Positions 1 to 64,000 are shown, counted from the stretch's first letter. The stretch: 64,000 nt of DNA from Thermoanaerobaculia bacterium (GCA_044226625.1 JBGAGQ010000009.1:1-64000); one strand, 5' to 3'. Made by a program: numbers and translations. The notes: a model not told the origin generated them from the letters alone.

Positions 1-918
1 GTCCCCGAAAGGCGCGGCGGTGAAGGCGGCCGCCGGATAGGCCCGCGTGGTGTGGACATCGATCGCGAGGTCGTTCAACACGTTGGGCATCTTGCCGACG
101 GTGGACAGACTGAGCGAGCCGAGGCGATAGGGGCCCCCGGCTTTCCGGTCGGCGAGCATCTTGCCGTAGAAGGGCAGCTCAATCCACGCCGTACCGGCTT
201 TCAAGTCGGCGCTCGCCTGCGCGACGCCGAGCGGCTCGCCGGTGGCGCCGTAGAGCGTCCCTTCCAGATGGAACCGGCCGGCGGCGAGGACCTCCACCTC
301 GGCCGCGACGATCAGGCTGCCGGCGCGGACCTCGTCGCGGAATCGACCCGTCGCGTTGGCGCCCGGCTTTCCGTAGAGGAATCCTCCCGCGGCCTGCCGC
401 GGCTCGCCTTTCTCGGTGGTCGCGAGAACTTTCACCAAGTAACTGTCGCCCGCGCCGGGCGAGATGCGCCGGCCCGGCCACCGAGCGGACCAAACGCCGT
501 CGCCCGCCGCCGCGTCCGGCGCGATCCCGTCGTCGCGATACTGGACCGTTCCCACCGAGTTTCCTCCGCCGTCGACGAGGTCTGCGGTGATCACCAGCGC
601 GGGAACTTTCCGGCCGGCCGTTTCGAGCGAAGCGAAGAGATCGACCGGCCGCGGCGCCTCGTAGCTGATGGCCGAGCTCCAGACGACGAGTGCGGGTGCC
701 GCGCCCTCCGGACCGGCCAGCGAGATGCGCGACGGGGCGCGGTCGGAACGAATCGGATCGGCGTCGCCCGCGGCGAGCGAGCGCGAGCTCGGCGGATAGG
801 CCGCCTGCGCACGATAGAGGCGGGCGGCGTCGAGCGCGAGGTTCGCTTCTTGAGCGCTCGCGACGGCGGCCGGAACGAGGAGGGCGAGGAGAGCGGCGGC
901 TTGTGCGATTCGGTTCAT
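1..918 (-). CDS. Exported protein with DDGxxxDxxAGDGVWS (choice-of-anchor X-like) motif; partial, runs off the window start
   Basis: Absent from the ORF track because it has no stop in the window. Hand translation from ATG at 918 (AGGAG RBS upstream) is open to position 1: MNRIAQAAALLALLVPAAVASA signal peptide, YRDDGIAPDAAAGDGVWSARW, later LPFYGKMLADRKAGGPYRL. Confidence 0.8.
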   Translation of the reverse strand, partial: MNRIAQAAALLALLVPAAVASAQEANLALDAARLYRAQAAYPPSSRSLAAGDADPIRSDRAPSRISLAGPEGAAPALVVWSSAISYEAPRPVDLFASLETAGRKVPALVITADLVDGGGNSVGTVQYRDDGIAPDAAAGDGVWSARWPGRRISPGAGDSYLVKVLATTEKGEPRQAAGGFLYGKPGANATGRFRDEVRAGSLIVAAEVEVLAAGRFHLEGTLYGATGEPLGVAQASADLKAGTAWIELPFYGKMLADRKAGGPYRLGSLSLSTVGKMPNVLNDLAIDVHTTRAYPAAAFTAAPFGD

Positions 919-934
919 GTCTCTCTCCTCTCGC

Positions 935-1957
935 CTAGTACAGGATGCTGACGAACTGCGCGGTGGTCATCGCGCTCTGGACCGTGGTGTTCGGCGCGCA
1001 CGGCGTGCCGCTGCAGGTCCAGATGCCGCCCGGAATCGCTTTCCGCACGTCGGAGTCGCTGTCGTCGCGCTCGTCGCTGTGGTTTTCATGACAGCCGTCC
1101 AGGTTGCGGAAGTTGGCCGATTCCTGCTTGCTCGAATTGCCGCAAACGTTGCCATTGTCATAGCTCGCGGTCGCGCTCCCGTTGCACGCGAAGATCGAGG
1201 CGTATTGGACGACGCCGTCGTCCTCTCCGTTCAGGCAGGCGCTCGCGCCGAAGATCGCCTCATACCCACCGGTGAGGTAGACCAGCTTCGAGGGGGCGTT
1301 CGAGAACGTCTTGACCTGGACCGAATCGGCGCTCCGCAGCCAGTTGGTCGCGTCGTCGCAGCTCTGGATGAAGCCCGCGATGAAATTGCAGAGGAAGTTC
1401 GAGCCACCGCAGACCGCGTCGGCACCCTGGGAACCGCGGTGCGCGCCGCCGGTCGTGATCACCAGGCCGATCCGCTGGGAGGCCACGTCGAACGGTCCGG
1501 TCATGTTGAAATTCGGGTCCGAGGCGTCGTCGTTGCCCAGGATGAAATCCATCACCGCGCCGCCCATGCTGTGGGCGACCACCCAGAACGTTCCGCCTTG
1601 GGCGAAGGTCTTCGCGCAGCGATGGCCGCCTCCGTCCGCTCCTCCGTTCGTCGCGTTGACGATCTCGTTCGAGACCTCGCCGGCCGACTGCGCCTCCCAA
1701 TAGGGGCGTGTGCCGTTGTAGCCCACGACGTAGTAGGGCGTGGCGAAATTCTTGGTGGCGGTACGCACGAAGTCGCGCGAGCCGTTCACCCAGTAGTTCC
1801 GGGCCGACGTGTAGCTCGTGAAGGTGTTGGTGTCCGTTTGTTTGCCGTGGACGAAGATCAGACAGGGCTGGGCGAAGGCGGCGCTCGCCGCCAACGCCCA
1901 CCCGCAGATCGCCAAGGCGAGCGGGGCGGAAAGACGACCTCTCTTCCGGTTCGGCAT
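935..1957 (-). CDS. Secreted alpha/beta-hydrolase (lipase/esterase-like), Cys-rich
   Basis: Signal peptide ending AFA; FVHG oxyanion strand; AHSMGG nucleophile elbow; DDGVV acidic motif; late His residues; GAGGAG RBS. Confidence 0.8.
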   Translation of the reverse strand: MPNRKRGRLSAPLALAICGWALAASAAFAQPCLIFVHGKQTDTNTFTSYTSARNYWVNGSRDFVRTATKNFATPYYVVGYNGTRPYWEAQSAGEVSNEIVNATNGGADGGGHRCAKTFAQGGTFWVVAHSMGGAVMDFILGNDDASDPNFNMTGPFDVASQRIGLVITTGGAHRGSQGADAVCGGSNFLCNFIAGFIQSCDDATNWLRSADSVQVKTFSNAPSKLVYLTGGYEAIFGASACLNGEDDGVVQYASIFACNGSATASYDNGNVCGNSSKQESANFRNLDGCHENHSDERDDSDSDVRKAIPGGIWTCSGTPCAPNTTVQSAMTTAQFVSILY

Positions 1958-2037
1958 GGAACTCTCCTCTTCTTGGGGAAACCGCTATTACCCCAAAGGT
2001 GCCTGTCGATCCGCGAAGCGCGCTCCGAACTGCGAGC

Positions 2038-3912
2038 CTAGTCGGCGAGCCGCCGCGGCGGCTCGATGCCGAGGAAGGACGACGCGATCGGCGCGACCTC
2101 CGTGTTCTTGAGCTCGCCGAGCGGGCGCTTCGAGACGCCGCGCCCGATCTCCAGGAAGATCCCCGCGAGCCGCCGATCGCCGACGCCGTTCCCCCGGTAG
2201 AAATGGCCGTGCATGCCGTACACGTCGGTCGGTCCGCCGACTGCGCCGCCCGGCAGCGGCCATTCGGCGAACGTGACGCCCGGACGAGCGAATAGCACGA
2301 GGTCGCCGCTGTTGGGATGATCGAGGCCGATCGAGCTCAGCTCGGCGTGCTCGAAGATCCGGTCGACCACGCGGTGCCCGTCGACCTGGACGCGCGAGAG
2401 CTCGCGCCGGAGGAGGGCGAGCAGCCGCGTCCGTTCCTCGGCCTGAAGATCGGGCGCGAGGTAGACGTGGCTCACGCCGCCGTTGCAAATCGCGAGCGCC
2501 TTCGAATGCGAGGGGTCGACCCGGCCGTCCGCTCCGAGCTGCGCCAGCCCCTGCCCCTTCAGGAAGACGTTCGGATCGAACCGGGTCGAGATCGGCGCCA
2601 TCCCGTGGTCGCTCACGAGGATCACCGTCGTCGTGCGCAGATCGACCTTCGCGAGCAGGCGGGCGATGCCCCGATCGGCCGCCTGCCACACCTGCCGGCG
2701 GGCGGCGGCGAAGGCCGCGCCACGCTCGGGCGTATAACCCGGCTGGCGGGGCACTTCGAGCGTCAGCTCGTGACCCGCCTCGTCGATCGTCGGAACGTAG
2801 CCGAGAAGCAGGTCCCAGTCGGAACGGCCCGCCGCCCAGGCGAGGCCGTCATAGAAGAAATCGCTGAAACGGATCGATTGCTCGATCCAGGCGGAGAGAT
2901 CGATACCGGGTTTTCTTTCCCAGGTCGCTTCGTAGGCCTCGTCGTCGGGCGGACCCGGCCAGCGAACTCCGTTTGCCGCGAGCTCTGCCGCGAACGAGGG
3001 AGGATAGGCCTTGTCGGCGAACTCGGCGCCCAGATAGAGGCGGACCCGCGAGAGGTCGGGCGCGAGCTCTTGGAGCAGGAGCCAGGAGGCGGTCGGTCCC
3101 TGCTGGGCGTCGGTCCGGTCGACGCGACACCACCCGCCGGGCGCGATCCGCTCGGGCGCGGCCCCGTCCGGTACGGTCGGCGTCGCCCAGAGTGCGTCGA
3201 ACGTCTCCTTTCCGTCGTCTCGGGTATCGATCGCGATCAATTGGAACGAGCGTCCGTCGCCTTCGCCGGCTCCCTGGACCGTGACCGCGCGGGCGGGACC
3301 GAAATGAGACGGTAGACCGGGCGGAAGTCGCTCCCCTTCGACCGGCTGGAACGAGGAAGCCTGGAGGTCGATCGTCGTCGAGGGATGGAGCTTCCCGACG
3401 TAGGTGAGCCCCCAGTCCGCCCGGCGCCGAGGTCCGGTGTCATCCGCCCCGGGAAACGTCCAGACTCCCGTCCGCTTACCCTGCCGGCGCGCCGCCTCCC
3501 ACAGGGTCTCCGTGCCGATCGGCGCGGCGAAGCCGCTCGCCCGCTCGCCCCAAGGCGTCCCCGCCGGGTGGAAGTTGTTGCTCACGATCCCGGTCGCCCC
3601 CGGAGGGAAACCGGTCGCGAGCGTGATGTGGTTTACCGCGGTGAGCGTCGGCACGACCGGAGTGAGCGAATCGGCGACCACGCCCTGCTCGAAGAATCGC
3701 GCGAAGCCGCCGGCTCTGAGCTCCCCCTGGCGATAGCGGCGATGGAGCTCGGTTGACGACGCTCCGTCGAGCGAGATGAGGATCACCTTGCCCGAGCCGG
3801 TCGACGGCGGAGCGCCTTCGGTGGCGGGAGCGGGGACCGGAACGGTACGGCACGAGGCGAGGAGAAAAGCGGTTGCGAGAACCGCGAGGGGAGCTTTCCT
3901 GTAGCCGAGCAT
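2038..3912 (-). CDS. Alkaline phosphatase superfamily nucleotide pyrophosphatase/phosphodiesterase lipoprotein
   Basis: LLASC lipobox; ISLDG, PTLTxxNH, DEAGH, SDHG and GMHG metal/nucleophile motifs. Start placed at ATG 3912 (CATAAT 7 nt upstream); 3921 is an alternative. Confidence 0.85.
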   Translation of the reverse strand: MLGYRKAPLAVLATAFLLASCRTVPVPAPATEGAPPSTGSGKVILISLDGASSTELHRRYRQGELRAGGFARFFEQGVVADSLTPVVPTLTAVNHITLATGFPPGATGIVSNNFHPAGTPWGERASGFAAPIGTETLWEAARRQGKRTGVWTFPGADDTGPRRRADWGLTYVGKLHPSTTIDLQASSFQPVEGERLPPGLPSHFGPARAVTVQGAGEGDGRSFQLIAIDTRDDGKETFDALWATPTVPDGAAPERIAPGGWCRVDRTDAQQGPTASWLLLQELAPDLSRVRLYLGAEFADKAYPPSFAAELAANGVRWPGPPDDEAYEATWERKPGIDLSAWIEQSIRFSDFFYDGLAWAAGRSDWDLLLGYVPTIDEAGHELTLEVPRQPGYTPERGAAFAAARRQVWQAADRGIARLLAKVDLRTTTVILVSDHGMAPISTRFDPNVFLKGQGLAQLGADGRVDPSHSKALAICNGGVSHVYLAPDLQAEERTRLLALLRRELSRVQVDGHRVVDRIFEHAELSSIGLDHPNSGDLVLFARPGVTFAEWPLPGGAVGGPTDVYGMHGHFYRGNGVGDRRLAGIFLEIGRGVSKRPLGELKNTEVAPIASSFLGIEPPRRLAD

Positions 3913-3981
3913 GAGGGGCATTATGCCCCCGGGGCGCCGGTTCCGGCAGCGGCGAAGCGGTGACGCCTCCAGACGCGCGGC

Positions 3982-4434
3982 CTAGCGTCCGGTCGAGCCG
4001 AACCCTCCGGAACCCCGCTCGCTCGCTTCGAGGGTGTCCACCTCGCGCCACTCGACCGACCCGGCCGCCTCGACCCGGGCGAACACCAACTGGGCGATTC
4101 GGTCGCCGCGCCGGATCGGAAACGGTTCCGCGCCCCAATTGATCAAGATCACCCCCACCTCGCCCCGATAGTCGCTGTCGATCGTCCCCGGGGCGTTCGC
4201 GATTCCGACGCCGTGACGAAGGGCTAGCCCGCTTCGCGGCCGGACTTGGCCTTCCCAACCGGCGGGTATTTCGAGGAAAAGGCCAGTCGGAATCAGCGCG
4301 CGCTCGCCGGGGGCGAGGCTCCGATCCTCGACGACGGCGGCGCGCAGGTCGAACCCGGAGGCGCCGGGCGACGCCGGCGCGGGAGGGGGCAGGTCGCGCG
4401 CTCCCGGAGCGCGCACGAAGCGAACGGTCGGCAA
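3982..4434 (-). CDS. dut: dUTP diphosphatase
   Basis: [29 protein letters not shown] and [10 protein letters not shown] motifs. Confidence 0.97.
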
Positions 4435-4444
4435 GGGAGGCGCC

Positions 4445-5344
4445 TCAGGAGGGAGGCGGCTCGTTGGGGTCGGGCGGAAGACCTTCGGGGATGCCGAAAG
4501 CGCCGCCGTCGCCGCCGTTCGGAGGCTGGGGCTCCCGCCCTTGGCCCCCGCGACTGCCGGGCTTCGGTGTGCCGCCGCCGGGAAGCCCTGGCTGCGGGAT
4601 GGGTGAGCTCTGGATTCCGAGCCACTTCGGCCACGGGCGGCCGATCCACCGCAGGCTCTCGCCCTGGGCGACCGGCGCCGCGTTGGGTCCGTTGACTACG
4701 ACGCTCTTCTGTTGGGCGACGAGGAGCCAGCGGAACTGCCAACGGTCGTAACGCTCTTCGCGGTTCCAGATCATCGCCGAACGCTTGCTGCTCCGGCTCG
4801 CCACCCCTTCGATAGGTCCGACCGTGAGCTTTTCCTTCTGCTCGCTCGAAAGGCCGCCGCCGCCTTGGGGATTCGACTCTCCTGGCTCGAGGTCGGTGTC
4901 TCGATCTTTCGGATCGGGGTCCTGGCCGCCCCCCCCGCCCTTCTTCGAGCCGTCGTCGAAGCTTCCGTCTCCCGGACCACCCTCGCCCGGCTGCTGCGGC
5001 GTGATGGTCCCCGGCGGCTGCTGGACGTTCTCGTAGAGGACGCGCCACTTGCCGTCCTCCGTCATCGGGTCTTTCCAAAGCTGACGGATGCAGCGTGGCT
5101 TCGACTCGATCAGCTCTTCGAGGCGAATCGGGGCGCGTTGGAAGCGATTGCGAAAGACGCGGATCGCCTCGGCGTACTGGAGACCGCGGAAGACCAGCTC
5201 CTCCTCCTTGTCGTGCTGGATCATCCGGCTCCAGAGCGGCAGGGAGGCGGCGATGAGGATGTTCATCACCGTGATCGCGACCATCAGGACGACGAGGTTG
5301 TAGCCCGACTCGCGGCCGGCCGTCGAAGCGCTTCGAATTCTCAT
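4445..5344 (-). CDS. Type II secretion pseudopilin-like protein lacking Glu5, with Pro/Gly-rich extensions
   Basis: Class III signal G|[13 protein letters not shown]; [12 protein letters not shown] and [10 protein letters not shown] pseudopilin motifs. Confidence 0.8.
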
Positions 5345-5368
5345 CGTCGGACCTCCGCGACTCCGCCG

Positions 5369-5800
5369 CTACCAGTCGGCGTACGGCGTACCGTCGAGCG
5401 CCGCCCGCGGCGAGCCCGAATGCACGTCGATGATCCCCGGTCCGTCGCCCGACTCGGTCTCGGCGGGAGGCGCGTCTTGGTCGATCTCTTCGTAGACCAA
5501 CACCCAGGTGTCGTTGCGCTTGGTGGTCGGATCGACCGGAACCTTGCGCAGATAGCCCTTGGTGACCAGCTCCTCGAGCGTCGGGGGATAGTTGCCGCGG
5601 TCGCCGTGATACTGGTCGATCACGTCGCGCATCGTCCGCAGGTTGGTCTTGAGCACCGATTCGTTCGCCCGCGTCGGCACGTTGCGCAAGGCGGGCATCG
5701 CGATCGTCGCGAGAATGCCGATGATCGCGATCACGATGATCAGCTCGAGCAGGGTGAAGCCGGATTGTCTCCGGGCGCGGATTCGGGTTTCGATCTTCAT
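5369..5800 (-). CDS. Type II secretion pseudopilin (GspG-like)
   Basis: Start MKIETR at 5800; G|FTLLELIIV N-methylation motif; YPPTLEELV..GYLRKVPVDP. Confidence 0.9.
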   Translation of the reverse strand: MKIETRIRARRQSGFTLLELIIVIAIIGILATIAMPALRNVPTRANESVLKTNLRTMRDVIDQYHGDRGNYPPTLEELVTKGYLRKVPVDPTTKRNDTWVLVYEEIDQDAPPAETESGDGPGIIDVHSGSPRAALDGTPYADW

Positions 5801-5808
5801 CAGCCGGC

Positions 5809-6288
5809 CTACCACTTGCGGTACGGAACTCCGTTGAGCCCCACTCCCTCGGAGAGGGAATATACGTCGTATACGTTTTCGCCGCCCCAGGACGTCGTGT
5901 CCGGTTTGTCCTGGTAGCTGCGGAGACCCCACTCGTCCTTGCCGGTCATCGGATCGACCGGAAGCCGACGCAGGAACTTCACCTTCTTGTTGATCTGGCC
6001 GACGATGTCGACTCCGTCGACCAAGATCTCGAGCTTCTTCGGGTAGCCGTCGGTATTGAGGTCGACCGGGATCAGCCCCGAATCGCTATATCGCTTGTAC
6101 TCGTCGATCGCGAAGCGCATTTCGCGCAGGTGCTGTCGGAGGTCGAGCTCCTTGCTGCGCTTGCTCGCGAATTTCGCGATCGGCAAGGTCGCCGCCGCCA
6201 GGATGGCGAGGACCGCGGCCACGGTGACCAACTCGGCCAGCGTGAACCCTGCGGCTTTACCCCCTCGATTGCGAACGGCTTCACGCAT
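5809..6288 (-). CDS. Type II secretion pseudopilin (GspG-like)
   Basis: G|FTLAELV motif; FLRRLPVDPMTG; DVYSLS..VGLNGVPY.W tail; GAGG RBS. Confidence 0.9.
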   Translation of the reverse strand: MREAVRNRGGKAAGFTLAELVTVAAVLAILAAATLPIAKFASKRSKELDLRQHLREMRFAIDEYKRYSDSGLIPVDLNTDGYPKKLEILVDGVDIVGQINKKVKFLRRLPVDPMTGKDEWGLRSYQDKPDTTSWGGENVYDVYSLSEGVGLNGVPYRKW

Positions 6289-6311
6289 GATCGGCCTCCT
6301 CGACGTCCTCC

Positions 6312-8992
6312 TCAGTGCGTGGCTCCGGCGGCGCCGCGGCCGGCGGGAGCGCCGCTCGCGGCGGCGTCGCGCGACGGCAGGGCCGCTCGCGGCGCGGGCG
6401 GCACCAGATTCGGCTCGCGCTCACGGCCTCCTCGCCCGTCGCCGCCCTCCGCGGGGTCGCCCGCGCCTACCGACACCGCCGCGGACCGCAAGCGGACCGG
6501 TCCGATCTGGCGGAGCGCGGTGTCCTGGGCCACGCCCTGGACGAAGGAGATCGTCGACTCCCCTTCGCCGATCGCCCGGAAGACGATGCGCGCCACGGTA
6601 CCCGAGCCCGCAACTCCGGGGCCCGTGCCGAGCTGGCTGGCGCCGAGCACCAGCTCGCCGGCGTGAGAGCTATCGGAAAGAACTTGCGAGCGCGACGGAT
6701 CGCCCAGGAAATCGCCCGCCTCGACCCGCTCGACGCGCAGGACCGCGGGATCGAAGCGGAGCGTCACCGGCAGGTGGCCGACCGGAACGAGCGCCGCCAC
6801 GTCGAGAGTCAGCGTCAGCCGGTCGCCCTGGCGAACCTCCGCCCGCTCGGGCAGGAGCGACATCCGCACGGCCGGCTCTCCATTGTTCGAGGCGCCGGTG
6901 ATGCCCGCCGGGGCTTCCGCGGCGGCCGAAGCGGCTCCGCTGTCTGCGGCTGCCGCGAGCGACGCGAGCGACGACTCGCCCTCCGCGCCCTTCCTGCGGG
7001 CGAGCAGGACGCGCTGCCCATCGGCAGAGAGGGCGGCCGCGATCAGCTCATCCGCCTGCCTCTCGATCGCCGAGAGGCCCTGGGGCGGCGGGACCTCCTC
7101 GGCGGGAGGCTCCTTGGTGTCCGGCTGTTTGAAGATGTCGGTCGGTCCGGTCGGAGTCGGCGTGAACTGCGGCGGCTGCGCCGGCTGGACCTGCGGCTGG
7201 TCCTGCGGTACGGCGACGCCGGCGAGCCCCTGCGCCGAGTCCTCGGGACGGAGCCCGCGCGGCAGCTGCTGGAGGCGACGTCGGATCACGTCCTGGATCT
7301 CTTCCGGCGTGCCGGCGTCGCCGTCGAACGGCCCGTCCTGGGTCCCTTCGATGCGCGGGCTACCGCCGCGGAAGGAGATGTTCGCCTCGGTTCCGACCCA
7401 GATCGGCAAGAGATCGTCCTCCGTGATCTCGGCGTTACGGATGATGTGGGGCGTCAGCGTCAGGATCACGTCCTGGCGCTGGTTCTCGCCCTTCTTATTC
7501 GAGAACAAGCGGCCGAGCACGGGGATTTCGGACAGGCCCGGAATGCCACTTTCCGACGACTTCTCGTCCGTGCGCAGGAGGCCCGCGAGGAAGTTCGTCT
7601 CGCCGTCCTTCAAGCGGATCTTGGTGTCGATCGTCCGGGTGCCGATGACCGGCTGGGTCTGGCCCCCCGCCGCCTGGATCTCGCGGCTGATGTCGGAGAC
7701 CTCGACCTTCACCTTGAGGGTGACCTCCCGGTTGTGGTGGACGCGCGGCTCGATGTCGAGCTTGATGCCCACGTCCTGGTACTGGAACGAGGTGATCGGC
7801 GCCGTGATCAGGCCGCCCTGGCCGGGGGTCTGCGCGGAGAACTGGGTGAGCGGAATCGGCACGCGGTCGCCGATCACCAGGCTCGCCTTCTCCCCTTCCG
7901 AGATCCGCAGCTGGGGCTTGGCGAGCAGTTGGGCGTCGCTGTTGGTCTTGACGAAGTTGTAGATGAAATTGGGGATCGTGAGCACCCAGTTGCTCTGGTT
8001 CAGGTACTGGAGGTCGGACAGGCGCAGCTTCGGCGCCGTCGTACCCGTGCCCCCGAGATCGAGGCTCTGGGTGATCGAGGTCGAGCTGAGTGCCATGCCG
8101 AGCTCGCGCAAGCGGCCGGTGTTGACCTGGAGGAGCTCGACGTCGATCACCACCTCGGCCTTCGACTTGTCGTTCGCCTCGATGATCTTCTCCGCCACCT
8201 TCACCTTGTCCGCCGTGTCGCGCAGGATGATCGCGTTCAGACCCTCGTTGGTCGCGATCTTCCGCGCGTCGATTAGGCTGCGCAGGATGGTCGTCATGTC
8301 CTTGACGTCCGCGTTCGACAGGAAGAAGGTCTGGATGACGAGATCCTCGTAGGTCCGCCGGTTCTGCGGCGTATCGGCGGCGATCAGGATCGTCGCCTCG
8401 TCGAGCACCTTGTAGAAGTGTCCGGCCGAGCGCATCAGGACCTCGAGCGCGTTCTGGGCGGTGACGTCCTTGAGCTCGATCGCGATCTCCTGGTCTTTCA
8501 GGTTCGGGTCGAACAGGACGTTGATGCCGTAGGCCTTGGCGAGCGCGCGGTAGATGTCGAAGATCGACACCGGCTGCGGGAAATCGAGCGAGATCGGCTG
8601 GTTGCTGCGCGGGTTGAGCTGCGGCGGCTGCGGCCGCGCGCCCCGGTTCTTCGCCTTGAGCTCGTCGAGTGTCGGCGCATCCTTGTTCTGCGCCGCGATC
8701 GCCCGGCGGACGCTCTCGAGCTCGGCCTGGGCGTACTGGTTGGTCGGATCGAGCTGGACCGCCTGCTGGAGCTCGATCAGCGAGCGGTCGAGCACTCCGG
8801 CCGAGCGGAAATCCTTCCCCTTTTTGAAATGCTCCTGGGAAGCCCGGATCTTCGCGCGCAGAAGATCGGTCCGGATGCTCAGGTTCGACGGGTCCCGTTC
8901 GAGCGCCTTCAGATAGGCGACCACGGCGTCGTCCCAACGGCCGAGCTGGGACGCGATCTCCGCCTCCCGATAGTTTCGGTAGCTCGTCGCAT
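6312..8992 (-). CDS. gspD: Secretin (GspD/PilQ family) with N-terminal TPR and C-terminal cohesin-like domain; 5' end apparently disrupted
   Basis: Secretin N domains; LLAKPQLRISEGEKASLVIGDRVPI, QYQDVGIKLDIEP and IPGLSEIPVLGRLF motifs; cohesin-like LRFDPAVL...GSGTVARIVFRAIG. The RBS-linked ATG at 8992 is out of frame with the body (first in-frame start GTG 8924). Confidence 0.9.
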
Positions 8993-9018
8993 CGCGTGCT
9001 CCTAGAGTTTTTAGACGC

Positions 9019-9606
9019 TCAACGACCGATCGCCAGACGGAACGCCGGCAGGTCGGGGAATTCGAGGTATTGGATGTCGACCGACTCGTAGCCGATCTTC
9101 GCCAAGCGGAACTTGACGAGGATCACGTCGCCCTCCCGGGCGTTGACGATCGCCTTGCCGTCGGAGAAGGCGGCGATCGGCCGGCTCTTCGGGCCGAAGC
9201 TGCCAAGGTAGCGGAACGTGAACTTCGGAGGCTTCGGTTTCGCGGCCTCTTCGAGCGCCAGGCGCTGCCGTTCCGCGGCCTCCCGCGCCGCCTGCTCCAG
9301 GGCCAGGCGCTCCCGCTCGAGCTCCTCCTTGGTCGGTTTGTGCGGCGGCGGCGGCGGTGGCGGAGGCGCCACGTAGAAGCGCCAGGGATCGCGTCCCACC
9401 GCGGAGGTATGCGGCGGGCGTTCGAGGGAGCCCATCGCGAGCTCCGCCACGGCGTCAGGCGTTTCGGCCGCGGCCAGCGCCGCGGAACCCGCTCCCGGCG
9501 CCGGGCCGAGCGAGTCGCCGCCGCTCCAGGGCACATAACGCACCGCCAGGACGATCAGGAGGATGGCGAGGAGGGCGAGCATCCAGCGCTGCCGGTCCAT
9601 GCTCAT
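9019..9606 (-). CDS. Membrane-anchored PilP/GspC-position accessory protein of the secretion cluster
   Basis: N-terminal TM, RDPW + poly-Pro, C-terminal small beta domain (FRYLGSFG...IVNAREGD); lies between pilO-like and the secretin. Confidence 0.65.
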   Translation of the reverse strand: MSMDRQRWMLALLAILLIVLAVRYVPWSGGDSLGPAPGAGSAALAAAETPDAVAELAMGSLERPPHTSAVGRDPWRFYVAPPPPPPPPHKPTKEELERERLALEQAAREAAERQRLALEEAAKPKPPKFTFRYLGSFGPKSRPIAAFSDGKAIVNAREGDVILVKFRLAKIGYESVDIQYLEFPDLPAFRLAIGR

Positions 9607-10271
9607 TCGTCACCTCCGCCTTCGCCCGGCTTCTGGGGCGCGGGGGCCGAGGCCGCCGGCTTGGGGCTCGGGGTGGCCGTTCGCGCGGTCACCGCGAACG
9701 GGTTGTTCTCGTCCAGGGCGAACAGGGTCGACAGCTTCAGATCCATCTGCAGCTCCCCGGCGGTTTCGTCCTCCGTCGAGGCGAGGTCCACGCCGTCCAG
9801 GGTGACGAACGACGGCGTCGTCTCGAGCAGGTCGAAGAAGCGACGAAGGGAGAGGTAGCTGCCGCCTACCGAGAAGACGAACGACCGGCGCACCAGGCCG
9901 AAGTCGTCGATCCGCTCCTCCGGATAGGTGATCTCTTTCGGGTCCAGACCCGCCTTCTTCGCCAGGTCCTGGACCTCGGCGATGATCTGGGTCAGACGGC
10001 GTTTGCGGGTTGAGAAACGGTCCTGATAGAGCTGGCGGATCCCCGCCCGGCTGGCCCGCGCCCGTTCGACGCCGGCGGCCGCCGCGTGCTCCTTTTCGAC
10101 CATCCGCGCAAGCTCGCCGCGCTCCGCCGCGAGCCGCTCCTCGAGCGCGCCGACCCGGTCGGCGTAGCCCAGTCGATAGACCGCCCAGGCGATCAGGTTG
10201 ACGAGGAAGAAGACCAGCACGGGAGCCCAGATCCAGGCTCGCTCGCGCCAGACGCGATCCGGGCTCTTCAT
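9603..10271 (-). CDS. pilO: PilO/GspM-like protein
   Basis: TM + coiled coil + GSYLSLRRFFDLLE ferredoxin-like motif; 4-bp overlaps with neighbours. Confidence 0.75.
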   Translation of the reverse strand: MKSPDRVWRERAWIWAPVLVFFLVNLIAWAVYRLGYADRVGALEERLAAERGELARMVEKEHAAAAGVERARASRAGIRQLYQDRFSTRKRRLTQIIAEVQDLAKKAGLDPKEITYPEERIDDFGLVRRSFVFSVGGSYLSLRRFFDLLETTPSFVTLDGVDLASTEDETAGELQMDLKLSTLFALDENNPFAVTARTATPSPKPAASAPAPQKPGEGGGDE

Positions 10272-11005
10272 CGCTCCCCTCCCGGGGTACCCGTCGGGGC
10301 ACCTCCCAAAGAAGTCGGCCCACCGCCCGGCACCGGCGAGGCGGACGGAAGCACCCCCGTCGAGTTCTGGGCCGCGACCTCCGGCAGGTAGTCGACGTCG
10401 AGCTGGAAGCTGATCACGCCCGGCTCGTCTTCCTGCTGGCTCCTCGGGTTCGGGTCGGCGAACTCGGGCCGGGCGAACAGGTGGTCGACGAACTCGAGCA
10501 TCGCCGCCGTGGACTTCGCCTGGCCGTCGATCTCGAGCGGGATCCGCTCCTCGCCGTTTGGACCCAGTTTGGCCGCGGGGGCGCTCGAACGCCCTCGGCC
10601 CTTGAGCTCGCCGCGGTGCGGGGTGAGCGAGACCAGCCGGACGTCGGCCGGCAGCTCCCGGGCCAGGCGGTCGAGGAGGACGCTCCAGGAGAAGGTCCGC
10701 TCGGCGATCCGCCGGTTCAGGAATTCGACCTGCAGGTTCTGGCGATCGAGGTCGAAGCTCGCGAGCTGGCGGGAGATGTCGCCGATCCGCCGCTCGACCT
10801 GTTCGCGTTGCGCGCTCACCCGGTCGCGCTCGGCCCGTTTAGCCTCCGACTGTTCCAGGTAGCGCCAATAGCTGAGGACGTTCAAAACCAACAATAGGGC
10901 TCCGAGGAGTCCCATGAGGACGGAAACCCGCACCACCGGGCGGCCATTGGCGAACGGCCGGCGGGCGAGGTTCAGGGGCTCGGCGGTGTGGTGCGGGACG
11001 CTCAC
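10268..11005 (-). CDS. pilN: PilN-like protein
   Basis: GTG at 11005 overlaps the pilM stop (GTGA); LNLARRPF, TM, coiled coil, WSVLLDRLARELPADVRLVSL motif. Confidence 0.8.
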   Translation of the reverse strand: MSVPHHTAEPLNLARRPFANGRPVVRVSVLMGLLGALLLVLNVLSYWRYLEQSEAKRAERDRVSAQREQVERRIGDISRQLASFDLDRQNLQVEFLNRRIAERTFSWSVLLDRLARELPADVRLVSLTPHRGELKGRGRSSAPAAKLGPNGEERIPLEIDGQAKSTAAMLEFVDHLFARPEFADPNPRSQQEDEPGVISFQLDVDYLPEVAAQNSTGVLPSASPVPGGGPTSLGGAPTGTPGGER

Positions 11006-12006
11006 GAGACCTCCATGCGGACCGCACCGAGCAGCGGCGCGAGCTCCCGCCAGGGGGCCGTCGTCTCTTCCGCCCGGACCGGCGGCAGCTGGCGGCCATC
11101 GAGCGGCGTCGCGCGCAAGCCCAATCCCTGGTCGATCAGGTCGACCCAGAGCGGCTCGAGCTCGGCCGGCGCCACCAGCACGACCTGACCGTGCGTCTCG
11201 CCCGGATAGTGCTCGTCGAGGAAGTTGCGGGTGAGGCGCAGATCGCGCTCGACCAGCCCCGAGCGCGCGTCGTCGGGGAGCGAGGTGGCGAACGCCTTGA
11301 ACCGGTGGAGGATCGCCTCGCCGCCGCGCCGGAAGACCAACGTGTAGGAGCCGGACTCCGCCAGCACGAGGCCGGCCAGCTCCGACCGGTCGGCGGCGAC
11401 CGCGGCGGGTCCGTCGATCGCCGAGGCGAGCGCCAGGCTCGAATTGGTGACCAGCCCGATCCGGACCCCCGCCGAGGCGAAGGCGTCCTCGAGCTGGGCG
11501 AGGAGCGCCTCGACCGCGAATCCGAGCAGCAGGCGGCGCGGCTCCTCCTGGCCCGAGAGCGGCATCACCTCGGTCGCGCTCAGCCGCAACTCGTCGACCC
11601 GGAAGGGCACCAGGCGGCGCAGCTTCCAGCGCAGGATCTCGTCGATCGCGGCGCCGTTGCGCGGCAGGTCGCCGGATTCGGTGAAGACGACGCGGAGCCA
11701 GCCGTCGGGGATGACCAGGCTCGCCGCCTTGACCGCGACGCCGCCTTCTTTGAGCGTCTTGACCAGGCTCCGCACCTTCTCGCCGAAGGCGCGCGGGTCG
11801 CGCAGCGGGCCGCCGAGCGGGCCGGAAAGGAACGTATCCGGAGCGAGCGGCACCTGGCGATAGGACCGAAAGCGATAGGTATCGCCCTGGCGCGGCAGAT
11901 GCGCATACCGGAGGCGCTCGCCGTCGAGCGCGAAAACGTGCGGCGGCACCGACATCGGACTGAAGCCGAGAAGGCGCCGCCAAAGGGGGATCGAGGTTTC
12001 GCCCAT
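11002..12006 (-). CDS. pilM: PilM/GspL-like cytoplasmic actin-fold protein
   Basis: SLVIPD..LRV and ILRWKLRRLVPF motifs; position between ATPase and pilN. Confidence 0.75.
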   Translation of the reverse strand: MGETSIPLWRRLLGFSPMSVPPHVFALDGERLRYAHLPRQGDTYRFRSYRQVPLAPDTFLSGPLGGPLRDPRAFGEKVRSLVKTLKEGGVAVKAASLVIPDGWLRVVFTESGDLPRNGAAIDEILRWKLRRLVPFRVDELRLSATEVMPLSGQEEPRRLLLGFAVEALLAQLEDAFASAGVRIGLVTNSSLALASAIDGPAAVAADRSELAGLVLAESGSYTLVFRRGGEAILHRFKAFATSLPDDARSGLVERDLRLTRNFLDEHYPGETHGQVVLVAPAELEPLWVDLIDQGLGLRATPLDGRQLPPVRAEETTAPWRELAPLLGAVRMEVS

Positions 12007-12045
12007 GCCTGTCGCTTTTCTACCCTTGGATCGGCCGTCGGACGA

Positions 12046-13704
<1,659 letters not shown>

Positions 13705-13769
13705 TCCTTCACCTCGAACCTAAGAAACGCGGCAGAGCGGCGTCTCGTCCAAGCCGGCCGTCCATACGC

Positions 13770-15014
13770 TTAGAACTTGGCCTGGCCGAGCGAGCTGAAC
13801 ATGGGCAGATAGATCGAGACCAGGAGCAGGCCGATGATGATGCCCATGAAGACCAGCATCATCGGCTCGACCAGGGAGAGCAGGCGCTGCATCCGCACCT
13901 CGACCTGCTCGTCGAGGAAATCGGACACCGAGGAGAGCATGTCGTCGAGCGCGCCGGTCGCCTCGCCGACTTTCACCATGTCGATCGACATCTCGGTGAA
14001 CACCCCGGTGTCTTCGAGCGCGGAATAGAACGGACGCCCTTCGCGCACCATCTGGATCCGCGGTTCGATCTTCTGGCGGATCGCGGCGTTCGACACGCTC
14101 GCCGTCGCGATCTCGAGCGCCGGCACGAGCGGAATGCCGCCGGTGAGCAGGGTCGAGAGAGAGCGGCAGAACTCCGAGAGCGCGAAGCGGTGGAAGACCG
14201 CCCCGACCAACGGGATGCGCAGCCGCCAGCCGTCGACCCGGATCCGGCCCGCCGGGGTCTCGTTATACCGGCGCAGAGCGATCACGCCCGCGACCAGCGC
14301 CAGGACGATCCACGCCCAGTTCCAGAGGTAGAGGGTGCGCTCGTTCAGAAAATGCGAGAGGCCGAGGGTGATTCGGGTGATCAGCGGCAGCTCGACTTCC
14401 ATGTCGGCGAAGAACACCTCGAACTTCGGCACGACGTAGACCGCCATGACCGCGATCATCGCGATCGACAGGCAGATCAGGACCACCGGATAGACCAGCG
14501 CCGAGACGACCCGCTTGCGCGCGTCGAGCACCAGCTTCAGATAGCGGACGAAGCGGCGGATGACCTGCTCGAGCTCGCCGCTCCGCTCGCCCGCCTTGAG
14601 CGCCGAGGGGTAGAGCCGGGGGAACATGTCGCCGTGGATGGCGAACGCGTCGGACAGCTCCTGGCCGCTCTTCACCCGGTCGCGGATGTCGCTCAGAACC
14701 TCTTTGAACGTCGGGTTCTGCATCCGTTCGAGCATCAGGTCGAGCGCCTGGAGCAGCGGCAGACCCGCCTTGAGCAGCGCGGCGAGCTCCTGGTTCCAAA
14801 TCAGGAACTCCGGCGTCGCGATCTTCTTCCGCCGCCCCAGCCGCGCGCCGATTCCGCGCGTGCCGGCGCTCGCCGGCAGGCCGCGCCGGCGTGCCTCGAA
14901 GAGGTGCAGCCCGCGCTTGGTGATCTCGGCGCGCAGCGCGGACTCGTCGCTCGCCACCACGATTTCTTCGACGACCCGGCCGTCCGGCGTCCCGACCCGA
15001 CAGACGAACTGCAT
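13770..15014 (-). CDS. gspF: GspF/PilC inner-membrane platform protein
   Basis: LKAGLPLLQAL, AGERSGEL, ALVYP, VGEATGALDDML and LVEP motifs. Confidence 0.95.
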   Translation of the reverse strand: MQFVCRVGTPDGRVVEEIVVASDESALRAEITKRGLHLFEARRRGLPASAGTRGIGARLGRRKKIATPEFLIWNQELAALLKAGLPLLQALDLMLERMQNPTFKEVLSDIRDRVKSGQELSDAFAIHGDMFPRLYPSALKAGERSGELEQVIRRFVRYLKLVLDARKRVVSALVYPVVLICLSIAMIAVMAVYVVPKFEVFFADMEVELPLITRITLGLSHFLNERTLYLWNWAWIVLALVAGVIALRRYNETPAGRIRVDGWRLRIPLVGAVFHRFALSEFCRSLSTLLTGGIPLVPALEIATASVSNAAIRQKIEPRIQMVREGRPFYSALEDTGVFTEMSIDMVKVGEATGALDDMLSSVSDFLDEQVEVRMQRLLSLVEPMMLVFMGIIIGLLLVSIYLPMFSSLGQAKF

Positions 15015-15018
15015 TGGC

Positions 15019-15771
15019 CTAAGGCTCCCGGTAGCGGACCGTCAAGACGATCATCAGCGCCTCGCGGCTCTCCTCGCTCTTGGCGAGCGCGAGGCTGACG
15101 TTCTGGTCCATGGCGAGGTTCAGGTTGGTGAAGATGAGCGGCTTGGGCTTGGCGGCGGGCCCGGCGCCGCCGCGACCGGAGCGGCGCACCAGGAACTCCG
15201 CGAGGCGGATGCTCCGGTCGGCGTGCACCGTGCCGACCTTGAAGCTCACCTGGAAATCCGTGCCGAGGTCGTAGGCGACCGCCTCCCCCTCCGAGGTTGC
15301 GAGGTCTGCGCGCGCCGCGAGGTCGTAGATCTCGTAGGGCAGGATGCTGCGGAGCCGCCGGGTCAGGTCGGGCGGAAGGTCCGAGTGGGCGACCGGCGGC
15401 GACATCACCGCCCGGCTCGCCTTGACGATCATCACCTCGACCGACAGCGGCCGCACCGGATGGTCGAGCTCGCGCAGGAGCGGCAGGATCCGCGCGATCG
15501 CCGCCCGCGTATCGCGGATCGCGATCGTGTTGCCGGCGGGCTGAAGCTCGACCGTGCCGCGCTCGGAGAGCAGCGGGTGCACGAGCGCGAGCGCCTCGCT
15601 CGCCGGCTGGTGGACGAAGGTGTAGGCGTGGAGGCTCAATCCTGACGGCGCGGTCGCCGGACGCCGTGGCGCCGGTTGCGCGGAGGCGGGGCTCACGCCC
15701 ACGGCCGCCGCTGCGAGCGGCAGAGCGACGGCCCAGAGCAGGCCCGCGACGGCGCGGCGACGGAGAGTCAT
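15019..15771 (-). CDS. Exported protein with a single secretin N (NolW-like) domain
   Basis: Signal peptide MTLRRRAVAG...ASA; YTFVHQPASEALALVHPLLS..G.V......NTIAIRD....IARI..LLRELD.P resembles a secretin N3 repeat. Confidence 0.65.
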   Translation of the reverse strand: MTLRRRAVAGLLWAVALPLAAAAVGVSPASAQPAPRRPATAPSGLSLHAYTFVHQPASEALALVHPLLSERGTVELQPAGNTIAIRDTRAAIARILPLLRELDHPVRPLSVEVMIVKASRAVMSPPVAHSDLPPDLTRRLRSILPYEIYDLAARADLATSEGEAVAYDLGTDFQVSFKVGTVHADRSIRLAEFLVRRSGRGGAGPAAKPKPLIFTNLNLAMDQNVSLALAKSEESREALMIVLTVRYREP

Positions 15772-15835
15772 GGAGGAAACTTTAGACCGATCTCGAAATT
15801 TTACTGGAAGTCCCGCCCCCTCGTTCGAGGAGGGA

Positions 15836-16423
15836 TCAAACATCCAGCTTCTCGTCGACGATCATGACTACCGAGAGTCGTTCGCCGTCGAGCTGGTAGA
15901 TGCGGGCGTTCGGCCGACCGAGGTCTTCGACCGCCGACTCGATCGCCGCGGGCTCCACTCCCAGGCGGGCGTGGCTCGCCTGGAAACCGCCCGCCGACGC
16001 GGACGCCTCGATGCGCGCCGATCGCAAGGGGCCCTGGCCGGGCGCCGGCAGCTCGCCCGGTCGACCGAGGAAGAGGGTGGTCGCCGCGAGCCCCGCGGCG
16101 ATGCCCCACCGCGCCCAACGGGCCGCCCCGCCGCGGCCCCGGGAGGTCCGCAGCCCGAAAGAGCCCGTCGCGCGCCCCATCACGCGCTCGGAAGCACGCA
16201 TGCCGGCCACCGCCAGCATCATCCGCTCCGCCTCGACGTCAAAATCGAGGCTCGGAGCTGGCAAGCGGCGGAAGACCAGGGTCGGATCGATGGCGCACGC
16301 CTCACGCCGACAAATGGGGCAGCCGTCGAAATGAGCCAGGGCCTCGCCCCAACCCTCGGGCTCGGCGGTCGGCCGGTCGAAGCGGTCGGCAAGCAACTCG
16401 CGCCAATTCGGGCACGCGCTCAC
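15836..16423 (-). CDS. Putative zinc-binding (zf-HC2/ZAS) anti-sigma factor
   Basis: GTG at 16423 overlaps the sigma stop; HFDGCPIC (HxxxCxxC) motif then a TM segment. Confidence 0.75.
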   Translation of the reverse strand: MSACPNWRELLADRFDRPTAEPEGWGEALAHFDGCPICRREACAIDPTLVFRRLPAPSLDFDVEAERMMLAVAGMRASERVMGRATGSFGLRTSRGRGGAARWARWGIAAGLAATTLFLGRPGELPAPGQGPLRSARIEASASAGGFQASHARLGVEPAAIESAVEDLGRPNARIYQLDGERLSVVMIVDEKLDV

Positions 16424-17100
16424 GCGGTCACCTCTTCGCCCGCCTCCGGCGCGTAGCGCGAGGCGTATTCCGGATAGCGCGAAAGAAGCGTCTTCTTGAG
16501 CAGCTTCCGGGCGTTGAAGAGGTGGTTGCGAACGGTCGACTCGCGGCAGTCGAGGATCTCGGCGACCTCTTGCGAGGAGAGCCCCTCCACCTCGCGCAGA
16601 AGGAACGCCATCCGCTGTTTCTCGGTCAGCTCGCCCGACAGCTCCTTGAAGATCCCGGCGACCTCGGTCTGCTGCAGGCGCGAGATGTCCTTCTGGGAGC
16701 TCCAATCGGCCACCTGGCGGAGGTGCTGGCGGACCGGCTCGGTGCTCTTTTCCCGGCTCTTCCGGGAGCGCAGGTGGTCGATCGCGAGGTTCGAGGCGAT
16801 CCGATAGATCCAGGTGTTCGGGCTCCACCGGTCGTCGAACTTCAACCGGTTCTCCCAGACCCGGAAGAAGGTGACCTGCACGACGTCGCGCGCCTCCTCG
16901 AGGTCGCCGAGGATGCGCTGGGTCAACTGGAGCAGCGGCTTGGTCTTGCGGCCGATCAGCTCCGACAGGGCCGACTCGTCCCCGGCGCGGAGGCCGAGGA
17001 GGAGATCCCGGTCGGTCGCTTCGGACCAACGCGGAGCGACCCGGGGGGAGGGGTTGGAGTGGACGAGCCTAAGCATCGTGGGTTCATACGGAGGCGCCAT
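16420..17100 (-). CDS. ECF RNA polymerase sigma factor
   Basis: EARDVVQVTF, WIYRIASNLAIDHLR (sigma2); LREVEGLSSQEVAEIL....STVRNHLFNAR (sigma4). Confidence 0.95.
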   Translation of the reverse strand: MAPPYEPTMLRLVHSNPSPRVAPRWSEATDRDLLLGLRAGDESALSELIGRKTKPLLQLTQRILGDLEEARDVVQVTFFRVWENRLKFDDRWSPNTWIYRIASNLAIDHLRSRKSREKSTEPVRQHLRQVADWSSQKDISRLQQTEVAGIFKELSGELTEKQRMAFLLREVEGLSSQEVAEILDCRESTVRNHLFNARKLLKKTLLSRYPEYASRYAPEAGEEVTA

Positions 17101-17155
17101 CGCCCGTGTCTAAGGGGAGCGGCCTCCAGGAACGGGTGATTATACTCCCCGCCGC

Positions 17156-18457
17156 ATGCGCTCCCCGAGGTGGTGGCTCTACCAGGCGGCGATGGGTCTC
17201 GCCCTCTTCGTCGCCGGTCCGTTCTTGCTCCTGCGCAGGGGGAAGCACTACGGGCCGACGCTGCTCGGCCGCTTGGGCGGACCGAGCGGAGGGGCTCCCC
17301 CGGCGGCCGGCGCCGGCGGCCTGTGGATCCACGCGGTCTCGGTCGGGGAGGTGGGGGTCGCGGCGACGCTCGCGAAGGCTCTGCCGGACGGTCCGGCGCT
17401 CACCGTGACCACGATCACCCCGACCGGCCAGGAGCGCGCACGGGTCGCCTTCTCCGGCCGGGCGGCGGTCGCCTACCTGCCCTTCGACCTCGGGTTCGCG
17501 GTCGACCGCTTTTATGCCCGCCATTTCGGGGGAGGGCCGCCGCGCGCCTTGGTGCTGATCGAGGGGGACTACTGGCCCCTTTTGTTGGCCGAGGCGAAAC
17601 GGCGCGGCTTCCCCGTGGTGGTGACGAACGGCCGGGTGGGCGACAAAGGGTATCGCCGCATGCGCCGGGTGGCTCCCCTGGCCCGCCGGCTGCTTGGAGC
17701 GGTCGACCGTTTCGGCGTCCAGTCGGAGACCGACCGCGAGCGCCTGATCGGTCTCGGAGTAGCCGCCGACCGGATCGTCGTCACCGGCAACCTCAAATAC
17801 GACACCCCGGAACCGCCGATCCTTCCCCAGCTCGAGAGCGCCGTCTCCCGGCTCGCAGCGGGGCGGAGCGTGCTGGTCGCCGGCTCGACCATGGCCGGCG
17901 AGGAGGACGCGGTGATCGAGGCGGTCACCGATCTCTCCTCTCGCGCCCTGCTGGTGCTCGCGCCGCGACACCCCGAGCGATGGCCCGAGGTGGCGGCCCG
18001 CCTCGAACGGGCGGGGGTCGCCTTCGTGCGGCGCAGCGCTCTCGCCGCTCCGCCGTCCGACGCCGAGCGTCCCCAAATCCTGCTCCTCGACAGCCTGGGA
18101 GAGCTCGCGAGCCTCTACCACGTCGCGGCGGGCGCTTTCATCGGCGGCACCCTGGTCCCCACCGGCGGGCACAATCCGCTCGAAGCCGCCCGCTTCGGGG
18201 TACCCGTGGCGGTCGGCCCCTCGATGCACAACTTCGCCGAGATGGCGGCCCGGTTCGACGCCGCCGACGCCTGGCTGCGGGTCGGCGGAGCGGCCGAGCT
18301 CGGCAAGGCGTTCCGGGCCTGGCTCGACGATCCCGAGGCGGCGCGAGCGATGGGGGCGCGCGGCGCCCGGCTGATCGAGGAGAATCGTGGAGCGGTCGAG
18401 CGGACGCTCGACCTGATCCGGCCTTTTCTAGCGAGCCCCTCCCGAACCACGACCTGA
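17156..18457 (+). CDS. waaA: 3-deoxy-D-manno-octulosonic-acid (Kdo) transferase
   Basis: WIHAVSVGE, YLPFD, TGNLKYD, AGST, LAPRHPER and GGHNPLEAA motifs. Confidence 0.96.
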   Translation: MRSPRWWLYQAAMGLALFVAGPFLLLRRGKHYGPTLLGRLGGPSGGAPPAAGAGGLWIHAVSVGEVGVAATLAKALPDGPALTVTTITPTGQERARVAFSGRAAVAYLPFDLGFAVDRFYARHFGGGPPRALVLIEGDYWPLLLAEAKRRGFPVVVTNGRVGDKGYRRMRRVAPLARRLLGAVDRFGVQSETDRERLIGLGVAADRIVVTGNLKYDTPEPPILPQLESAVSRLAAGRSVLVAGSTMAGEEDAVIEAVTDLSSRALLVLAPRHPERWPEVAARLERAGVAFVRRSALAAPPSDAERPQILLLDSLGELASLYHVAAGAFIGGTLVPTGGHNPLEAARFGVPVAVGPSMHNFAEMAARFDAADAWLRVGGAAELGKAFRAWLDDPEAARAMGARGARLIEENRGAVERTLDLIRPFLASPSRTTT

Positions 18458-18466
18458 CCTTTATCC

Positions 18467-19549
18467 ATGCGCCTGCCGATCCCGACCCCTCCCACCTCGC
18501 TCTGGCAACGCGTTTACGGCGCCGCCCATCGCCTGCGCGGACGTTGGTGGACCGAGCGCGCCGGACGCCTCCCCCGGCCCGTGGTGAGCATCGGCAATCT
18601 TCACTTCGGTGGCTCGGGCAAGACCCCGCTCACCGCGGCGCTCGCGGCGCACTGTCGCGACCAAGGGCGGCGGGTTTGCATCCTTTCCCGCGGATACGCG
18701 AGCCAAGGGCGCGGCGTGCGCATCGTGAGCGACGGCGGGGGACCGCTGCTCTCGCCTCGGGTCGCCGGGGACGAGCCGGTCCTGCTCGCCGCCGAGCTGC
18801 TCGGGGTGGCCGTGGTGGTCGGCCCCGACCGGCTGCACGCGGGCCTTCAGGCGCTCCACCGTCTCGCCGCGCCGCCCGACTTGTTCCTGCTCGACGACGG
18901 TTTCTCCCACCTCGCGCTACGCCGCGACCTGGACCTGCTGGCGTTTCCCGCCGCCGATCCGTTCGCGGGGGGGCGGCTGCTTCCGAGCGGACGGCTGCGC
19001 GAGCCGCTCTCGGCCTCCGCGCGTGCCGACGCCGTGGTGCTCACGGGAGCGCCGGAGCCCACCGCGGGCGTGGGAGAACAGCTCGCCCAGGCCCTTCGCC
19101 CGTACGGTTTTTCGGGTCCCGGCTTCGCGAGCCGCACGCTCCCTGGAGCCCCCCGGTTCGCGGACGGACGGATCCTCCCTCCGGGCGCCCGGGTTTTCCT
19201 GGTCTCCGGCGTCGCCCGCCCCGAGGTGTTCGCCGAGACGGCGTGCTCGCTCGGCTACGAGATTCGCGGCGAGCTCCGGTTCGGCGACCATTTCGCCTAC
19301 CCCGACGCGGCGCTGCCGAAGATCGAGAAGGCGTTCGCCGAAAGCGGAGCCGAAGCGGTGCTCGCGACCACCAAGGACGGCGTGAAGCTCGCCGGCCGGC
19401 TCTCCATACCGCTGGCCGAGCTGCCCGTTCGCGCCGAGCCCGATTCCGCGTTCTGGTCCTGGCTCGACGAGGCGCTCGCCCGCGCCGAGTCGCGCCGAAA
19501 GAACCCGGAGAGCGCGAGCGCCGGCTCGCCTCCCGAGGCGGAATCGTGA
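18467..19549 (+). CDS. lpxK: Tetraacyldisaccharide 4'-kinase
   Basis: SIGNLHFGGSGKTP, SRGY, GDEP, LDDGFSH, LLPSGRLRE, DH and TTKD motifs. Confidence 0.96.
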   Translation: MRLPIPTPPTSLWQRVYGAAHRLRGRWWTERAGRLPRPVVSIGNLHFGGSGKTPLTAALAAHCRDQGRRVCILSRGYASQGRGVRIVSDGGGPLLSPRVAGDEPVLLAAELLGVAVVVGPDRLHAGLQALHRLAAPPDLFLLDDGFSHLALRRDLDLLAFPAADPFAGGRLLPSGRLREPLSASARADAVVLTGAPEPTAGVGEQLAQALRPYGFSGPGFASRTLPGAPRFADGRILPPGARVFLVSGVARPEVFAETACSLGYEIRGELRFGDHFAYPDAALPKIEKAFAESGAEAVLATTKDGVKLAGRLSIPLAELPVRAEPDSAFWSWLDEALARAESRRKNPESASAGSPPEAES

Positions 19550-20484
19550 AGAACTCACCCGTTCGCCATCGGATCGAGCAGGCGGCTTTCCTCGCCATCC
19601 GCTCGATGCTGCGCGTCCTACCCCACGAAGCCGCGCGCCCGATCGGACGAGCGATCGGAGGCCTGGCGGGCCGGATCGACCGCCGCCATCGGAAGATCGC
19701 CGAGAAGAACCTCGGCATCGCGTTCCCCGAGCTGCCGCCCGCCGAGCGCCGGCGCCTCGTCGGCGACTCCTTCCGGCACCTCGGGGGGGCGGTCTGCGAC
19801 GCGATCTCGGCGGACCGTTTCCGGCTCGATCAGCTCTGCGAGCGTTTCTCCTACGAGGGTTGGGAGCACCTGGACGCGGCGGAGCGGGCCGGCAAAGGGG
19901 TGTTCATCCTCGGCTCTCACCTCGGCTACTGGGAGTTTTCGGCGCGGCCGATCGGCCTCTACCGGGGCACGATCCACACGGTCGCGAGACCCGCCGACAA
20001 TCCCTACCTAGAGCGCGAGCTCCGGCGCATCCGCGAGCGGTTCGGCTACGCCGTGATCCACAAGCGGGGAGCCGCCCGGCGCATGATCCAGGTCCTCCGC
20101 GCGGGGGAGCGGGTCGGCATCCTGATCGACCAGCGGGTCCAGCCCCAGGAGGCGATCGTGGTGCCGTTCTTCGGCCAGCCGGCGCTCACCAGTCCGGTCG
20201 TCGCCCGCCTCTCGCTCCGAACCGGCGCGGCGGTCCTGCCGATCTTCGCCTACCCCCAGGACGGCGGCCGCTACCGCTTCGTCGCGCGAGAGCCGATCTT
20301 TCCCGAGGGCGAAGGGGACGAGGCGATCGCCGACCTCACCCGCCGCTACCTCGCCGTCACCGAGCGCGAGATTCGCGAGCACCCGGCCGAATGGCTCTGG
20401 ATGCACGACCGCTGGAGGATGCCGAAGGGGGGGCTCCCCACGGCCCCCGCCGACGTCAAGCTCGCGGAAGTGAGCCAGGAGTGA
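19546..20484 (+). CDS. lpxL: Lipid A late acyltransferase (LpxL/HtrB family)
   Basis: GTG at 19546 overlaps the lpxK stop; HLGYWE, LIDQ, VPFFG and IREHPAEWLWMHDRW motifs. Confidence 0.92.
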   Translation: MKNSPVRHRIEQAAFLAIRSMLRVLPHEAARPIGRAIGGLAGRIDRRHRKIAEKNLGIAFPELPPAERRRLVGDSFRHLGGAVCDAISADRFRLDQLCERFSYEGWEHLDAAERAGKGVFILGSHLGYWEFSARPIGLYRGTIHTVARPADNPYLERELRRIRERFGYAVIHKRGAARRMIQVLRAGERVGILIDQRVQPQEAIVVPFFGQPALTSPVVARLSLRTGAAVLPIFAYPQDGGRYRFVAREPIFPEGEGDEAIADLTRRYLAVTEREIREHPAEWLWMHDRWRMPKGGLPTAPADVKLAEVSQE

Positions 20485-22223
20485 CTCCCGGCCTCGAGCA
20501 TCATCCAGGCGAACGACGGGAGAGGGACGCCTCGCGGCCTTCCAACCCATCCAGCCGCAGGGTCCCTCTCTTTCTCGACGGACAGGAGGGGAGGCTCCCC
20601 CATCCCCCCCGCCTCCGCTGGCTGGTCCTCCTCCCCACCTTCGCCCTGTTCGCTGCCCACGCGGCCTCCTTCGGCCCGTGGCAGATCGACGACGCGGGGA
20701 TCTCTTTCGCCTACGCGCGAAACCTCGCCCAGGGGCACGGGCTGGTCGCCCAGCCGGGGGTTGCCCCCGTCGAGGGGTACTCGAACCCGCTCTGGGTCTT
20801 CCTGCTCGCGGCGTTCCAGGCCGTTCGGCTGTTCGATCCGCTCTGGACCCCGAAGCTCCTCTCGCTCGGGCTCGGATTCGGAACTTTCGCCCTTCTCGAT
20901 CGGATGCTCGCCCAGGCGGGCGTCGGCGCCCCGCTCTCGGCGGTCGCGCTCGCCCTCCTCGCCCTCCAAAGCGGTTTCGCGATCTGGATGGTCTCAGGCC
21001 TCGAGAACCCGCTCTACGCCTGCCTGTTCGTCGGGCTCGCGCTGCTTTCCTTACGGGAGATCCAGCAGGAGACCACTCCGAGAAACGCGATCGCCGCGGG
21101 TCTCTTGGCCGCGGGCCTCGCGCTCACCCGGCCCGAGGGCGCGCTGTTCGCCGCGCTGTTTCCCTTCGTTCTGGTGCTCTCGAGCCGCCGACGGTTATCT
21201 CGGCTGGGGTTTTATCTCGGGGCGTTCGCCCTGCCGGTTGGCATCCATCTCGCGATCCGCCTCGCCTGGTTCGGAGCCTGGGTGCCGAACACGTTCTACG
21301 CCAAAGGTGGACCGACGCTCGCCACGCTCGGAGGCCTCGCGGCGCTCGACTCGGGCCCGGCCGCCCGGGCTTTCACCCTGCTCCGCGCTACCTTCGGCAA
21401 GCCGGGCGCGTGGGTAGGGGTCGCGGCGCTGCTCGCAATCGGCTATCGCCTCGGCCGCGGTCGGCTCCGCCCCGCTACGTCTCTGCTCCTTATCGCAACC
21501 CTTTTCGCCGCGCTCCCCTATCTGCTGCTGCCTCTCGATTGGATGCCCGAATACCGATTCGCGACACCGTTCTTTCCGGCGATCCTCGCCTTCGGCGCGG
21601 TCCTCGCGACCGACCTCGATCGCTATCTACCGACATCTCGCCACCTCGTCGGAGCGCTCACGGCCGTCGCCCTCGCCGTCTCGGTCCTGTCCTCCACCCT
21701 TCCCCGCAGCCGCCAATTCGCGGCCCGACCGACCGTTCCGTTCGCGACCGTCGAGCAGCGTTACGGGCGGGACTACGACCGATTCGCCGACCTGCTCCAG
21801 GTCCGCCGGGGCTCGATACTCGTCCCCGACGTGGGCGGCACACTCTGGCGCTCGCGCCTCACGGTCTACGACCTCGGCGGCCTCTGCAACCGGACGATCG
21901 CGAAGACCCTGGGCAAAGACGACCCGGCCTTCCACGATTACGTTTTCGGCACCTTGAAGCCGACCTTCATCCATACCCACCAATACTGGACCGTTCGCGC
22001 AAAGCTCGATTCCGACCCGCGATTCGCGCGCGACTACCTGCCGCTGTTCGAGGTGGTCGAGCCGTACGTCACCGCGCGATCGAAAGGAAAGACCTTGCGC
22101 TCGGGAGACTTCGTCCGGCGCGAGGCGGCCGAGGGGCGCCCGGAGGCGGTGATCGCGATCCGCCACGAGCTCGCGGCGAGCTACGCGCTGGAACGAAAAG
22201 CCGCCAGCGGCCGGTCTCGATAA
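20481..22223 (+). CDS. Polytopic GT-C-fold glycosyltransferase-like membrane protein
   Basis: GTG overlaps the lpxL stop (start uncertain); DDAGISFAYARNL..GHGL, VEGYSNPLW, SGLENPL, TRPEG, PNTFYAK, DWM..YRF motifs; many TM segments. Confidence 0.8.
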   Translation: MTPGLEHHPGERRERDASRPSNPSSRRVPLFLDGQEGRLPHPPRLRWLVLLPTFALFAAHAASFGPWQIDDAGISFAYARNLAQGHGLVAQPGVAPVEGYSNPLWVFLLAAFQAVRLFDPLWTPKLLSLGLGFGTFALLDRMLAQAGVGAPLSAVALALLALQSGFAIWMVSGLENPLYACLFVGLALLSLREIQQETTPRNAIAAGLLAAGLALTRPEGALFAALFPFVLVLSSRRRLSRLGFYLGAFALPVGIHLAIRLAWFGAWVPNTFYAKGGPTLATLGGLAALDSGPAARAFTLLRATFGKPGAWVGVAALLAIGYRLGRGRLRPATSLLLIATLFAALPYLLLPLDWMPEYRFATPFFPAILAFGAVLATDLDRYLPTSRHLVGALTAVALAVSVLSSTLPRSRQFAARPTVPFATVEQRYGRDYDRFADLLQVRRGSILVPDVGGTLWRSRLTVYDLGGLCNRTIAKTLGKDDPAFHDYVFGTLKPTFIHTHQYWTVRAKLDSDPRFARDYLPLFEVVEPYVTARSKGKTLRSGDFVRREAAEGRPEAVIAIRHELAASYALERKAASGRSR

Positions 22224-22339
22224 AATCCGGCCGTGGCAACTCCGCCTCTCTTCCCACCGGAAATCGTCGCGGCGATCCGCACGGCAATGATCCTCGGGGG
22301 AGAAGCCTCTCGGGCGACGACGACCGAGCGGGTGCCGCT

Positions 22340-22531
22340 CTAGACGAAAATCTCGGCCACCGCGATCTCGAGACCCGGAAAGAGCGGCGAGGTCAGGCGG
22401 TCGCCGTTTTCAGCCGCCAGCTCGGTCGCCGATCCGTAGCCTTTGAGACCCAGCCGATAGATCTTTACCGTCTCGAGCTCGACATCGAGGATCCAGTACT
22501 CCGGGACCTCGAATCTCTCGCAAAGCTGCTT
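22340..22531 (-). pseudogene. Uma2 (DUF820) endonuclease 3' remnant
   Basis: Hand translation KQLCERFEVPEYWILDVELETVKIYRL...LTSPLFPGLEIAVAEIFV*; an in-frame TGA lies immediately upstream and there is no start. Confidence 0.8.
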
Positions 22532-22611
22532 TCATTTGCGCGGCGACCACTGGCCCATCCCTTGCAGCCGAGCCCCTCCACCCCGCGATTCGGAATCGCG
22601 GTCTCGACCGC

Positions 22612-23457
22612 ATGCGAAGCCTGAGACGACAGAAAATCTGGACTCTTCTGAAGGAGGCTTTCGCCAACTGGGAGCGCCACGGCGCGACGACGCAGAGCGG
22701 CGCGCTGGCGTTCTACTTCCTCACCGCCCTCGCCCCGATCTTGATCCTGGTGATCGCTTTCTCCGGCCTGTTCTTTGGCCGCATCGTGAAGGCGAGCGCC
22801 CGGCCGGACGCCGGATGGATCACCGCGGTGATCGGTACGGTCACGCTCGTCGTGACCGCCACCGGCGCGCTCACCCAGCTGCAGGATGCCCTCAACACCG
22901 TCTGGGAAGTGGAGCCGAAGCCGAAGATGTGGATCCGGCGCCTGCTCAAGAAGCGCCTGCTTTGCCTGCTGCTGATCGTCGGCGTGGGCGGCCTGGTGCT
23001 CTTTTCGCTCGCCGCGAGCGCCGCGATCACGAAGGTCCAGACGGTGCTCGAATCCCGCTTCGAAGGAGGGCTCTCCTCCCTCCTCGGCTGGGGGGACGTG
23101 CTGCTCTCCTGGCTGCTGATGACCCTGCTGCTCGCGATGATCTATCGCGTCCTGCCGGACGTCGACCTCACCTGGCGCGAGGTCGTCTGGGGCTCGACGA
23201 TCACCGCCGCCCTGTTCCTGCTCGGCAAATACGGCATCGGCCTCTATCTGCAAAGCACCGGGGCGACCTCGACCTACGGCGCCGCCGGATCGGTGGTCGG
23301 CGTGCTGCTCTGGATCTACTACTCGTCGTTGATCTTCCTGTTCGGCGCCGAGGTCACCCGCATCCAGTCGAAGCTCTATCGCGACGGGCATCCGCCCGCC
23401 GAGCCGGGAGCGGAGCACGTGCGCACCGTGAAGATTCCCGAGAAGGCCGCGCGATGA
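22612..23457 (+). CDS. yihY: YihY/BrkB family inner-membrane protein
   Basis: GALAFY...LAP, LQDALNTVW, IYRVLPD and STYGAAGS...LLWIYYSS.I.LFGAE motifs. Confidence 0.9.
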   Translation: MRSLRRQKIWTLLKEAFANWERHGATTQSGALAFYFLTALAPILILVIAFSGLFFGRIVKASARPDAGWITAVIGTVTLVVTATGALTQLQDALNTVWEVEPKPKMWIRRLLKKRLLCLLLIVGVGGLVLFSLAASAAITKVQTVLESRFEGGLSSLLGWGDVLLSWLLMTLLLAMIYRVLPDVDLTWREVVWGSTITAALFLLGKYGIGLYLQSTGATSTYGAAGSVVGVLLWIYYSSLIFLFGAEVTRIQSKLYRDGHPPAEPGAEHVRTVKIPEKAAR

Positions 23458-25229
23458 ATTCGATCCGACGCCGGAGGCTCGCGGGCCTGCTGCTTCTCTC
23501 CTCTCTCCTGGCCACCCCGGTCGAGGCCAAGGCTAAAAAGGTCGAGGTCGAGATCGACGGCGTGCGGCGCGAGCTCGAACGAAACGTCCGTTCTCTCCTG
23601 AGCCTCGCGAACCAAGACGACGACTCGCTCGACGAGGCGCGCATCCGCCGCTTGCACGCGAAGGCGCCCGAGGAGATCGGCGAGGCCCTCCAGCCGTTCG
23701 GCTATTACAAGCCTCAAGTCCGCAGCACGCTCGAACAGAACGGAGATCGTTGGGTCGCTCGTTACACGATCGAGGAAGGGCCGGCGATCGGGATCGCGAG
23801 CGTCGACCTGCGGATCGACGGAGAGGGCGGGAACGAGCCCGGTTTTCGGGGGATCGTCACCGATTTCCCGGTGCGCCGCGGCGAGGTGCTGTTCCATCCC
23901 GATTACGAGCAGGGCAAGAAGGAGCTGGTCGACCACGCCGCCGAGGAGGGGTACCTCGACGCGAAATTCGAGACGAGCGAGGTGCGGGTCGACCTCGAGC
24001 GCTATCGGGCGGACGTCGTCGTGCATTTCCAGACCGGACCGCGCTATCGCTTCGGCGACGTGCGGTTCCATCAGGAGGTGCTCGACCCCGACCTCCTGGT
24101 GGGCTACGTCACGTTCAAGAAAGGCGAGCCGCTCGACGTCAACAAGGTCCTCGAGCTCCAAAGCTCGCTCTCCGACAGCCCGTACTGGAGCCGCGTCGAG
24201 GTGGTCACCCGCCAGGAGGAGGCGCAGGGGCTCGAGGTGCCGATCGACGTCGATCTCGTGCCGGCGAAGACCATGCGCTTTTCCGGCGGCATCGGCTACG
24301 GCACGGACACCGGCCCGCGCGTGAGCGGCGCCTGGGAGCTGCGGCGCCTCAACCGCCGCGGCCATCGCGCCGAAACCTCGATCAAGGCGTCACAGATCGA
24401 GCAGAGCTTCGAATCGAGCTATCAAATTCCCGGCGCCTACCCGCGGACCGACGTGCTGTCGTTCAATACGGCCTACGACCGGAAAGACAACGACACGACG
24501 CAGAGCGAAACCGGCCTCATCGGCGCGCAGCGCACGCAGACGCGCGGCGGCTGGCGCGAAGCGATCTCGCTCACCTTCCAGCGGGAAGATTTCACCGTAG
24601 GCCTGGATCACGGGATCTCGAACCTGGTGGTCCCCGGCGTGAGTTACGAGCGAGTGAAGGCCGACGATCGGATCTTCACGACCCAGGGCTATCGGCTGTT
24701 CGGATCGCTCCAGGGCGCCTCGGCGAGTGCGCTTTCGGATTCCTCGTTCGTCCAGGCGTCGATCGAGGCCAAGGCGATCCGCACCGTCGGCGAGCGCAAC
24801 CGGCTGATCGGCCGCGCCCAGGTGGGCTACACCCAGACCGACGAATTCCGCGAGCTGCCGCCCCGCTTCCGTTTCTTCGCCGGCGGCGATCGGAGCGTCC
24901 GAGGGTATGCCTTCGAAGGGCTCGGCGAGCTCGACGAGGCGGGCCATGTGATCGGCGGCGAAGCGCTGCTGACCGGCAGCCTCGAATACGAGTATCGGTT
25001 GGACGACATCCGGCTGTTCGATCGATTCAGCCTCGAAAAGTTCGGCGTCGCGGCGTTCTACGACGCGGGCAACGCCTGCCACGATTTCTCCTGCGAGCTC
25101 GAGCAGGGCGCCGGGGTGGGCCTTCGCTGGCTCTCTCCGATCGGGCCGATTCGCGCCGACGTCGCCTGGGCGCTCACCGAGCCGGGCCATCCCCTTCGCT
25201 TCCACCTCAACATCGGACCGGATCTGTGA
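23454..25229 (+). CDS. tamA: Translocation and assembly module TamA (Omp85 family)
   Basis: ATG overlaps the yihY stop; signal peptide; POTRA region ALQPFGYY; GYGTDTGPR; RFFAGGDRSVRGY; WLSPIGPIRADVA; C-terminal IGPDL. Confidence 0.95.
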   Translation: MNSIRRRRLAGLLLLSSLLATPVEAKAKKVEVEIDGVRRELERNVRSLLSLANQDDDSLDEARIRRLHAKAPEEIGEALQPFGYYKPQVRSTLEQNGDRWVARYTIEEGPAIGIASVDLRIDGEGGNEPGFRGIVTDFPVRRGEVLFHPDYEQGKKELVDHAAEEGYLDAKFETSEVRVDLERYRADVVVHFQTGPRYRFGDVRFHQEVLDPDLLVGYVTFKKGEPLDVNKVLELQSSLSDSPYWSRVEVVTRQEEAQGLEVPIDVDLVPAKTMRFSGGIGYGTDTGPRVSGAWELRRLNRRGHRAETSIKASQIEQSFESSYQIPGAYPRTDVLSFNTAYDRKDNDTTQSETGLIGAQRTQTRGGWREAISLTFQREDFTVGLDHGISNLVVPGVSYERVKADDRIFTTQGYRLFGSLQGASASALSDSSFVQASIEAKAIRTVGERNRLIGRAQVGYTQTDEFRELPPRFRFFAGGDRSVRGYAFEGLGELDEAGHVIGGEALLTGSLEYEYRLDDIRLFDRFSLEKFGVAAFYDAGNACHDFSCELEQGAGVGLRWLSPIGPIRADVAWALTEPGHPLRFHLNIGPDL

Positions 25230-28200
25230 GCGAGCCGGAAGAACCGCTCGAAGAGCAGGACGCCGAGAGGAGCGAGGCCTCCACTCCGCCCCCGCCGCCG
25301 CGCAAGGCGCATCGGCTCCGCCGCTGGCTGCTCGGCGTGCTCGCGCTCGGCCTGATCGCGATCGCGCTACTCGCATGCTTCCTCTGGTACGGGGTTTCGA
25401 CCGAACGGGGCACGCGGATCCTTCTCGGTCGGCTGTCCGGATTCGTCCCCGGAACGCTCGCCCTCGGCGCTACGAGCGGCCGGCTGATCGGTCCGCTCGC
25501 GCTGCGCGACCTGCGCTATGAAAACGAGGGGCTGAAGGTCCGTGTGCAGCGCATCGATCTCGACTGGAATCCCGGCAAGCTCCGCAACCGCCAGCTCGAC
25601 GTCGCGAAGCTGGAGGTCGACGGCGTGCGCGTCGTCCTGCCGCCGCCCGACGCGAAGCCCGAGCCGTCGGACGGTCGCCTGGTACCGATCCACCTGCCGG
25701 TCAATCTGATCGTCCGCGACGCGCTGATCCGCGACGTGGAAATCGCCCAAACCCTTGGACCGCCCGCCGCCGGAAAACCCGCGACGCCTCCCGCCGCGCC
25801 GTTCCGGCTCGACCGGATCGCCCTCGACGCGACGAGCGAACGGAGAAGCGACGTGGTCCACGTACGCAGCCTGGCGGTCGACGGACCGACGTTTTCCCTG
25901 AACGCTCGCGGCGACCTCACGCCGGTGGGCGATTATGCGATCGGGCTGGACGTCCGCGTCCTCTGGCGCGATCCGACCCATCCGCCGTTCGAGGGCGTCG
26001 CTCGCCTGAACGGCACGCTCGAGACGCTCGGAGTCGACGCCCGGCTCGCCCGGCCTTTCGCCGCCTCGGTCAAAGGCAAGGTCCTCACCCCCATGCGGGA
26101 GGTGGGGCTCGATCTCGCCGCCCACGTCGAGAGTTTCGATCCACGCACGATCGATCCGACCTACCCGGCCGCACGCATCCGCCGCGCGGACCTCGCGGTT
26201 CGCGGCGCGCTCGACGACCTCGCCTCGAACGGCCTGGTGATCGGCAGCTACGAAGGGGTCGCCTCGGGCGCCCTCGACTATCGGGTGACGAAGAAGGGCA
26301 ACACGATCGGGATCGAGCGGGCGCATTTCGCCTCGACGCGCAACGCCCTGATCGAGGCGCACGGCACGATCCGCCTCGCCGAGGACCCGCAGTCGACGGA
26401 CGAGACCCGGCTCGACCTGGCGGCCTCCTGGCAGCGCCTGGCCCTGCCGCTCGAAGGAGCGCCGGACGGCGGGGCGCCCGTGGTGGTGAGCCGCGCGGGC
26501 CAGGGCACCCTTCGCGGGCTCCTCGAGGACTACGAGCTGGCCGCGGAGGCCGAGCTGGCCGGTCCGAACCTGCCACCCGGTCGATGGGTCGTCGCGGGGC
26601 ACGGCGACACGTCGAAGATGGACATCCGTTCCCTCCGCGGCGATCTCTTGCGCGGCCGGCTCACCGCGAGCGGCCAGGTGGCCTGGAAGCCCGAGGTTTC
26701 CTGGACCGTAAAAACCCGCGGCACGGGCCTCGACCCCTCGGCGTTCTCGACCGTGGCCGCCGCCAAGGGCTATCCCGGGCGGATCGATTTCTCGGCCACT
26801 TCCTCCGGCACGCTGCGCGACGCCGGGCCGTTCGGAACCGTGGATCTCGAAGCGCTGAGCGGCCAGATCCGCGGCAATCCGCTCGACGGACGGGTCCATC
26901 TGGTCCTCGCGGGCGACCGCTACCGGCTCCCCCGGCTCGACCTGCGCTCCGGCAGCGCGCGGCTCACGGCGGCGGGTTCGTTCACCGCCGACGTCGCCGA
27001 TCTGGAATGGATGCTCGACGCGCCGAACCTCTCCCAGGCGCTGCCCGAAAGCGGCGGCTCTCTCGTCGCGCGAGGCCACCTCGACGGTCCCTGGGCCACG
27101 CCGCGGGTGCGCGCCACGGCCGAAGGCCGGTCGCTCGTGGTCTCGACCTCCAGCGTCGAATCGGCCCGCCTCGCGGCAAACGTCGATCTCCGCCGCCGCG
27201 GCCGGATCTCGATCGACCTCGACGCCACCGGGGTGGCCTCCGGACCGAGGCGGGTCGAGACCCTGCGGCTCACCGGCGCGGGGACCCGGGAGGCGCACGA
27301 GCTCTCCCTCGCGGTCGCCGCCCCGCAAGGAACGCTCGACCTGGCGCTCGCGGGAGGGCTCGCCAGCACGACGACCTGGACCGGAACGATCCGTCGGCTC
27401 GATCTCAAGAACGACCGAGCCGGCAATTGGGGCCTCGCCCAGCCCGCGGCCCTCACCGCGGGCCCAGAACGCGCCGCCCTGCGCGACTTCTGCTGGGTCT
27501 CCGGCGGCGCCCGTCTCTGCGCCCAGGGAGAGTGGTCGAACGGCGGGCCCTGGAACGCCTCGGGCACCATCTACGACCTTCCGTTCTCGCTGTTCGAGCC
27601 GTTCTTCCCCCCAGACCTCGAGATCGCGGGGACGACGAACGGAACCTTCCGCGGCTCGGGATCGGCGCGCGGCGAGATCGTGGCGGACCTCGATCTCGCG
27701 CCGGGTCCCGGGGAGATCCGCTACACGACGTCCGACGGCGAGCCCGCCGCGGTCCGCTTCGACCGCGGCGTGGTCCGCGCGCGGGCCGGAGCGACGGGGC
27801 TCACGGGGCATGCCGAGCTGACCTTCGTCGACACCGGCAACGTGCGCGCCGATCTCGAGCTGCCGGGCTTCAACCAGGTCGGCGCTGCGCTCGATCGCCA
27901 GCCGCTCGGCGGCCGCATCGTCGCCGAGCTCTCGAACCTCGCCCTGCTCGAAGCGTTCGTGCCCGATCTTTCCAACCCCAAAGGAACCCTCTCTGCCGAC
28001 CTGGCCCTTGGCGGCACGGTCGCGAAACCGACGGTGCGCGGCGCGGCCCAGCTCGCGCGCGGCCAAGTAGACGTTCCGGAGTACGGCCTCGAGCTGCGGC
28101 AAATTGAGCTCACCGCGAACAGCCCGGGCACGGGGCCGATCGCGATCCAGGGCAGTGTCCGCTCCGGCGACGGCAATCTGACGATCGCCGGAACGGCCGC

Positions 28201-29251
28201 GCTCGACGGCTCGCCGAGCCGGCTGACGATCGAAGGAAGGCGCTTCCAGGCCGCAAACTCGAAGGAGATCCAGGCGGTGGTCTCGCCGCGGATCCAGGTC
28301 GCCATGCAGGGCTCGAGGGTCGACGTCACCGGGGATGTCGAGGTTCCGAAAGCGAAGTTCGAGCAGGAGAAGAAGAAGCCTGCCGTCGTGCCGGTCTCGA
28401 GCGACGTGGTGATCCTTCCGCCTTCGGAAGAAAAGGTCGAGACGGCATCCTCCGCGCCGCTCGAGATCCATGCCCGGGTCCGCGTCGTCCTCGGCGATCA
28501 GATCGAGATCAAGGCGCTGGGCTTTTCCGGTAAACCCAAGGGGAGCCTGCTGGTGATCGAAGAGCCGGGCAAGGCGACCTCGGCGATCGGCGAGCTGACG
28601 GTTGAGGACGGGGTCTACAAGTCGTACGGCCAGGACCTGAGCCTGGAGCGCGGCCGCCTGATCTTCGCCGGCGGACCGATCGACAACCCGGGTCTCGACT
28701 TGAAGGCGTTCCGCAAAGCCGACGACGGGACGGTCGCGGGAATTAACGTCCGCGGCACGCTGCGCTCTCCGCAAGCCACGCTCTACTCCGAGCCGCCGAT
28801 GGCCGAAAGCGAGGCCCTCGCCTACCTCCTGCTCGGGCACCCGCTCGGCCAGTCGACCGGCGAAGAGGGCAACCTGCTCGCGAACGCCGCCAACAGCCTG
28901 GGGCTCAAAGGCGGCAACCTGCTCGCCAAGAAGCTCGCCGCCCGCTTCGGCCTCGAAGAGGCGCGGATCGAATCGACCGGCGGCATCAAGGAAGCCTCCC
29001 TGGTGGTCGGGAAATACCTCTCGCCGCGCCTCTACGTCACCTACGGCCTCGGCCTCTTCGAGCCGGTCAGTACCTTCCGGATCCGCTACATCCTCGGCCG
29101 GAATTGGTCTCTCCAGGCCGAGCAATCGGGAACCGCGACGGGGGCCGACGCTCTCTACACGGTCGAGCGCGGCAAGGGGCAGAAGACTCCGCAACCGGCC
29201 GACGACCGAGGCGAGCCGGCGAAGGTTCCGACGGAGGGCGGAGGGCGGTAG
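25226..29251 (+). CDS. tamB: Translocation and assembly module TamB
   Basis: GTG overlaps the tamA stop; N-terminal TM anchor, long beta-rich body; C-terminal YGQDL..ERGRLIF.G.IDNPGL, ALAYLLLG and GKYLSPRLYVTY. Confidence 0.93.
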   Translation: MSEPEEPLEEQDAERSEASTPPPPPRKAHRLRRWLLGVLALGLIAIALLACFLWYGVSTERGTRILLGRLSGFVPGTLALGATSGRLIGPLALRDLRYENEGLKVRVQRIDLDWNPGKLRNRQLDVAKLEVDGVRVVLPPPDAKPEPSDGRLVPIHLPVNLIVRDALIRDVEIAQTLGPPAAGKPATPPAAPFRLDRIALDATSERRSDVVHVRSLAVDGPTFSLNARGDLTPVGDYAIGLDVRVLWRDPTHPPFEGVARLNGTLETLGVDARLARPFAASVKGKVLTPMREVGLDLAAHVESFDPRTIDPTYPAARIRRADLAVRGALDDLASNGLVIGSYEGVASGALDYRVTKKGNTIGIERAHFASTRNALIEAHGTIRLAEDPQSTDETRLDLAASWQRLALPLEGAPDGGAPVVVSRAGQGTLRGLLEDYELAAEAELAGPNLPPGRWVVAGHGDTSKMDIRSLRGDLLRGRLTASGQVAWKPEVSWTVKTRGTGLDPSAFSTVAAAKGYPGRIDFSATSSGTLRDAGPFGTVDLEALSGQIRGNPLDGRVHLVLAGDRYRLPRLDLRSGSARLTAAGSFTADVADLEWMLDAPNLSQALPESGGSLVARGHLDGPWATPRVRATAEGRSLVVSTSSVESARLAANVDLRRRGRISIDLDATGVASGPRRVETLRLTGAGTREAHELSLAVAAPQGTLDLALAGGLASTTTWTGTIRRLDLKNDRAGNWGLAQPAALTAGPERAALRDFCWVSGGARLCAQGEWSNGGPWNASGTIYDLPFSLFEPFFPPDLEIAGTTNGTFRGSGSARGEIVADLDLAPGPGEIRYTTSDGEPAAVRFDRGVVRARAGATGLTGHAELTFVDTGNVRADLELPGFNQVGAALDRQPLGGRIVAELSNLALLEAFVPDLSNPKGTLSADLALGGTVAKPTVRGAAQLARGQVDVPEYGLELRQIELTANSPGTGPIAIQGSVRSGDGNLTIAGTAALDGSPSRLTIEGRRFQAANSKEIQAVVSPRIQVAMQGSRVDVTGDVEVPKAKFEQEKKKPAVVPVSSDVVILPPSEEKVETASSAPLEIHARVRVVLGDQIEIKALGFSGKPKGSLLVIEEPGKATSAIGELTVEDGVYKSYGQDLSLERGRLIFAGGPIDNPGLDLKAFRKADDGTVAGINVRGTLRSPQATLYSEPPMAESEALAYLLLGHPLGQSTGEEGNLLANAANSLGLKGGNLLAKKLAARFGLEEARIESTGGIKEASLVVGKYLSPRLYVTYGLGLFEPVSTFRIRYILGRNWSLQAEQSGTATGADALYTVERGKGQKTPQPADDRGEPAKVPTEGGGR

Positions 29252-29256
29252 CCGCC

Positions 29257-30366
29257 CTACGACGATTTGAGCGAAACGAAGATCGCGATGGCGATCAGCA
29301 CCGCCACGACGGCGAAGAAGATCTTCACCGCGCTCCACGGGCGCGTGCCGGCGATCGTTCCGGTGACGCCGTTTACGAGCACTTGGAACACCCGCGCGCC
29401 GTAGGTGTAGGAGACGAGCCAGAGCGGCACCAGGATGTGCTTGAAGGTCTGGCCCGAGTAGTCGGCGTTCACCCGCAGGTTTCGATAGGTGTCGCCTGGA
29501 ATCTGTTGGACGCAGAGCTGCCGTAGCTGGGCATCCATCGACGTTCGGGCGTTCTCGGCCGCAGCGACGAGGTCGATCTGGTACTGCTCGACGACCCAGC
29601 CCGAGACGTACCCCGGATCGTACGGGACGAGCTGCGCCGTCGGGTACGGCTCGACCCGCTGGAGCAGGTTGAGATGCACACCCTTCGTCGCGGGAACCGG
29701 CACGTCGTCGAAGAAGTGATCGAGAGCGCCCGAAGCGGGCACCCAACGGACCTTCTGCACGCGCTCGCTCTTGCCGTTCCGGATCTCGGTCTCGTAGTAG
29801 TAATGGCCGGCCTCGGCCGTCCAGGTCGCCGCCACCTGAGCGTCGAAGGTCCAGTACGGGATGTAAAGGCCGTGGACGCGATCGGTGAGCGCCGCCTTCT
29901 TCAATTTGTTCGGCGCGAACCAGAGGCTGCCGTACCAGCGGCGGACGCTCTCGCGCACCGCCGATTCGGCGACCTTGAACGGCAGCAGGCTCTCCGGAAC
30001 GATCGGCGAGCGAGCCGCCGTCTGCGGCACGATCTGCGGCGAGCCGCAGAACTCGCAGTTCTGGGCGACCCGGTTCGAATCGAACAGCGAGATCGCCTTG
30101 CACGCCTGGCACTGGACCGCCGTGCGGCCGGCGTCCCACCCTTTACGATCGGCGGGCAGGTTGCGCAACGCCGCGGCGAGGTCGTGCTCCTCGATCACGC
30201 TCCCGTCGTCGGCGAGCTTCGCGGGCGAGACCGCTCCGCAGTACGGGCAGACGAGCGCCTGCTTTCCCGGGTTCCACTCGGCCTCCGCGCCGCACGCCGG
30301 GCAGGCGTGCTTACCGAGCGCGGAGATTTCGAGCGGCGGGGCCGAAGTCCCTGGTGTCTGCGACAT
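29257..30366 (-). CDS. Zinc-ribbon membrane protein (YdjG-like partner of SPFH proteins)
   Basis: Four CxxC pairs; YIPYWTFD, HILVPLW and VNGVTG.I.G.RP.S motifs; C-terminal TM. Confidence 0.8.
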   Translation of the reverse strand: MSQTPGTSAPPLEISALGKHACPACGAEAEWNPGKQALVCPYCGAVSPAKLADDGSVIEEHDLAAALRNLPADRKGWDAGRTAVQCQACKAISLFDSNRVAQNCEFCGSPQIVPQTAARSPIVPESLLPFKVAESAVRESVRRWYGSLWFAPNKLKKAALTDRVHGLYIPYWTFDAQVAATWTAEAGHYYYETEIRNGKSERVQKVRWVPASGALDHFFDDVPVPATKGVHLNLLQRVEPYPTAQLVPYDPGYVSGWVVEQYQIDLVAAAENARTSMDAQLRQLCVQQIPGDTYRNLRVNADYSGQTFKHILVPLWLVSYTYGARVFQVLVNGVTGTIAGTRPWSAVKIFFAVVAVLIAIAIFVSLKSS

Positions 30367-30395
30367 GTGTGACTCCGACCCCTAGATCCCGGATC

Positions 30396-31484
30396 TCAGG
30401 CGTTCAGGAAGGCATCGAGCGCGGCGCGCGTGATGCGATAGGCGCTGCCGATCTTCTTCGCCTTCAAATCGCCCGCTTCGATGGTCGCGATCACGTCCGC
30501 CTCGGTGACGCCGAGCGCTTTCGCCGCGTCCGCCGGGGTGAGCAGCTCCGGAATACCCGCCGCCGCGGGTGCGCCGGTCGCTCCGCCGCCAGCCGCCGCA
30601 CCAGGCATCGCGACACCCGGAGTCGCCGTCCCGAGAGCGCCGCCCTGCTGCTGCATGATCTGCTGCGCCATCGCGAGCCCCACGGCGAGCTCCGTCGCGG
30701 CGCCGCCGGCTCCCCCGCCCTGCGCCATGCCCTGGGCCATCTGGAACTTCACGTAGTCGTTCAGGTTGCCGACCGCGCCCATGCTGGAGCGCTTGTCGAT
30801 CGCGGCTTCCACTTCCGGCGGCACCGAGGCGTTCTCGAGCACGAAGCTCGCCATCTCGATCCCGTACTTGGCGGCGAGCAGCGGATTGATCAGCGGAAGC
30901 AGCGCCTCGCCCAGATCCTGGTAACGGGTCGCGAGGTCGAGCACCGGAATCTTCGCGGTCGCGAGGGCGTCCGAGAACACGCTCACCAGCCGCGAGCGCA
31001 TTACGTCGGCAAACTCCTCGAGCCGGAAGTTCTGGTCCGAGCCCGCGACCTCCTTCAAGAAGAGCTTCGGCTCGACGATCCGGAAGTCGTACGTGCCGAA
31101 AGCCCGCACCCGCACGATGCCGAAATCCGCGTCGCGCATCATGATCGGGTTCGACGTGCCCCACTTGTTGCCGGTGAACAGCCGCGTCGTCACGTAATAG
31201 ACGTCGGCCTTGAACGGCGACTGGAAGGCGTACTTCCACGACTTCAAGCTGGTCAAGATCGGGATGTTGTCCGTCGTGAGCGTGTGCTTGCCCGGCCCGA
31301 ACAGGTCGCCGAACTCGCCCAGATAGACGAACTGCACCACCTGCGACTCGCGCACGATCAGCTGCGCGCCGTTCTTGATCTCCTTGTCCTCGTCCGGATA
31401 GCGAAACGACAGAGTGTCCCGAGAATCGTCGGTCCACTCGATGACGTCGATGAACTGGCCCTTCAGGAAATCGGTCAGACCCAT
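30396..31484 (-). CDS. SPFH/Band-7 (YdjI-like) protein with C-terminal excisionase-type HTH
   Basis: IDVIEW, IKNGAQLIVRESQ, SPFKADVYY, KWGTSNPI and VRVRAFGTY motifs; C-terminal LLTPADAAKALGV...GDLKAKKIG..YRI. Confidence 0.9.
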   Translation of the reverse strand: MGLTDFLKGQFIDVIEWTDDSRDTLSFRYPDEDKEIKNGAQLIVRESQVVQFVYLGEFGDLFGPGKHTLTTDNIPILTSLKSWKYAFQSPFKADVYYVTTRLFTGNKWGTSNPIMMRDADFGIVRVRAFGTYDFRIVEPKLFLKEVAGSDQNFRLEEFADVMRSRLVSVFSDALATAKIPVLDLATRYQDLGEALLPLINPLLAAKYGIEMASFVLENASVPPEVEAAIDKRSSMGAVGNLNDYVKFQMAQGMAQGGGAGGAATELAVGLAMAQQIMQQQGGALGTATPGVAMPGAAAGGGATGAPAAAGIPELLTPADAAKALGVTEADVIATIEAGDLKAKKIGSAYRITRAALDAFLNA

Positions 31485-31676
31485 GGATGGGCCCTCCTCT
31501 GGTCGGGGTTCGGGGTAGATGAAGCGAGGCGGATTCTATCGCCCGCAGGCAACGGGTCAACGGGATCCCGGGGGGACCGGGACGAGGCCGACATCTCCCC
31601 AAGCGGAAGCTAACGCCGCAGAGAGAGAGCGATCGCGTATCGACCACAACCTCGCCCAGTGTCACCATAGCCCGCC

Positions 31677-32360
31677 ATGCCGAACGACTCCCCCGCCGAT
31701 CCGTCCGACCGCAACGCACTCCTCAAAAGCTACGACACGATCGCGGCGGACTATGCCGAGCACCTGTTCGCCGAGCTGGAGAGGAAACCTCTCGACCGCC
31801 ATCTCCTGAACCGGTTCTCCGAGGAGGTGCGGGGCCGGGGTTTCGTCGGAGATTTCGGCTGCGGCCCGGGCCAGATCGCTCGATACCTTCACGAGCGGGG
31901 CGTCCGGATGCTCGGGATCGATCTCTCGCCGGAGATGATCCGGCAAGCGACCCAGCTCAGCCCGGAGATCGAGTTTCGCGTCGGCGATCTGTTGGCGCTC
32001 GACCTGCCCGACGCGTCGCTCGCAGGAATCGTCGCCTTCTATTCGGTGATCCACTTCGAACCCGAGGACCTCGGCCGCGCATTCGGCGAGATGCGGCGGA
32101 CCTTGGCGCCGGACGGCGTACTGCTGCTCGCATTCCACGTCGGGGCCGAAACGATCCACCTCGACGAGCTGTGGGGACGGTCGGTCTCGCTCGATTTTCG
32201 ATTCCTGGACCCGAACGAGGTCATCGCGGCGCTCCGGACCGCCGGCTTTGCGGTCACCGAATCGAGCGAACGCGAGCCGTATGAAGGAGCAGAGTACCCG
32301 AGCCGACGCTGCTATCTCTTGGCGCGGCCCGGACATGGTGAGCCGTCGATCCAACCCTGA
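31677..32360 (+). CDS. Class I SAM-dependent methyltransferase
   Basis: DFGCGPG motif I; GIDLSPEMI; FYSVIH; LAPDG. Confidence 0.9.
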   Translation: MPNDSPADPSDRNALLKSYDTIAADYAEHLFAELERKPLDRHLLNRFSEEVRGRGFVGDFGCGPGQIARYLHERGVRMLGIDLSPEMIRQATQLSPEIEFRVGDLLALDLPDASLAGIVAFYSVIHFEPEDLGRAFGEMRRTLAPDGVLLLAFHVGAETIHLDELWGRSVSLDFRFLDPNEVIAALRTAGFAVTESSEREPYEGAEYPSRRCYLLARPGHGEPSIQP

Positions 32361-32399
32361 CAATCTTCCGCTTCAGCCTGAAGAGCGAGAGCGGAGAGA

Positions 32400-32541
32400 A
32401 TCTCCCACGGCTCTTATCGGCTGGTTGCGTGGCTACGTCCACATGACATACACGGAACGCGAAGACGAGATCCACGTGATCTCGCTTCGGGAGGCAACTC
32501 CCCATGAAGCACGATCGTACTTTGAATCCCTTTCCCACTAG
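32400..32541 (+). pseudogene. brnT: BrnT toxin 3' remnant
   Basis: ALIGW...TYTEREDEIHVISLREAT..E...Y is the BrnT C-terminal half; no N-terminal half or start; overlaps a BrnA-like gene. Confidence 0.7.
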
Positions 32542-32823
32542 CTCCGAAGAAATCGAGGCCGCGATCGCAAGGGCTCCGACGCAAGTTGTCGACCCGGACT
32601 GCCCCTATGACCGAATGAGCCCGCTGCAGTCGAAGCCTTCTGGAAGAAGGCTACCGTTCGTCGTCCCGGCCAGCGCGGCCCGGGCTTGAAACCCAAGAAA
32701 GTCCTGCTATCGGTGAGGTACAGCCCCGAGGTCGTTGAGTTCTTCAAGGCCACCGGCGAAGGCTGGCAAACACGAATGGACGAGGCGCTTAAGGAGTGGA
32801 TGGCAGGTCGCAAATCAACCTAA
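32504..32823 (+). pseudogene. brnA: BrnA antitoxin, frameshifted near 32610
   Basis: The ATG frame stops at 32689; the -1 frame from about 32611 gives PNEPAAVEAFW...RGPGLKPKKVLLSVRYSPEVVEFFKATGEGWQTRMDEAL, the BrnA RHH signature, ending TAA 32821-32823. Confidence 0.85.
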
Positions 32824-32880
32824 AAGGGAGGTGGCGTACGGCCGCCCCTTCAACGCAGCACCGTGGGTGGAGAGGCGGTC

Positions 32881-33222
32881 TCAGAGGCCCAGAATGAGCC
32901 TTAGGCCGTTCTCGACCCCCATGAGCAATCGCGAAGGCACCTTCCCAGCAACCTCGGTCAGGAGGCTCTTGTCTACCGCGAGTAGTTGGGAGATGTTCGC
33001 CACCGAGTCGGAGGGAAGACCGGTCATGCTCTTCGGAAGGAAGGTGTTTCCGGGCGCTTCCGCAAGTTCCAACTTCGTCGTGAGCGGCACAGCGAGGACT
33101 GTGCGAAGGCGGCTCGCCGTGAACTCCTCCGCCTGGATGACGATCACCGGCCGGCGATAGCCGGGCTCGGAACCGGAAGGCTCGGGGAGCGAGGCCCACC
33201 AAATCTCACCGCGGCGGATCAC
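32881..33222 (-). CDS. mazF: PemK/MazF family toxin
   Basis: IRRGEIWWA.L....GSEPG.RRPVIVIQ, VPLTT and DSVANISQL motifs; overlaps the antitoxin stop. Confidence 0.95.
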   Translation of the reverse strand: MIRRGEIWWASLPEPSGSEPGYRRPVIVIQAEEFTASRLRTVLAVPLTTKLELAEAPGNTFLPKSMTGLPSDSVANISQLLAVDKSLLTEVAGKVPSRLLMGVENGLRLILGL

Positions 33223-33455
33223 CAAGGGTCTCGCTTGAGAGTCGCGAGCTGCAGAGCTTCCAACACGGGATCCGGGGTCTGGTCGACTCTCTCGTAGACC
33301 TGATTCAGTGCCTCGGTGATTCCCTTCCGCTTCTGTCCATGCAGGAACTCTTGGATGGCTGTCGCATAAAGTTGGCTACGAGAAATGCCTAGCTCTGCCG
33401 CCATTTCCTCGGCGGACTCGAAAAGGGGATCAGGTAGTGAGATGGCAGTCTTCAT
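33219..33455 (-). CDS. ChpI/CopG-type RHH antitoxin
   Basis: MKTAISLPD.LF..AE..A..LGISRSQLY; lies upstream of and overlaps mazF. Confidence 0.9.
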   Translation of the reverse strand: MKTAISLPDPLFESAEEMAAELGISRSQLYATAIQEFLHGQKRKGITEALNQVYERVDQTPDPVLEALQLATLKRDPW

Positions 33456-33461
33456 AGCCTA

Positions 33462-33479
33462 AGTATAACTCGGTCATAC
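33462..33479 (-). promoter_or_regulatory. -10 box (TATACT) overlapped by an inverted repeat, probable antitoxin operator
   Basis: GTATGAC-N3-GTTATAC (one mismatch) on the minus strand; TATACT sits 6 nt before the ATG. Confidence 0.65.
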
Positions 33480-33529
33480 CGCCATGCGCGCCGAGAGCAA
33501 TGCCTCGACGCAGTCCAGTTCCGGCCCTT

Positions 33530-34525
33530 CTAAATCCCCAGCCGGAACCGCCGGCTCCGGAACGCCGGAGAATCCGGGCACAAATCCCCGTCGTCGGAGA
33601 GGACGATCAGCTCGTCGGGGACCGCGGGGTCGAAGAAGATCGCCTCGGGTATGAGGGTACCGAGGTCGATACCGGCGATCGGTTTCGGCTTGTCCTTCGG
33701 CTTGCCCGACCAGCGGAAGAGCTGGAAGGTGCCACCGTCCGCGACCCCTCCTCCACTAATCACGTAGGCTTTCGCGGCCGGCCAGAATTCGAGGCTGCGG
33801 ATTCCCAAGCCTCCGAGGTCGAGCAGGATCGGAGCGCCGAATTTCGGCTTCTTTCCGAACAGCACGTCGCGCGGGTTCTTGAGGGTCGCAATGAGCGCCC
33901 GATTCTGCGGGAGCGGATTGCGGAAGCCGATCAGAAGCTCGCCCTTGGGGGTCGCGGCGAGCCCTTCGAGGTTCAAGCCACCGGACTCGATCGGCTTTCG
34001 CGCCGCAGCTTCCTGAACGTGGAAGGAGGCGTACCGCGAATCTTTGGCGAGATCCTCGATCAACGAGAGGTAGGGCGCTCCGACCGCGGCGAGCGCGTGG
34101 CTTCCGGGGGCCACGGTGACGGCGAACAGTCGGTGGCGGTCGGGGTCTTCCTCACCGCTGTTCTTCCGGCTGTGCGAGCCGACCCAGTAAATCGCGTTGC
34201 CGATCCGCGCGGCTCCTTCGAGGTCCGCTTTCTTCTTGAGGCCGGGCAAGTCGGAGGTCTTGAGGATCTCGGGATCGCCCGGCGAGTCCTTCTTGTAGAT
34301 CCGCAGATCCTTCTGGTCGTCGTCGCCGATGACGAAGAAACCCGGTTCGAGCATCACGACGGCCGAGGGCTCGCAGGTGCCGGGGTATCGGATCTCGATC
34401 TCACCCGGCGGCGCGGGCGCCTGGGCGCGGGCGAGCCCGAACGGGAGCAGGCCGGCCAAAAGGCCGACCATGCCCAGGAGACCCAGGGAACCAGAGGGAA
34501 GGCTCAAGCGGGTTCGAGCGCGCAT
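33530..34525 (-). CDS. Exported DUF3616-like protein
   Basis: Signal peptide ending ARA; CEPSA, DLEGAA, YWVGSHSR, GLNLEGLA, IGFRNP, LDLGGLGIRS and PEA...LSDDG motifs; GGAG RBS before ATG 34525. Confidence 0.8.
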   Translation of the reverse strand: MRARTRLSLPSGSLGLLGMVGLLAGLLPFGLARAQAPAPPGEIEIRYPGTCEPSAVVMLEPGFFVIGDDDQKDLRIYKKDSPGDPEILKTSDLPGLKKKADLEGAARIGNAIYWVGSHSRKNSGEEDPDRHRLFAVTVAPGSHALAAVGAPYLSLIEDLAKDSRYASFHVQEAAARKPIESGGLNLEGLAATPKGELLIGFRNPLPQNRALIATLKNPRDVLFGKKPKFGAPILLDLGGLGIRSLEFWPAAKAYVISGGGVADGGTFQLFRWSGKPKDKPKPIAGIDLGTLIPEAIFFDPAVPDELIVLSDDGDLCPDSPAFRSRRFRLGI

Positions 34526-34671
34526 GTTCGTATCTCCGTCCTGTTTCAAGTTTAGACGGACACCTGAGGAACATACGCGATGTCCGGCGGTCCCGATCCG
34601 TACGCCCTCGGTGCAACGTTTCGGCTACGATGACCGCCTAGAAGCGCAGTAACCTCAATGCGGAGCGGCAC

Positions 34672-35298
34672 TTGAGCGAATCCTCCCTCGATTCCGGCAG
34701 GGATGTTCCCGAAGAGATCACCCAGCTTCTCGAGGTCTGGAAGGGAGGGGACGACCAGGCGCTCGAACGGCTGATTCCGGCCGTCTACCTCGAGCTTCGG
34801 CGGCTCGCCGACCGCCAGTTACAGGGTGAGAAGTCGGGGCACACTCTCCAGCCCACCGCCCTGGTGCACGAGGCATTCATGAAGCTGCGCGGACTGCGCG
34901 ACATCCAGTGGCACGATCGGGCGCATTTCTTCGCCTTTTCCTCGCGGATCATGCGACGCATCCTCGTCGACCACGCGCGCGGCAAGATGGCCGCTAAAAG
35001 AGGGGCCGAATCCCCACATGTGTCGCTGCTCGACGGCGACCTCGGCGGAGGTGCGGTCGAATCGACGCTGTCGGCCGCCGAATTGATCGACCTCGACCGC
35101 TCGCTCGACCGCCTGGCGGCCGAAGAACCGCGCCTCGCCCGCCTGATCGAGGTGCGCTTCTTCGGCGGCCTCACGGTCGAGGAGGCGGCCGAGGTGCTCG
35201 AATGCTCGCCGCGGACGGTGAAACGCGATTGGGCGTTCGCCCGCGCCTGGCTGCTCAAGGACCTCGGAGCGGACGGGTCGGACGCGGCTTCGAAATGA
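34672..35298 (+). CDS. ECF sigma factor of the Ser/Thr-kinase-associated type (TIGR02999-like)
   Basis: ITQLL..W..GD..ALERL.P.VY.ELRRLA, HTLQPTALVHEAF, DRAHFFA, MRRILVDHAR and RTVKRDWAFARAWL motifs; stop overlaps the kinase start. Confidence 0.95.
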   Translation: MSESSLDSGRDVPEEITQLLEVWKGGDDQALERLIPAVYLELRRLADRQLQGEKSGHTLQPTALVHEAFMKLRGLRDIQWHDRAHFFAFSSRIMRRILVDHARGKMAAKRGAESPHVSLLDGDLGGGAVESTLSAAELIDLDRSLDRLAAEEPRLARLIEVRFFGGLTVEEAAEVLECSPRTVKRDWAFARAWLLKDLGADGSDAASK

Positions 35299-38200
35299 CC
35301 GTCGAGGCGCGGTTCGGCAGGCTCCGCGCGGCCTTCGACGTGGTCCTCGACCTGCCCGAGGCCGAGCGGGACGAGGCGATCCGCCAGCTCGCCGGACCCG
35401 ATCTCGCGTTCGAGGCGGAGCTGCGCGAGCTGCTCGCCGCCGCGGAGCGCTCGACCACCCCGCTCGACACCCCGCCGCTCCGCACCTTCCGCGCCGCGGA
35501 GGACCCGCTCGCGATCGAGTCCGCGACCGTCGGGGCGGCGAGCGGAGAGTCGCGCGAGGAGGTCCCGGGCTATCGCCTGCTCCAACCGATCGGGCGCGGC
35601 GGCAGCTCGACCGTCTACCTCGCCGAGCAGCTCGGCCAAGGGTTCACGCGCAAGGTCGCGCTCAAGATCCTGGGCCGCTGGATGGACGCCGCGCTGCTTC
35701 GGCGGTTCCGGGCCGAGCAGCGGATCCTCGCCGGGCTCGAGCACCCGGGCATTGCCCGCCTCTACGACGCGGGGATCACTCCGACTGGGCGCCCCTATCT
35801 CGCGATGGAATGGGTGCGCGGCACGAACCTGCTGGAGCACTGCGCCGCCTCGGGCGCCTCGACGCGCGAGCGGATCGTCCTCTTCGTCGCGGTGCTCGAG
35901 GCGGTCGCGCACGCCCACGCCTCGTCGGTCGTCCATCGCGATCTCAAGCCGGGCAACATCCTGGTCTCCGAGCGGGGCGAGCCGAAGCTGCTCGACTTCG
36001 GCATCGCGCGGCTGCTCGCGGTCGATCGGGAAGGCGCCGAAGGAGAGCCTGGCGACCCGACCGAGACGCGCCACCGCGCGATGACGCCCGCTTACGCAAG
36101 CCCCGAGCAGGTGCGCGGCGATTCGGTCGACCGCGCCTCGGACATCTATTCGCTCGGCATCGTGCTCTACGAGCTGCTGGTCGGCCGGCGTCCCTACCGA
36201 GCCCCGAGCGGGCGGCTGGACGAGCTCGAGCGGGCGATCCGCGAACAGGATCCGGCCCCGACCGGGCTCGGCCTCGATCTGGACGCGATCCTCCAGAAGG
36301 CGATGCGCAAAGAGCCCGAGCTGCGCTATCTCTCGGCGGCCGATTTCGCGGCCGACCTGCTGCGCCATCTCGACGGCCGGCCGGTGCTCGCGCGGCGCGG
36401 CACCTGGCTCTACCGGCTCGGCCGTGAATTCAAGCGACGACGGGGCTTCTGGGCGAACGCGGCGCTCGCGACCGGCGTCGCCGGCGGGCTCGCGCTCTGG
36501 CTGGCCGGAGGGATCCCCGGATCGCGCGGCGCGGCGACCGATCCCAACGCCTCGCCATGGCTCGCGATGCCCGTCGCGAGCGCCGCCGCCGCGAGCTACG
36601 AAGAGGGCCTTCGCCAGCTCTCGCGGCTGGAGCCCACCCGGGCCGCCGCGAGCTTCCGCCGCGCCGTCGCGGCCGATCCCGAGCAGCCGTTGATCCACGC
36701 GGCGCTCGCGACCGCCGAAGGGCGTGCCGGCCGGGACGGTGAGGCCCGAGCCGAAGGGCAGCGTGCGCTCTCGCTGAGCGGCGGCGCGCCGCGCGAAAGC
36801 CGGCTGCTGGTCGAGGCGGTCTCGCTCCGCGCCGCGGGCCAGCGCACCGAAGAGGCGAAGCTACGGCGGGCGCTCTGGCTGCTCCTCCCGAGGAATTTCG
36901 AGGTCGGGTATCTGTTCGCGCAAAGTCTGGCCGAGGGTGGCGCCCAAGAGGAGGCGCTCGAGGTCGCCGCGAAGCTGCGCGCGCTCCCGGAAGGGGGTCG
37001 GGGGGAGGCGGCCGACCTGCGGATCGGTTTGATCGAGCTCGAGGCGCTGAACCTGCTCGGCAGGCCGCAGGAGGTGGCGGACCGCGCCCGGCGCCTCGCC
37101 GACCAGGCGAACCGGCGGGGGCTTCAGGCGATCGCCGCCGCGGCGCGCCTGGAGGAGAGCCAGGCGGGTGACGGGCTCGGCCGGACCGATCTCACGCGCT
37201 CCGCCGCGAACGAGGCGCGCCGGCTTTCGGCCGCGGCCGGCGAGGCGAACGGAGTCGCCCGCGCGGTGATGTACGAGTGCATGGCCCTGTTTCGCGAATC
37301 GCGCCACGAGCAGGTCGAGGCGACGTGCGCCGAGGCGATCCGCCTCTTCGAGCGGATCGGCAGCTCGAGCGGCGTCGCCCGCTCGCTCGGCATCCTCGGC
37401 GCGAGCCGCCAGCGCCAAGGGCTCATCCACGAGGCGCGCGAAACCTTCGCCCAAGCGCTCGACCTCGAAACGAGAAACCACCTGGGGGACCTGCCGAGCC
37501 AGGTGCGCTACCAGCACAACCTCGCGAACCTCGACAGCGACCTCGGCCGGCTGCCCGAGGCGGAAGAGGGCTTTCGCCGCGCGATCTCTACGCTGCGCGA
37601 GATCGGCAACGAGATCGGGTTGGTGCGGGCGCTCGGCGCGCTCTCGGTGGTGCTGATGAAACGCGGCTCGCTCGACGAGGCGAAGACCCTCCTCGGCGAG
37701 GCGGAGCGGCTGGAGCGGACGATCGGCTCTCCCCGCGAGCTCGGTTACACCCAGTGGCTCTGCGGCGACCTCGCGAACCTGCGCGGGGAGACCGCGGAAG
37801 CCGAGGCCTGGTACGCGCGGGCCGCGACCCATTTCGCGGGCATCCAGGAGGCGGACCTGGTCGCCCGGTTCCAGACCTCCCGAAAGCAGCTCGCGGAGCC
37901 TTCCCCCCGCCTCTGCCGCGACCTCGAACGCTCCGCGGACGAGCTGTCGCGGCTCGGCGATCGCAGCGCCACCGAGCTCGCCGCCGCGATCTCGCGCTGC
38001 TGGAGCGACTCGGGCTCGCCGAAGGAGGCGGCGCGTTGGCTCGATCGCGCCGACGACCAGGCAAATTCGACCGAGCTGCCGGAGGTACGGGTCGATCTCG
38101 AGCTCGCCCGCGCGAGTCTCGCCATGGAAGTGCGGCATTGGGCCGACGCGGAGCGGATCCTCGACCGAGCCGCCGAAGACTGCCGGCGCGGCGCGCTCGG

Positions 38201-38756
38201 CACGCTCCTCCTGGAGATTCGCCTGGAGCAGGCCCGACTCGCGCTCGCCCGCGGCGATCACCCGGAGCGGGTTCGGACGCTCGCCGAAGAGCTGGTCCGC
38301 GACGCCGAGGCGGGGCACTTCGGCAAGATCGCCCGGAAGGCGAAAGAGATCCTCGCCGTACCGCGCTTGGCCCGGTGGGAGCGCCCCCACCTCGATCCTC
38401 CCCCGCAAGCGGGGGAGGACGAAGCCCGTTCGGAGGGTCTACTCTCCGCCCAACGCGCTCGGGCGTCGATTACCCCTCAGCGAAGCGCCCCCCCTTCCGC
38501 GAGCGGAGGAGGTGGCACCTTGCGTCCCTCCCCCCGCTTGCGGGGGGCGGTTAGGAGGGGGGCTGCTGCCACTAGCAGCGCCCTCGCCGCGCCGCAGCGC
38601 CCCTACCTCGATCCTCCCCCGCAAGCGGGGGAGGAGGAAGCCCGTTTGGAGGGTCCACTCTCCGTCCAACGCGCTCGGGAGTCGATTACCCCTCAGCGAA
38701 GCGTCCCTCCCCCCGCGAGCGGGGGGAGGCCAGGAGGGGGGCCGCGATGCTTCTAG
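35295..38756 (+). CDS. Membrane Ser/Thr protein kinase-TPR receptor 1 (C-terminus extended through REP-like repeats)
   Basis: ATGA overlap with the sigma gene; N-terminal helical extension; GRGGSSTVY, VALK, HRDLKPGN, DFG, YASPEQ; TM; TPR-like repeats. Confidence 0.92.
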   Translation: MTVEARFGRLRAAFDVVLDLPEAERDEAIRQLAGPDLAFEAELRELLAAAERSTTPLDTPPLRTFRAAEDPLAIESATVGAASGESREEVPGYRLLQPIGRGGSSTVYLAEQLGQGFTRKVALKILGRWMDAALLRRFRAEQRILAGLEHPGIARLYDAGITPTGRPYLAMEWVRGTNLLEHCAASGASTRERIVLFVAVLEAVAHAHASSVVHRDLKPGNILVSERGEPKLLDFGIARLLAVDREGAEGEPGDPTETRHRAMTPAYASPEQVRGDSVDRASDIYSLGIVLYELLVGRRPYRAPSGRLDELERAIREQDPAPTGLGLDLDAILQKAMRKEPELRYLSAADFAADLLRHLDGRPVLARRGTWLYRLGREFKRRRGFWANAALATGVAGGLALWLAGGIPGSRGAATDPNASPWLAMPVASAAAASYEEGLRQLSRLEPTRAAASFRRAVAADPEQPLIHAALATAEGRAGRDGEARAEGQRALSLSGGAPRESRLLVEAVSLRAAGQRTEEAKLRRALWLLLPRNFEVGYLFAQSLAEGGAQEEALEVAAKLRALPEGGRGEAADLRIGLIELEALNLLGRPQEVADRARRLADQANRRGLQAIAAAARLEESQAGDGLGRTDLTRSAANEARRLSAAAGEANGVARAVMYECMALFRESRHEQVEATCAEAIRLFERIGSSSGVARSLGILGASRQRQGLIHEARETFAQALDLETRNHLGDLPSQVRYQHNLANLDSDLGRLPEAEEGFRRAISTLREIGNEIGLVRALGALSVVLMKRGSLDEAKTLLGEAERLERTIGSPRELGYTQWLCGDLANLRGETAEAEAWYARAATHFAGIQEADLVARFQTSRKQLAEPSPRLCRDLERSADELSRLGDRSATELAAAISRCWSDSGSPKEAARWLDRADDQANSTELPEVRVDLELARASLAMEVRHWADAERILDRAAEDCRRGALGTLLLEIRLEQARLALARGDHPERVRTLAEELVRDAEAGHFGKIARKAKEILAVPRLARWERPHLDPPPQAGEDEARSEGLLSAQRARASITPQRSAPPSASGGGGTLRPSPRLRGAVRRGAAATSSALAAPQRPYLDPPPQAGEEEARLEGPLSVQRARESITPQRSVPPPASGGRPGGGPRCF
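38385..38742. repeat. Two tandem composite REP-like palindromic elements (216-bp period)
   Basis: CCTCCCCCGCAAGCGGGGGAGG hairpins at 38397 and 38613, each followed by a conserved spacer and a related inverted hairpin (about 38526 and 38705). Confidence 0.9.
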
Positions 38757-41632
38757 CTTCCCCTCTCGAGCCGCACCCCGAGCCGTCGCTCGAGGAGATC
38801 CCCGGGTACCGTCGGTTCGAGCGGATCGGCCGCGGCGGCAGCGCTACCGTCTACCGCGCCGAGCAGGAGGGAAACGGCTTCCTGCGCCCCGTCGCTCTCA
38901 AGGTGATCGACCTCTTCGCCGACGCCTCCCGACTGCGCCGGTTCGAGGCCGAAAAGCGCATCCTCGCCGCACTCGAGCACCCCGGAATCGCCCGCCTGTA
39001 CGAGGCCGGGGTCACCTCGGCCGGTCGGCCTTACCTGGCGATGGAGCTGGTACGCGGCGACGACCTGCTCGAGCACTGCCGACGGACCAACGCTTCGACG
39101 CGCGATCGGATCGCGCTGTTCCTGCTCGTCCTCGACGCGGTCGAGCACGCCCATCGGGCGTCGATCGTCCATCGGGATCTCAAGCCGGGCAACGTCCTGG
39201 TCTCCGAGCATGGGGCACCGAAGCTGCTCGACTTCGGCATCGCCCGTCTGCTGGCGCCCGACGAGACCGGCGAAGGAACCGCGCCCCCCGACCCGACGGA
39301 GACCCGACGCCTGCCGTTCACCCCCGCCTACGCGAGCCCCGAGCAGGTCGCGGGAGGCCGGGTCGATCGAGCCTCCGACCTCTATTCACTCGGCGTCGTC
39401 CTCTACGAGATGCTCGCGGGAAGGCGCCCCTATCGCCTCGAAGACGATCGCTTGGCGACGCTCGAGCGGGCGATCCTCGAGCAGGTGCCCGAATCGGCAG
39501 CGCTCGGCCGCGACCTCGACGCAATCCTTCGAAAGGCGCTCGAAAAGGAACCGGCCGACCGCTACGCCTCGGCCGCCGAGCTCGCCACCGACCTGCGCCG
39601 CCACCTCGACGGGAAGCCGGTTCTCGCGCGCCGCGTCTCGCCGCTCGGGCGCTGGGCTCGAGAAGTCGCGCGGCGGCCCGCCCGGGCGATCGCGGCGGTT
39701 CTCCTCGCGCTTCTCGCCGGCGCGCTCGTCCGGTTCGGCCTCGGCACCCAGCCCGCGGAGCGAATCGACGCCGGGCGCCCCGACCCCACCGCTTCGCCGT
39801 TTCTTGCTCTGCCGGTCGCCCCCGCGGCGCTCGCCGATTTTCGCGCCGGGCTCGACGCGCTCGCGCGCCTGGAAACGAAAGCGGCGATCGCGCGGCTCCG
39901 CAAGGCGGTCGCCGCCGATCCCTCCCAACCGCTGATCCACGCCGCACTCGCCACCGCTCACGCGCGGGCTGGGCACGATTTCCTGGCGCGTGGCGAGGGG
40001 AGGAGAGCCCTCGAGCTCGCCCCGGCGGAGCCGCGGGAGAGCCGGCTGCTCGCCGAGGCGACGGCGTTCCAGACCTCCGGCGAAAAGGAGCAGGAGATCG
40101 AACGGCGGCGCGCCCTCTGGGTTCTTGCGCCTACGAATTTCGAGGCCGGGTTCCTGCTCGCGAAGAGCCTCAACGAGACCGGCGGAGGGGAGGAGGCGAT
40201 GACGGTGATCGGCCGGCTGCGAACCACTCCCCCCGGCAAGAGACCGCTCGACGACCTGCGCCTCGGCCTGCTCGAAGGGGAGGCGCTCAACCAGCTCGGG
40301 CGGCCGGCCGAGAACGACGCGGTGTCGGAAAAGGTGATGGCCGCCGCGACGCCGCGCAGCCTGCCGATCGTCGCGGCGATGGGACTCCTGAACCGGGCCC
40401 TCGCCCACGATGCCCTCGCCGTGAACAGCAAGACACAGGCGTTCGCGGCGCAAGCCGAGCGGATGTTCCTCACGCACGGGGAAGCATGGGGCGCCGTCCG
40501 AGCGGCGAATGTCCAGTGCGGCGCCGCGATCCACGACGGCCGGCCGCTCGACGCCGAGCGGGCCTGCCATCGAGCGATCCGAGCCGCCGAGAGCATCGGC
40601 AGCGCGACCTCCATGGCGCGCGGGTTCATGAACCTCGCGATTTCCCAGCGCCTGCGCGGCAACGTCCTCGAAGCGAGAAATACGCTGGCTCGCGCGCTCG
40701 AGATCGAGCGCAACGGCCCGCTCAAGGACCGGATCGCCCTCGGCCGCTATCTGTTCAACCTGGCGAGCCTCGACTCCGACCTCGGCCGGCTGCCCGAGGG
40801 GGAAGAAGAATTCCGGCAGGCCATCGAGCTGCTGCGAGAGGGCGGCAACAAGTTCAGCCTGATGCGGAACTTGAGCGCTCTCGGCCAGATCCTGATCTAT
40901 AGGGGCGCGCTCGAGCAGGCGGCTGCCGCCCTCGACGAGGCCCATCTCCTCGCCCAATCCGTCGGCTCGGACACCGAGCGCGGCCAGATCCTTTGGCGCC
41001 AGGCGGACGTCGCCAAGCTCGAAGGGGACCTGCCGCGCGCGCGGCGTCTGTTCGACCAAGCGGCGGTCGAGTTCGCGAACGCCGAGACCCAGGACATCGT
41101 GGGGCCGTTCCGCGTCTCGCGCCTTCAGATCGAAGTCCCGTCCGAGAAAGCTTGCCGTGCCCTGGAAGCGTCGTCTCCGGAGCTCGCGCGGACCGGCATC
41201 GAGGCCCTGAACGAGCTCGCCGTCGCGATCTCGCGCTGCTGGAGCGACGCGGGGTTTCCGAGCCGCGCCCGGCGTTGGCTCGACCGCTCGGGCACCGAGG
41301 CGGCGAATTCCGAAATCCCGGCGATCCGGGTCGACTACCTGCTCGCCCGCGCCTCGGTCGCGCTCGGCGCGAAACGCTGGGACGAAGCGGGCCAGGATCT
41401 TCGGACGGCCGAGGACCTGTGCCGGAAGTCGTCGCTCGGCAGCCAGCTGATGGAGGTCCGCCTCGTGTCCGCGCGCCTCGCGCTCGCCCGCGGCGAGCAT
41501 CCCGAGCGCGTTCGAACGCTCGCCGAGGAGCTGCGCAGCGACGCCTCGGCGGCGCGGTTCGGGACCATCGCGCGCGAGGCGGGCCTTCTCCTCGATGCGC
41601 AGCTGGACGCGCGGCGCCACGGTCGCCGATAG
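38747..41632 (+). CDS. Membrane Ser/Thr protein kinase-TPR receptor 2
   Basis: GRGGSATVY, VALK, HRDLKPGN, DFG, YASPEQ; TM; TPR-like region colinear with its paralogues. Confidence 0.93.
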   Translation: MLLASPLEPHPEPSLEEIPGYRRFERIGRGGSATVYRAEQEGNGFLRPVALKVIDLFADASRLRRFEAEKRILAALEHPGIARLYEAGVTSAGRPYLAMELVRGDDLLEHCRRTNASTRDRIALFLLVLDAVEHAHRASIVHRDLKPGNVLVSEHGAPKLLDFGIARLLAPDETGEGTAPPDPTETRRLPFTPAYASPEQVAGGRVDRASDLYSLGVVLYEMLAGRRPYRLEDDRLATLERAILEQVPESAALGRDLDAILRKALEKEPADRYASAAELATDLRRHLDGKPVLARRVSPLGRWAREVARRPARAIAAVLLALLAGALVRFGLGTQPAERIDAGRPDPTASPFLALPVAPAALADFRAGLDALARLETKAAIARLRKAVAADPSQPLIHAALATAHARAGHDFLARGEGRRALELAPAEPRESRLLAEATAFQTSGEKEQEIERRRALWVLAPTNFEAGFLLAKSLNETGGGEEAMTVIGRLRTTPPGKRPLDDLRLGLLEGEALNQLGRPAENDAVSEKVMAAATPRSLPIVAAMGLLNRALAHDALAVNSKTQAFAAQAERMFLTHGEAWGAVRAANVQCGAAIHDGRPLDAERACHRAIRAAESIGSATSMARGFMNLAISQRLRGNVLEARNTLARALEIERNGPLKDRIALGRYLFNLASLDSDLGRLPEGEEEFRQAIELLREGGNKFSLMRNLSALGQILIYRGALEQAAAALDEAHLLAQSVGSDTERGQILWRQADVAKLEGDLPRARRLFDQAAVEFANAETQDIVGPFRVSRLQIEVPSEKACRALEASSPELARTGIEALNELAVAISRCWSDAGFPSRARRWLDRSGTEAANSEIPAIRVDYLLARASVALGAKRWDEAGQDLRTAEDLCRKSSLGSQLMEVRLVSARLALARGEHPERVRTLAEELRSDASAARFGTIAREAGLLLDAQLDARRHGRR

Positions 41633-41646
41633 CGGGAGGAACTCCG

Positions 41647-44553
41647 ATGCCCGTCGCCTCCATCCCCGAAGAAGTCGCCGACGAGACGCTCGGCACGATT
41701 GCCGGCTACCGCCTGTTCGAGCCGATCGGCCGCGGCGGCAGCGCCACCGTCTACCGCGCCGAGCAGCGGGGCGACGGTTTCCTCCGGCCGGTCGCCTTGA
41801 AGATCATCGACCGCTTCGCCGACGCGCCGCGGCTGCGCCGCTTCGACGCCGAAAAGCGCATCCTCGCCGCGCTCGAGCACCCGGGAATCGCGCGCCTGTA
41901 CGACGCAGGTTTCACCTCGACCGGCCGGCCCTACCTCGCGATGGAGCTCGTGCGCGGCAGCGATCTCCTCGAGCACTGCCGGCGGACGGGCGCCTCGACG
42001 CGCGAGCGGATCGCCCTGTTCCTGCTCGTCCTCGACGCGGTCGAGCACGCTCACCGCGCTTCGGTCGTCCACCGCGATCTGAAACCGGGAAACGTCGTGG
42101 TCTCCGAGCAGTCGACGCCGAAGCTCCTCGACTTCGGCATCGCCCGCCTGCTTTCGAGCGAGGAGACGACCGGCGGCGGCACGATCGACACCACCGACAC
42201 GGCGGCGCCGGAGGCCCATCCGACGGAGACCCGGCTTTCGCCGTGGACCCCTTCCTACGCGAGCCCCGAGCAGGTCGCGGGCGACAAGGTCGACCGCGCC
42301 ACCGACCTCTATTCGCTGGGCGTCGTCATCTACGAGTTGCTCACCGGACGCCGGCCCTACCGCCTGGCCGACGACCGCCTGGAAACCCTCGAACGAGCGA
42401 TCCGCGAACAGCCGCCGGAACCGCCCGGTCTCGGCCGCGAGCTGGATTCGATCCTCGCCAAAGCGCTCGAAAAACGCCCGGCCGACCGCTACCTTTCGGC
42501 CGCCGATTTCGCCGCGGATCTGCGGCGTCATCTCGAAGGGCGGCCGATCTTCGCTCGGCCCGTCTCGCAGTTCGGGCGCCTCGGCGTCGCGCTCCGCCGC
42601 CGTGGAGCCTCGTCCGCCGTCCTCTCGCTGCTCCTGGTCGTGGCGCTCGTCGCGCTCGCCGCGCTGCTCGGCGGCCCCTCGTTCCGCCGCGCTCGCGAGA
42701 CGTCGGGGCCGGCCGATCCGGCGGCCTCTCCGTTCCTCGCCCTGCCCGTCGCCGCACCGGCGCAGGCGGATTTCGCGGCGGGGCTCGACGCGCTCGCGCG
42801 GTTCGAGACCCGGCGGGCGGTCGCGCGCCTCCGTGCGGCGGCCGACGCCGACCCCGACCAGCCGCTGATCCGCGCCGCGCTCGCGACCGCCCACTCCCGC
42901 GCGGGTCACGACTACCTGGCCCGCGCCGAAGGGCGACGGGCGTTGGACCTCGCGCCGGCCGAGCCGCGCGAAAGCCGCCTGCTCGCCGAGGCGACGGCAC
43001 TCCAGACCTCCGGCGACAAGGCGCGGGAGCTCGAACGGCGCCGCTCGCTCTGGGTCCTCTCGCCGACCCGATTCGAGGCCGGCTATCTGCTCGCGAAGAG
43101 CTTGAACGACGGCGGCACGGCGGACGAGGCGCTCGAGGTGGTCGCCCGGCTGCGCGCCCTGCCGGCCGGCCGCGTCTCGCCGAACGACCTGCGGCTCGGC
43201 CTGCTCGAAGCCGAGGCGCTCAACCAGCTGGGGCGCCCCGCCGACGCCGCGCGCGCGGCTTCGACGGTCGCCGGCGAAGCGATGCGACGGCGCCTGTCCG
43301 CGCTCGCCGCGAACGCCCTTCTACTCGAAAGCCTGGCTCAGGACGGCCTGGGAGCCACCGAGGCCATGGACGCGCTCGCCGTACGGGCGCACCGCCTGTT
43401 CGTACCTCTCGGCGAAACCTGGGGCGTCGCCCGGGCGCTCAACCTACGGTGTATCGCCCGCGTGCGCGATTCGCGCGCCGAGGAGGCCGAGAGGATCTGC
43501 GGCGACTGCATCCGTATGGCCGAACGGGCGGGCAGCGCCACGACCGCCGCTCGCGGGCTCGCGAATCTGGGCATGTCGCGGCGCCACGCGGGGCGCATCG
43601 CCGAGGCCCGGGCTCTCTACGTCCGGGCGATCGAGACCGAGGCGCGCGGACCGCTCCGCGACCGGATGAGCCAGGCGCGCTACCTCCACAACCTGGCGAA
43701 TCTCGACTCCGACCTCGGGCACCTACCGCAGGCGGAGGAGGGGTACCGGAAGTCGGCCGTGATCCTGCGCGAGGCGGGCAATCGCCTCAGCCTGCTGCGC
43801 TCGCTGAACGCGCTCGCCGCGGTGCTCATGTACCGCGGATCGCTCGCCGAAGTGGAAAGCGTTCTCGCCGAGGCCTCCGCCCTCGCGGGATCGGCCGGAT
43901 CGGCCCGAGACCGCGGCATCGTCCTCTGGCGCCGGGGGGATCTCGCCAAGCTCGAAGGCGACCTGCCGCTCGCCCGTAGCCTTTACGACCAGGCGGCGGG
44001 CGAGCTGGCGTCGAACGCTCCCGCGGCGATCGCCGCGCCGTTCGAAGCGTCGCGGAAGCAGCTCGCGCCCTCGTCCGAACGGGCTTGCCGCGACCTCGAG
44101 TCGTCGCACGCCGAGTTGGTTCGGCTCGAAGATCGGGCGGAGAACGAGCTCGCGATCGGCATCGCGCGCTGCTACGACGAGGCCGGATTCCCGCGCCGCG
44201 CCCAGGTCTGGCTCGACCGCGCGGCACCCGGCGCCGCGAGCTCCCAGCTCCCCGCGATCCGGACCGAATTCGAGCTCGTCCGCGCCGCGCTCGCCTTGAA
44301 GGGGCGGCGCTTCGACGAGGCGGACCGAGTGCTGACCGCGGCCACCGCCGCTTGCCGCGAGTTCTCCCTCGGCACCCAGCTCATGGAGGTCCGCCTGCTC
44401 TCCGCGCGTTTGGCTCTGCAACGGGGCGAGCATCCCGAGCGGGTCCGGACGCTCGCCGAAGAGCTCCTACGCGACGCCGAGGCGGGGCGCTTCGGCAAGG
44501 CCGCCCGGGGGGCCCGGGAGATCCTCGCCGCGCCCCGCCTCGCGCGGGGGTGA
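41647..44553 (+). CDS. Membrane Ser/Thr protein kinase-TPR receptor 3
   Basis: GGAGGA RBS then ATG 41647; same kinase motifs, TM and TPR-like region. Confidence 0.93.
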   Translation: MPVASIPEEVADETLGTIAGYRLFEPIGRGGSATVYRAEQRGDGFLRPVALKIIDRFADAPRLRRFDAEKRILAALEHPGIARLYDAGFTSTGRPYLAMELVRGSDLLEHCRRTGASTRERIALFLLVLDAVEHAHRASVVHRDLKPGNVVVSEQSTPKLLDFGIARLLSSEETTGGGTIDTTDTAAPEAHPTETRLSPWTPSYASPEQVAGDKVDRATDLYSLGVVIYELLTGRRPYRLADDRLETLERAIREQPPEPPGLGRELDSILAKALEKRPADRYLSAADFAADLRRHLEGRPIFARPVSQFGRLGVALRRRGASSAVLSLLLVVALVALAALLGGPSFRRARETSGPADPAASPFLALPVAAPAQADFAAGLDALARFETRRAVARLRAAADADPDQPLIRAALATAHSRAGHDYLARAEGRRALDLAPAEPRESRLLAEATALQTSGDKARELERRRSLWVLSPTRFEAGYLLAKSLNDGGTADEALEVVARLRALPAGRVSPNDLRLGLLEAEALNQLGRPADAARAASTVAGEAMRRRLSALAANALLLESLAQDGLGATEAMDALAVRAHRLFVPLGETWGVARALNLRCIARVRDSRAEEAERICGDCIRMAERAGSATTAARGLANLGMSRRHAGRIAEARALYVRAIETEARGPLRDRMSQARYLHNLANLDSDLGHLPQAEEGYRKSAVILREAGNRLSLLRSLNALAAVLMYRGSLAEVESVLAEASALAGSAGSARDRGIVLWRRGDLAKLEGDLPLARSLYDQAAGELASNAPAAIAAPFEASRKQLAPSSERACRDLESSHAELVRLEDRAENELAIGIARCYDEAGFPRRAQVWLDRAAPGAASSQLPAIRTEFELVRAALALKGRRFDEADRVLTAATAACREFSLGTQLMEVRLLSARLALQRGEHPERVRTLAEELLRDAEAGRFGKAARGAREILAAPRLARG

Positions 44554-44575
44554 CCGGCGGGAGGGCGGGCCGCCG

Positions 44576-46009
44576 TTAGAGCGGTCCGAAAGCGAACAGG
44601 ATCGACTTGTCGTTGATCTGGGACACCGCGTAGAGGCGCCCGTCGACGGTCAAGGCGGGGTGCGCGTTGTGGAACTCCTGGATCGTGAGCGCGTGCGTCA
44701 GGCTCTGCAGGTCGTGCTCGAAGATTCCCAGCTCGTCGAGGTTCGGCACGACCACCTCGTTCGCGCTCGCCGCCAGGCCGGCCGCGAGACCGAGCACGGG
44801 ATAGGGCTGGGGACGAAGCGTCGACGTGAGCTCCTTGGTCCCCGGCTTGAGGAAATGCACCGCGTGATCCGCCGGCACGATCCAGGCGTCCCCGGCGAGC
44901 GCGGGCGGGTTCATCACCGGCTCGCCCGCGTCGTAAGTCGCCTTGAGCGAGAACGAGGCGAGATCGTAGATCCGGACCCGGTGGCAGCTCGCGCCGAAGA
45001 CGACCAGGCCTTCCGGCGTGACCGTCGGGCTCGAGAGCCGCACGCCGTCGGCCTCCGCGCGATCGCCCCAGCGCTTGACTAGGCGACCCGGAACCGTCGC
45101 GGCCGCCGGGTCGAACTGGAGCACCTCGAGACGCGACCGGCAGTGATGATCGGTCAAGGCGACCAGCGGCGCGGTCGGGGTCGAAAAACCGTGGAGCGGC
45201 GTGTCGAGGATCGCCGGCGTCGACTCCGTCGGCCAGCCGTAGGTCTCGAACAGGGGCCCGCTTGCCATGGCCTCGAGCCCGCCCGCGTCCTTCGCCCGGC
45301 TCGCGCTCTTCCGGAAGGCGCCGCCGCCGTGGAGGTCGATGCACCCCTCGCCCACCGGGTGGCGGGCGAAGATCTGGCCCGCCCCGTCGAACACCACCAG
45401 CTCATGGAAGGAGTACGGCGCGAAGGAGAGGTCCCAGTTGGAGAACGCCACGTGGACGAAGACGAACGACTGACCGTCGAGCGTCCAGACCTTCGGCGAG
45501 CCGGACGACTTGCTCGGATTCCTGAACATGGTCGGCAGGTCGACCTGCCACACCGTCGTGCAGTTCGGGGCGACCCGGACGAGAGCGGTCTGATCGTGGG
45601 TATCGGTCGGCCGCGTCACCAGAAGCGCCACGTCGCCGTTCGGAAACATTGCGGGGACCGAGAGGATATGGGCCGATTTGAAGTTCCGGCTGCACTGCAC
45701 GTCGCCGTTCGGCCGGAACGCCCAGAGCGTGCCGGTTTCCGTCCCGACGTAGATCGTGCCCGCGACCGGGTCGACGATCGGGCCTCCCGCGCCGACGTTG
45801 CCGTCGAGTTGGTACGCCCAGTTGGCGACCACCGGAACCTTGGTGAACGAGTTGACGAAGCTCGTGTTCGAGAGATTTCCGTACGCCTGGTCCCACCCGG
45901 CCGCGGCGCGGGACGGCACGGCGCCCCCCATCCAAGCGACGACGCCCGCCAGAACGGCGTGGACCAACGCCCCGCGAAGCCCGCGGTTCCCACTCCCACG
46001 TGGACTCAT
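44576..46009 (-). CDS. Exported PQQ-like beta-propeller repeat protein
   Basis: AAGGAG RBS; signal peptide; WDQAYGN..NT, IYVGTETGTLWAF..NG, SSP and HPAL..DG.LY repeats. Confidence 0.8.
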   Translation of the reverse strand: MSPRGSGNRGLRGALVHAVLAGVVAWMGGAVPSRAAAGWDQAYGNLSNTSFVNSFTKVPVVANWAYQLDGNVGAGGPIVDPVAGTIYVGTETGTLWAFRPNGDVQCSRNFKSAHILSVPAMFPNGDVALLVTRPTDTHDQTALVRVAPNCTTVWQVDLPTMFRNPSKSSGSPKVWTLDGQSFVFVHVAFSNWDLSFAPYSFHELVVFDGAGQIFARHPVGEGCIDLHGGGAFRKSASRAKDAGGLEAMASGPLFETYGWPTESTPAILDTPLHGFSTPTAPLVALTDHHCRSRLEVLQFDPAAATVPGRLVKRWGDRAEADGVRLSSPTVTPEGLVVFGASCHRVRIYDLASFSLKATYDAGEPVMNPPALAGDAWIVPADHAVHFLKPGTKELTSTLRPQPYPVLGLAAGLAASANEVVVPNLDELGIFEHDLQSLTHALTIQEFHNAHPALTVDGRLYAVSQINDKSILFAFGPL

Positions 46010-46094
46010 GACCCTCTCCTTTCGGATTCGTACCGTGACGACGGGAGAGGCGGAAAAACCCGGAGTCCGGGGCCAGGCGGGGGCGCCCCGAGCC

Positions 46095-46592
46095 CTACTT
46101 GCCCGATCTCTTCTTGAACGACCAGGTGAACGCGAACCGCGCGGCGACCGTGCCGTCCGGCAGGCGTCCGATCGTCTCCGCACGCACGGTCTGCGGCTCG
46201 CCGGTCTCGATCGCCTGGGCGACCGCGGTGGCGATTTGCGGACCGGCGTCGCAGGTGAAGGTCAACCGGGCGCTCGCCTTCTTTTCGAACGCCGCTTCGA
46301 GACCGACGATCAGAAGGGCGACCGGCGCTTTCGATACCTCGATCGCCGCCATCGCGAGCGCGCCGGTCGAGAGCTCCGCCGCCATCGCCTGGGCCGCGAA
46401 GTAGATTGAGCGGAACGGGTTGGTCGACCGCCAGCCGTACGGGAGCGAGACGACGCATCGCTCGGTCGAGATCTCGTCGATCCGCAACCCCGCGAACAGG
46501 GCGAGCGGCAGCTTCGAGAGGAAATAGAGCCGCATCAGGAACCGCGAGCGGGCCTGGCGGAGGAACTTCGAATCGTTCGTCGTCGGAGGCAT
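46095..46592 (-). CDS. Hotdog-fold thioesterase-like protein (DUF4442-like)
   Basis: KLPLA.FAGLRI, NPFRSIYFAAQAMAAELSTG and F.KKA....FTC motifs. Confidence 0.85.
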   Translation of the reverse strand: MPPTTNDSKFLRQARSRFLMRLYFLSKLPLALFAGLRIDEISTERCVVSLPYGWRSTNPFRSIYFAAQAMAAELSTGALAMAAIEVSKAPVALLIVGLEAAFEKKASARLTFTCDAGPQIATAVAQAIETGEPQTVRAETIGRLPDGTVAARFAFTWSFKKRSGK

Positions 46593-46889
46593 GAGGCGAT
46601 GGATCTTACCGGACGCCGCGGCCCGCACCGCGCGACCGCCGACCGCTCGGCGCCGTCACTTCGAGAGAGCGGTCACCGCTCCTCATCCTCCTCACGCCAG
46701 TTACGAGACCGACGGAAGCGACCCGACGGTCTCGCGTATCGACGCCTGGGACGCGGTTCCCTCCGCGCTCGACCGCGGAGGGAATCCCCAGGTCTCGCGA
46801 CGCGCCGCGAAGCTACCGCGCACGAAGACCCCGGCGCCGCGCTCCGGTGCCGCGCGACGGCGCCCTCCTCCTTCAACGTGACGCTTCCC

Positions 46890-47230
46890 TTCCGCAACAC
46901 GAGGTACGAATCACGGGACAAGACGAATTATCGACGAGACACGATGCACCAGTTCGTAGACACGATGCACCGCTTCCGCAACACGAGGCAGCGGTGCTGC
47001 ATCGGAACGTTTCGCGACAAAGCCGAGGAGAAGGCCTTCCGGGCGTCGGCGGAATCGTTCTGGGAGCCATTAAAGAGGTGCGCGAGCTCTCGGCAGCGAA
47101 TCCTCGCGTTCCGTCATCGGTCCCTTGCGGTGCGTTCCGAACGTTGTGATCCATGGGACCTCTCATCTGCGTTGCGAGACCGGTGCGTAGCGTGATTGCA
47201 CCGGTGCGCAGCGTCTCGTCGCCGGTAACC
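46890..47230. repeat. Degenerate 21-bp-periodic repeat tract
   Basis: ACACGA at 46939/46960/46981; TTCCGCAACACGAGG at 46890/46974 (84 bp apart); CCGGT at 47180/47201/47222. Confidence 0.6.
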
Positions 47231-47297
47231 GACTCGGTCGCGCCTCTCCCCAACATTGCGTTAGGAGCGTCCGCACCGACCGATTTGCTCGCGCGGC

Positions 47298-47762
47298 TCA
47301 ATCCGGAGATGCCGAGCTCGCGACGGCCGGATTCCGGTAGCGCGTCGGCGCACGCCCCTCCCCGCGCACCTCGACCTGCAATCGTCCGGCGTCCGCCATC
47401 TCCTGGAGCACCCGGAACAGCGAGCTGCGCTCCGGTTCCCAGGGGAGCACGGCCAGTAAGTCGTTTCGGCTGAACCGTTCCGGAAGCCGCTCGAGCGCAG
47501 CCTCCACTTCGGCCTGCAGCTGTCCCGGCTGCCGCCGCACGCGCTTCGCCGGAACCGGAGGTACCTCCCGCTCGAGGCCCAAAGCGGCGGCCGGTGCGGC
47601 TGGAACCGCGCCCCCCGGGCCGGCCTCCCCCTCCGCCGTGGTCATCCAGACGAGGTCCAGCGCCCGCCGCTGCTGCCGGTGCGCTGCTTCCAGAAGCTCG
47701 ATTCCGGCTCGGAGCTGCTCGTCGAGCTGGCGTTTGCGGGTCTCATATTCATGTTGCGTCAT
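47298..47762 (-). CDS. Hypothetical protein (coiled-coil N-terminus, possible winged-helix C-terminus)
   Basis: Protein-like composition; FSRNDL....RSSLFRVLQEM...G.L......GR.PTRY looks wHTH-like. Confidence 0.7.
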   Translation of the reverse strand: MTQHEYETRKRQLDEQLRAGIELLEAAHRQQRRALDLVWMTTAEGEAGPGGAVPAAPAAALGLEREVPPVPAKRVRRQPGQLQAEVEAALERLPERFSRNDLLAVLPWEPERSSLFRVLQEMADAGRLQVEVRGEGRAPTRYRNPAVASSASPD

Positions 47763-47931
47763 GCGATGCATTGCAACACGGAGAGCGTTCGCAACACAAG
47801 ACGTCGATCCCCGGGATCCGCTCCTTCAGGGTCGGCCTCGCTCCCCCTTCTTAGCCTCCCTTCCGAGCGGGGGGATGAACGACCGGGAACGCGAGATCCT
47901 CGCCAAGGCGGGAAAGTGGTACTCTCCCACC

Positions 47932-48258
47932 ATGGCAGAGCCAGTCCGACAGCCGAAAACTCGTACCTCGTTTCTGACGCTGGATCCGAAGGGGCGCGCG
48001 ACGTTTCCCGAGGACGTTCGAAGGGCGTTGTCCGTCGGCCCAGGCGACCTCATCCTGCTGGAGCGCACGGAGCGAGGAACCTTCGAGCTGGTGCCCGCGA
48101 CCTTAGTGCCTACCGACCAGCTCTGGTTCCATCATCCGGAAATGCAGGAACGGATCGCTCGAGCGGAGAAGGACTTCGCGGAGGGCCGGTCGACGCGTAC
48201 GCGTACCCCCGAGGAAGCACAGGACTTTCTCGACGGTCTGAAGAAGCTTCGTCGATAG
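47932..48258 (+). CDS. AbrB/MazE/SpoVT family antitoxin
   Basis: LDPKGRATFPEDVRRAL.V.PGD; DQLWF...EMQERI..AE.D..EGR. Confidence 0.88.
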   Translation: MAEPVRQPKTRTSFLTLDPKGRATFPEDVRRALSVGPGDLILLERTERGTFELVPATLVPTDQLWFHHPEMQERIARAEKDFAEGRSTRTRTPEEAQDFLDGLKKLRR

Positions 48259-48259
48259 C

Positions 48260-48562
48260 GTGGCGCGAAAGCAGGTGTTCCTCGCGGCCGAATGGTCGGA
48301 GCCATGGAAGGAGAGCTACGCAAACCTGAGCTCCGATCGGCAGGCCGGCTGCGACAAAGCCGTCATCGCCCTCATCAAGCGTGTGGACTCGCCGGGGCTT
48401 CGGATCAAGCCCATCCATCCCGACAAATATTTCGTCGAAGCCCGAATCAATAGTGGCGACCGCATCGTGTTCCGTATCGAGGGAGACACGATCCTGTTCG
48501 TGGACGTCGTAAAGCACGACGACATCTCTCGCTACGGATCGAGGCCTGGAAAGCGCGGCTGA
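48260..48562 (+). CDS. Putative RelE-superfamily toxin
   Basis: 100 aa, 1 bp after the antitoxin; PGLRIKPI, EARINSGDRIVF and DVVKHD resemble RelE/YafQ-like ribonucleases. Confidence 0.75.
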   Translation: MARKQVFLAAEWSEPWKESYANLSSDRQAGCDKAVIALIKRVDSPGLRIKPIHPDKYFVEARINSGDRIVFRIEGDTILFVDVVKHDDISRYGSRPGKRG

Positions 48563-48580
48563 GCAAATGAAACGCAGGAA

Positions 48581-48609
48581 CGCCCCGGGCCTCACCAAGG
48601 CCCGGGGCG
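48581..48609. terminator. Hairpin terminator between convergent genes
   Basis: 12-bp perfect stem CGCCCCGGGCCT-cacca-AGGCCCGGGGCG; only a short U run on the minus strand. Confidence 0.7.
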
Positions 48610-48643
48610 CGCACGATTCGTCCTCTCGGTTCGCGGGCCTTTC

Positions 48644-50581
48644 CTACCGCTTACTCACCAGGTAAGGAATCGCCGCCTTGATCGCGTCGCCGATGATCGC
48701 CCCGGCCTTCGAGTCGCCGGTCGTGTCGTCGGTGGTCCAGTCCTCGGTGAACATCGCGACGCTGAATTGGTGCGAGAGCGAGGTGTAGTCGCCCGAGCCG
48801 AAGTCCCAGTTCCAGGCGACGCCGATCCAGCTCTTCACTTTGTATTTGCCGCCGTCCTTGCCGCCCCAGGCCTGGAAGGCGCCGTTCGCGGGGGGCGCGT
48901 AGGAGTTGTTCTTGTCGAGCTCGCGGACGAGGTCCCCTTCGTCGAACACGGTAAGCAGGTCGTGGTCGGCGAGGCCGCGGAAGAAGCGCCCGACCTCGGC
49001 CGGGGTCACGGAGTTCGCGAGGGTGTTGTAGTAGAGGTCGTAGCGCGCGTCGTTCGAGACGCCCGAGTTGTTGACCTTCGTGAAGCAGGCCTTGTCGGCC
49101 GCGGTCGAGTAGGTCAGGTCGCCCGCGCGGAACCAGCTTTCGAAGCTGTGGCACGGCACCGAATAGACGCAGGCGTCGGCGTTGCCCTGGATCCGCTTGT
49201 CCACCGTGCAGATGCTGGTGATCTCTCCGACGTTCTGCATCGAGGCCTGCGAGGCGAGGAATTCGTTCACCGCGAGGCCACCATCGAAGTGCTCGATCAA
49301 ACCGAACAGTCGATCCGTCGAGCAACTGTCGCTGTTGTCGATCATGTGGTCCAGGTACGTCGCGATCGTTTGATTGTCGCCGATGTCCGCCTTGGTGAAT
49401 CCGCGGGTCGTCTCGCCGCGCCAGTCGCCGGTGCGCAGCTGATAAAGGTCGCCCGCCGCGAGCTCGGGCATCGTGACCTCCTTGGCGGCGATGAACGTCT
49501 TCGCGGCCGAGGCGAGATAGAACGGCTCGTTCGGATTGAACGCGATCCAGTGGCCGGTGGTGAGGTCCTCGATGTAGAAGCCGACGGAGCCTTTTCGCCC
49601 GTCGCTTCCGTTCGTCGTGTATTCGACGAGCTTCGATTTCAGTTGATCGATCGCGGCGCCGCTCAAGGCCACGTTACCGGTGAGGACGTTCCTCGCCTGA
49701 CGCCGGATCCAGATCCCCGAGAAACGCAGCTCCGAGCCGACATAGTAGGCGTCGAGGTCCACCTCGAGGTAGTTGGCTTTCTTCTGCTCGATGATCGCGC
49801 CCTGCATCTGCGCGGCGGTCCGATCGCGCAAAGAGATCCAGCCGTCGATGCCGCTCTCGCGTACCCAAAGGCCGGCGTAGCGCAGACCCGCGGAGGTCGG
49901 ATAGGCGGCGATGTCGACCGGCCGATAGCCAGCGTTCTTATAGAAGGTCCACCAGGAGCTGTAGTCCGCCGAGGTGAGATCGCGCTTGTAGCCGAAATCG
50001 GTCAAGCCGTCCTGGACCCAGACCGCGGCGTAATAGGTCGTGCTTCCCACGCGATAGCCGTTCACCCGGATCGGGCGGAAGCGCTGCCCGGCGTACTCGG
50101 CCATTTTCGCGTCCAATTGCGCGAGGGTGAGGATGCGGTGCGACTTGAACGGCTTCGTGCCCCCCTGCTCCTTGATCCAGATCGCGTTGTAATAGGGCGT
50201 CCCGGAGACGACGTGGGCATCGAGGTCGAGCACCCGGAAGCCCTGGCCGATCAGCTGATCCCACAGCGACTGATAGGCGGCAGCGGTCAGACCGCGCTTC
50301 GAGGTCCAGGCGGTGATACTCGAATCCTTGTGCCAGAGACCGCTGTAGCGCGTCGCGGCGCCCGATCGCTCGACGCCCGAAAGATTCACCGGCGCGTAAC
50401 CGAGATCCCGCCAATGCGTCCAGGCCGCGCTGTAGGAAGAATCGGCCACCCCGCCGACCTCCTGGCCAAAGACGACCGGATTGCCGGCCCAAGGTCCAAC
50501 GGCGAGCGCGGGCGAAGCCGCGAGAACTAGCGCCGCCGCGACAGCTCCTCGACGGCAACGGGAAAGAATGTTCTGGAACAT
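48644..50581 (-). CDS. Secreted serine hydrolase: five BTRD1 (polyglycine-hydrolase-like) repeats plus class A beta-lactamase-like domain
   Basis: AGGAGG RBS; signal peptide; five ~50-aa repeats (GYRP..I..Y......YA.LW); FYLASAAK (SxxK), MIDNSDS, NSVTP and GKDG motifs. Confidence 0.85.
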   Translation of the reverse strand: MFQNILSRCRRGAVAAALVLAASPALAVGPWAGNPVVFGQEVGGVADSSYSAAWTHWRDLGYAPVNLSGVERSGAATRYSGLWHKDSSITAWTSKRGLTAAAYQSLWDQLIGQGFRVLDLDAHVVSGTPYYNAIWIKEQGGTKPFKSHRILTLAQLDAKMAEYAGQRFRPIRVNGYRVGSTTYYAAVWVQDGLTDFGYKRDLTSADYSSWWTFYKNAGYRPVDIAAYPTSAGLRYAGLWVRESGIDGWISLRDRTAAQMQGAIIEQKKANYLEVDLDAYYVGSELRFSGIWIRRQARNVLTGNVALSGAAIDQLKSKLVEYTTNGSDGRKGSVGFYIEDLTTGHWIAFNPNEPFYLASAAKTFIAAKEVTMPELAAGDLYQLRTGDWRGETTRGFTKADIGDNQTIATYLDHMIDNSDSCSTDRLFGLIEHFDGGLAVNEFLASQASMQNVGEITSICTVDKRIQGNADACVYSVPCHSFESWFRAGDLTYSTAADKACFTKVNNSGVSNDARYDLYYNTLANSVTPAEVGRFFRGLADHDLLTVFDEGDLVRELDKNNSYAPPANGAFQAWGGKDGGKYKVKSWIGVAWNWDFGSGDYTSLSHQFSVAMFTEDWTTDDTTGDSKAGAIIGDAIKAAIPYLVSKR

Positions 50582-50826
50582 GGCGTCCTCCTGATTTCGT
50601 CGAGGCCCGGTGCGGGTCTCGTTGCGTTCAGGAGGAGGAACGGACGCCAACGGGCGATTCCCTCACCCAATGGCCAAAATTCCCAAAGCCCCGTTGATTC
50701 CCTTGGGCTTCCTGGCCGGCGCGACGCTTGACCAATGGTAATTCGAGGGTACAGGCAAAATTTGACTCGAAACAATAACTTAATAAAGAATCCGAAGAGA
50801 AGCCGAGATCCGATCGCCTGCAAGAC

Positions 50827-51129
50827 TCAACGCCCGCGCCAGTACTCCGGACGCCTCTTCTGATGAGCGACGGCGACAACCTGGATTCTCCCGCGGGGAT
50901 CCAGTCGGTAGATCAGGTCGAAGGGGTAGCGATTTGGAAAAACATAGTGCCGGCAGCCCTTACGGCGAACGGGCCATCGCTCGGGAGCTTCCATGACCGC
51001 GGCGACCGCCTGATCGACCGCCAATACGAAGCCGTGCGCCGCGAGCGGACTCCGCTCCGCGTACCAAGCCTTTGCTTCGTTGGCATCCGCGATCGCATCG
51101 GGATGCCAATCGGGCTCACTCGAAGCCAT
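50827..51129 (-). CDS. RelE/ParE family toxin
   Basis: HPDA..DA.EA..WY..RS, PERWP, YPF.LIYR and VAVAHQKRRP.YW motifs. Confidence 0.9.
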   Translation of the reverse strand: MASSEPDWHPDAIADANEAKAWYAERSPLAAHGFVLAVDQAVAAVMEAPERWPVRRKGCRHYVFPNRYPFDLIYRLDPRGRIQVVAVAHQKRRPEYWRGR

Positions 51130-51340
51130 CGAAAAGGCGCTTGCGGACCTCGGACCAGGGCGTCATCTCGACGGCTCCTTCGTCGATCTGGCGAACTCGG
51201 CGATCGATCTCTGGGTCCCATGCCGCTTGAGCGTCCGGATCGGCCCTTGGCTCGAGGCTCTCGATCAGCGCGCCGGCGATGGCGGCACGGGCCTTCTCGT
51301 CCAGCATCAGCGCTTGTTCCAGAAGCAGCTCAACGGTCAT
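51116..51340 (-). CDS. Addiction-module antitoxin (TIGR02574-like)
   Basis: AL.LDEKARA.IA..LIESL and AW..EIDRR...IDEG.V...PWSEV motifs; overlaps the toxin. Confidence 0.9.
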   Translation of the reverse strand: MTVELLLEQALMLDEKARAAIAGALIESLEPRADPDAQAAWDPEIDRRVRQIDEGAVEMTPWSEVRKRLFDGFE

Positions 51341-51442
51341 GACGACATCATACGCCTCCCGGCGCCCCCGGACCTCCCCCGGAAACCCCTGTGCTACGCT
51401 CCCGGCCGGTCGCTTCCGCCGTCCCATCCGAGAGGGTGATTC

Positions 51443-52018
51443 GTGCCAGATCGTTCTTCCGCCGACCCGGCCCTACCCCCCGACGAGCGCCCTGTCGGCG
51501 AGCCGGATTACGCCCGGCTGCGTAACGATTTGGCGAAGGCCGTCGCCAAGGTCTGTCCGGGATGGCTTGCGGATCGACGCGACGATCTGGTCCAAGCTTC
51601 CCTGATCAAAGTGATGGAACTTTCCCGGCGTCGCGCAGGACGTGAGGGAATGCCCGAGCTTTCTTCGTCATACCTGTACCGGGTGGCGCACAGCGCTCTC
51701 GTGGACGAGATCCGCGCCCGGAGGAGGAGGCACGAGGTGAGTCTCGAGGACGACGAAAGCCAGCACGCGGCAACTCCCGCCCACACCCCCGATCCCGCGG
51801 CCACATCGGCCGCCGCCGAGGTCGGGCGCGCGATCCGAGACTGCCTGGGCCAGATGGTCCGCGACCGGCGGCTCGCCGTCGCGCTCTATCTTCAAGGACA
51901 CGGCGTGCCCGACGCCTCGCATCTCCTTTCCTGGTCGGCGAAGCGCACCGAGAACCTGGTCTATCGAGGCCTGTCCGACCTGCGCCGATGCCTGTCCGAC
52001 AAGGGGCTCGCGCCATGA
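51443..52018 (+). CDS. ECF sigma factor (CHAT-linked)
   Basis: DDLVQASLIK and YLYRVAHSALVDEIR (sigma2); LYLQGH....ASHLL.W..KRTENLVYRGL.DLRRCL (sigma4). Confidence 0.9.
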   Translation: MPDRSSADPALPPDERPVGEPDYARLRNDLAKAVAKVCPGWLADRRDDLVQASLIKVMELSRRRAGREGMPELSSSYLYRVAHSALVDEIRARRRRHEVSLEDDESQHAATPAHTPDPAATSAAAEVGRAIRDCLGQMVRDRRLAVALYLQGHGVPDASHLLSWSAKRTENLVYRGLSDLRRCLSDKGLAP

Positions 52019-52758
52019 TCGAGAACGCCCCGGGCATCGAGCGCCTACGCCGCGCCTTTTCGACCTACGAGGGACCGGGCGCCACGGAGCCGATCGGCGA
52101 CGTGCCGATCGACGCCGAGCGGATCTACCTCGCCGCCGCGGGCGAGCTGCCGGAGGAGGAGCGCCGGGCGGTGATCGACCAGGTCGCGACGAACGCCGAG
52201 GCCGCCGAGGTCTGGCGCCTCGCGGTCGAGCTGCAGCGGCTCGAAGCGAAGAGCGCACTCGAACCGATGGAAGAGGACGAGCGGCAAGCCGAGCGCGCGC
52301 CGGGGCCGCTACCGCCCGCCGAGGTGCTCCCCTTCCGCCGCCCCGCCCCCGCGGCCCCGTCGCGCCGACGGCTCTATTCGGCGCTCGCCGCGCTGCTCGC
52401 CGCGACGATCGGTTTGGGGCTCTGGATGCAGATGCACGCTCCGGCCCCCACGCTCCGCGGAGGCGAATCCGCGCTCTCGGCGACGGTGGCCGACGGTTCG
52501 CGCCTGCCGCGCGAGGCGTTTCGCCTTTCGTGGAAGGCGGCCCCGGGCTCCCGCGTGCGCTATACCGTGCGGGTGACCACCGAGGCCTTGGATCCCGTCG
52601 CGACGGGTCGGGATCTGGAGCGGACGACCTATCAGGTACCGGCCGCGGCGCTCGCGGAGTTCCCCGCCGGCACCCGCCTGCTCTGGCAGGTGGAATCGCG
52701 CAACGACGAGGGAGCGACCGCGAGCTCGCCTACCTATTCCGTCGAAATCTCCCCCTGA
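52015..52758 (+). CDS. Putative membrane anti-sigma factor with degenerate zinc motif and extracytoplasmic Ig-like domain
   Basis: ATGA overlap with the sigma gene; anti-sigma-like N-terminus (GELP.EERRAVID...AEVWRLA); TM; LRG motif; beta-sandwich-like C-terminus. Confidence 0.75.
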   Translation: MIENAPGIERLRRAFSTYEGPGATEPIGDVPIDAERIYLAAAGELPEEERRAVIDQVATNAEAAEVWRLAVELQRLEAKSALEPMEEDERQAERAPGPLPPAEVLPFRRPAPAAPSRRRLYSALAALLAATIGLGLWMQMHAPAPTLRGGESALSATVADGSRLPREAFRLSWKAAPGSRVRYTVRVTTEALDPVATGRDLERTTYQVPAAALAEFPAGTRLLWQVESRNDEGATASSPTYSVEISP

Positions 52759-52777
52759 CCGCGGGCGCGCCCGCTTG

Positions 52778-52806
52778 GAGTGAGGGAAACGCCTTCGACC
52801 GAACGT
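52778..52806 (+). promoter_or_regulatory. Candidate ECF-type promoter upstream of the secreted protein gene
   Basis: GTGAGGG-N15-AACGT arrangement just after the anti-sigma stop; judged by eye only. Confidence 0.25.
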
Positions 52807-52844
52807 TGGAAGCGAAGAACGTGCAATTCTTGGGAGATCGAAAG

Positions 52845-53396
52845 ATGACCACCTGCTCGCCTGCTTCGCACCCGTTCCGTCACCTCGGCCGTGTTCTCGC
52901 GCTCGCCGGTTTCGCCTTCGCCCTTCCGGCCCTAGCGGCCGCTCAGGTCCACCTCCGTTCGACCGCGACGAGCGGGCTCTTCACGCTCCTGCCCAAGCAG
53001 ACGCTGCGCCTCCATCTGGTCGACGTCGGCAAGCTGTCGCCGACGGCCACCTCCGCACGGATCGAGCTTCGCGACGAGAGGGGCACCCTCCTCGGCTTTC
53101 GGTCGACGACCAACTTGAGGCCCGGGGCGGCGATCCATCTCGTGCTCCGGTCCACGAGCCTGCTCGGCAGCCGGCCGTCCCTGTACGTCCGAGCGATCGC
53201 GATCACGGAGACCGAGGCCGACAACCTCGCGAGCTCGCCGATCTTCTCCCTCGACGCCCAGCCCGAAGGTCCGGACAACCTGACCATCCCGGTTTCGCCT
53301 CCCTGCCCGATGTTCACCATGACGGACCCGCCGACGCCGCAGGGTTCGCAACGCGACTGCGGAGGCGGACTGCTGGTCCAAATCCTGGTTCCCTGA
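52845..53396 (+). CDS. Secreted hypothetical protein
   Basis: GGGAG RBS; signal peptide ending AAA|Q; beta-rich mature part with a C-terminal Cys pair. Confidence 0.75.
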   Translation: MTTCSPASHPFRHLGRVLALAGFAFALPALAAAQVHLRSTATSGLFTLLPKQTLRLHLVDVGKLSPTATSARIELRDERGTLLGFRSTTNLRPGAAIHLVLRSTSLLGSRPSLYVRAIAITETEADNLASSPIFSLDAQPEGPDNLTIPVSPPCPMFTMTDPPTPQGSQRDCGGGLLVQILVP

Positions 53397-53450
53397 CTCG
53401 CATAAAGGCTCAAGGGCCGGGGCGAGCTCTGGGATCCGCGAGATCCACGG

Positions 53451-56174
53451 ATGACCGAGCACTTCGGAGAGAACCGGCCCGGCGCCTCGAGGGACGCCGG
53501 GCCGTTCGCTTGGAACCCCAGGGCCGGCCGATGCGCGGGCCCGATCTCCGTCTCGATCTTTCTCTGGGCCTCACAGGCCGCGTTCGCGACGGTCACGCCC
53601 CCCGATCCATTCGCCCCCTGCCGCGAGCAGATCCGGAAGGCGCCGGAAGCGGACACCTCGTATCTCTGCTTCTACGACGCGGCGAGCGCCGCGAACCGAT
53701 TCGCCGACGCCGATGCTCAACTCGAACGAATCGCTCGAGGCGAGCACGGCGGGCCGGGACCGGTCGGCGCCGCCTGGGCGCTGCTGGTGCGCGGCTACAT
53801 CGCGCTCGACGCTCTCGGCCGGGACGAGGACCGCGCGCTCCCTATCCTGCGTGAGGCGGCGGCCCGCTTCTCCCGCCTCGCGGTGCCGGCAGGCGAGGTC
53901 AAGGCGCGCGCCAACTTGAGGAACGTCCTCGCCCGGCGCGGTGAGACCGCAGCGGCGGCCAAGGAAACCGCCCGCGCGCTCGCCGCCGCCGAGCGGTCGA
54001 AGGACCCCGATCTGCTCGCCTTCGCCCTGATCCTCGAAGCCCATCAGCTGATGGAGGCCGGGGGCGACCTCACGCACGCGACCCAAAGCTTGAATCGCGC
54101 GGAGGCGTTGGTCTTCCCCGACGGCAACCCGAGGCGCCAACAGAGCTGCCTCGAAGCGCTCGCGGGGTTGAGCTTCCGTCTCGGCCGCTACGATCGGGCG
54201 GGCGACTACTACCGTCGTCTCGCGGCCATTTACGAGGGCGTGAAGAACGGCCTCGGCCAGGCGACCGCGACCTACAGCCTGGCGTTGACCCGACAGCGGG
54301 AGCTCGAAGAGCTCCCCGAACCGGGGGGCCTCGAAGAGGTCGAGACGCTCGCTCTCCAGGCGCTCGCCCTCTCGCGCGCGGCGGGAGCGAAGGAGATCGA
54401 GCAGCGCAGCCTGCAACTCGTCGGCGAGAACGAGCGGGCGCGCGGCCGCCCCGAGCGGGCGCGCGAGGTGCTGCTCGAAAGCCTCGCCCTCGCGAGAGAC
54501 CTCGGCCAGCCGGAGAGGATTTCGGACACCCTCTGGTCGCTCGCGCACCTCTCCAAAGGCGAGGAAGCCGCGAGCTACGCCAGGCAGGCGACCGCGGCGA
54601 TCCAGGCGATCGGCGATCCGCGATCGCTCGCGATCTCTTGGCAAGGGAAGATGCGGGTCGACTGGCGTACCCTGCCGCGCGAGGTCGCGATCGCCCATTG
54701 CTTCGAGGCGCTCGCGGCGATCGAGGCGCTACGCCGGTTCCAGCCCGAGGAGGAGAGCCGGGTCGGGCTCTTCTCCGCCTGGACCCAGAACTACCGCTGG
54801 CTCGCCGGCCGCCTGCTCGAAGGAGCCTCCCCCGACCTGCCGCGCGCGTTCGCGGTCATGGAGCGGATGCGCGGTCGCTTCCTTTTGGAGAGCCTGGTGA
54901 CCTCGGCCGCGGCACCGAACGGGGCGGAAAAACCCCGCGGGGCCGCGGCCGCGCTGTCGGGCGAGGCGGCGTCTCTCGACGCGGTGCGCAGGACGCTCGC
55001 CGACGACGAGGCCCTGCTCCTGTTCCAGCTCGGGTCGTGGCGCGATCTCTACGGCGATTTCGCCGGAGGCTCCTGGGCGATCGTCCTCACCCGACGGGAG
55101 ATTCAGGTCGAGCGACTGCCGGGCCGAGCCGAGATCGAGGCGCTTCTGCCGCTCTTTCTCGGCCTGATCGAGCGGCGGGATGGGCGGGAAGGTCCCGCGG
55201 CGGCGCGGCTCGGCAAGATGCTGCTCGGTCGATCGCTCCGCTCCCTCCCCTCGACGGTTCGCCGGTTGATCCTGGTCCCTGACGGCGCGCTCTACAACCT
55301 GCCGTGGGACGCCCTGCGCGAGACGGCGGAGGGAACGCCGCTCGGCCTGCGCTACGAGCTCGCCCTCGCCCCCTCGGCGACCTTGTTCGCGCACTGGCGC
55401 TCGCTCCCCCGGAAAGCGGCGAGCCGCGGCGCGCTGGTGCTCGCAAATCCCGACCTTCCACCGTCCCGGAAAGAGTCCGATCCCGCCTACGGCCCTCTCC
55501 CCTACGCCCGAAAAGAAGGGGAGAACGTGGCGCGCCTCCTCCCCGGCAGCTCGCTTCGGACCGGCAAGGAGGCGACGCGCGGGGGGCTCTCGCGAACCGA
55601 TCTCTCGCCGTTCGCCGCGCTCCACCTTGCGGCGCACGCGATCGCCGACGGCGCGCATCCCGATCGATCGGCGGTCCTTCTCGCCGACGGATCGCTCGGA
55701 CCTCGGGACATCGTGGCGCTCCCCCTGGCGGGAAAGCTCGCGGTCCTCTCCGCCTGCCGGACGGCGGGGGGCGCCGTGATCTCCGGCGAGGGGACGATGA
55801 GCTTGGCGCGTGCGTTCTTCCAGGCCGGGGCGCGGACCGTCGTCGGCAGCCGCTGGATGCTCGCCGACGACGAGGCGGAACGGTTGTCCGCGAGCTTCTA
55901 TCGAGCCCTGAGCCGCGGCGCGACGGTAGGCAGCGCGCTCGCCGCTGCCCGGCGAGAGGCGGCGGACGACGGACTCCCCCCCGCCGCTTGGGCCGGCCTC
56001 GTCTTGATGGGCGATCCGGACCTCACCCTGCCGGCGGCCCTGCGACACCCCTCGCGGACACCGGTTCCCTGGCTACTCATCGGCTCGGGCCTGCTACTCG
56101 GCGTCGGCGCGGGCTTCCTCACGTCGCGAGCGCTCGAGCGGCGCGCCAGGGCACGCCAGAGCGCCGCGCACTGA
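53451..56174 (+). CDS. TPR-CHAT (caspase-like) protease, predicted exported and C-terminally membrane anchored
   Basis: Probable signal peptide; TPR helices; LILVPDGAL..LPW, HLAAHA (His), LSAC (Cys), LARAFFQAGA.TVVGSRW and WAG motifs; C-terminal TM plus basic tail. Confidence 0.92.
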   Translation: MTEHFGENRPGASRDAGPFAWNPRAGRCAGPISVSIFLWASQAAFATVTPPDPFAPCREQIRKAPEADTSYLCFYDAASAANRFADADAQLERIARGEHGGPGPVGAAWALLVRGYIALDALGRDEDRALPILREAAARFSRLAVPAGEVKARANLRNVLARRGETAAAAKETARALAAAERSKDPDLLAFALILEAHQLMEAGGDLTHATQSLNRAEALVFPDGNPRRQQSCLEALAGLSFRLGRYDRAGDYYRRLAAIYEGVKNGLGQATATYSLALTRQRELEELPEPGGLEEVETLALQALALSRAAGAKEIEQRSLQLVGENERARGRPERAREVLLESLALARDLGQPERISDTLWSLAHLSKGEEAASYARQATAAIQAIGDPRSLAISWQGKMRVDWRTLPREVAIAHCFEALAAIEALRRFQPEEESRVGLFSAWTQNYRWLAGRLLEGASPDLPRAFAVMERMRGRFLLESLVTSAAAPNGAEKPRGAAAALSGEAASLDAVRRTLADDEALLLFQLGSWRDLYGDFAGGSWAIVLTRREIQVERLPGRAEIEALLPLFLGLIERRDGREGPAAARLGKMLLGRSLRSLPSTVRRLILVPDGALYNLPWDALRETAEGTPLGLRYELALAPSATLFAHWRSLPRKAASRGALVLANPDLPPSRKESDPAYGPLPYARKEGENVARLLPGSSLRTGKEATRGGLSRTDLSPFAALHLAAHAIADGAHPDRSAVLLADGSLGPRDIVALPLAGKLAVLSACRTAGGAVISGEGTMSLARAFFQAGARTVVGSRWMLADDEAERLSASFYRALSRGATVGSALAAARREAADDGLPPAAWAGLVLMGDPDLTLPAALRHPSRTPVPWLLIGSGLLLGVGAGFLTSRALERRARARQSAAH

Positions 56175-56262
56175 AGGGCCCATCTTGCCCGCCTACCCGC
56201 CCGGATGGGTTCGGGTAACATGTGCGCCCTTTACGATTTCATTTTCCGAGGAGCCGCCTCCA

Positions 56263-56733
56263 ATGTCCCACCCTCAGCCCCTCCGCGGGTCGCTGCTTCG
56301 TCTCGCCCTCTTGCTGTCGACGGTGTGCGCCGTCCTGGCGTGCAGCCGTCAGGAAGAGTTCGATCGGATGTTCCATGAGCGGCTCGCCAAGCGCGCGCTC
56401 GCCTGCTTCCATCCCCTCGGCGACATCAAATCGGCCGGTCCGATCGAAATCGCGGCCGGCGACACGTTCCGAGGCACGATCTACTGGCAGGGCGGATTCT
56501 CCGGCAACGACTACCAGACGAGGATCGAGGCGAGGATCGGCTCGGAGGTCGCGACGATCCACCTGATCGAAGACACATCGCCGATCGCGGCCGCCGAAAC
56601 GACCTGTCTGATGCCCCTCGAAGAGGCCGCCGTCCCAGTTCACGCGGAGGATGATGGCGAGACGAGCGAGACGTCCGGCGAGGTGCCGGCCGAAACGTCG
56701 GGTCTCCCGGACGACGCGCCCCCTCCTCCGTAG
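56263..56733 (+). CDS. Hypothetical lipoprotein
   Basis: GAGGAG RBS; VLAC lipobox; acidic Pro-rich tail. Confidence 0.7.
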   Translation: MSHPQPLRGSLLRLALLLSTVCAVLACSRQEEFDRMFHERLAKRALACFHPLGDIKSAGPIEIAAGDTFRGTIYWQGGFSGNDYQTRIEARIGSEVATIHLIEDTSPIAAAETTCLMPLEEAAVPVHAEDDGETSETSGEVPAETSGLPDDAPPPP

Positions 56734-56739
56734 CGGGTC

Positions 56740-57666
56740 TCAGGGCTCGATCGGGGGCGCCGTCGCCACTTCTTTCTTCTTGCCGAGCACCTTGCGCAGC
56801 CAGGCTCCGATCGCCGCGATCCCGAGGATCACGAACTTCTTCGCCGCGAGTAGCCCGGCGAGCAGCGCTTTGAACAATCCGGTCTTCGCCGCGAGCGTGC
56901 CGAGCACCAACGCGCCCATGCCGTACTCGGCGACTTTGTCCTTGCCCGGGACGAAGTCGGCGTACCGATGGCCCGGATTGAACTCGACCGCCGGCAGGAG
57001 CTGCTGCATCGAGGTTCGGATCGACCCGAGCTGGTCGACCGAGGCGACCGCGTTCAGCACCAGGACGCCGCGCCGGCCGAGCACGCGGATGTTGTAGTTC
57101 AGCGTGTCGACGGGCGAGTCGCCGAATTTGATGTCTTTGGCCCAGTAGAGCTTGTTGCTCGTCTTGTCATAGTGCGGCGGCTCGGCCCAGCCGATCAGGT
57201 GGACCTCCTCGTAGCCGGCCTTGGTCCGCTCTTTGTTTTCCTCGGTCACGTCCTTCTTCATCTGGTCGAGCAGCTCGCCGTAGTTGATCTTCTCGGCGTC
57301 CTTGTCGTCCACGTAACCGTCCTCTTCGTACGTGATCACGACGCCCCAACCTTCGGGCGTGAGCGGGCTCGGCTCGGCGGGGAGGATCATGCCGAGGGTC
57401 TTCTCGCCCGGAGGGTTGCCCCATCCTTCGCTGAGCAGGCGGGCCGACTGGTCCGGGTCGAGATAGCGGAACCCGGGGCCGAGCTTGAACTTCGCCTTGC
57501 CGCCGGCGACCTCGACCGTTCCGGTCTGGTAGCGCAGCTCGGATTCGAGCTTCGCCGGATCGGGCTGCACGGCCGGCGGTTCCTGCGCCCAGGCGATCGC
57601 CGAGCCGGCCCCCATCGCCACGGCGAGACCTACAAAAGACAAACCTCGGGCAAACGTCCGTTTCAT
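56740..57666 (-). CDS. DUF2167 membrane-anchored protein
   Basis: WGNPP, GYVDDKDA..I.Y.ELL, GWAEPPHYD, LNYNIRVLGRRGVL and DKVAEYG motifs. Confidence 0.93.
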   Translation of the reverse strand: MKRTFARGLSFVGLAVAMGAGSAIAWAQEPPAVQPDPAKLESELRYQTGTVEVAGGKAKFKLGPGFRYLDPDQSARLLSEGWGNPPGEKTLGMILPAEPSPLTPEGWGVVITYEEDGYVDDKDAEKINYGELLDQMKKDVTEENKERTKAGYEEVHLIGWAEPPHYDKTSNKLYWAKDIKFGDSPVDTLNYNIRVLGRRGVLVLNAVASVDQLGSIRTSMQQLLPAVEFNPGHRYADFVPGKDKVAEYGMGALVLGTLAAKTGLFKALLAGLLAAKKFVILGIAAIGAWLRKVLGKKKEVATAPPIEP

Positions 57667-57742
57667 CGGCGCCTCCAATCGCTCCCTCGGATGATTCAAC
57701 CTGAAGACTGGACCCGAAAGTATCCGCGGCGTTGAGAGCCCG

Positions 57743-59569
57743 TCAAGGCGAGCCGCTCGCGTCGTGGCGAAGACTCGAGGAGGGGATCTCCAACCGGCTC
57801 GGATGCTCCCGGTCGTGGAGCAGCGTGACGTGGACCGTCCGCGCGTCCTTACCCGACTCGTCGGCCACCACCCCGCCGCCGTTCCAGTTCCGTTCGAGGA
57901 AGATCGAATTCGGAGAACGAACGATCAGCCGAAGGCGGCTCCCGGTGGGGAGAACCCGCGCGACGAACGGCAGCTCGAAGGAGTATTCGAGCGGCAAGCC
58001 CGAGGGCACCAACGTCTCCCTCCGAAGATTTGTGCGATAGCGGGCGCGCATCCAATCCTCGCCGAGGAGGATCGGCGCGCCGTCCGGCCCGACCATCTCC
58101 AGCCGAGCCATCAGATCGGCGTCCGGGGCGTCGAGCGCGATCCACAGGAAGAGCTTTGGAAAACCGGAGATCTCCGTCGGCTCGGCGAACGGATCGGTCG
58201 CGTAGGCGAGCCCGGAGCCCCAGAGATCGTCCGGACCGGCGATCCCTTTCGCCCACTCGACGACCTCCTCGGTCTCGGCGAGCCCCGGGCGCAGGTCGAG
58301 CGGATCGTAGGTCCAGCGGCCGGAGCCGCCCGCGGGGGGAGCCGAGGAAAGCGCCCCAGGCCGCGAGAGCGTGCCTCCCTCTTTGACCGAGCCGAGAAAC
58401 CAAGTCCGCGATCGAGGAGCCTCCACCCTCTTTCCGTTCGAATCGAGCGGCTCGAGCGGTTCGAGATTCGCGGCGGAGCGCCACTCCTCCGTGCCGATCG
58501 CGTAGTAACGGACGGGCACCGCGAGCATCGCGGGGAGCGGCCCGCCGCCCATCGAGTAATCAAACCAATCGGCGAGCAGCTTCTTCATGTCGACATCCGC
58601 CGCAGGACCGAACGTCAGCCCTCCCGCCTCGCGGGCGGGTCTTCGCGCGCCGTGGTGATCCCACGGGCCGATCAGGACTCGATGCTTCGTGAACGCGGCG
58701 GGCGATGCGTATTTCTTGTGCTCTCGGTAGAACCAGAGCGGGCCGACGTGGTTCGATTCATATTGCGCCGTGACGGTCAGGATCGGCAGGTCGAACCGCG
58801 CGAAGTCAGCGGGCGTGGGTGTCGGGTCGTCCCAAAACGCGTCGAGCGTCGGATGGTCGAGAAAGCGCTGGAAGAGCGGCGACGGAGAGCCGATGATCCG
58901 ATCGAAATCGCGCAGCGGCCGCGTCGACAGGTAGAGCTCGCGGAACTTCGCGACCCAGAACTCCGAATCGCCGAGGATCTGTGTGTTCGACGTCGCGCCG
59001 GCCGTGAGCAGAAACCACTGCATGATGTCCGGGGTCAGGATGTCGTGCCAGCCGTACATGGGATAGCTGGCCGAGATCGGCGCGATCGCCGTCAAGTGAG
59101 GAGGTCGCTCCTTGAGCGTGCTCCACACCGCTCGCCCACCGTACGAATGGCCGATCATCCCGACCTTGCCGTTCGACCACGGCTGCTTCGCGAGCCACTC
59201 CGCGACGTCGTAGCCGTCCCGACCGTCGTTCCGCCACGGCTCGAACTCACCACCTGAAGTCCCCCGCCCGCGCACGTCGACCGCCGCGAACACATAGCCC
59301 CGAGAAGCGAAATACCGCCCCTCCGCGTGGAACCCGTCGGACGTGTACGGCGTCATGTTGAACACGACCGGAGCCGGAGCGGCGAGCCCGTGCGGCCGGT
59401 AGAGGCTCGCATGAAGACGAACCCCGTCGCGCATGGGGATGCGCACGTCCCAGGTGAGGTCGTAGGTGTTGGCGGGGGCGGGGGGTGGCGGAGTTTGACC
59501 GATGCCGAGCCGGGGACCGAGGGCGAAAACGAGAACGAACGATAGGAGACTTCGAAGCGGATTGCGCAT
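57743..59569 (-). CDS. CocE/NonD family hydrolase (secreted)
   Basis: Signal peptide; IPMRDGVRL, TPY, DVRGRG.SGG, GHSYGG nucleophile and IGPWDH motifs. Confidence 0.93.
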   Translation of the reverse strand: MRNPLRSLLSFVLVFALGPRLGIGQTPPPPAPANTYDLTWDVRIPMRDGVRLHASLYRPHGLAAPAPVVFNMTPYTSDGFHAEGRYFASRGYVFAAVDVRGRGTSGGEFEPWRNDGRDGYDVAEWLAKQPWSNGKVGMIGHSYGGRAVWSTLKERPPHLTAIAPISASYPMYGWHDILTPDIMQWFLLTAGATSNTQILGDSEFWVAKFRELYLSTRPLRDFDRIIGSPSPLFQRFLDHPTLDAFWDDPTPTPADFARFDLPILTVTAQYESNHVGPLWFYREHKKYASPAAFTKHRVLIGPWDHHGARRPAREAGGLTFGPAADVDMKKLLADWFDYSMGGGPLPAMLAVPVRYYAIGTEEWRSAANLEPLEPLDSNGKRVEAPRSRTWFLGSVKEGGTLSRPGALSSAPPAGGSGRWTYDPLDLRPGLAETEEVVEWAKGIAGPDDLWGSGLAYATDPFAEPTEISGFPKLFLWIALDAPDADLMARLEMVGPDGAPILLGEDWMRARYRTNLRRETLVPSGLPLEYSFELPFVARVLPTGSRLRLIVRSPNSIFLERNWNGGGVVADESGKDARTVHVTLLHDREHPSRLEIPSSSLRHDASGSP

Positions 59570-59639
59570 CGCTCCCCCAAGAGAAGGGTGGTTGGAGGAG
59601 ACTACCGCGAGCGGCGGGCTGGCTCTCGGGCGCGCCGAG

Positions 59640-59794
59640 CGCCGGCTCGTCGAGGGCGTAGGGCACCGGAAGGATTCGCCCGTCCTCGAAGCTCGAAACG
59701 CCGATGAACAGGCCCGCGCTCCCCGAGGGGTCGAAGAGGTCCGATCCTGAATCTCGGGCTCTCTCCCTCCGCTCGGCACGCTCTCCGCCGCCAC
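59640..59794 (-). pseudogene. Caspase-family (peptidase C14-like) 5' remnant
   Basis: FDPSGSAGLFIGVSSFED..I.PVPYALDE matches the first strand/loop of caspase-like domains, then degenerates; the RBS-linked GTG at 59794 is out of frame with it. Confidence 0.55.
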
Positions 59795-59906
59795 GCAACT
59801 CCTCTAGACCTAGGTTCTCGAAAACGAGGCTCTATTGTATCGGCATACATAGAAGCTGAAGGTAAGGCGTACGACGGAAGGCGGAGGAGCCCTCCGGATG
59901 GTACGT

Positions 59907-60272
59907 TCAGAAGCTTCGACGTAGCCGAATACGACCTGGTTCCACAGTGATGAGATTCCCCCGGATCTCTTCCTCGGAGAGACTTTCGATGGCGGCTACC
60001 AGAGCCTCGGTCACCTCAAGGCTGGGCGACTCGTTTCCGAAACGTCCGACGATAATTCCAAAGTGAGACCCGAGCGGGAACGTCAGGGTGTTTGCAAAGC
60101 CAATGTCCCCGCTGACGAGAGTCCAGCCTTGGTCGAGTGCCCTTTGCCAAACCTTCTTGTCCGTCGCTCCGCGGAGTCCGACATCTCGAACATCCGCCGC
60201 GTCGAGGCCGCGCCAACGAAGTTCGACCGCCAGGGAGCGAGGGAGATCTTCGTCGACCAGGAACTTAGGCAA
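59907..60272 (-). CDS. DUF5615 PIN-like toxin
   Basis: KFLVDEDLP, VRDVGLRGATD, LVSGD.GF and H.GII motifs; TTG start overlaps the DUF433 gene. Confidence 0.88.
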   Translation of the reverse strand: MPKFLVDEDLPRSLAVELRWRGLDAADVRDVGLRGATDKKVWQRALDQGWTLVSGDIGFANTLTFPLGSHFGIIVGRFGNESPSLEVTEALVAAIESLSEEEIRGNLITVEPGRIRLRRSF

Positions 60273-60492
60273 TAGCGCGAATCTGCTCGCCGGCAACCGT
60301 TTGCGCAGCGTAAGCCAACGCGGCAAGGATTTCGTCCCGGGTCAGCTCGTACTCGCCAGCAACTTCTTCGAGGGTCATTCCACCAGCGAGCTTGCCGAGC
60401 ACCAGATCCACCGGAACTCGAGTCCCCTGGATCACCGGCCGGCCGAAGCGGACGCTCTCGTCAACGCTGATTCTCGGGGCGATCTGGATCAT
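60265..60492 (-). CDS. DUF433 antitoxin
   Basis: I.VD..VRFGRPVIQGTRVPV..VL..LA.G.T.EE....Y.LT..EI.AAL.YA. Confidence 0.93.
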   Translation of the reverse strand: MIQIAPRISVDESVRFGRPVIQGTRVPVDLVLGKLAGGMTLEEVAGEYELTRDEILAALAYAAQTVAGEQIRAIA

Positions 60493-60552
60493 GATTCCAA
60501 GTATACGCCTCAAGCGCGGCTCACCCGGCGGGGGTGGATGTCGGGGCTCCCT

Positions 60553-62319
60553 TTACCTCGACTCGTGCAGCTTCGAGCGTTTCCTCGCTGTCGCCAGCGA
60601 GCTCTCATACGAGCGGCAGACGGCGAGCTTTTCGGTGCGGCGGGGGAAGCCCGCTTTGCCGAGGACTTCGAGCGGCTGGTGTTGGACGCCCGCCAGGACG
60701 ACGTAGACGTTCATCTGGAACAGGCGGTCGACCGCCGCCTCGAGCGCGACGAGGCCGGTTGCGTCGATCGCCGGAACGGTCGACAGGTCGAGCACCACCA
60801 CGGCGACGCCGCGGGCGACGCGCTGGAGAGCACCCATCGCCTTCTGCGCGGCTCCGAAGAAGAGGGGGCCCGCGATCTCGTAGACCACGACGTCGGCCGG
60901 CAGCCCTTCGGCGACCAACGGATGGGTCGACTCGGCAAGGTCGGCTCCGGAGACCTCGGCCATGCGGCGCATGAAGAGAAGCGCCGCGAGCAGCACGCCG
61001 AAGGTGATGGCGACCACCATGTCGAACAGCACCGTGAGCAGGAAGCAGGAGACGAGCAGGAACGTGTCGCTCTTCGGCGCCTGGCGGAAGGTGCGGGCGA
61101 AGTTGTGGACCTCGCTCATGTTCCAGGCGACGAGCAGCAGGAGCGCCGCCAGCGAGGCCATCGGTAGGTAGCCGAGCCAAGGGGCCGCGACCAGGACGGC
61201 GAGCAGCACCACAAGCGCGTGGGCCATCGCGGCGACCGGCGAGCGGGCGCCGGAGCGGACGTTGGTAGCCGTTCGCGCGAGCGCGCCTGTCGCGGCGATT
61301 CCGCCGAAGAACGGGGCGACCAGATTGCCGATCCCCTGGGCGAGCAGCTCGCTATCGGGATCGTGGGTCTTTCCCGTCAGGCCGTCGGCGACCACCGCCG
61401 AGAGGAGCGATTCGATCGCGCCGAGCATGGCGATCGCGAAGGCGACCGGCAGGAGCTGGCGGAAGAGGTCGAACGAGAGGGCGAGTGGCGCGCCGTCCGC
61501 GCCGGGGAGGTTCCACGGCAGGAGGGGCACCGGCGGCAGCCGCGGGATCCCGTCGCGAACGACGCCGTCCACCGTGTAATGGAATCGGCTCGCGATCGTC
61601 TCGACGGCGAATCCCGGGACGAACCGTGAAAGCGCCAAGGCGAGCAGCGCTCCGAGCGAGAGAGCCACGAGCGGCGCGGGGATCTTCTTCGTGAGCCGCG
61701 GCCAGAGCAGCAGCACGGCGAGGGTGAACGCACCGATCGCGATCTCCGGCCAGCGCGCGGAGGGGATCGCCCGAGCGAGCGCAACGGCTCGCTCGGCGAA
61801 ATGCTCCGGCATCTTCTCGACCGAAAGCCCGAGGAAATCCTTGAGCTGGAGCGTCGCGATCACGACCGCGATACCGGTCGTGAATCCCGTCGTCACCGGG
61901 TACGGCACGAACTGAATCAACCGCCCGAGGCGCCCGACGCCCATCGCGATCAGGATCACCCCGGCCATCGCGGTCGCGAGGAGGAGCCCACCCAGGCCAT
62001 GCGCCGCGGCGATCGGCGCCAGGACGACCACGAACGCCGCGGTCGGCCCGGAGACCTGGACCTTCGACCCGCCGAGCGCCGCGATCAGGAACCCGGCAAT
62101 GATCGCGGTGTAGAGACCATGCTGCGGCGGCACGCCGGAGGCGACCGCGAGCGCCATGGAAAGCGGCAGGGCGACGACGCCGACGACCGCCCCGGCAAGC
62201 AGATCCGCGCGAAGCTCGGCTTTGCCGTACCCCTGGGCGAACGTCCGCCGAAGGGCCTCGGCGAGCTTCAAGGGAAATTGAGGCGACGGGGTGGTCGAGA
62301 CCGTTGAAGGGGAATGCAT
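60553..62319 (-). CDS. dauA: SulP/SLC26 anion permease (DauA-like) with STAS domain
   Basis: VALPLSMALA, GLYTAI, VSGPTAAF, IESLLSA, TGALARTA and GPLFFGAA motifs. Confidence 0.9.
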   Translation of the reverse strand: MHSPSTVSTTPSPQFPLKLAEALRRTFAQGYGKAELRADLLAGAVVGVVALPLSMALAVASGVPPQHGLYTAIIAGFLIAALGGSKVQVSGPTAAFVVVLAPIAAAHGLGGLLLATAMAGVILIAMGVGRLGRLIQFVPYPVTTGFTTGIAVVIATLQLKDFLGLSVEKMPEHFAERAVALARAIPSARWPEIAIGAFTLAVLLLWPRLTKKIPAPLVALSLGALLALALSRFVPGFAVETIASRFHYTVDGVVRDGIPRLPPVPLLPWNLPGADGAPLALSFDLFRQLLPVAFAIAMLGAIESLLSAVVADGLTGKTHDPDSELLAQGIGNLVAPFFGGIAATGALARTATNVRSGARSPVAAMAHALVVLLAVLVAAPWLGYLPMASLAALLLLVAWNMSEVHNFARTFRQAPKSDTFLLVSCFLLTVLFDMVVAITFGVLLAALLFMRRMAEVSGADLAESTHPLVAEGLPADVVVYEIAGPLFFGAAQKAMGALQRVARGVAVVVLDLSTVPAIDATGLVALEAAVDRLFQMNVYVVLAGVQHQPLEVLGKAGFPRRTEKLAVCRSYESSLATARKRSKLHESR

Positions 62320-62364
62320 GGTCGTGCGAAATCAGCGATCAGTATACGCGCCTCGATTCGGCGA

Positions 62365-63588
62365 TCAGGTCGCTTTTCGCACCATCTGCACGACCGCCTC
62401 CATATGGCCGGTCTGGGGGAAGAGATCCACCAGCGCCAGGCTTTCGATCGTGAACGCTTGGGACAGCTGGCGCAGGTCGCGGGCGAGCGTCGCCGGGTGG
62501 CAGGAGACGTAGGTGAGTCGCGCCGGAGGGCGCTCGGTCAGGATCGCGCGGACGCGGTGCGAAAGGCCTCCGCGCGGTGGATCAACGACGACCCTATCGG
62601 TCTCGTAGGGAAGCTTGCCGATCCAGGTTTCGAGCGCGCTCGGGAACGATTCGACGTTCGCGAGCCGGTTGCGCCGCGCGTTGTTCCGCGCGTAGCGGAC
62701 CGCGATCCGGTCGGCTTCCACCGCGACGACGCGGTCGTAGCGTTTGGCGAGCGGCAGCGCGAAGAGCCCGACACCCGCGTAGAGATCGTAGGCGGATTTG
62801 CCGGTCCAAGGTCCGACCGCCGCTTCGACCAGCTTCGGCAGCAGACCTCGATGCCCTTGGAAAAAGCAGCGCGCGTCGTAGGCATAGGTGATCTCGCCCG
62901 CCGAGGTCGCAACCGTCGTGGTCACCTCGCCGTGCGGCAATCCCTCGATCACCGGTGCCACGGTCACCTCGCCGGCGTCGCCCGCGGCGAGGTCGATCCG
63001 ACGCGGCGAATCTTCCCCGAGCAGCCGAGGTAGGACGGAGAGCAGCGCCTCCAGCTCCGGCACCAACAGGGCGCACTCCTGAACCGGGATCAGCCGGTTG
63101 CTGCCGCGCGCTTGGTAGCCGACGAAGACGTCTCCCCGCTCGTTCCGCTCCGTGGTGAGCTCCGTGCGCAGCCGATAGTGCCAGGGCTCGCCGGTGATGA
63201 CCTGAAGGTCGGCCGGGAGGGTGATCCCGCCCATCCGTACCAGCGTCTCGCAAACCGCCTGGGCGCGCGACCGCGATTGGAGGTCGTCGTCGAGATGCTG
63301 GAGATCGCAGAGGCCGGTCGCCGCGAGCGCCGGATACGGATCGGGGCGGCGCCCCGGGCCGGGCTCGAGGATCTCGACGATCTCGGCGCGCGCGTAGTCG
63401 GGCTTCCGCTCGGTCAATCGGACGCGGAGCCGATCGCCCGGCGCCGCGCGCGGAACGAAGATCGGGATGCCCTCCCAACGACCGATCCCTTCGCCGCCCG
63501 CGACGAGCTTGTCGATCGCGATCTCCAATTCGTCGATCTGGGCGAGCCGGATGCTCGCGGGAGGCGCCGCCTCGGGTCTTCGGCTCAT
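62365..63588 (-). CDS. rlmD: TRAM-domain RNA (uracil-5)-methyltransferase (RlmD/TrmA family)
   Basis: TRAM domain; FFQ; DLYAGVGLF; DPPR; YVSC (catalytic Cys); DLFPQT.H.E. Confidence 0.9.
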   Translation of the reverse strand: MSRRPEAAPPASIRLAQIDELEIAIDKLVAGGEGIGRWEGIPIFVPRAAPGDRLRVRLTERKPDYARAEIVEILEPGPGRRPDPYPALAATGLCDLQHLDDDLQSRSRAQAVCETLVRMGGITLPADLQVITGEPWHYRLRTELTTERNERGDVFVGYQARGSNRLIPVQECALLVPELEALLSVLPRLLGEDSPRRIDLAAGDAGEVTVAPVIEGLPHGEVTTTVATSAGEITYAYDARCFFQGHRGLLPKLVEAAVGPWTGKSAYDLYAGVGLFALPLAKRYDRVVAVEADRIAVRYARNNARRNRLANVESFPSALETWIGKLPYETDRVVVDPPRGGLSHRVRAILTERPPARLTYVSCHPATLARDLRQLSQAFTIESLALVDLFPQTGHMEAVVQMVRKAT

Positions 63589-64000
63589 AAGGCCCTCAAG
63601 ATCTGGACCCGCGAGGCGAGGCCGGGAAGGCGCTCCTCGACCGCGCGCTCGAGCTCGGCGAAGGTGTGCCGGTGGGACAAGTGCTGGAGCACGATCGCCT
63701 GGTTCGCAAACCGTTCGGAGCGCGCCGCAATCTCGTCGATGTGCATGTGCCGGTAGAGAACCGCGCGCTCGCGCAGCTCGGGAGAAAGAAAGGTGCACTC
63801 GAGGATCAAGACCGCGCTCGAGAACACCCGGGGCTCCAGCTCGAAGACGCCCGGGCCGGTGTCGGCGCAGTAGGAGACCCAGAGCTCCTCGACCGTCTCC
63901 TCGATGGAGACTCCAGCGGCCCGCAACGCGGCGAGCTCGCTGCCGTCTTTTCCCTGGTGCTCCGCCATCAAGTGATGCTTTTTCCGCAGGAGGTGAAAGC
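63585..64000 (-). CDS. Metallo-beta-lactamase-fold protein (RNase Z-like); partial, 5' end outside the window
   Basis: YCADT, LILECTF, HMH and LQHLS.RH C-terminal motifs of RNase Z-type MBL proteins. Confidence 0.75.
   Translation of the reverse strand, partial: FHLLRKKHHLMAEHQGKDGSELAALRAAGVSIEETVEELWVSYCADTGPGVFELEPRVFSSAVLILECTFLSPELRERAVLYRHMHIDEIAARSERFANQAIVLQHLSHRHTFAELERAVEERLPGLASRVQILRAL

Follow-up and report, generated by a model that had tools for sequence, protein, structure and literature searches.

The locus described here is best read, tentatively and a little short of probable, as an ECF43-type module in which a single sigma gene is followed by three receptor kinase genes: K1 would be the canonical kinase of the sigma factor, and K2 and K3 would be maintained accessory receptors whose link to the sigma factor is indirect or absent. 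It lies in a 64,000-nucleotide stretch of DNA, the whole of which is called the window, from a soil-type, Thermoanaerobaculia-like acidobacterium (Acidobacteriota). Three points go beyond an earlier sequence-only reading of this DNA: an N-terminal domain, N-ext, is present in K1 alone, the array does not appear to be a simple local triplication, and K1 reads through a hairpin element. The features of the locus are as follows.

33530-34549, minus strand: DUF3616 gene (PF12275), 339 aa, divergent from the sigma gene
34613-34638, plus strand: promoter-like motif GCAAC GTTT ... CGCC, about 35 nt 5' of the sigma TTG
34672-44553, plus strand: sigma-kinase block, a TIGR02999/ECF43-like sigma gene and then K1, K2 and K3
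34672-35298, plus strand: sigma gene, 208 aa, TTG start, ECF43-like (TIGR02999 / Pfam Sigma70_ECF)
35295-35480, plus strand: N-ext, the N-terminal three-helix domain of K1, only copy in the window
35295-38756, plus strand: K1, PknS-type receptor kinase with Pkinase and TPR_12/TPR_MalT matches
38380-38745, plus strand: GC-rich hairpin element in two copies, after the K1 body and ahead of K2
38747-41632, plus strand: K2, 961-aa receptor kinase lacking N-ext, kinase domain from residue 21
41647-44553, plus strand: K3, 968-aa receptor kinase lacking N-ext, sister to K2
44576-46009, minus strand: BamB/PQQ-like propeller gene, convergent with K3

The sigma factor scores 216.6 bits against TIGR02999 (cut-off 126.15) and 186.4 bits against Pfam Sigma70_ECF, PF07638 (cut-off 21.1). 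Its TGA shares bases with the ATG of K1 in an ATGA junction at position 35295, as had been noted, and it is translationally coupled to this kinase. Residues 60-63 of the sigma factor read QPTA in place of the acidic sigma-2.2 motif. The column of T62 holds threonine in 66 of the 67 aligned sigma factors and serine in one, and that of T58 holds threonine in 61/67; by analogy with the characterized pairs discussed below, T62 is the predicted phospho-acceptor. The context of the TTG start is conserved in five related loci (L001-L005), and the promoter-like motif is identical and in register in the window and the same five loci, and only there among the loci compared; it possibly represents an autoregulated ECF promoter. 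A sigma-70 consensus scan of positions 33000-47000 returned 0 sites. Since the genes of the block either overlap or are separated by 14 nt, and no terminator-like site was found on the plus strand within 34672-44553, K2 and K3 are probably co-transcribed with the sigma gene and K1.

ECF43 is reportedly restricted to Proteobacteria in the classification of Casas-Pastor 2021 and is said to have been expanded by Iyer 2020. Since the host belongs to the Acidobacteriota, the sigma factor can be called ECF43 only in the expanded sense. The features of the group are nevertheless found in the window: a sigma factor of the PF07638/TIGR02999 family in place of the more usual r2 + r4 pair, a conserved threonine within an S/T motif that replaces the acidic one, and at position +1 a Hanks-type kinase with one TM helix and TPR, with no anti-sigma Pfam domain among the neighbouring ORFs scanned. 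The ECF43 entry in the supplement of PMC7826278 likewise gives a Sigma70_ECF match and a +1 kinase with TM and TPR, and section 8 of PMC13147305 describes the S/T motif, consensus QTTA, as a replacement of the acidic DAED/DxxD of sigma-2.2.

The kinase-TM-TPR plan noticed earlier is borne out for all three kinases by Pfam matches and alignment. Their Pkinase scores lie between 138.6 and 146.3 bits, and GRGGS, VALK, HRDLKPGN, DFG, PTETR and SPEQ occur in K1, K2 and K3 alike. A single strong hydrophobic helix follows the kinase domain, at residue 389 in K1, 314 in K2 and 324 in K3, and each ectodomain consists of about 600 aa of TPR; the presumed topology places the kinase inside and the TPR outside. 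Aligned with one another, the three sequences show no variation in the C-terminal motif RLAL.RG.HPERVRTLAEEL..DA. The order in K1 is N-ext (1-62), Pkinase (93-345), TM (about 389-407) and the TPR ectodomain, which ends with this motif ahead of a 125-aa read-through tail. As anticipated, the kinase domains are close and the TPR regions more diverged: identity amounts to 68% (K1/K2), 69% (K1/K3) and 79% (K2/K3) in the former and to 48%, 53% and 58%, respectively, in the latter. The comparison of dN/dS proposed along with that observation gave 0.23-0.37 for the kinase domains and 0.44-0.65 for the ectodomains (for K2/K3, 0.23-0.27 and 0.44-0.45 at a dS of about 0.55-0.8), that is, purifying selection in both parts, and pairs with a window kinase as one or both members (0.27-0.37) lie above the orthologs of L001-L004 (0.14-0.18); dS above 0.6 is near saturation and inflates such ratios.

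Between K1 and K2 the layout is unusual. The reading frame of K1 remains open through approximately 370 nt of the duplicated hairpin element, whose copies are spaced by 216 nt and are 92% identical over 130 nt (repeat families D9 and D14). The K1 stop codon has been lost at the position matching the end of K3, and the GC content by codon position in the hairpin stretch (.71/.78/.71), compared with that of the K1 body (.78/.52/.90), is non-coding-like. The element folds strongly (RNA fold z-score -4.2) and could serve for attenuation or for separation of K1 and K2 expression. No further copy was found in the window or in the 79 related loci, no Rfam family matched it, and it is absent from the TRF output. 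K2 and K3 each have their own ribosome-binding site; that of K2 (AGGAGG) sits inside the second hairpin copy, and that of K3 (GGGAGG) is located 7 nt upstream of an ATG that lies 14 nt past the K2 stop. Thus, the view that K2 and K3 follow tightly is correct for the step from K2 to K3, but the tight spacing of K1 and K2 comes solely from the K1 frame continuing across the hairpin element.

This read-through into non-coding-like sequence could be taken as a sign that K2 and K3 are decaying duplicates, or that the triple array results from mis-assembly of a repeated gene, the more so as the relatives of the window assembly are all metagenome-assembled genomes. However, protein identity between the copies is only 53-63%, and their ectodomain DNA matches at 59-66% of positions, a divergence far beyond what collapse or duplication by assembly would give. 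K2 and K3 have uninterrupted frames of 961 and 968 codons and a high GC3 (0.81-0.85), the catalytic motifs are all intact with dN/dS <1, and L001, an independent genome, also has three kinases in tandem at this locus. Decay or artefact is therefore largely refuted and would be very improbable. K2 and K3 also retain the juxtamembrane and C-terminal ectodomain motifs of K1; they are intact, selectively maintained paralogous receptors, in which the middle portions of the sensors have diverged.

The most prominent difference between the kinases concerns their N-termini. K1 starts with a domain of about 60 aa, part of an approximately 85-aa extension that is missing from K2 and K3. The N-ext HMM has a single match in the window, in K1 (66.1 bits), and no remnant was found in any frame for K2 or K3, whose kinase domains are preceded by only 20 residues. 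The N-ext profile matches PDB 9EED, which is PknS(1-364) (residues 3-78, E 5.3e-10); judging from this match, N-ext and the 83 aa at the N-terminus of Xanthomonas PknS are homologs. In the AF2 model, helices span residues 3-18, 22-33 and 37-53, with a pLDDT of at least 90 over residues 1-50. A structural search with this fold gave no significant match, the anti-sigma RskA appearing only at rank 36 (E 3.4).

Across the 79 related loci and the window, N-ext is found directly upstream of 80 of the 86 kinase domains. Besides K2 and K3, the six without a match are two kinases, from L017 and L025, which are unrelated and do not adjoin a sigma gene, and two others, from L023 and L038, with a divergent or partial N-ext. 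A further relative without N-ext is represented by at least P0006. In a library-wide search, Pkinase came right after N-ext in 34/34 of the proteins of at least 400 aa, whatever the sensor domain, and the distance from the sigma stop to the start of the kinase domain is 165-315 nt in nearly all loci. Furthermore, in 60 sigma-kinase pairs the distances of N-ext correlated with those of the sigma factor when the kinase domain was taken into account (partial r 0.55, permutation p 0.001) but not with those of the kinase domain given the sigma factor (partial r -0.01), though this can arise merely from the sigma factor being the best proxy of shared phylogeny. N-ext may thus be a coupling module between these kinases and their sigma factor, which the distances suggest only weakly; alternatively, it could have an autoinhibitory or dimerisation role.

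The distribution of N-ext bears directly on the proposal that the three kinases feed one sigma factor. In a parallel multi-input array, K1, K2 and K3 would each phosphorylate the sigma factor directly and without the others, with three distinct periplasmic cues converging on T62 and/or linker sites. Such wiring would agree with the presence of one sigma gene followed by three same-strand kinases with intact motifs, and with kinase domains (68-79% identical) that are more alike than the sensors (48-58%), as might be expected with a common substrate. Indeed, EcfK is phosphorylated at several sites, and the authors suggest a possible integration of inputs (PMC13147305). In the arrays of L001, L002 and L067, N-ext is kept in every kinase, which makes parallel input plausible there. 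In the window, on the other hand, K2 and K3 lack the domain that all four extra kinases of these other arrays (two in L001, one each in L002 and L067) have kept, so that their direct wiring to the sigma factor, as first envisaged, is doubtful. The similarity of kinase domains within a genome may also reflect gene conversion, since the kinase-domain tree, itself unresolved, groups L001_K2, L001_K3 and L002_K2 although their ectodomains belong to different lineages. We thus consider a parallel array in the window rather unlikely. Since N-ext is kept by K1 alone, K2 and K3 probably signal indirectly or elsewhere.

The copy number at orthologous loci, a check suggested at the outset, is 1, 1, 2 or 3 kinases, and multi-kinase arrays occur at 3 of the 56 loci with enough downstream sequence; such arrays are therefore uncommon rather than routine. 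The flanking SPFH, DUF4442 and BTRD1 genes are 85-92% identical to those of the orthologous loci and the sigma factor is 87-90% identical, as against 73-76% for the kinase domains and 47-61% for the ectodomains (best tblastn segment). The AU test rejects a clade of K1+K2+K3 (p 0.0045). K2 and K3 form a clade (support 100/100) whose sister group consists of the kinases next to the sigma gene in L001-L004, the closest relatives (100/99), and the same placement is obtained in an ectodomain-only tree and in a 41-sequence tree. K1 represents another old lineage, falling somewhere within the alpha+beta group. The window also carries two N-ext-less alpha copies, K2 and K3, and L001 combines alpha, beta and gamma sensor lineages. 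Given the AU rejection and the sister relation of K2/K3 to the sigma-adjacent kinase of relatives, the array does not look like a simple local triplication, and the description of it as tandemly expanded proved too simple.

The stem branch of K2/K3 is long (0.26-0.27), which, together with the higher dN/dS, is compatible with relaxed constraint or changed function. K2 and K3 could accordingly have left the sigma pathway after the loss of N-ext and act on other substrates while still in the operon. Multiple substrates are common for Hanks kinases (PMC13147305), and the two kinases in L017 and L025 that do not adjoin a sigma gene are likewise devoid of N-ext. However, K2 and K3 are still tightly packed with the sigma-K1 unit, share the conserved motifs of K1 in the juxtamembrane region and at the end of the ectodomain, and have kept their position beside the conserved propeller, so that full decoupling appears quite unlikely.

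The two genes bordering the block had been described as exported DUF3616-like and PQQ-propeller genes. The DUF3616 protein has a partial PF12275 match (42.5 bits, cut-off 20.6; profile positions 142-266 of 327) and a hydrophobic, signal-like N-terminal stretch peaking at residue 22. The propeller protein also has a hydrophobic, signal-like N-terminus, but its Pfam match is below the cut-off (PF13570, 19.5 bits vs 133), and no NCBIfam match was found for it. It scored 0.94 against the PQQ_2/BamB clusters of a language-model atlas, and Foldseek of a mediocre AF2 model (pLDDT 59.8, pTM 0.68) retrieved YxaL (4e-10) and BamB (7e-10 to 1e-9) with a TM(target) of 0.6-0.75. On this modelling, its fold is BamB/YxaL-like, which implies neither PQQ binding nor BamB function. 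The idea that the flanking genes are partners of the kinases fits only one of the two. The propeller gene is conserved as a convergent neighbour of the kinases in L001-L004 and L006, in one or two copies; it has an identity of 64-66% to the closest copy at orthologous loci, diverges at a pace similar to that of the kinases and is a likely periplasmic partner. On the other hand, DUF3616 homologs are found 2.2 kb (L001) and 5.7 kb (L004) upstream of the sigma gene, with other genes in between, and the adjacency to the sigma gene is specific to the window and not conserved in relatives. The promoter-like motif was not found 5' of either the propeller or the DUF3616 gene, giving no support to the suggestion that they form the regulon. 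Elsewhere in the window there are T2SS, LPS and Tam genes; no T6SS genes were found among the window ORFs scanned with Pfam.

Among described systems, the EcfK/PknS pair of Xanthomonas citri, an ECF43 pair according to PMC13147305, resembles the window in its TIGR02999-type sigma factor with a conserved threonine in the S/T motif and in the adjacent kinase gene. As described there, PknS consists of the 83-aa N-terminal segment, a Hanks kinase, a TM helix and periplasmic TPR, and thus resembles K1, with its N-terminal segment of about 80 aa, Hanks domain, one TM and periplasmic TPR; the PknS(1-364) construct that phosphorylated EcfK in vitro includes this segment. The systems differ in the number of kinases per sigma factor (one in Xanthomonas, three in the window, two of them without the N-terminal segment), in the ectodomain (about 600 aa of MalT-like TPR, far larger than the three TPRs of PknS), in the sigma motif (QPTA vs QATE in EcfK) and in the host phylum (Acidobacteriota vs Proteobacteria). 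Similarly, EcfP of Vibrio parahaemolyticus, the subject of Iyer et al. 2020, is described as inactive until threonine phosphorylation in sigma-2.2, at an STTA motif (PMC8999054, PMC13147305). EcfP/PknT is thus like the window in its phospho-threonine type of sigma factor (STTA vs QPTA) and its adjoining TM kinase, but it has a single kinase, whereas the window has three paralogous ones and a conserved propeller neighbour. A further likeness is seen at the orthologous locus of two relatives (L001, L002) and in a Terriglobia genome (L067), where one TIGR02999 sigma gene is followed by tandem kinase-TM-TPR genes. Between the three kinase genes of L001 there are one gap of 22 nt and one ATGA overlap, and the genes that flank the arrays of L001 and L002 are those seen in the window; all three arrays differ from it in that no kinase lacks N-ext. 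In other signalling systems, several histidine kinases act on one regulator, as with KinA-E and Spo0F in Bacillus or GacS/RetS/LadS in Pseudomonas. RetS acts via heteromerisation with GacS and not on the regulator itself, a mode that resembles the accessory-receptor model proposed for K2 and K3. These are histidine kinases with response regulators, not Hanks kinases with a sigma factor, and no homology is implied.

Collectively, we favour, with the reserve stated above, the accessory-receptor reading. The sigma factor would presumably be inactive until phosphorylated at T62, as extrapolated from EcfP and EcfK. K1, with N-ext, a Hanks kinase, one TM and a periplasmic TPR superhelix of about 600 aa, is the putative cognate kinase. 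K2 and K3, which would have lost the presumed sigma-coupling module, would most likely sense other periplasmic cues as accessory receptors, and their input could be indirect, through hetero-oligomers that include K1 or by phosphorylating the activation loop of K1 in trans, with no docking to the sigma factor; the BamB/PQQ-like propeller may act as a periplasmic partner of the kinases. With regard to the family, the kinase motifs, single TM and TPR of the PknS/PknT type are found in all three proteins and N-ext in K1 only: K1 belongs to this family, of which K2 and K3 represent truncated derivatives. The locus shows birth and death of its kinases: each genome carries 1-3 copies, and several old sensor lineages are represented.

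Because of the high GC content of the window (62-74% over 2-kb steps), long spurious ORFs are abundant, and genes were chosen by third-position GC content together with family matches. The features of interest are the following:

33530-34549, minus strand: DUF3616 protein (42.5 bits)
34672-35298, plus strand: sigma factor, TTG start, 208 aa (TIGR02999, 216.6 bits for a cut-off of 126.15; Pfam Sigma70_ECF, 186.4 bits)
35295-38756, plus strand: K1, the first receptor kinase (Pkinase and TPR)
38380-38745, between K1 and K2: hairpin element in two copies of ~130-190 nt, with a spacing of 216 nt and 92% identity over 130 nt
38747-41632, plus strand: K2, the second receptor kinase (Pkinase and TPR)
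41647-44553, plus strand: K3, the third receptor kinase (Pkinase and TPR)
44576-46009, minus strand: propeller protein, 477 aa, convergent with K3, below Pfam thresholds and assigned to BamB/PQQ_2 by a language-model atlas (0.94)

At the sequence level, the sigma factor has the traits of group ECF43: it is of the Sigma70_ECF type and carries the S/T motif QPTA in place of the acidic sigma-2.2 motif. The predicted acceptor in this motif, T62, is a threonine in 66 of 67 aligned sigma factors. The genetic context agrees, the +1 gene encoding a kinase with one transmembrane helix and TPRs, and a Pfam scan of the neighbouring ORFs found no anti-sigma domain near the sigma gene. According to PMC13147305 and PMC8999054, the activation of a sigma factor by Thr phosphorylation is established for two pairs, each of one sigma and one kinase and both from Proteobacteria. 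Upstream of the sigma gene (34560-34671), the window shares with five related loci from other genomes (L001-L005) a conserved block, G(G/C)AACGTTT(T/C)GG(A/C)TACGAT...CGCC, which precedes a conserved GGAG and the TTG start and may be an autoregulated ECF promoter. Its consensus differs from the -35 GTC / -10 CAG that the PMC7826278 supplement gives for ECF43, the assignment of -10 and -35 here being a guess. The sequence-only reading had proposed the flanking genes as members of the sigma regulon. This proposal is not supported: the conserved motif occurs only 5' of the sigma gene and is absent before the propeller and DUF3616 genes; a looser pattern gave seven matches in the window, none of them before either gene.

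The sigma stop overlaps the K1 start in ATGA. K1, K2 and K3 all match Pkinase (138.6-146.3 bits) and TPR_12/TPR_MalT in Pfam, and each has one strong hydrophobic helix downstream of the kinase domain and a complete set of catalytic motifs. The proteins are collinear, with identities of 53% (K1-K2), 56% (K1-K3) and 62-63% (K2-K3), and the C-terminal motif that had been read in all three is indeed invariant in their alignment. The kinase domains are closer than the ectodomains, as had been noticed from the sequence: 68, 69 and 79% versus 48, 53 and 58% identity for K1-K2, K1-K3 and K2-K3, respectively. Within the ectodomain, two stretches are conserved, one directly after the membrane helix and the other in the final ~50 residues of the C-terminus, and in a sliding window the middle part drops to 32-58% identity. 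Pairwise dN/dS is 0.23-0.37 for the kinase domains and 0.44-0.65 for the ectodomains; since synonymous divergence reaches 0.55-0.8, the copies are old and these ratios are inflated by saturation. With the catalytic motifs complete in K2 and K3, we regard their explanation as decaying genes or an artefact as highly improbable.

The three kinases differ ahead of the kinase domain, where K1 has ~85 residues and K2 and K3 have 20. The region was compared with relatives of the sigma locus found by scanning one genome per species, which gave 599 matched stretches, 438 of them encoding a relative; the best 80 yielded 79 loci. All derive from metagenome-assembled genomes, mostly of Thermoanaerobaculia and other Acidobacteriota, Gemmatimonadota, Planctomycetota and Steroidobacteraceae. 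Where a kinase lies downstream, its kinase domain almost always starts 165-315 nt after the sigma stop, and the intervening peptides follow one conserved pattern of ~55 aa (alignment A2). An HMM of this N-terminal extension, hereafter N-ext, matched directly upstream of 80 of the 86 kinase domains in the 79 loci and the window. The six exceptions are K2 and K3, two unrelated kinases that do not adjoin a sigma gene (L017, L025) and two kinases whose copy is divergent or partial (L023, L038). K1 provides the single match in the window (35295-35480), and a six-frame search at E <= 1e-3 revealed no remnant 5' of K2 or K3.

The A2 profile also matches residues 3-78 of the Xanthomonas kinase PknS (PDB 9EED, PknS(1-364); E 5.3e-10). 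This part belongs to an 83-aa N-terminal segment that is invisible in the crystal and whose function is left open by its authors in the available text of PMC13147305. K1 agrees with PknS in all four architectural parts, whereas K2 and K3 lack one, the N-ext. AF2 predicts a three-helix bundle for the N-ext, with pLDDT >= 90 over residues 1-50. Foldseek returned no significant PDB neighbour of this model at E <= 0.001, the best hits being generic three-helix bundles (E 1.5). A resemblance to anti-sigma domains was considered and found unsupported, RskA (4nqw_B) ranking 36th against the PDB with E 3.4.

Among 1.84 billion representative proteins, 68,850 match the N-ext profile at E <= 1e-3, of which 14,616 do so at E <= 1e-10; the Pfam copy searched contains no match to it. 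A Pfam scan covered 51 of the best 150 proteins: Pkinase directly follows the N-ext in 34 of 34 that are at least 400 aa long, with varied sensor domains (TPR, PD40/WD40, FGE-sulfatase, guanylate cyclase), and the 17 shorter ones comprise 10 with a partial Pkinase, 6 with nothing and 1 with a sub-threshold PDZ. Given this abundance and this position, the N-ext is probably the hallmark of a major class of bacterial Ser/Thr kinases. Some of these proteins carry two or three tandem copies, and P0121 (1156 aa) has 10 matched stretches ahead of its kinase domain. A stand-alone 91-aa N-ext ORF follows a TIGR02999-type sigma gene in a Gemmatimonas-like genome (L045, 10619-10891, plus strand). No kinase domain lies within the next 10 kb, and the ORF represents a remnant or, alternatively, a free N-ext protein. 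Of 34 kinase relatives fetched through the protein search, 31 begin with the N-ext. P0006 (962 aa, 57% identical to K2) is another relative without it, and P0016 and P0018, on contigs of ~5 kb, start at the kinase domain.

Near-universal presence in sigma-anchored loci and constant position weakly suggest that the N-ext may be the module coupling kinase to sigma. Distances within 60 sigma-kinase pairs point the same way: those of sigma and N-ext correlate when the kinase domain is accounted for (partial r 0.55, p 0.001), and the value for N-ext and kinase domain given sigma is -0.01. Shared phylogeny could also produce such a correlation.

To see how common arrays are, in-line kinases were counted in the 56 loci, the window excluded, whose sequence extends 7 kb or more past the sigma gene. 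One kinase is present in 45 loci, none in 8, two in 2 (L002, L067) and three in 1 (L001); three-kinase arrays are not routine, and that of the window is not unique. The L001 array is packed as tightly, with a 22-nt gap and an ATGA overlap. A different layout, in which each kinase would have its own sigma, is seen in L012, L023, L038 and L055, which each have a pair of tandem sigma genes on the same strand. A kinase follows both sigma genes in L023 and L038, the L012 contig ends within the second kinase, and in L055 a 46-aa N-ext fragment is all that follows the second sigma gene. All extra kinases of L001, L002 and L067 keep the N-ext. The multi-input array proposed first in the sequence-only reading would have K1, K2 and K3 act on the sigma factor directly and in parallel; the shared catalytic equipment would allow for it, and with the N-ext missing from K2 and K3 we consider it unlikely, though it is the most credible of the alternatives.

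L001-L004 are true orthologous loci, their sigma factors being 87-90% identical to that of the window and the flanking SPFH, DUF4442 and BTRD1 genes 85-92%. They contain 3, 2, 1 and 1 kinases, respectively. A single kinase is also present in L005 (sigma 78%), whose contig ends ~0.5 kb beyond it, and in L006 (sigma 76%). When the window is compared with L001-L004, the closest propeller copy is 64-66% identical, the kinase domains 73-76% and the ectodomains 47-61% (best tblastn segment). Since these values are lower than those of the sigma and flanking genes, the sensory components diverge much faster than their surroundings. The flanking genes had also been put forward as possible ligand partners. 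For DUF3616 this is not supported, its adjacency being specific to the window; the propeller is found in L001-L004 too and is a candidate partner. An AF2 model of the propeller, of modest quality, matches YxaL and BamB (Foldseek, E 4e-10 to 1e-9). L002 and L004 have the propeller gene twice in tandem, the window and L003 have it once, and L001 has it at least once, its locus ending inside the gene; the copy number does not track that of the kinases. Beyond the propeller gene lies a minus-strand gene (48644-50662) with four polyglycine-hydrolase-like BTRD1 repeats and a beta-lactamase-family domain, which L003 and L004 also have close to the array (87% conserved).

In a maximum-likelihood tree of 18 kinases, computed from the start of the kinase domain to the end with more distant pairs as the root, K2 and K3 are sisters (100/100), and the sigma-adjacent kinases of L001-L004 form their sister group (100/99). 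The third kinase of L001 and the second of L002 form another lineage (100/100), and K1, L005_K1, L001_K2 and L006_K1 are placed without resolution. Ectodomain-only trees agree. The kinase-domain-only tree is poorly resolved and groups L001_K2, L001_K3 and L002_K2 despite the different lineages of their ectodomains, which hints at gene conversion. A quick tree of 41 sequences recovers the same three lineages and puts P0006 in the clade of K2, K3 and the sigma-adjacent group, in unresolved branching order. The simple tandem expansion first envisaged for the array is contradicted by these data: a clade of K1, K2 and K3 is rejected (AU test, p 0.0045; log-likelihood difference 33.2), and the split between K1 and K2/K3 is therefore older than these species. 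K2 and K3 are a lineage-specific duplication of a copy devoid of the N-ext, and the locus as a whole evolves in a birth-and-death pattern. Tandem duplication of Ser/Thr kinases is described for Myxobacteria and Planctomycetota (PMC11032199), and paralog expansion of kinases and ECF sigma factors for Solibacter (PMC3174227).

The K1-K2 junction is peculiar. K3 ends in ARG followed by a stop; K1 has no stop at the same place and continues for 125 codons through the two GC-rich copies of the hairpin element, each with perfect 10-bp hairpins. The RNA fold has a z-score of -4.2, and GC by codon position is flat (.71/.78/.71 versus.78/.52/.90 in the K1 body). The element sits where the second kinase of L001 has its N-ext, and it includes the K2 ribosome-binding site. 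No further copy exists in the window or the 79 loci, the element is absent from TRF output, and an Rfam search of the whole window gave no match at the gathering threshold. It could be a stabiliser, an attenuator or neither.

Elsewhere in the window, a type II secretion-like cluster (6312-15861, minus strand) encodes a secretin, a T2SS E ATPase, a T2SS F protein and a second Secretin_N protein. The secretin (936 aa) has an N-terminal TPR region and a C-terminal cohesin domain, the latter being unusual on a secretin. A generic ECF sigma factor (16420-17109, minus strand) lies among envelope genes (16420-29251) for Kdo transferase, LpxK, a lipid A acyltransferase, a BrkB-like protein, a TamA-like Omp85 and TamB; this region contains no kinase or N-ext. 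Similarity of the K1 5' region to 20302-20354, within the acyltransferase gene, was judged due to chance. A CHAT-domain protein of 922 aa is encoded at 53406-56174 (plus strand).

We tentatively favour, at somewhat less than an even chance, a module in which K1 would be the cognate sigma kinase and K2 and K3 would be maintained as accessory receptors, coupled indirectly. Complete decoupling of K2 and K3 from the sigma factor would fit their lack of the N-ext and sits less easily with their tight packing behind K1; it seems improbable, slightly more so than direct parallel input. The favoured module can be extended into a bolder scheme, more doubtful still. In it, the N-ext would be the part by which a very large and still unnamed class of Hanks kinases docks sigma factors, K1 alone would hold and phosphorylate the sigma factor, and K2 and K3 would be co-receptors that sense ligands and activate K1 by heteromerisation or trans-phosphorylation. 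If true, bacteria would have an equivalent of the receptor/co-receptor kinase pairs of eukaryotes, one that undergoes birth and death alongside a propeller partner in the periplasm.

In the literature searched, outside which Iyer et al. 2020 and the PMC13147305 supplements lie, no paper was found that describes an ECF43 sigma factor with several kinases, or a function for the N-terminal segment of the kinase. K2 and K3, both maintained, represent a natural deletion of the very segment left open by the PknS authors, and comparison of K1 with K2/K3 could reveal its role. Furthermore, the Acidobacteriota module, with its one to three fast-diversifying receptor kinases, offers a natural series for studying how several Hanks receptors share one sigma factor, of practical use in annotating and dissecting signalling in abundant, hard-to-culture soil bacteria.
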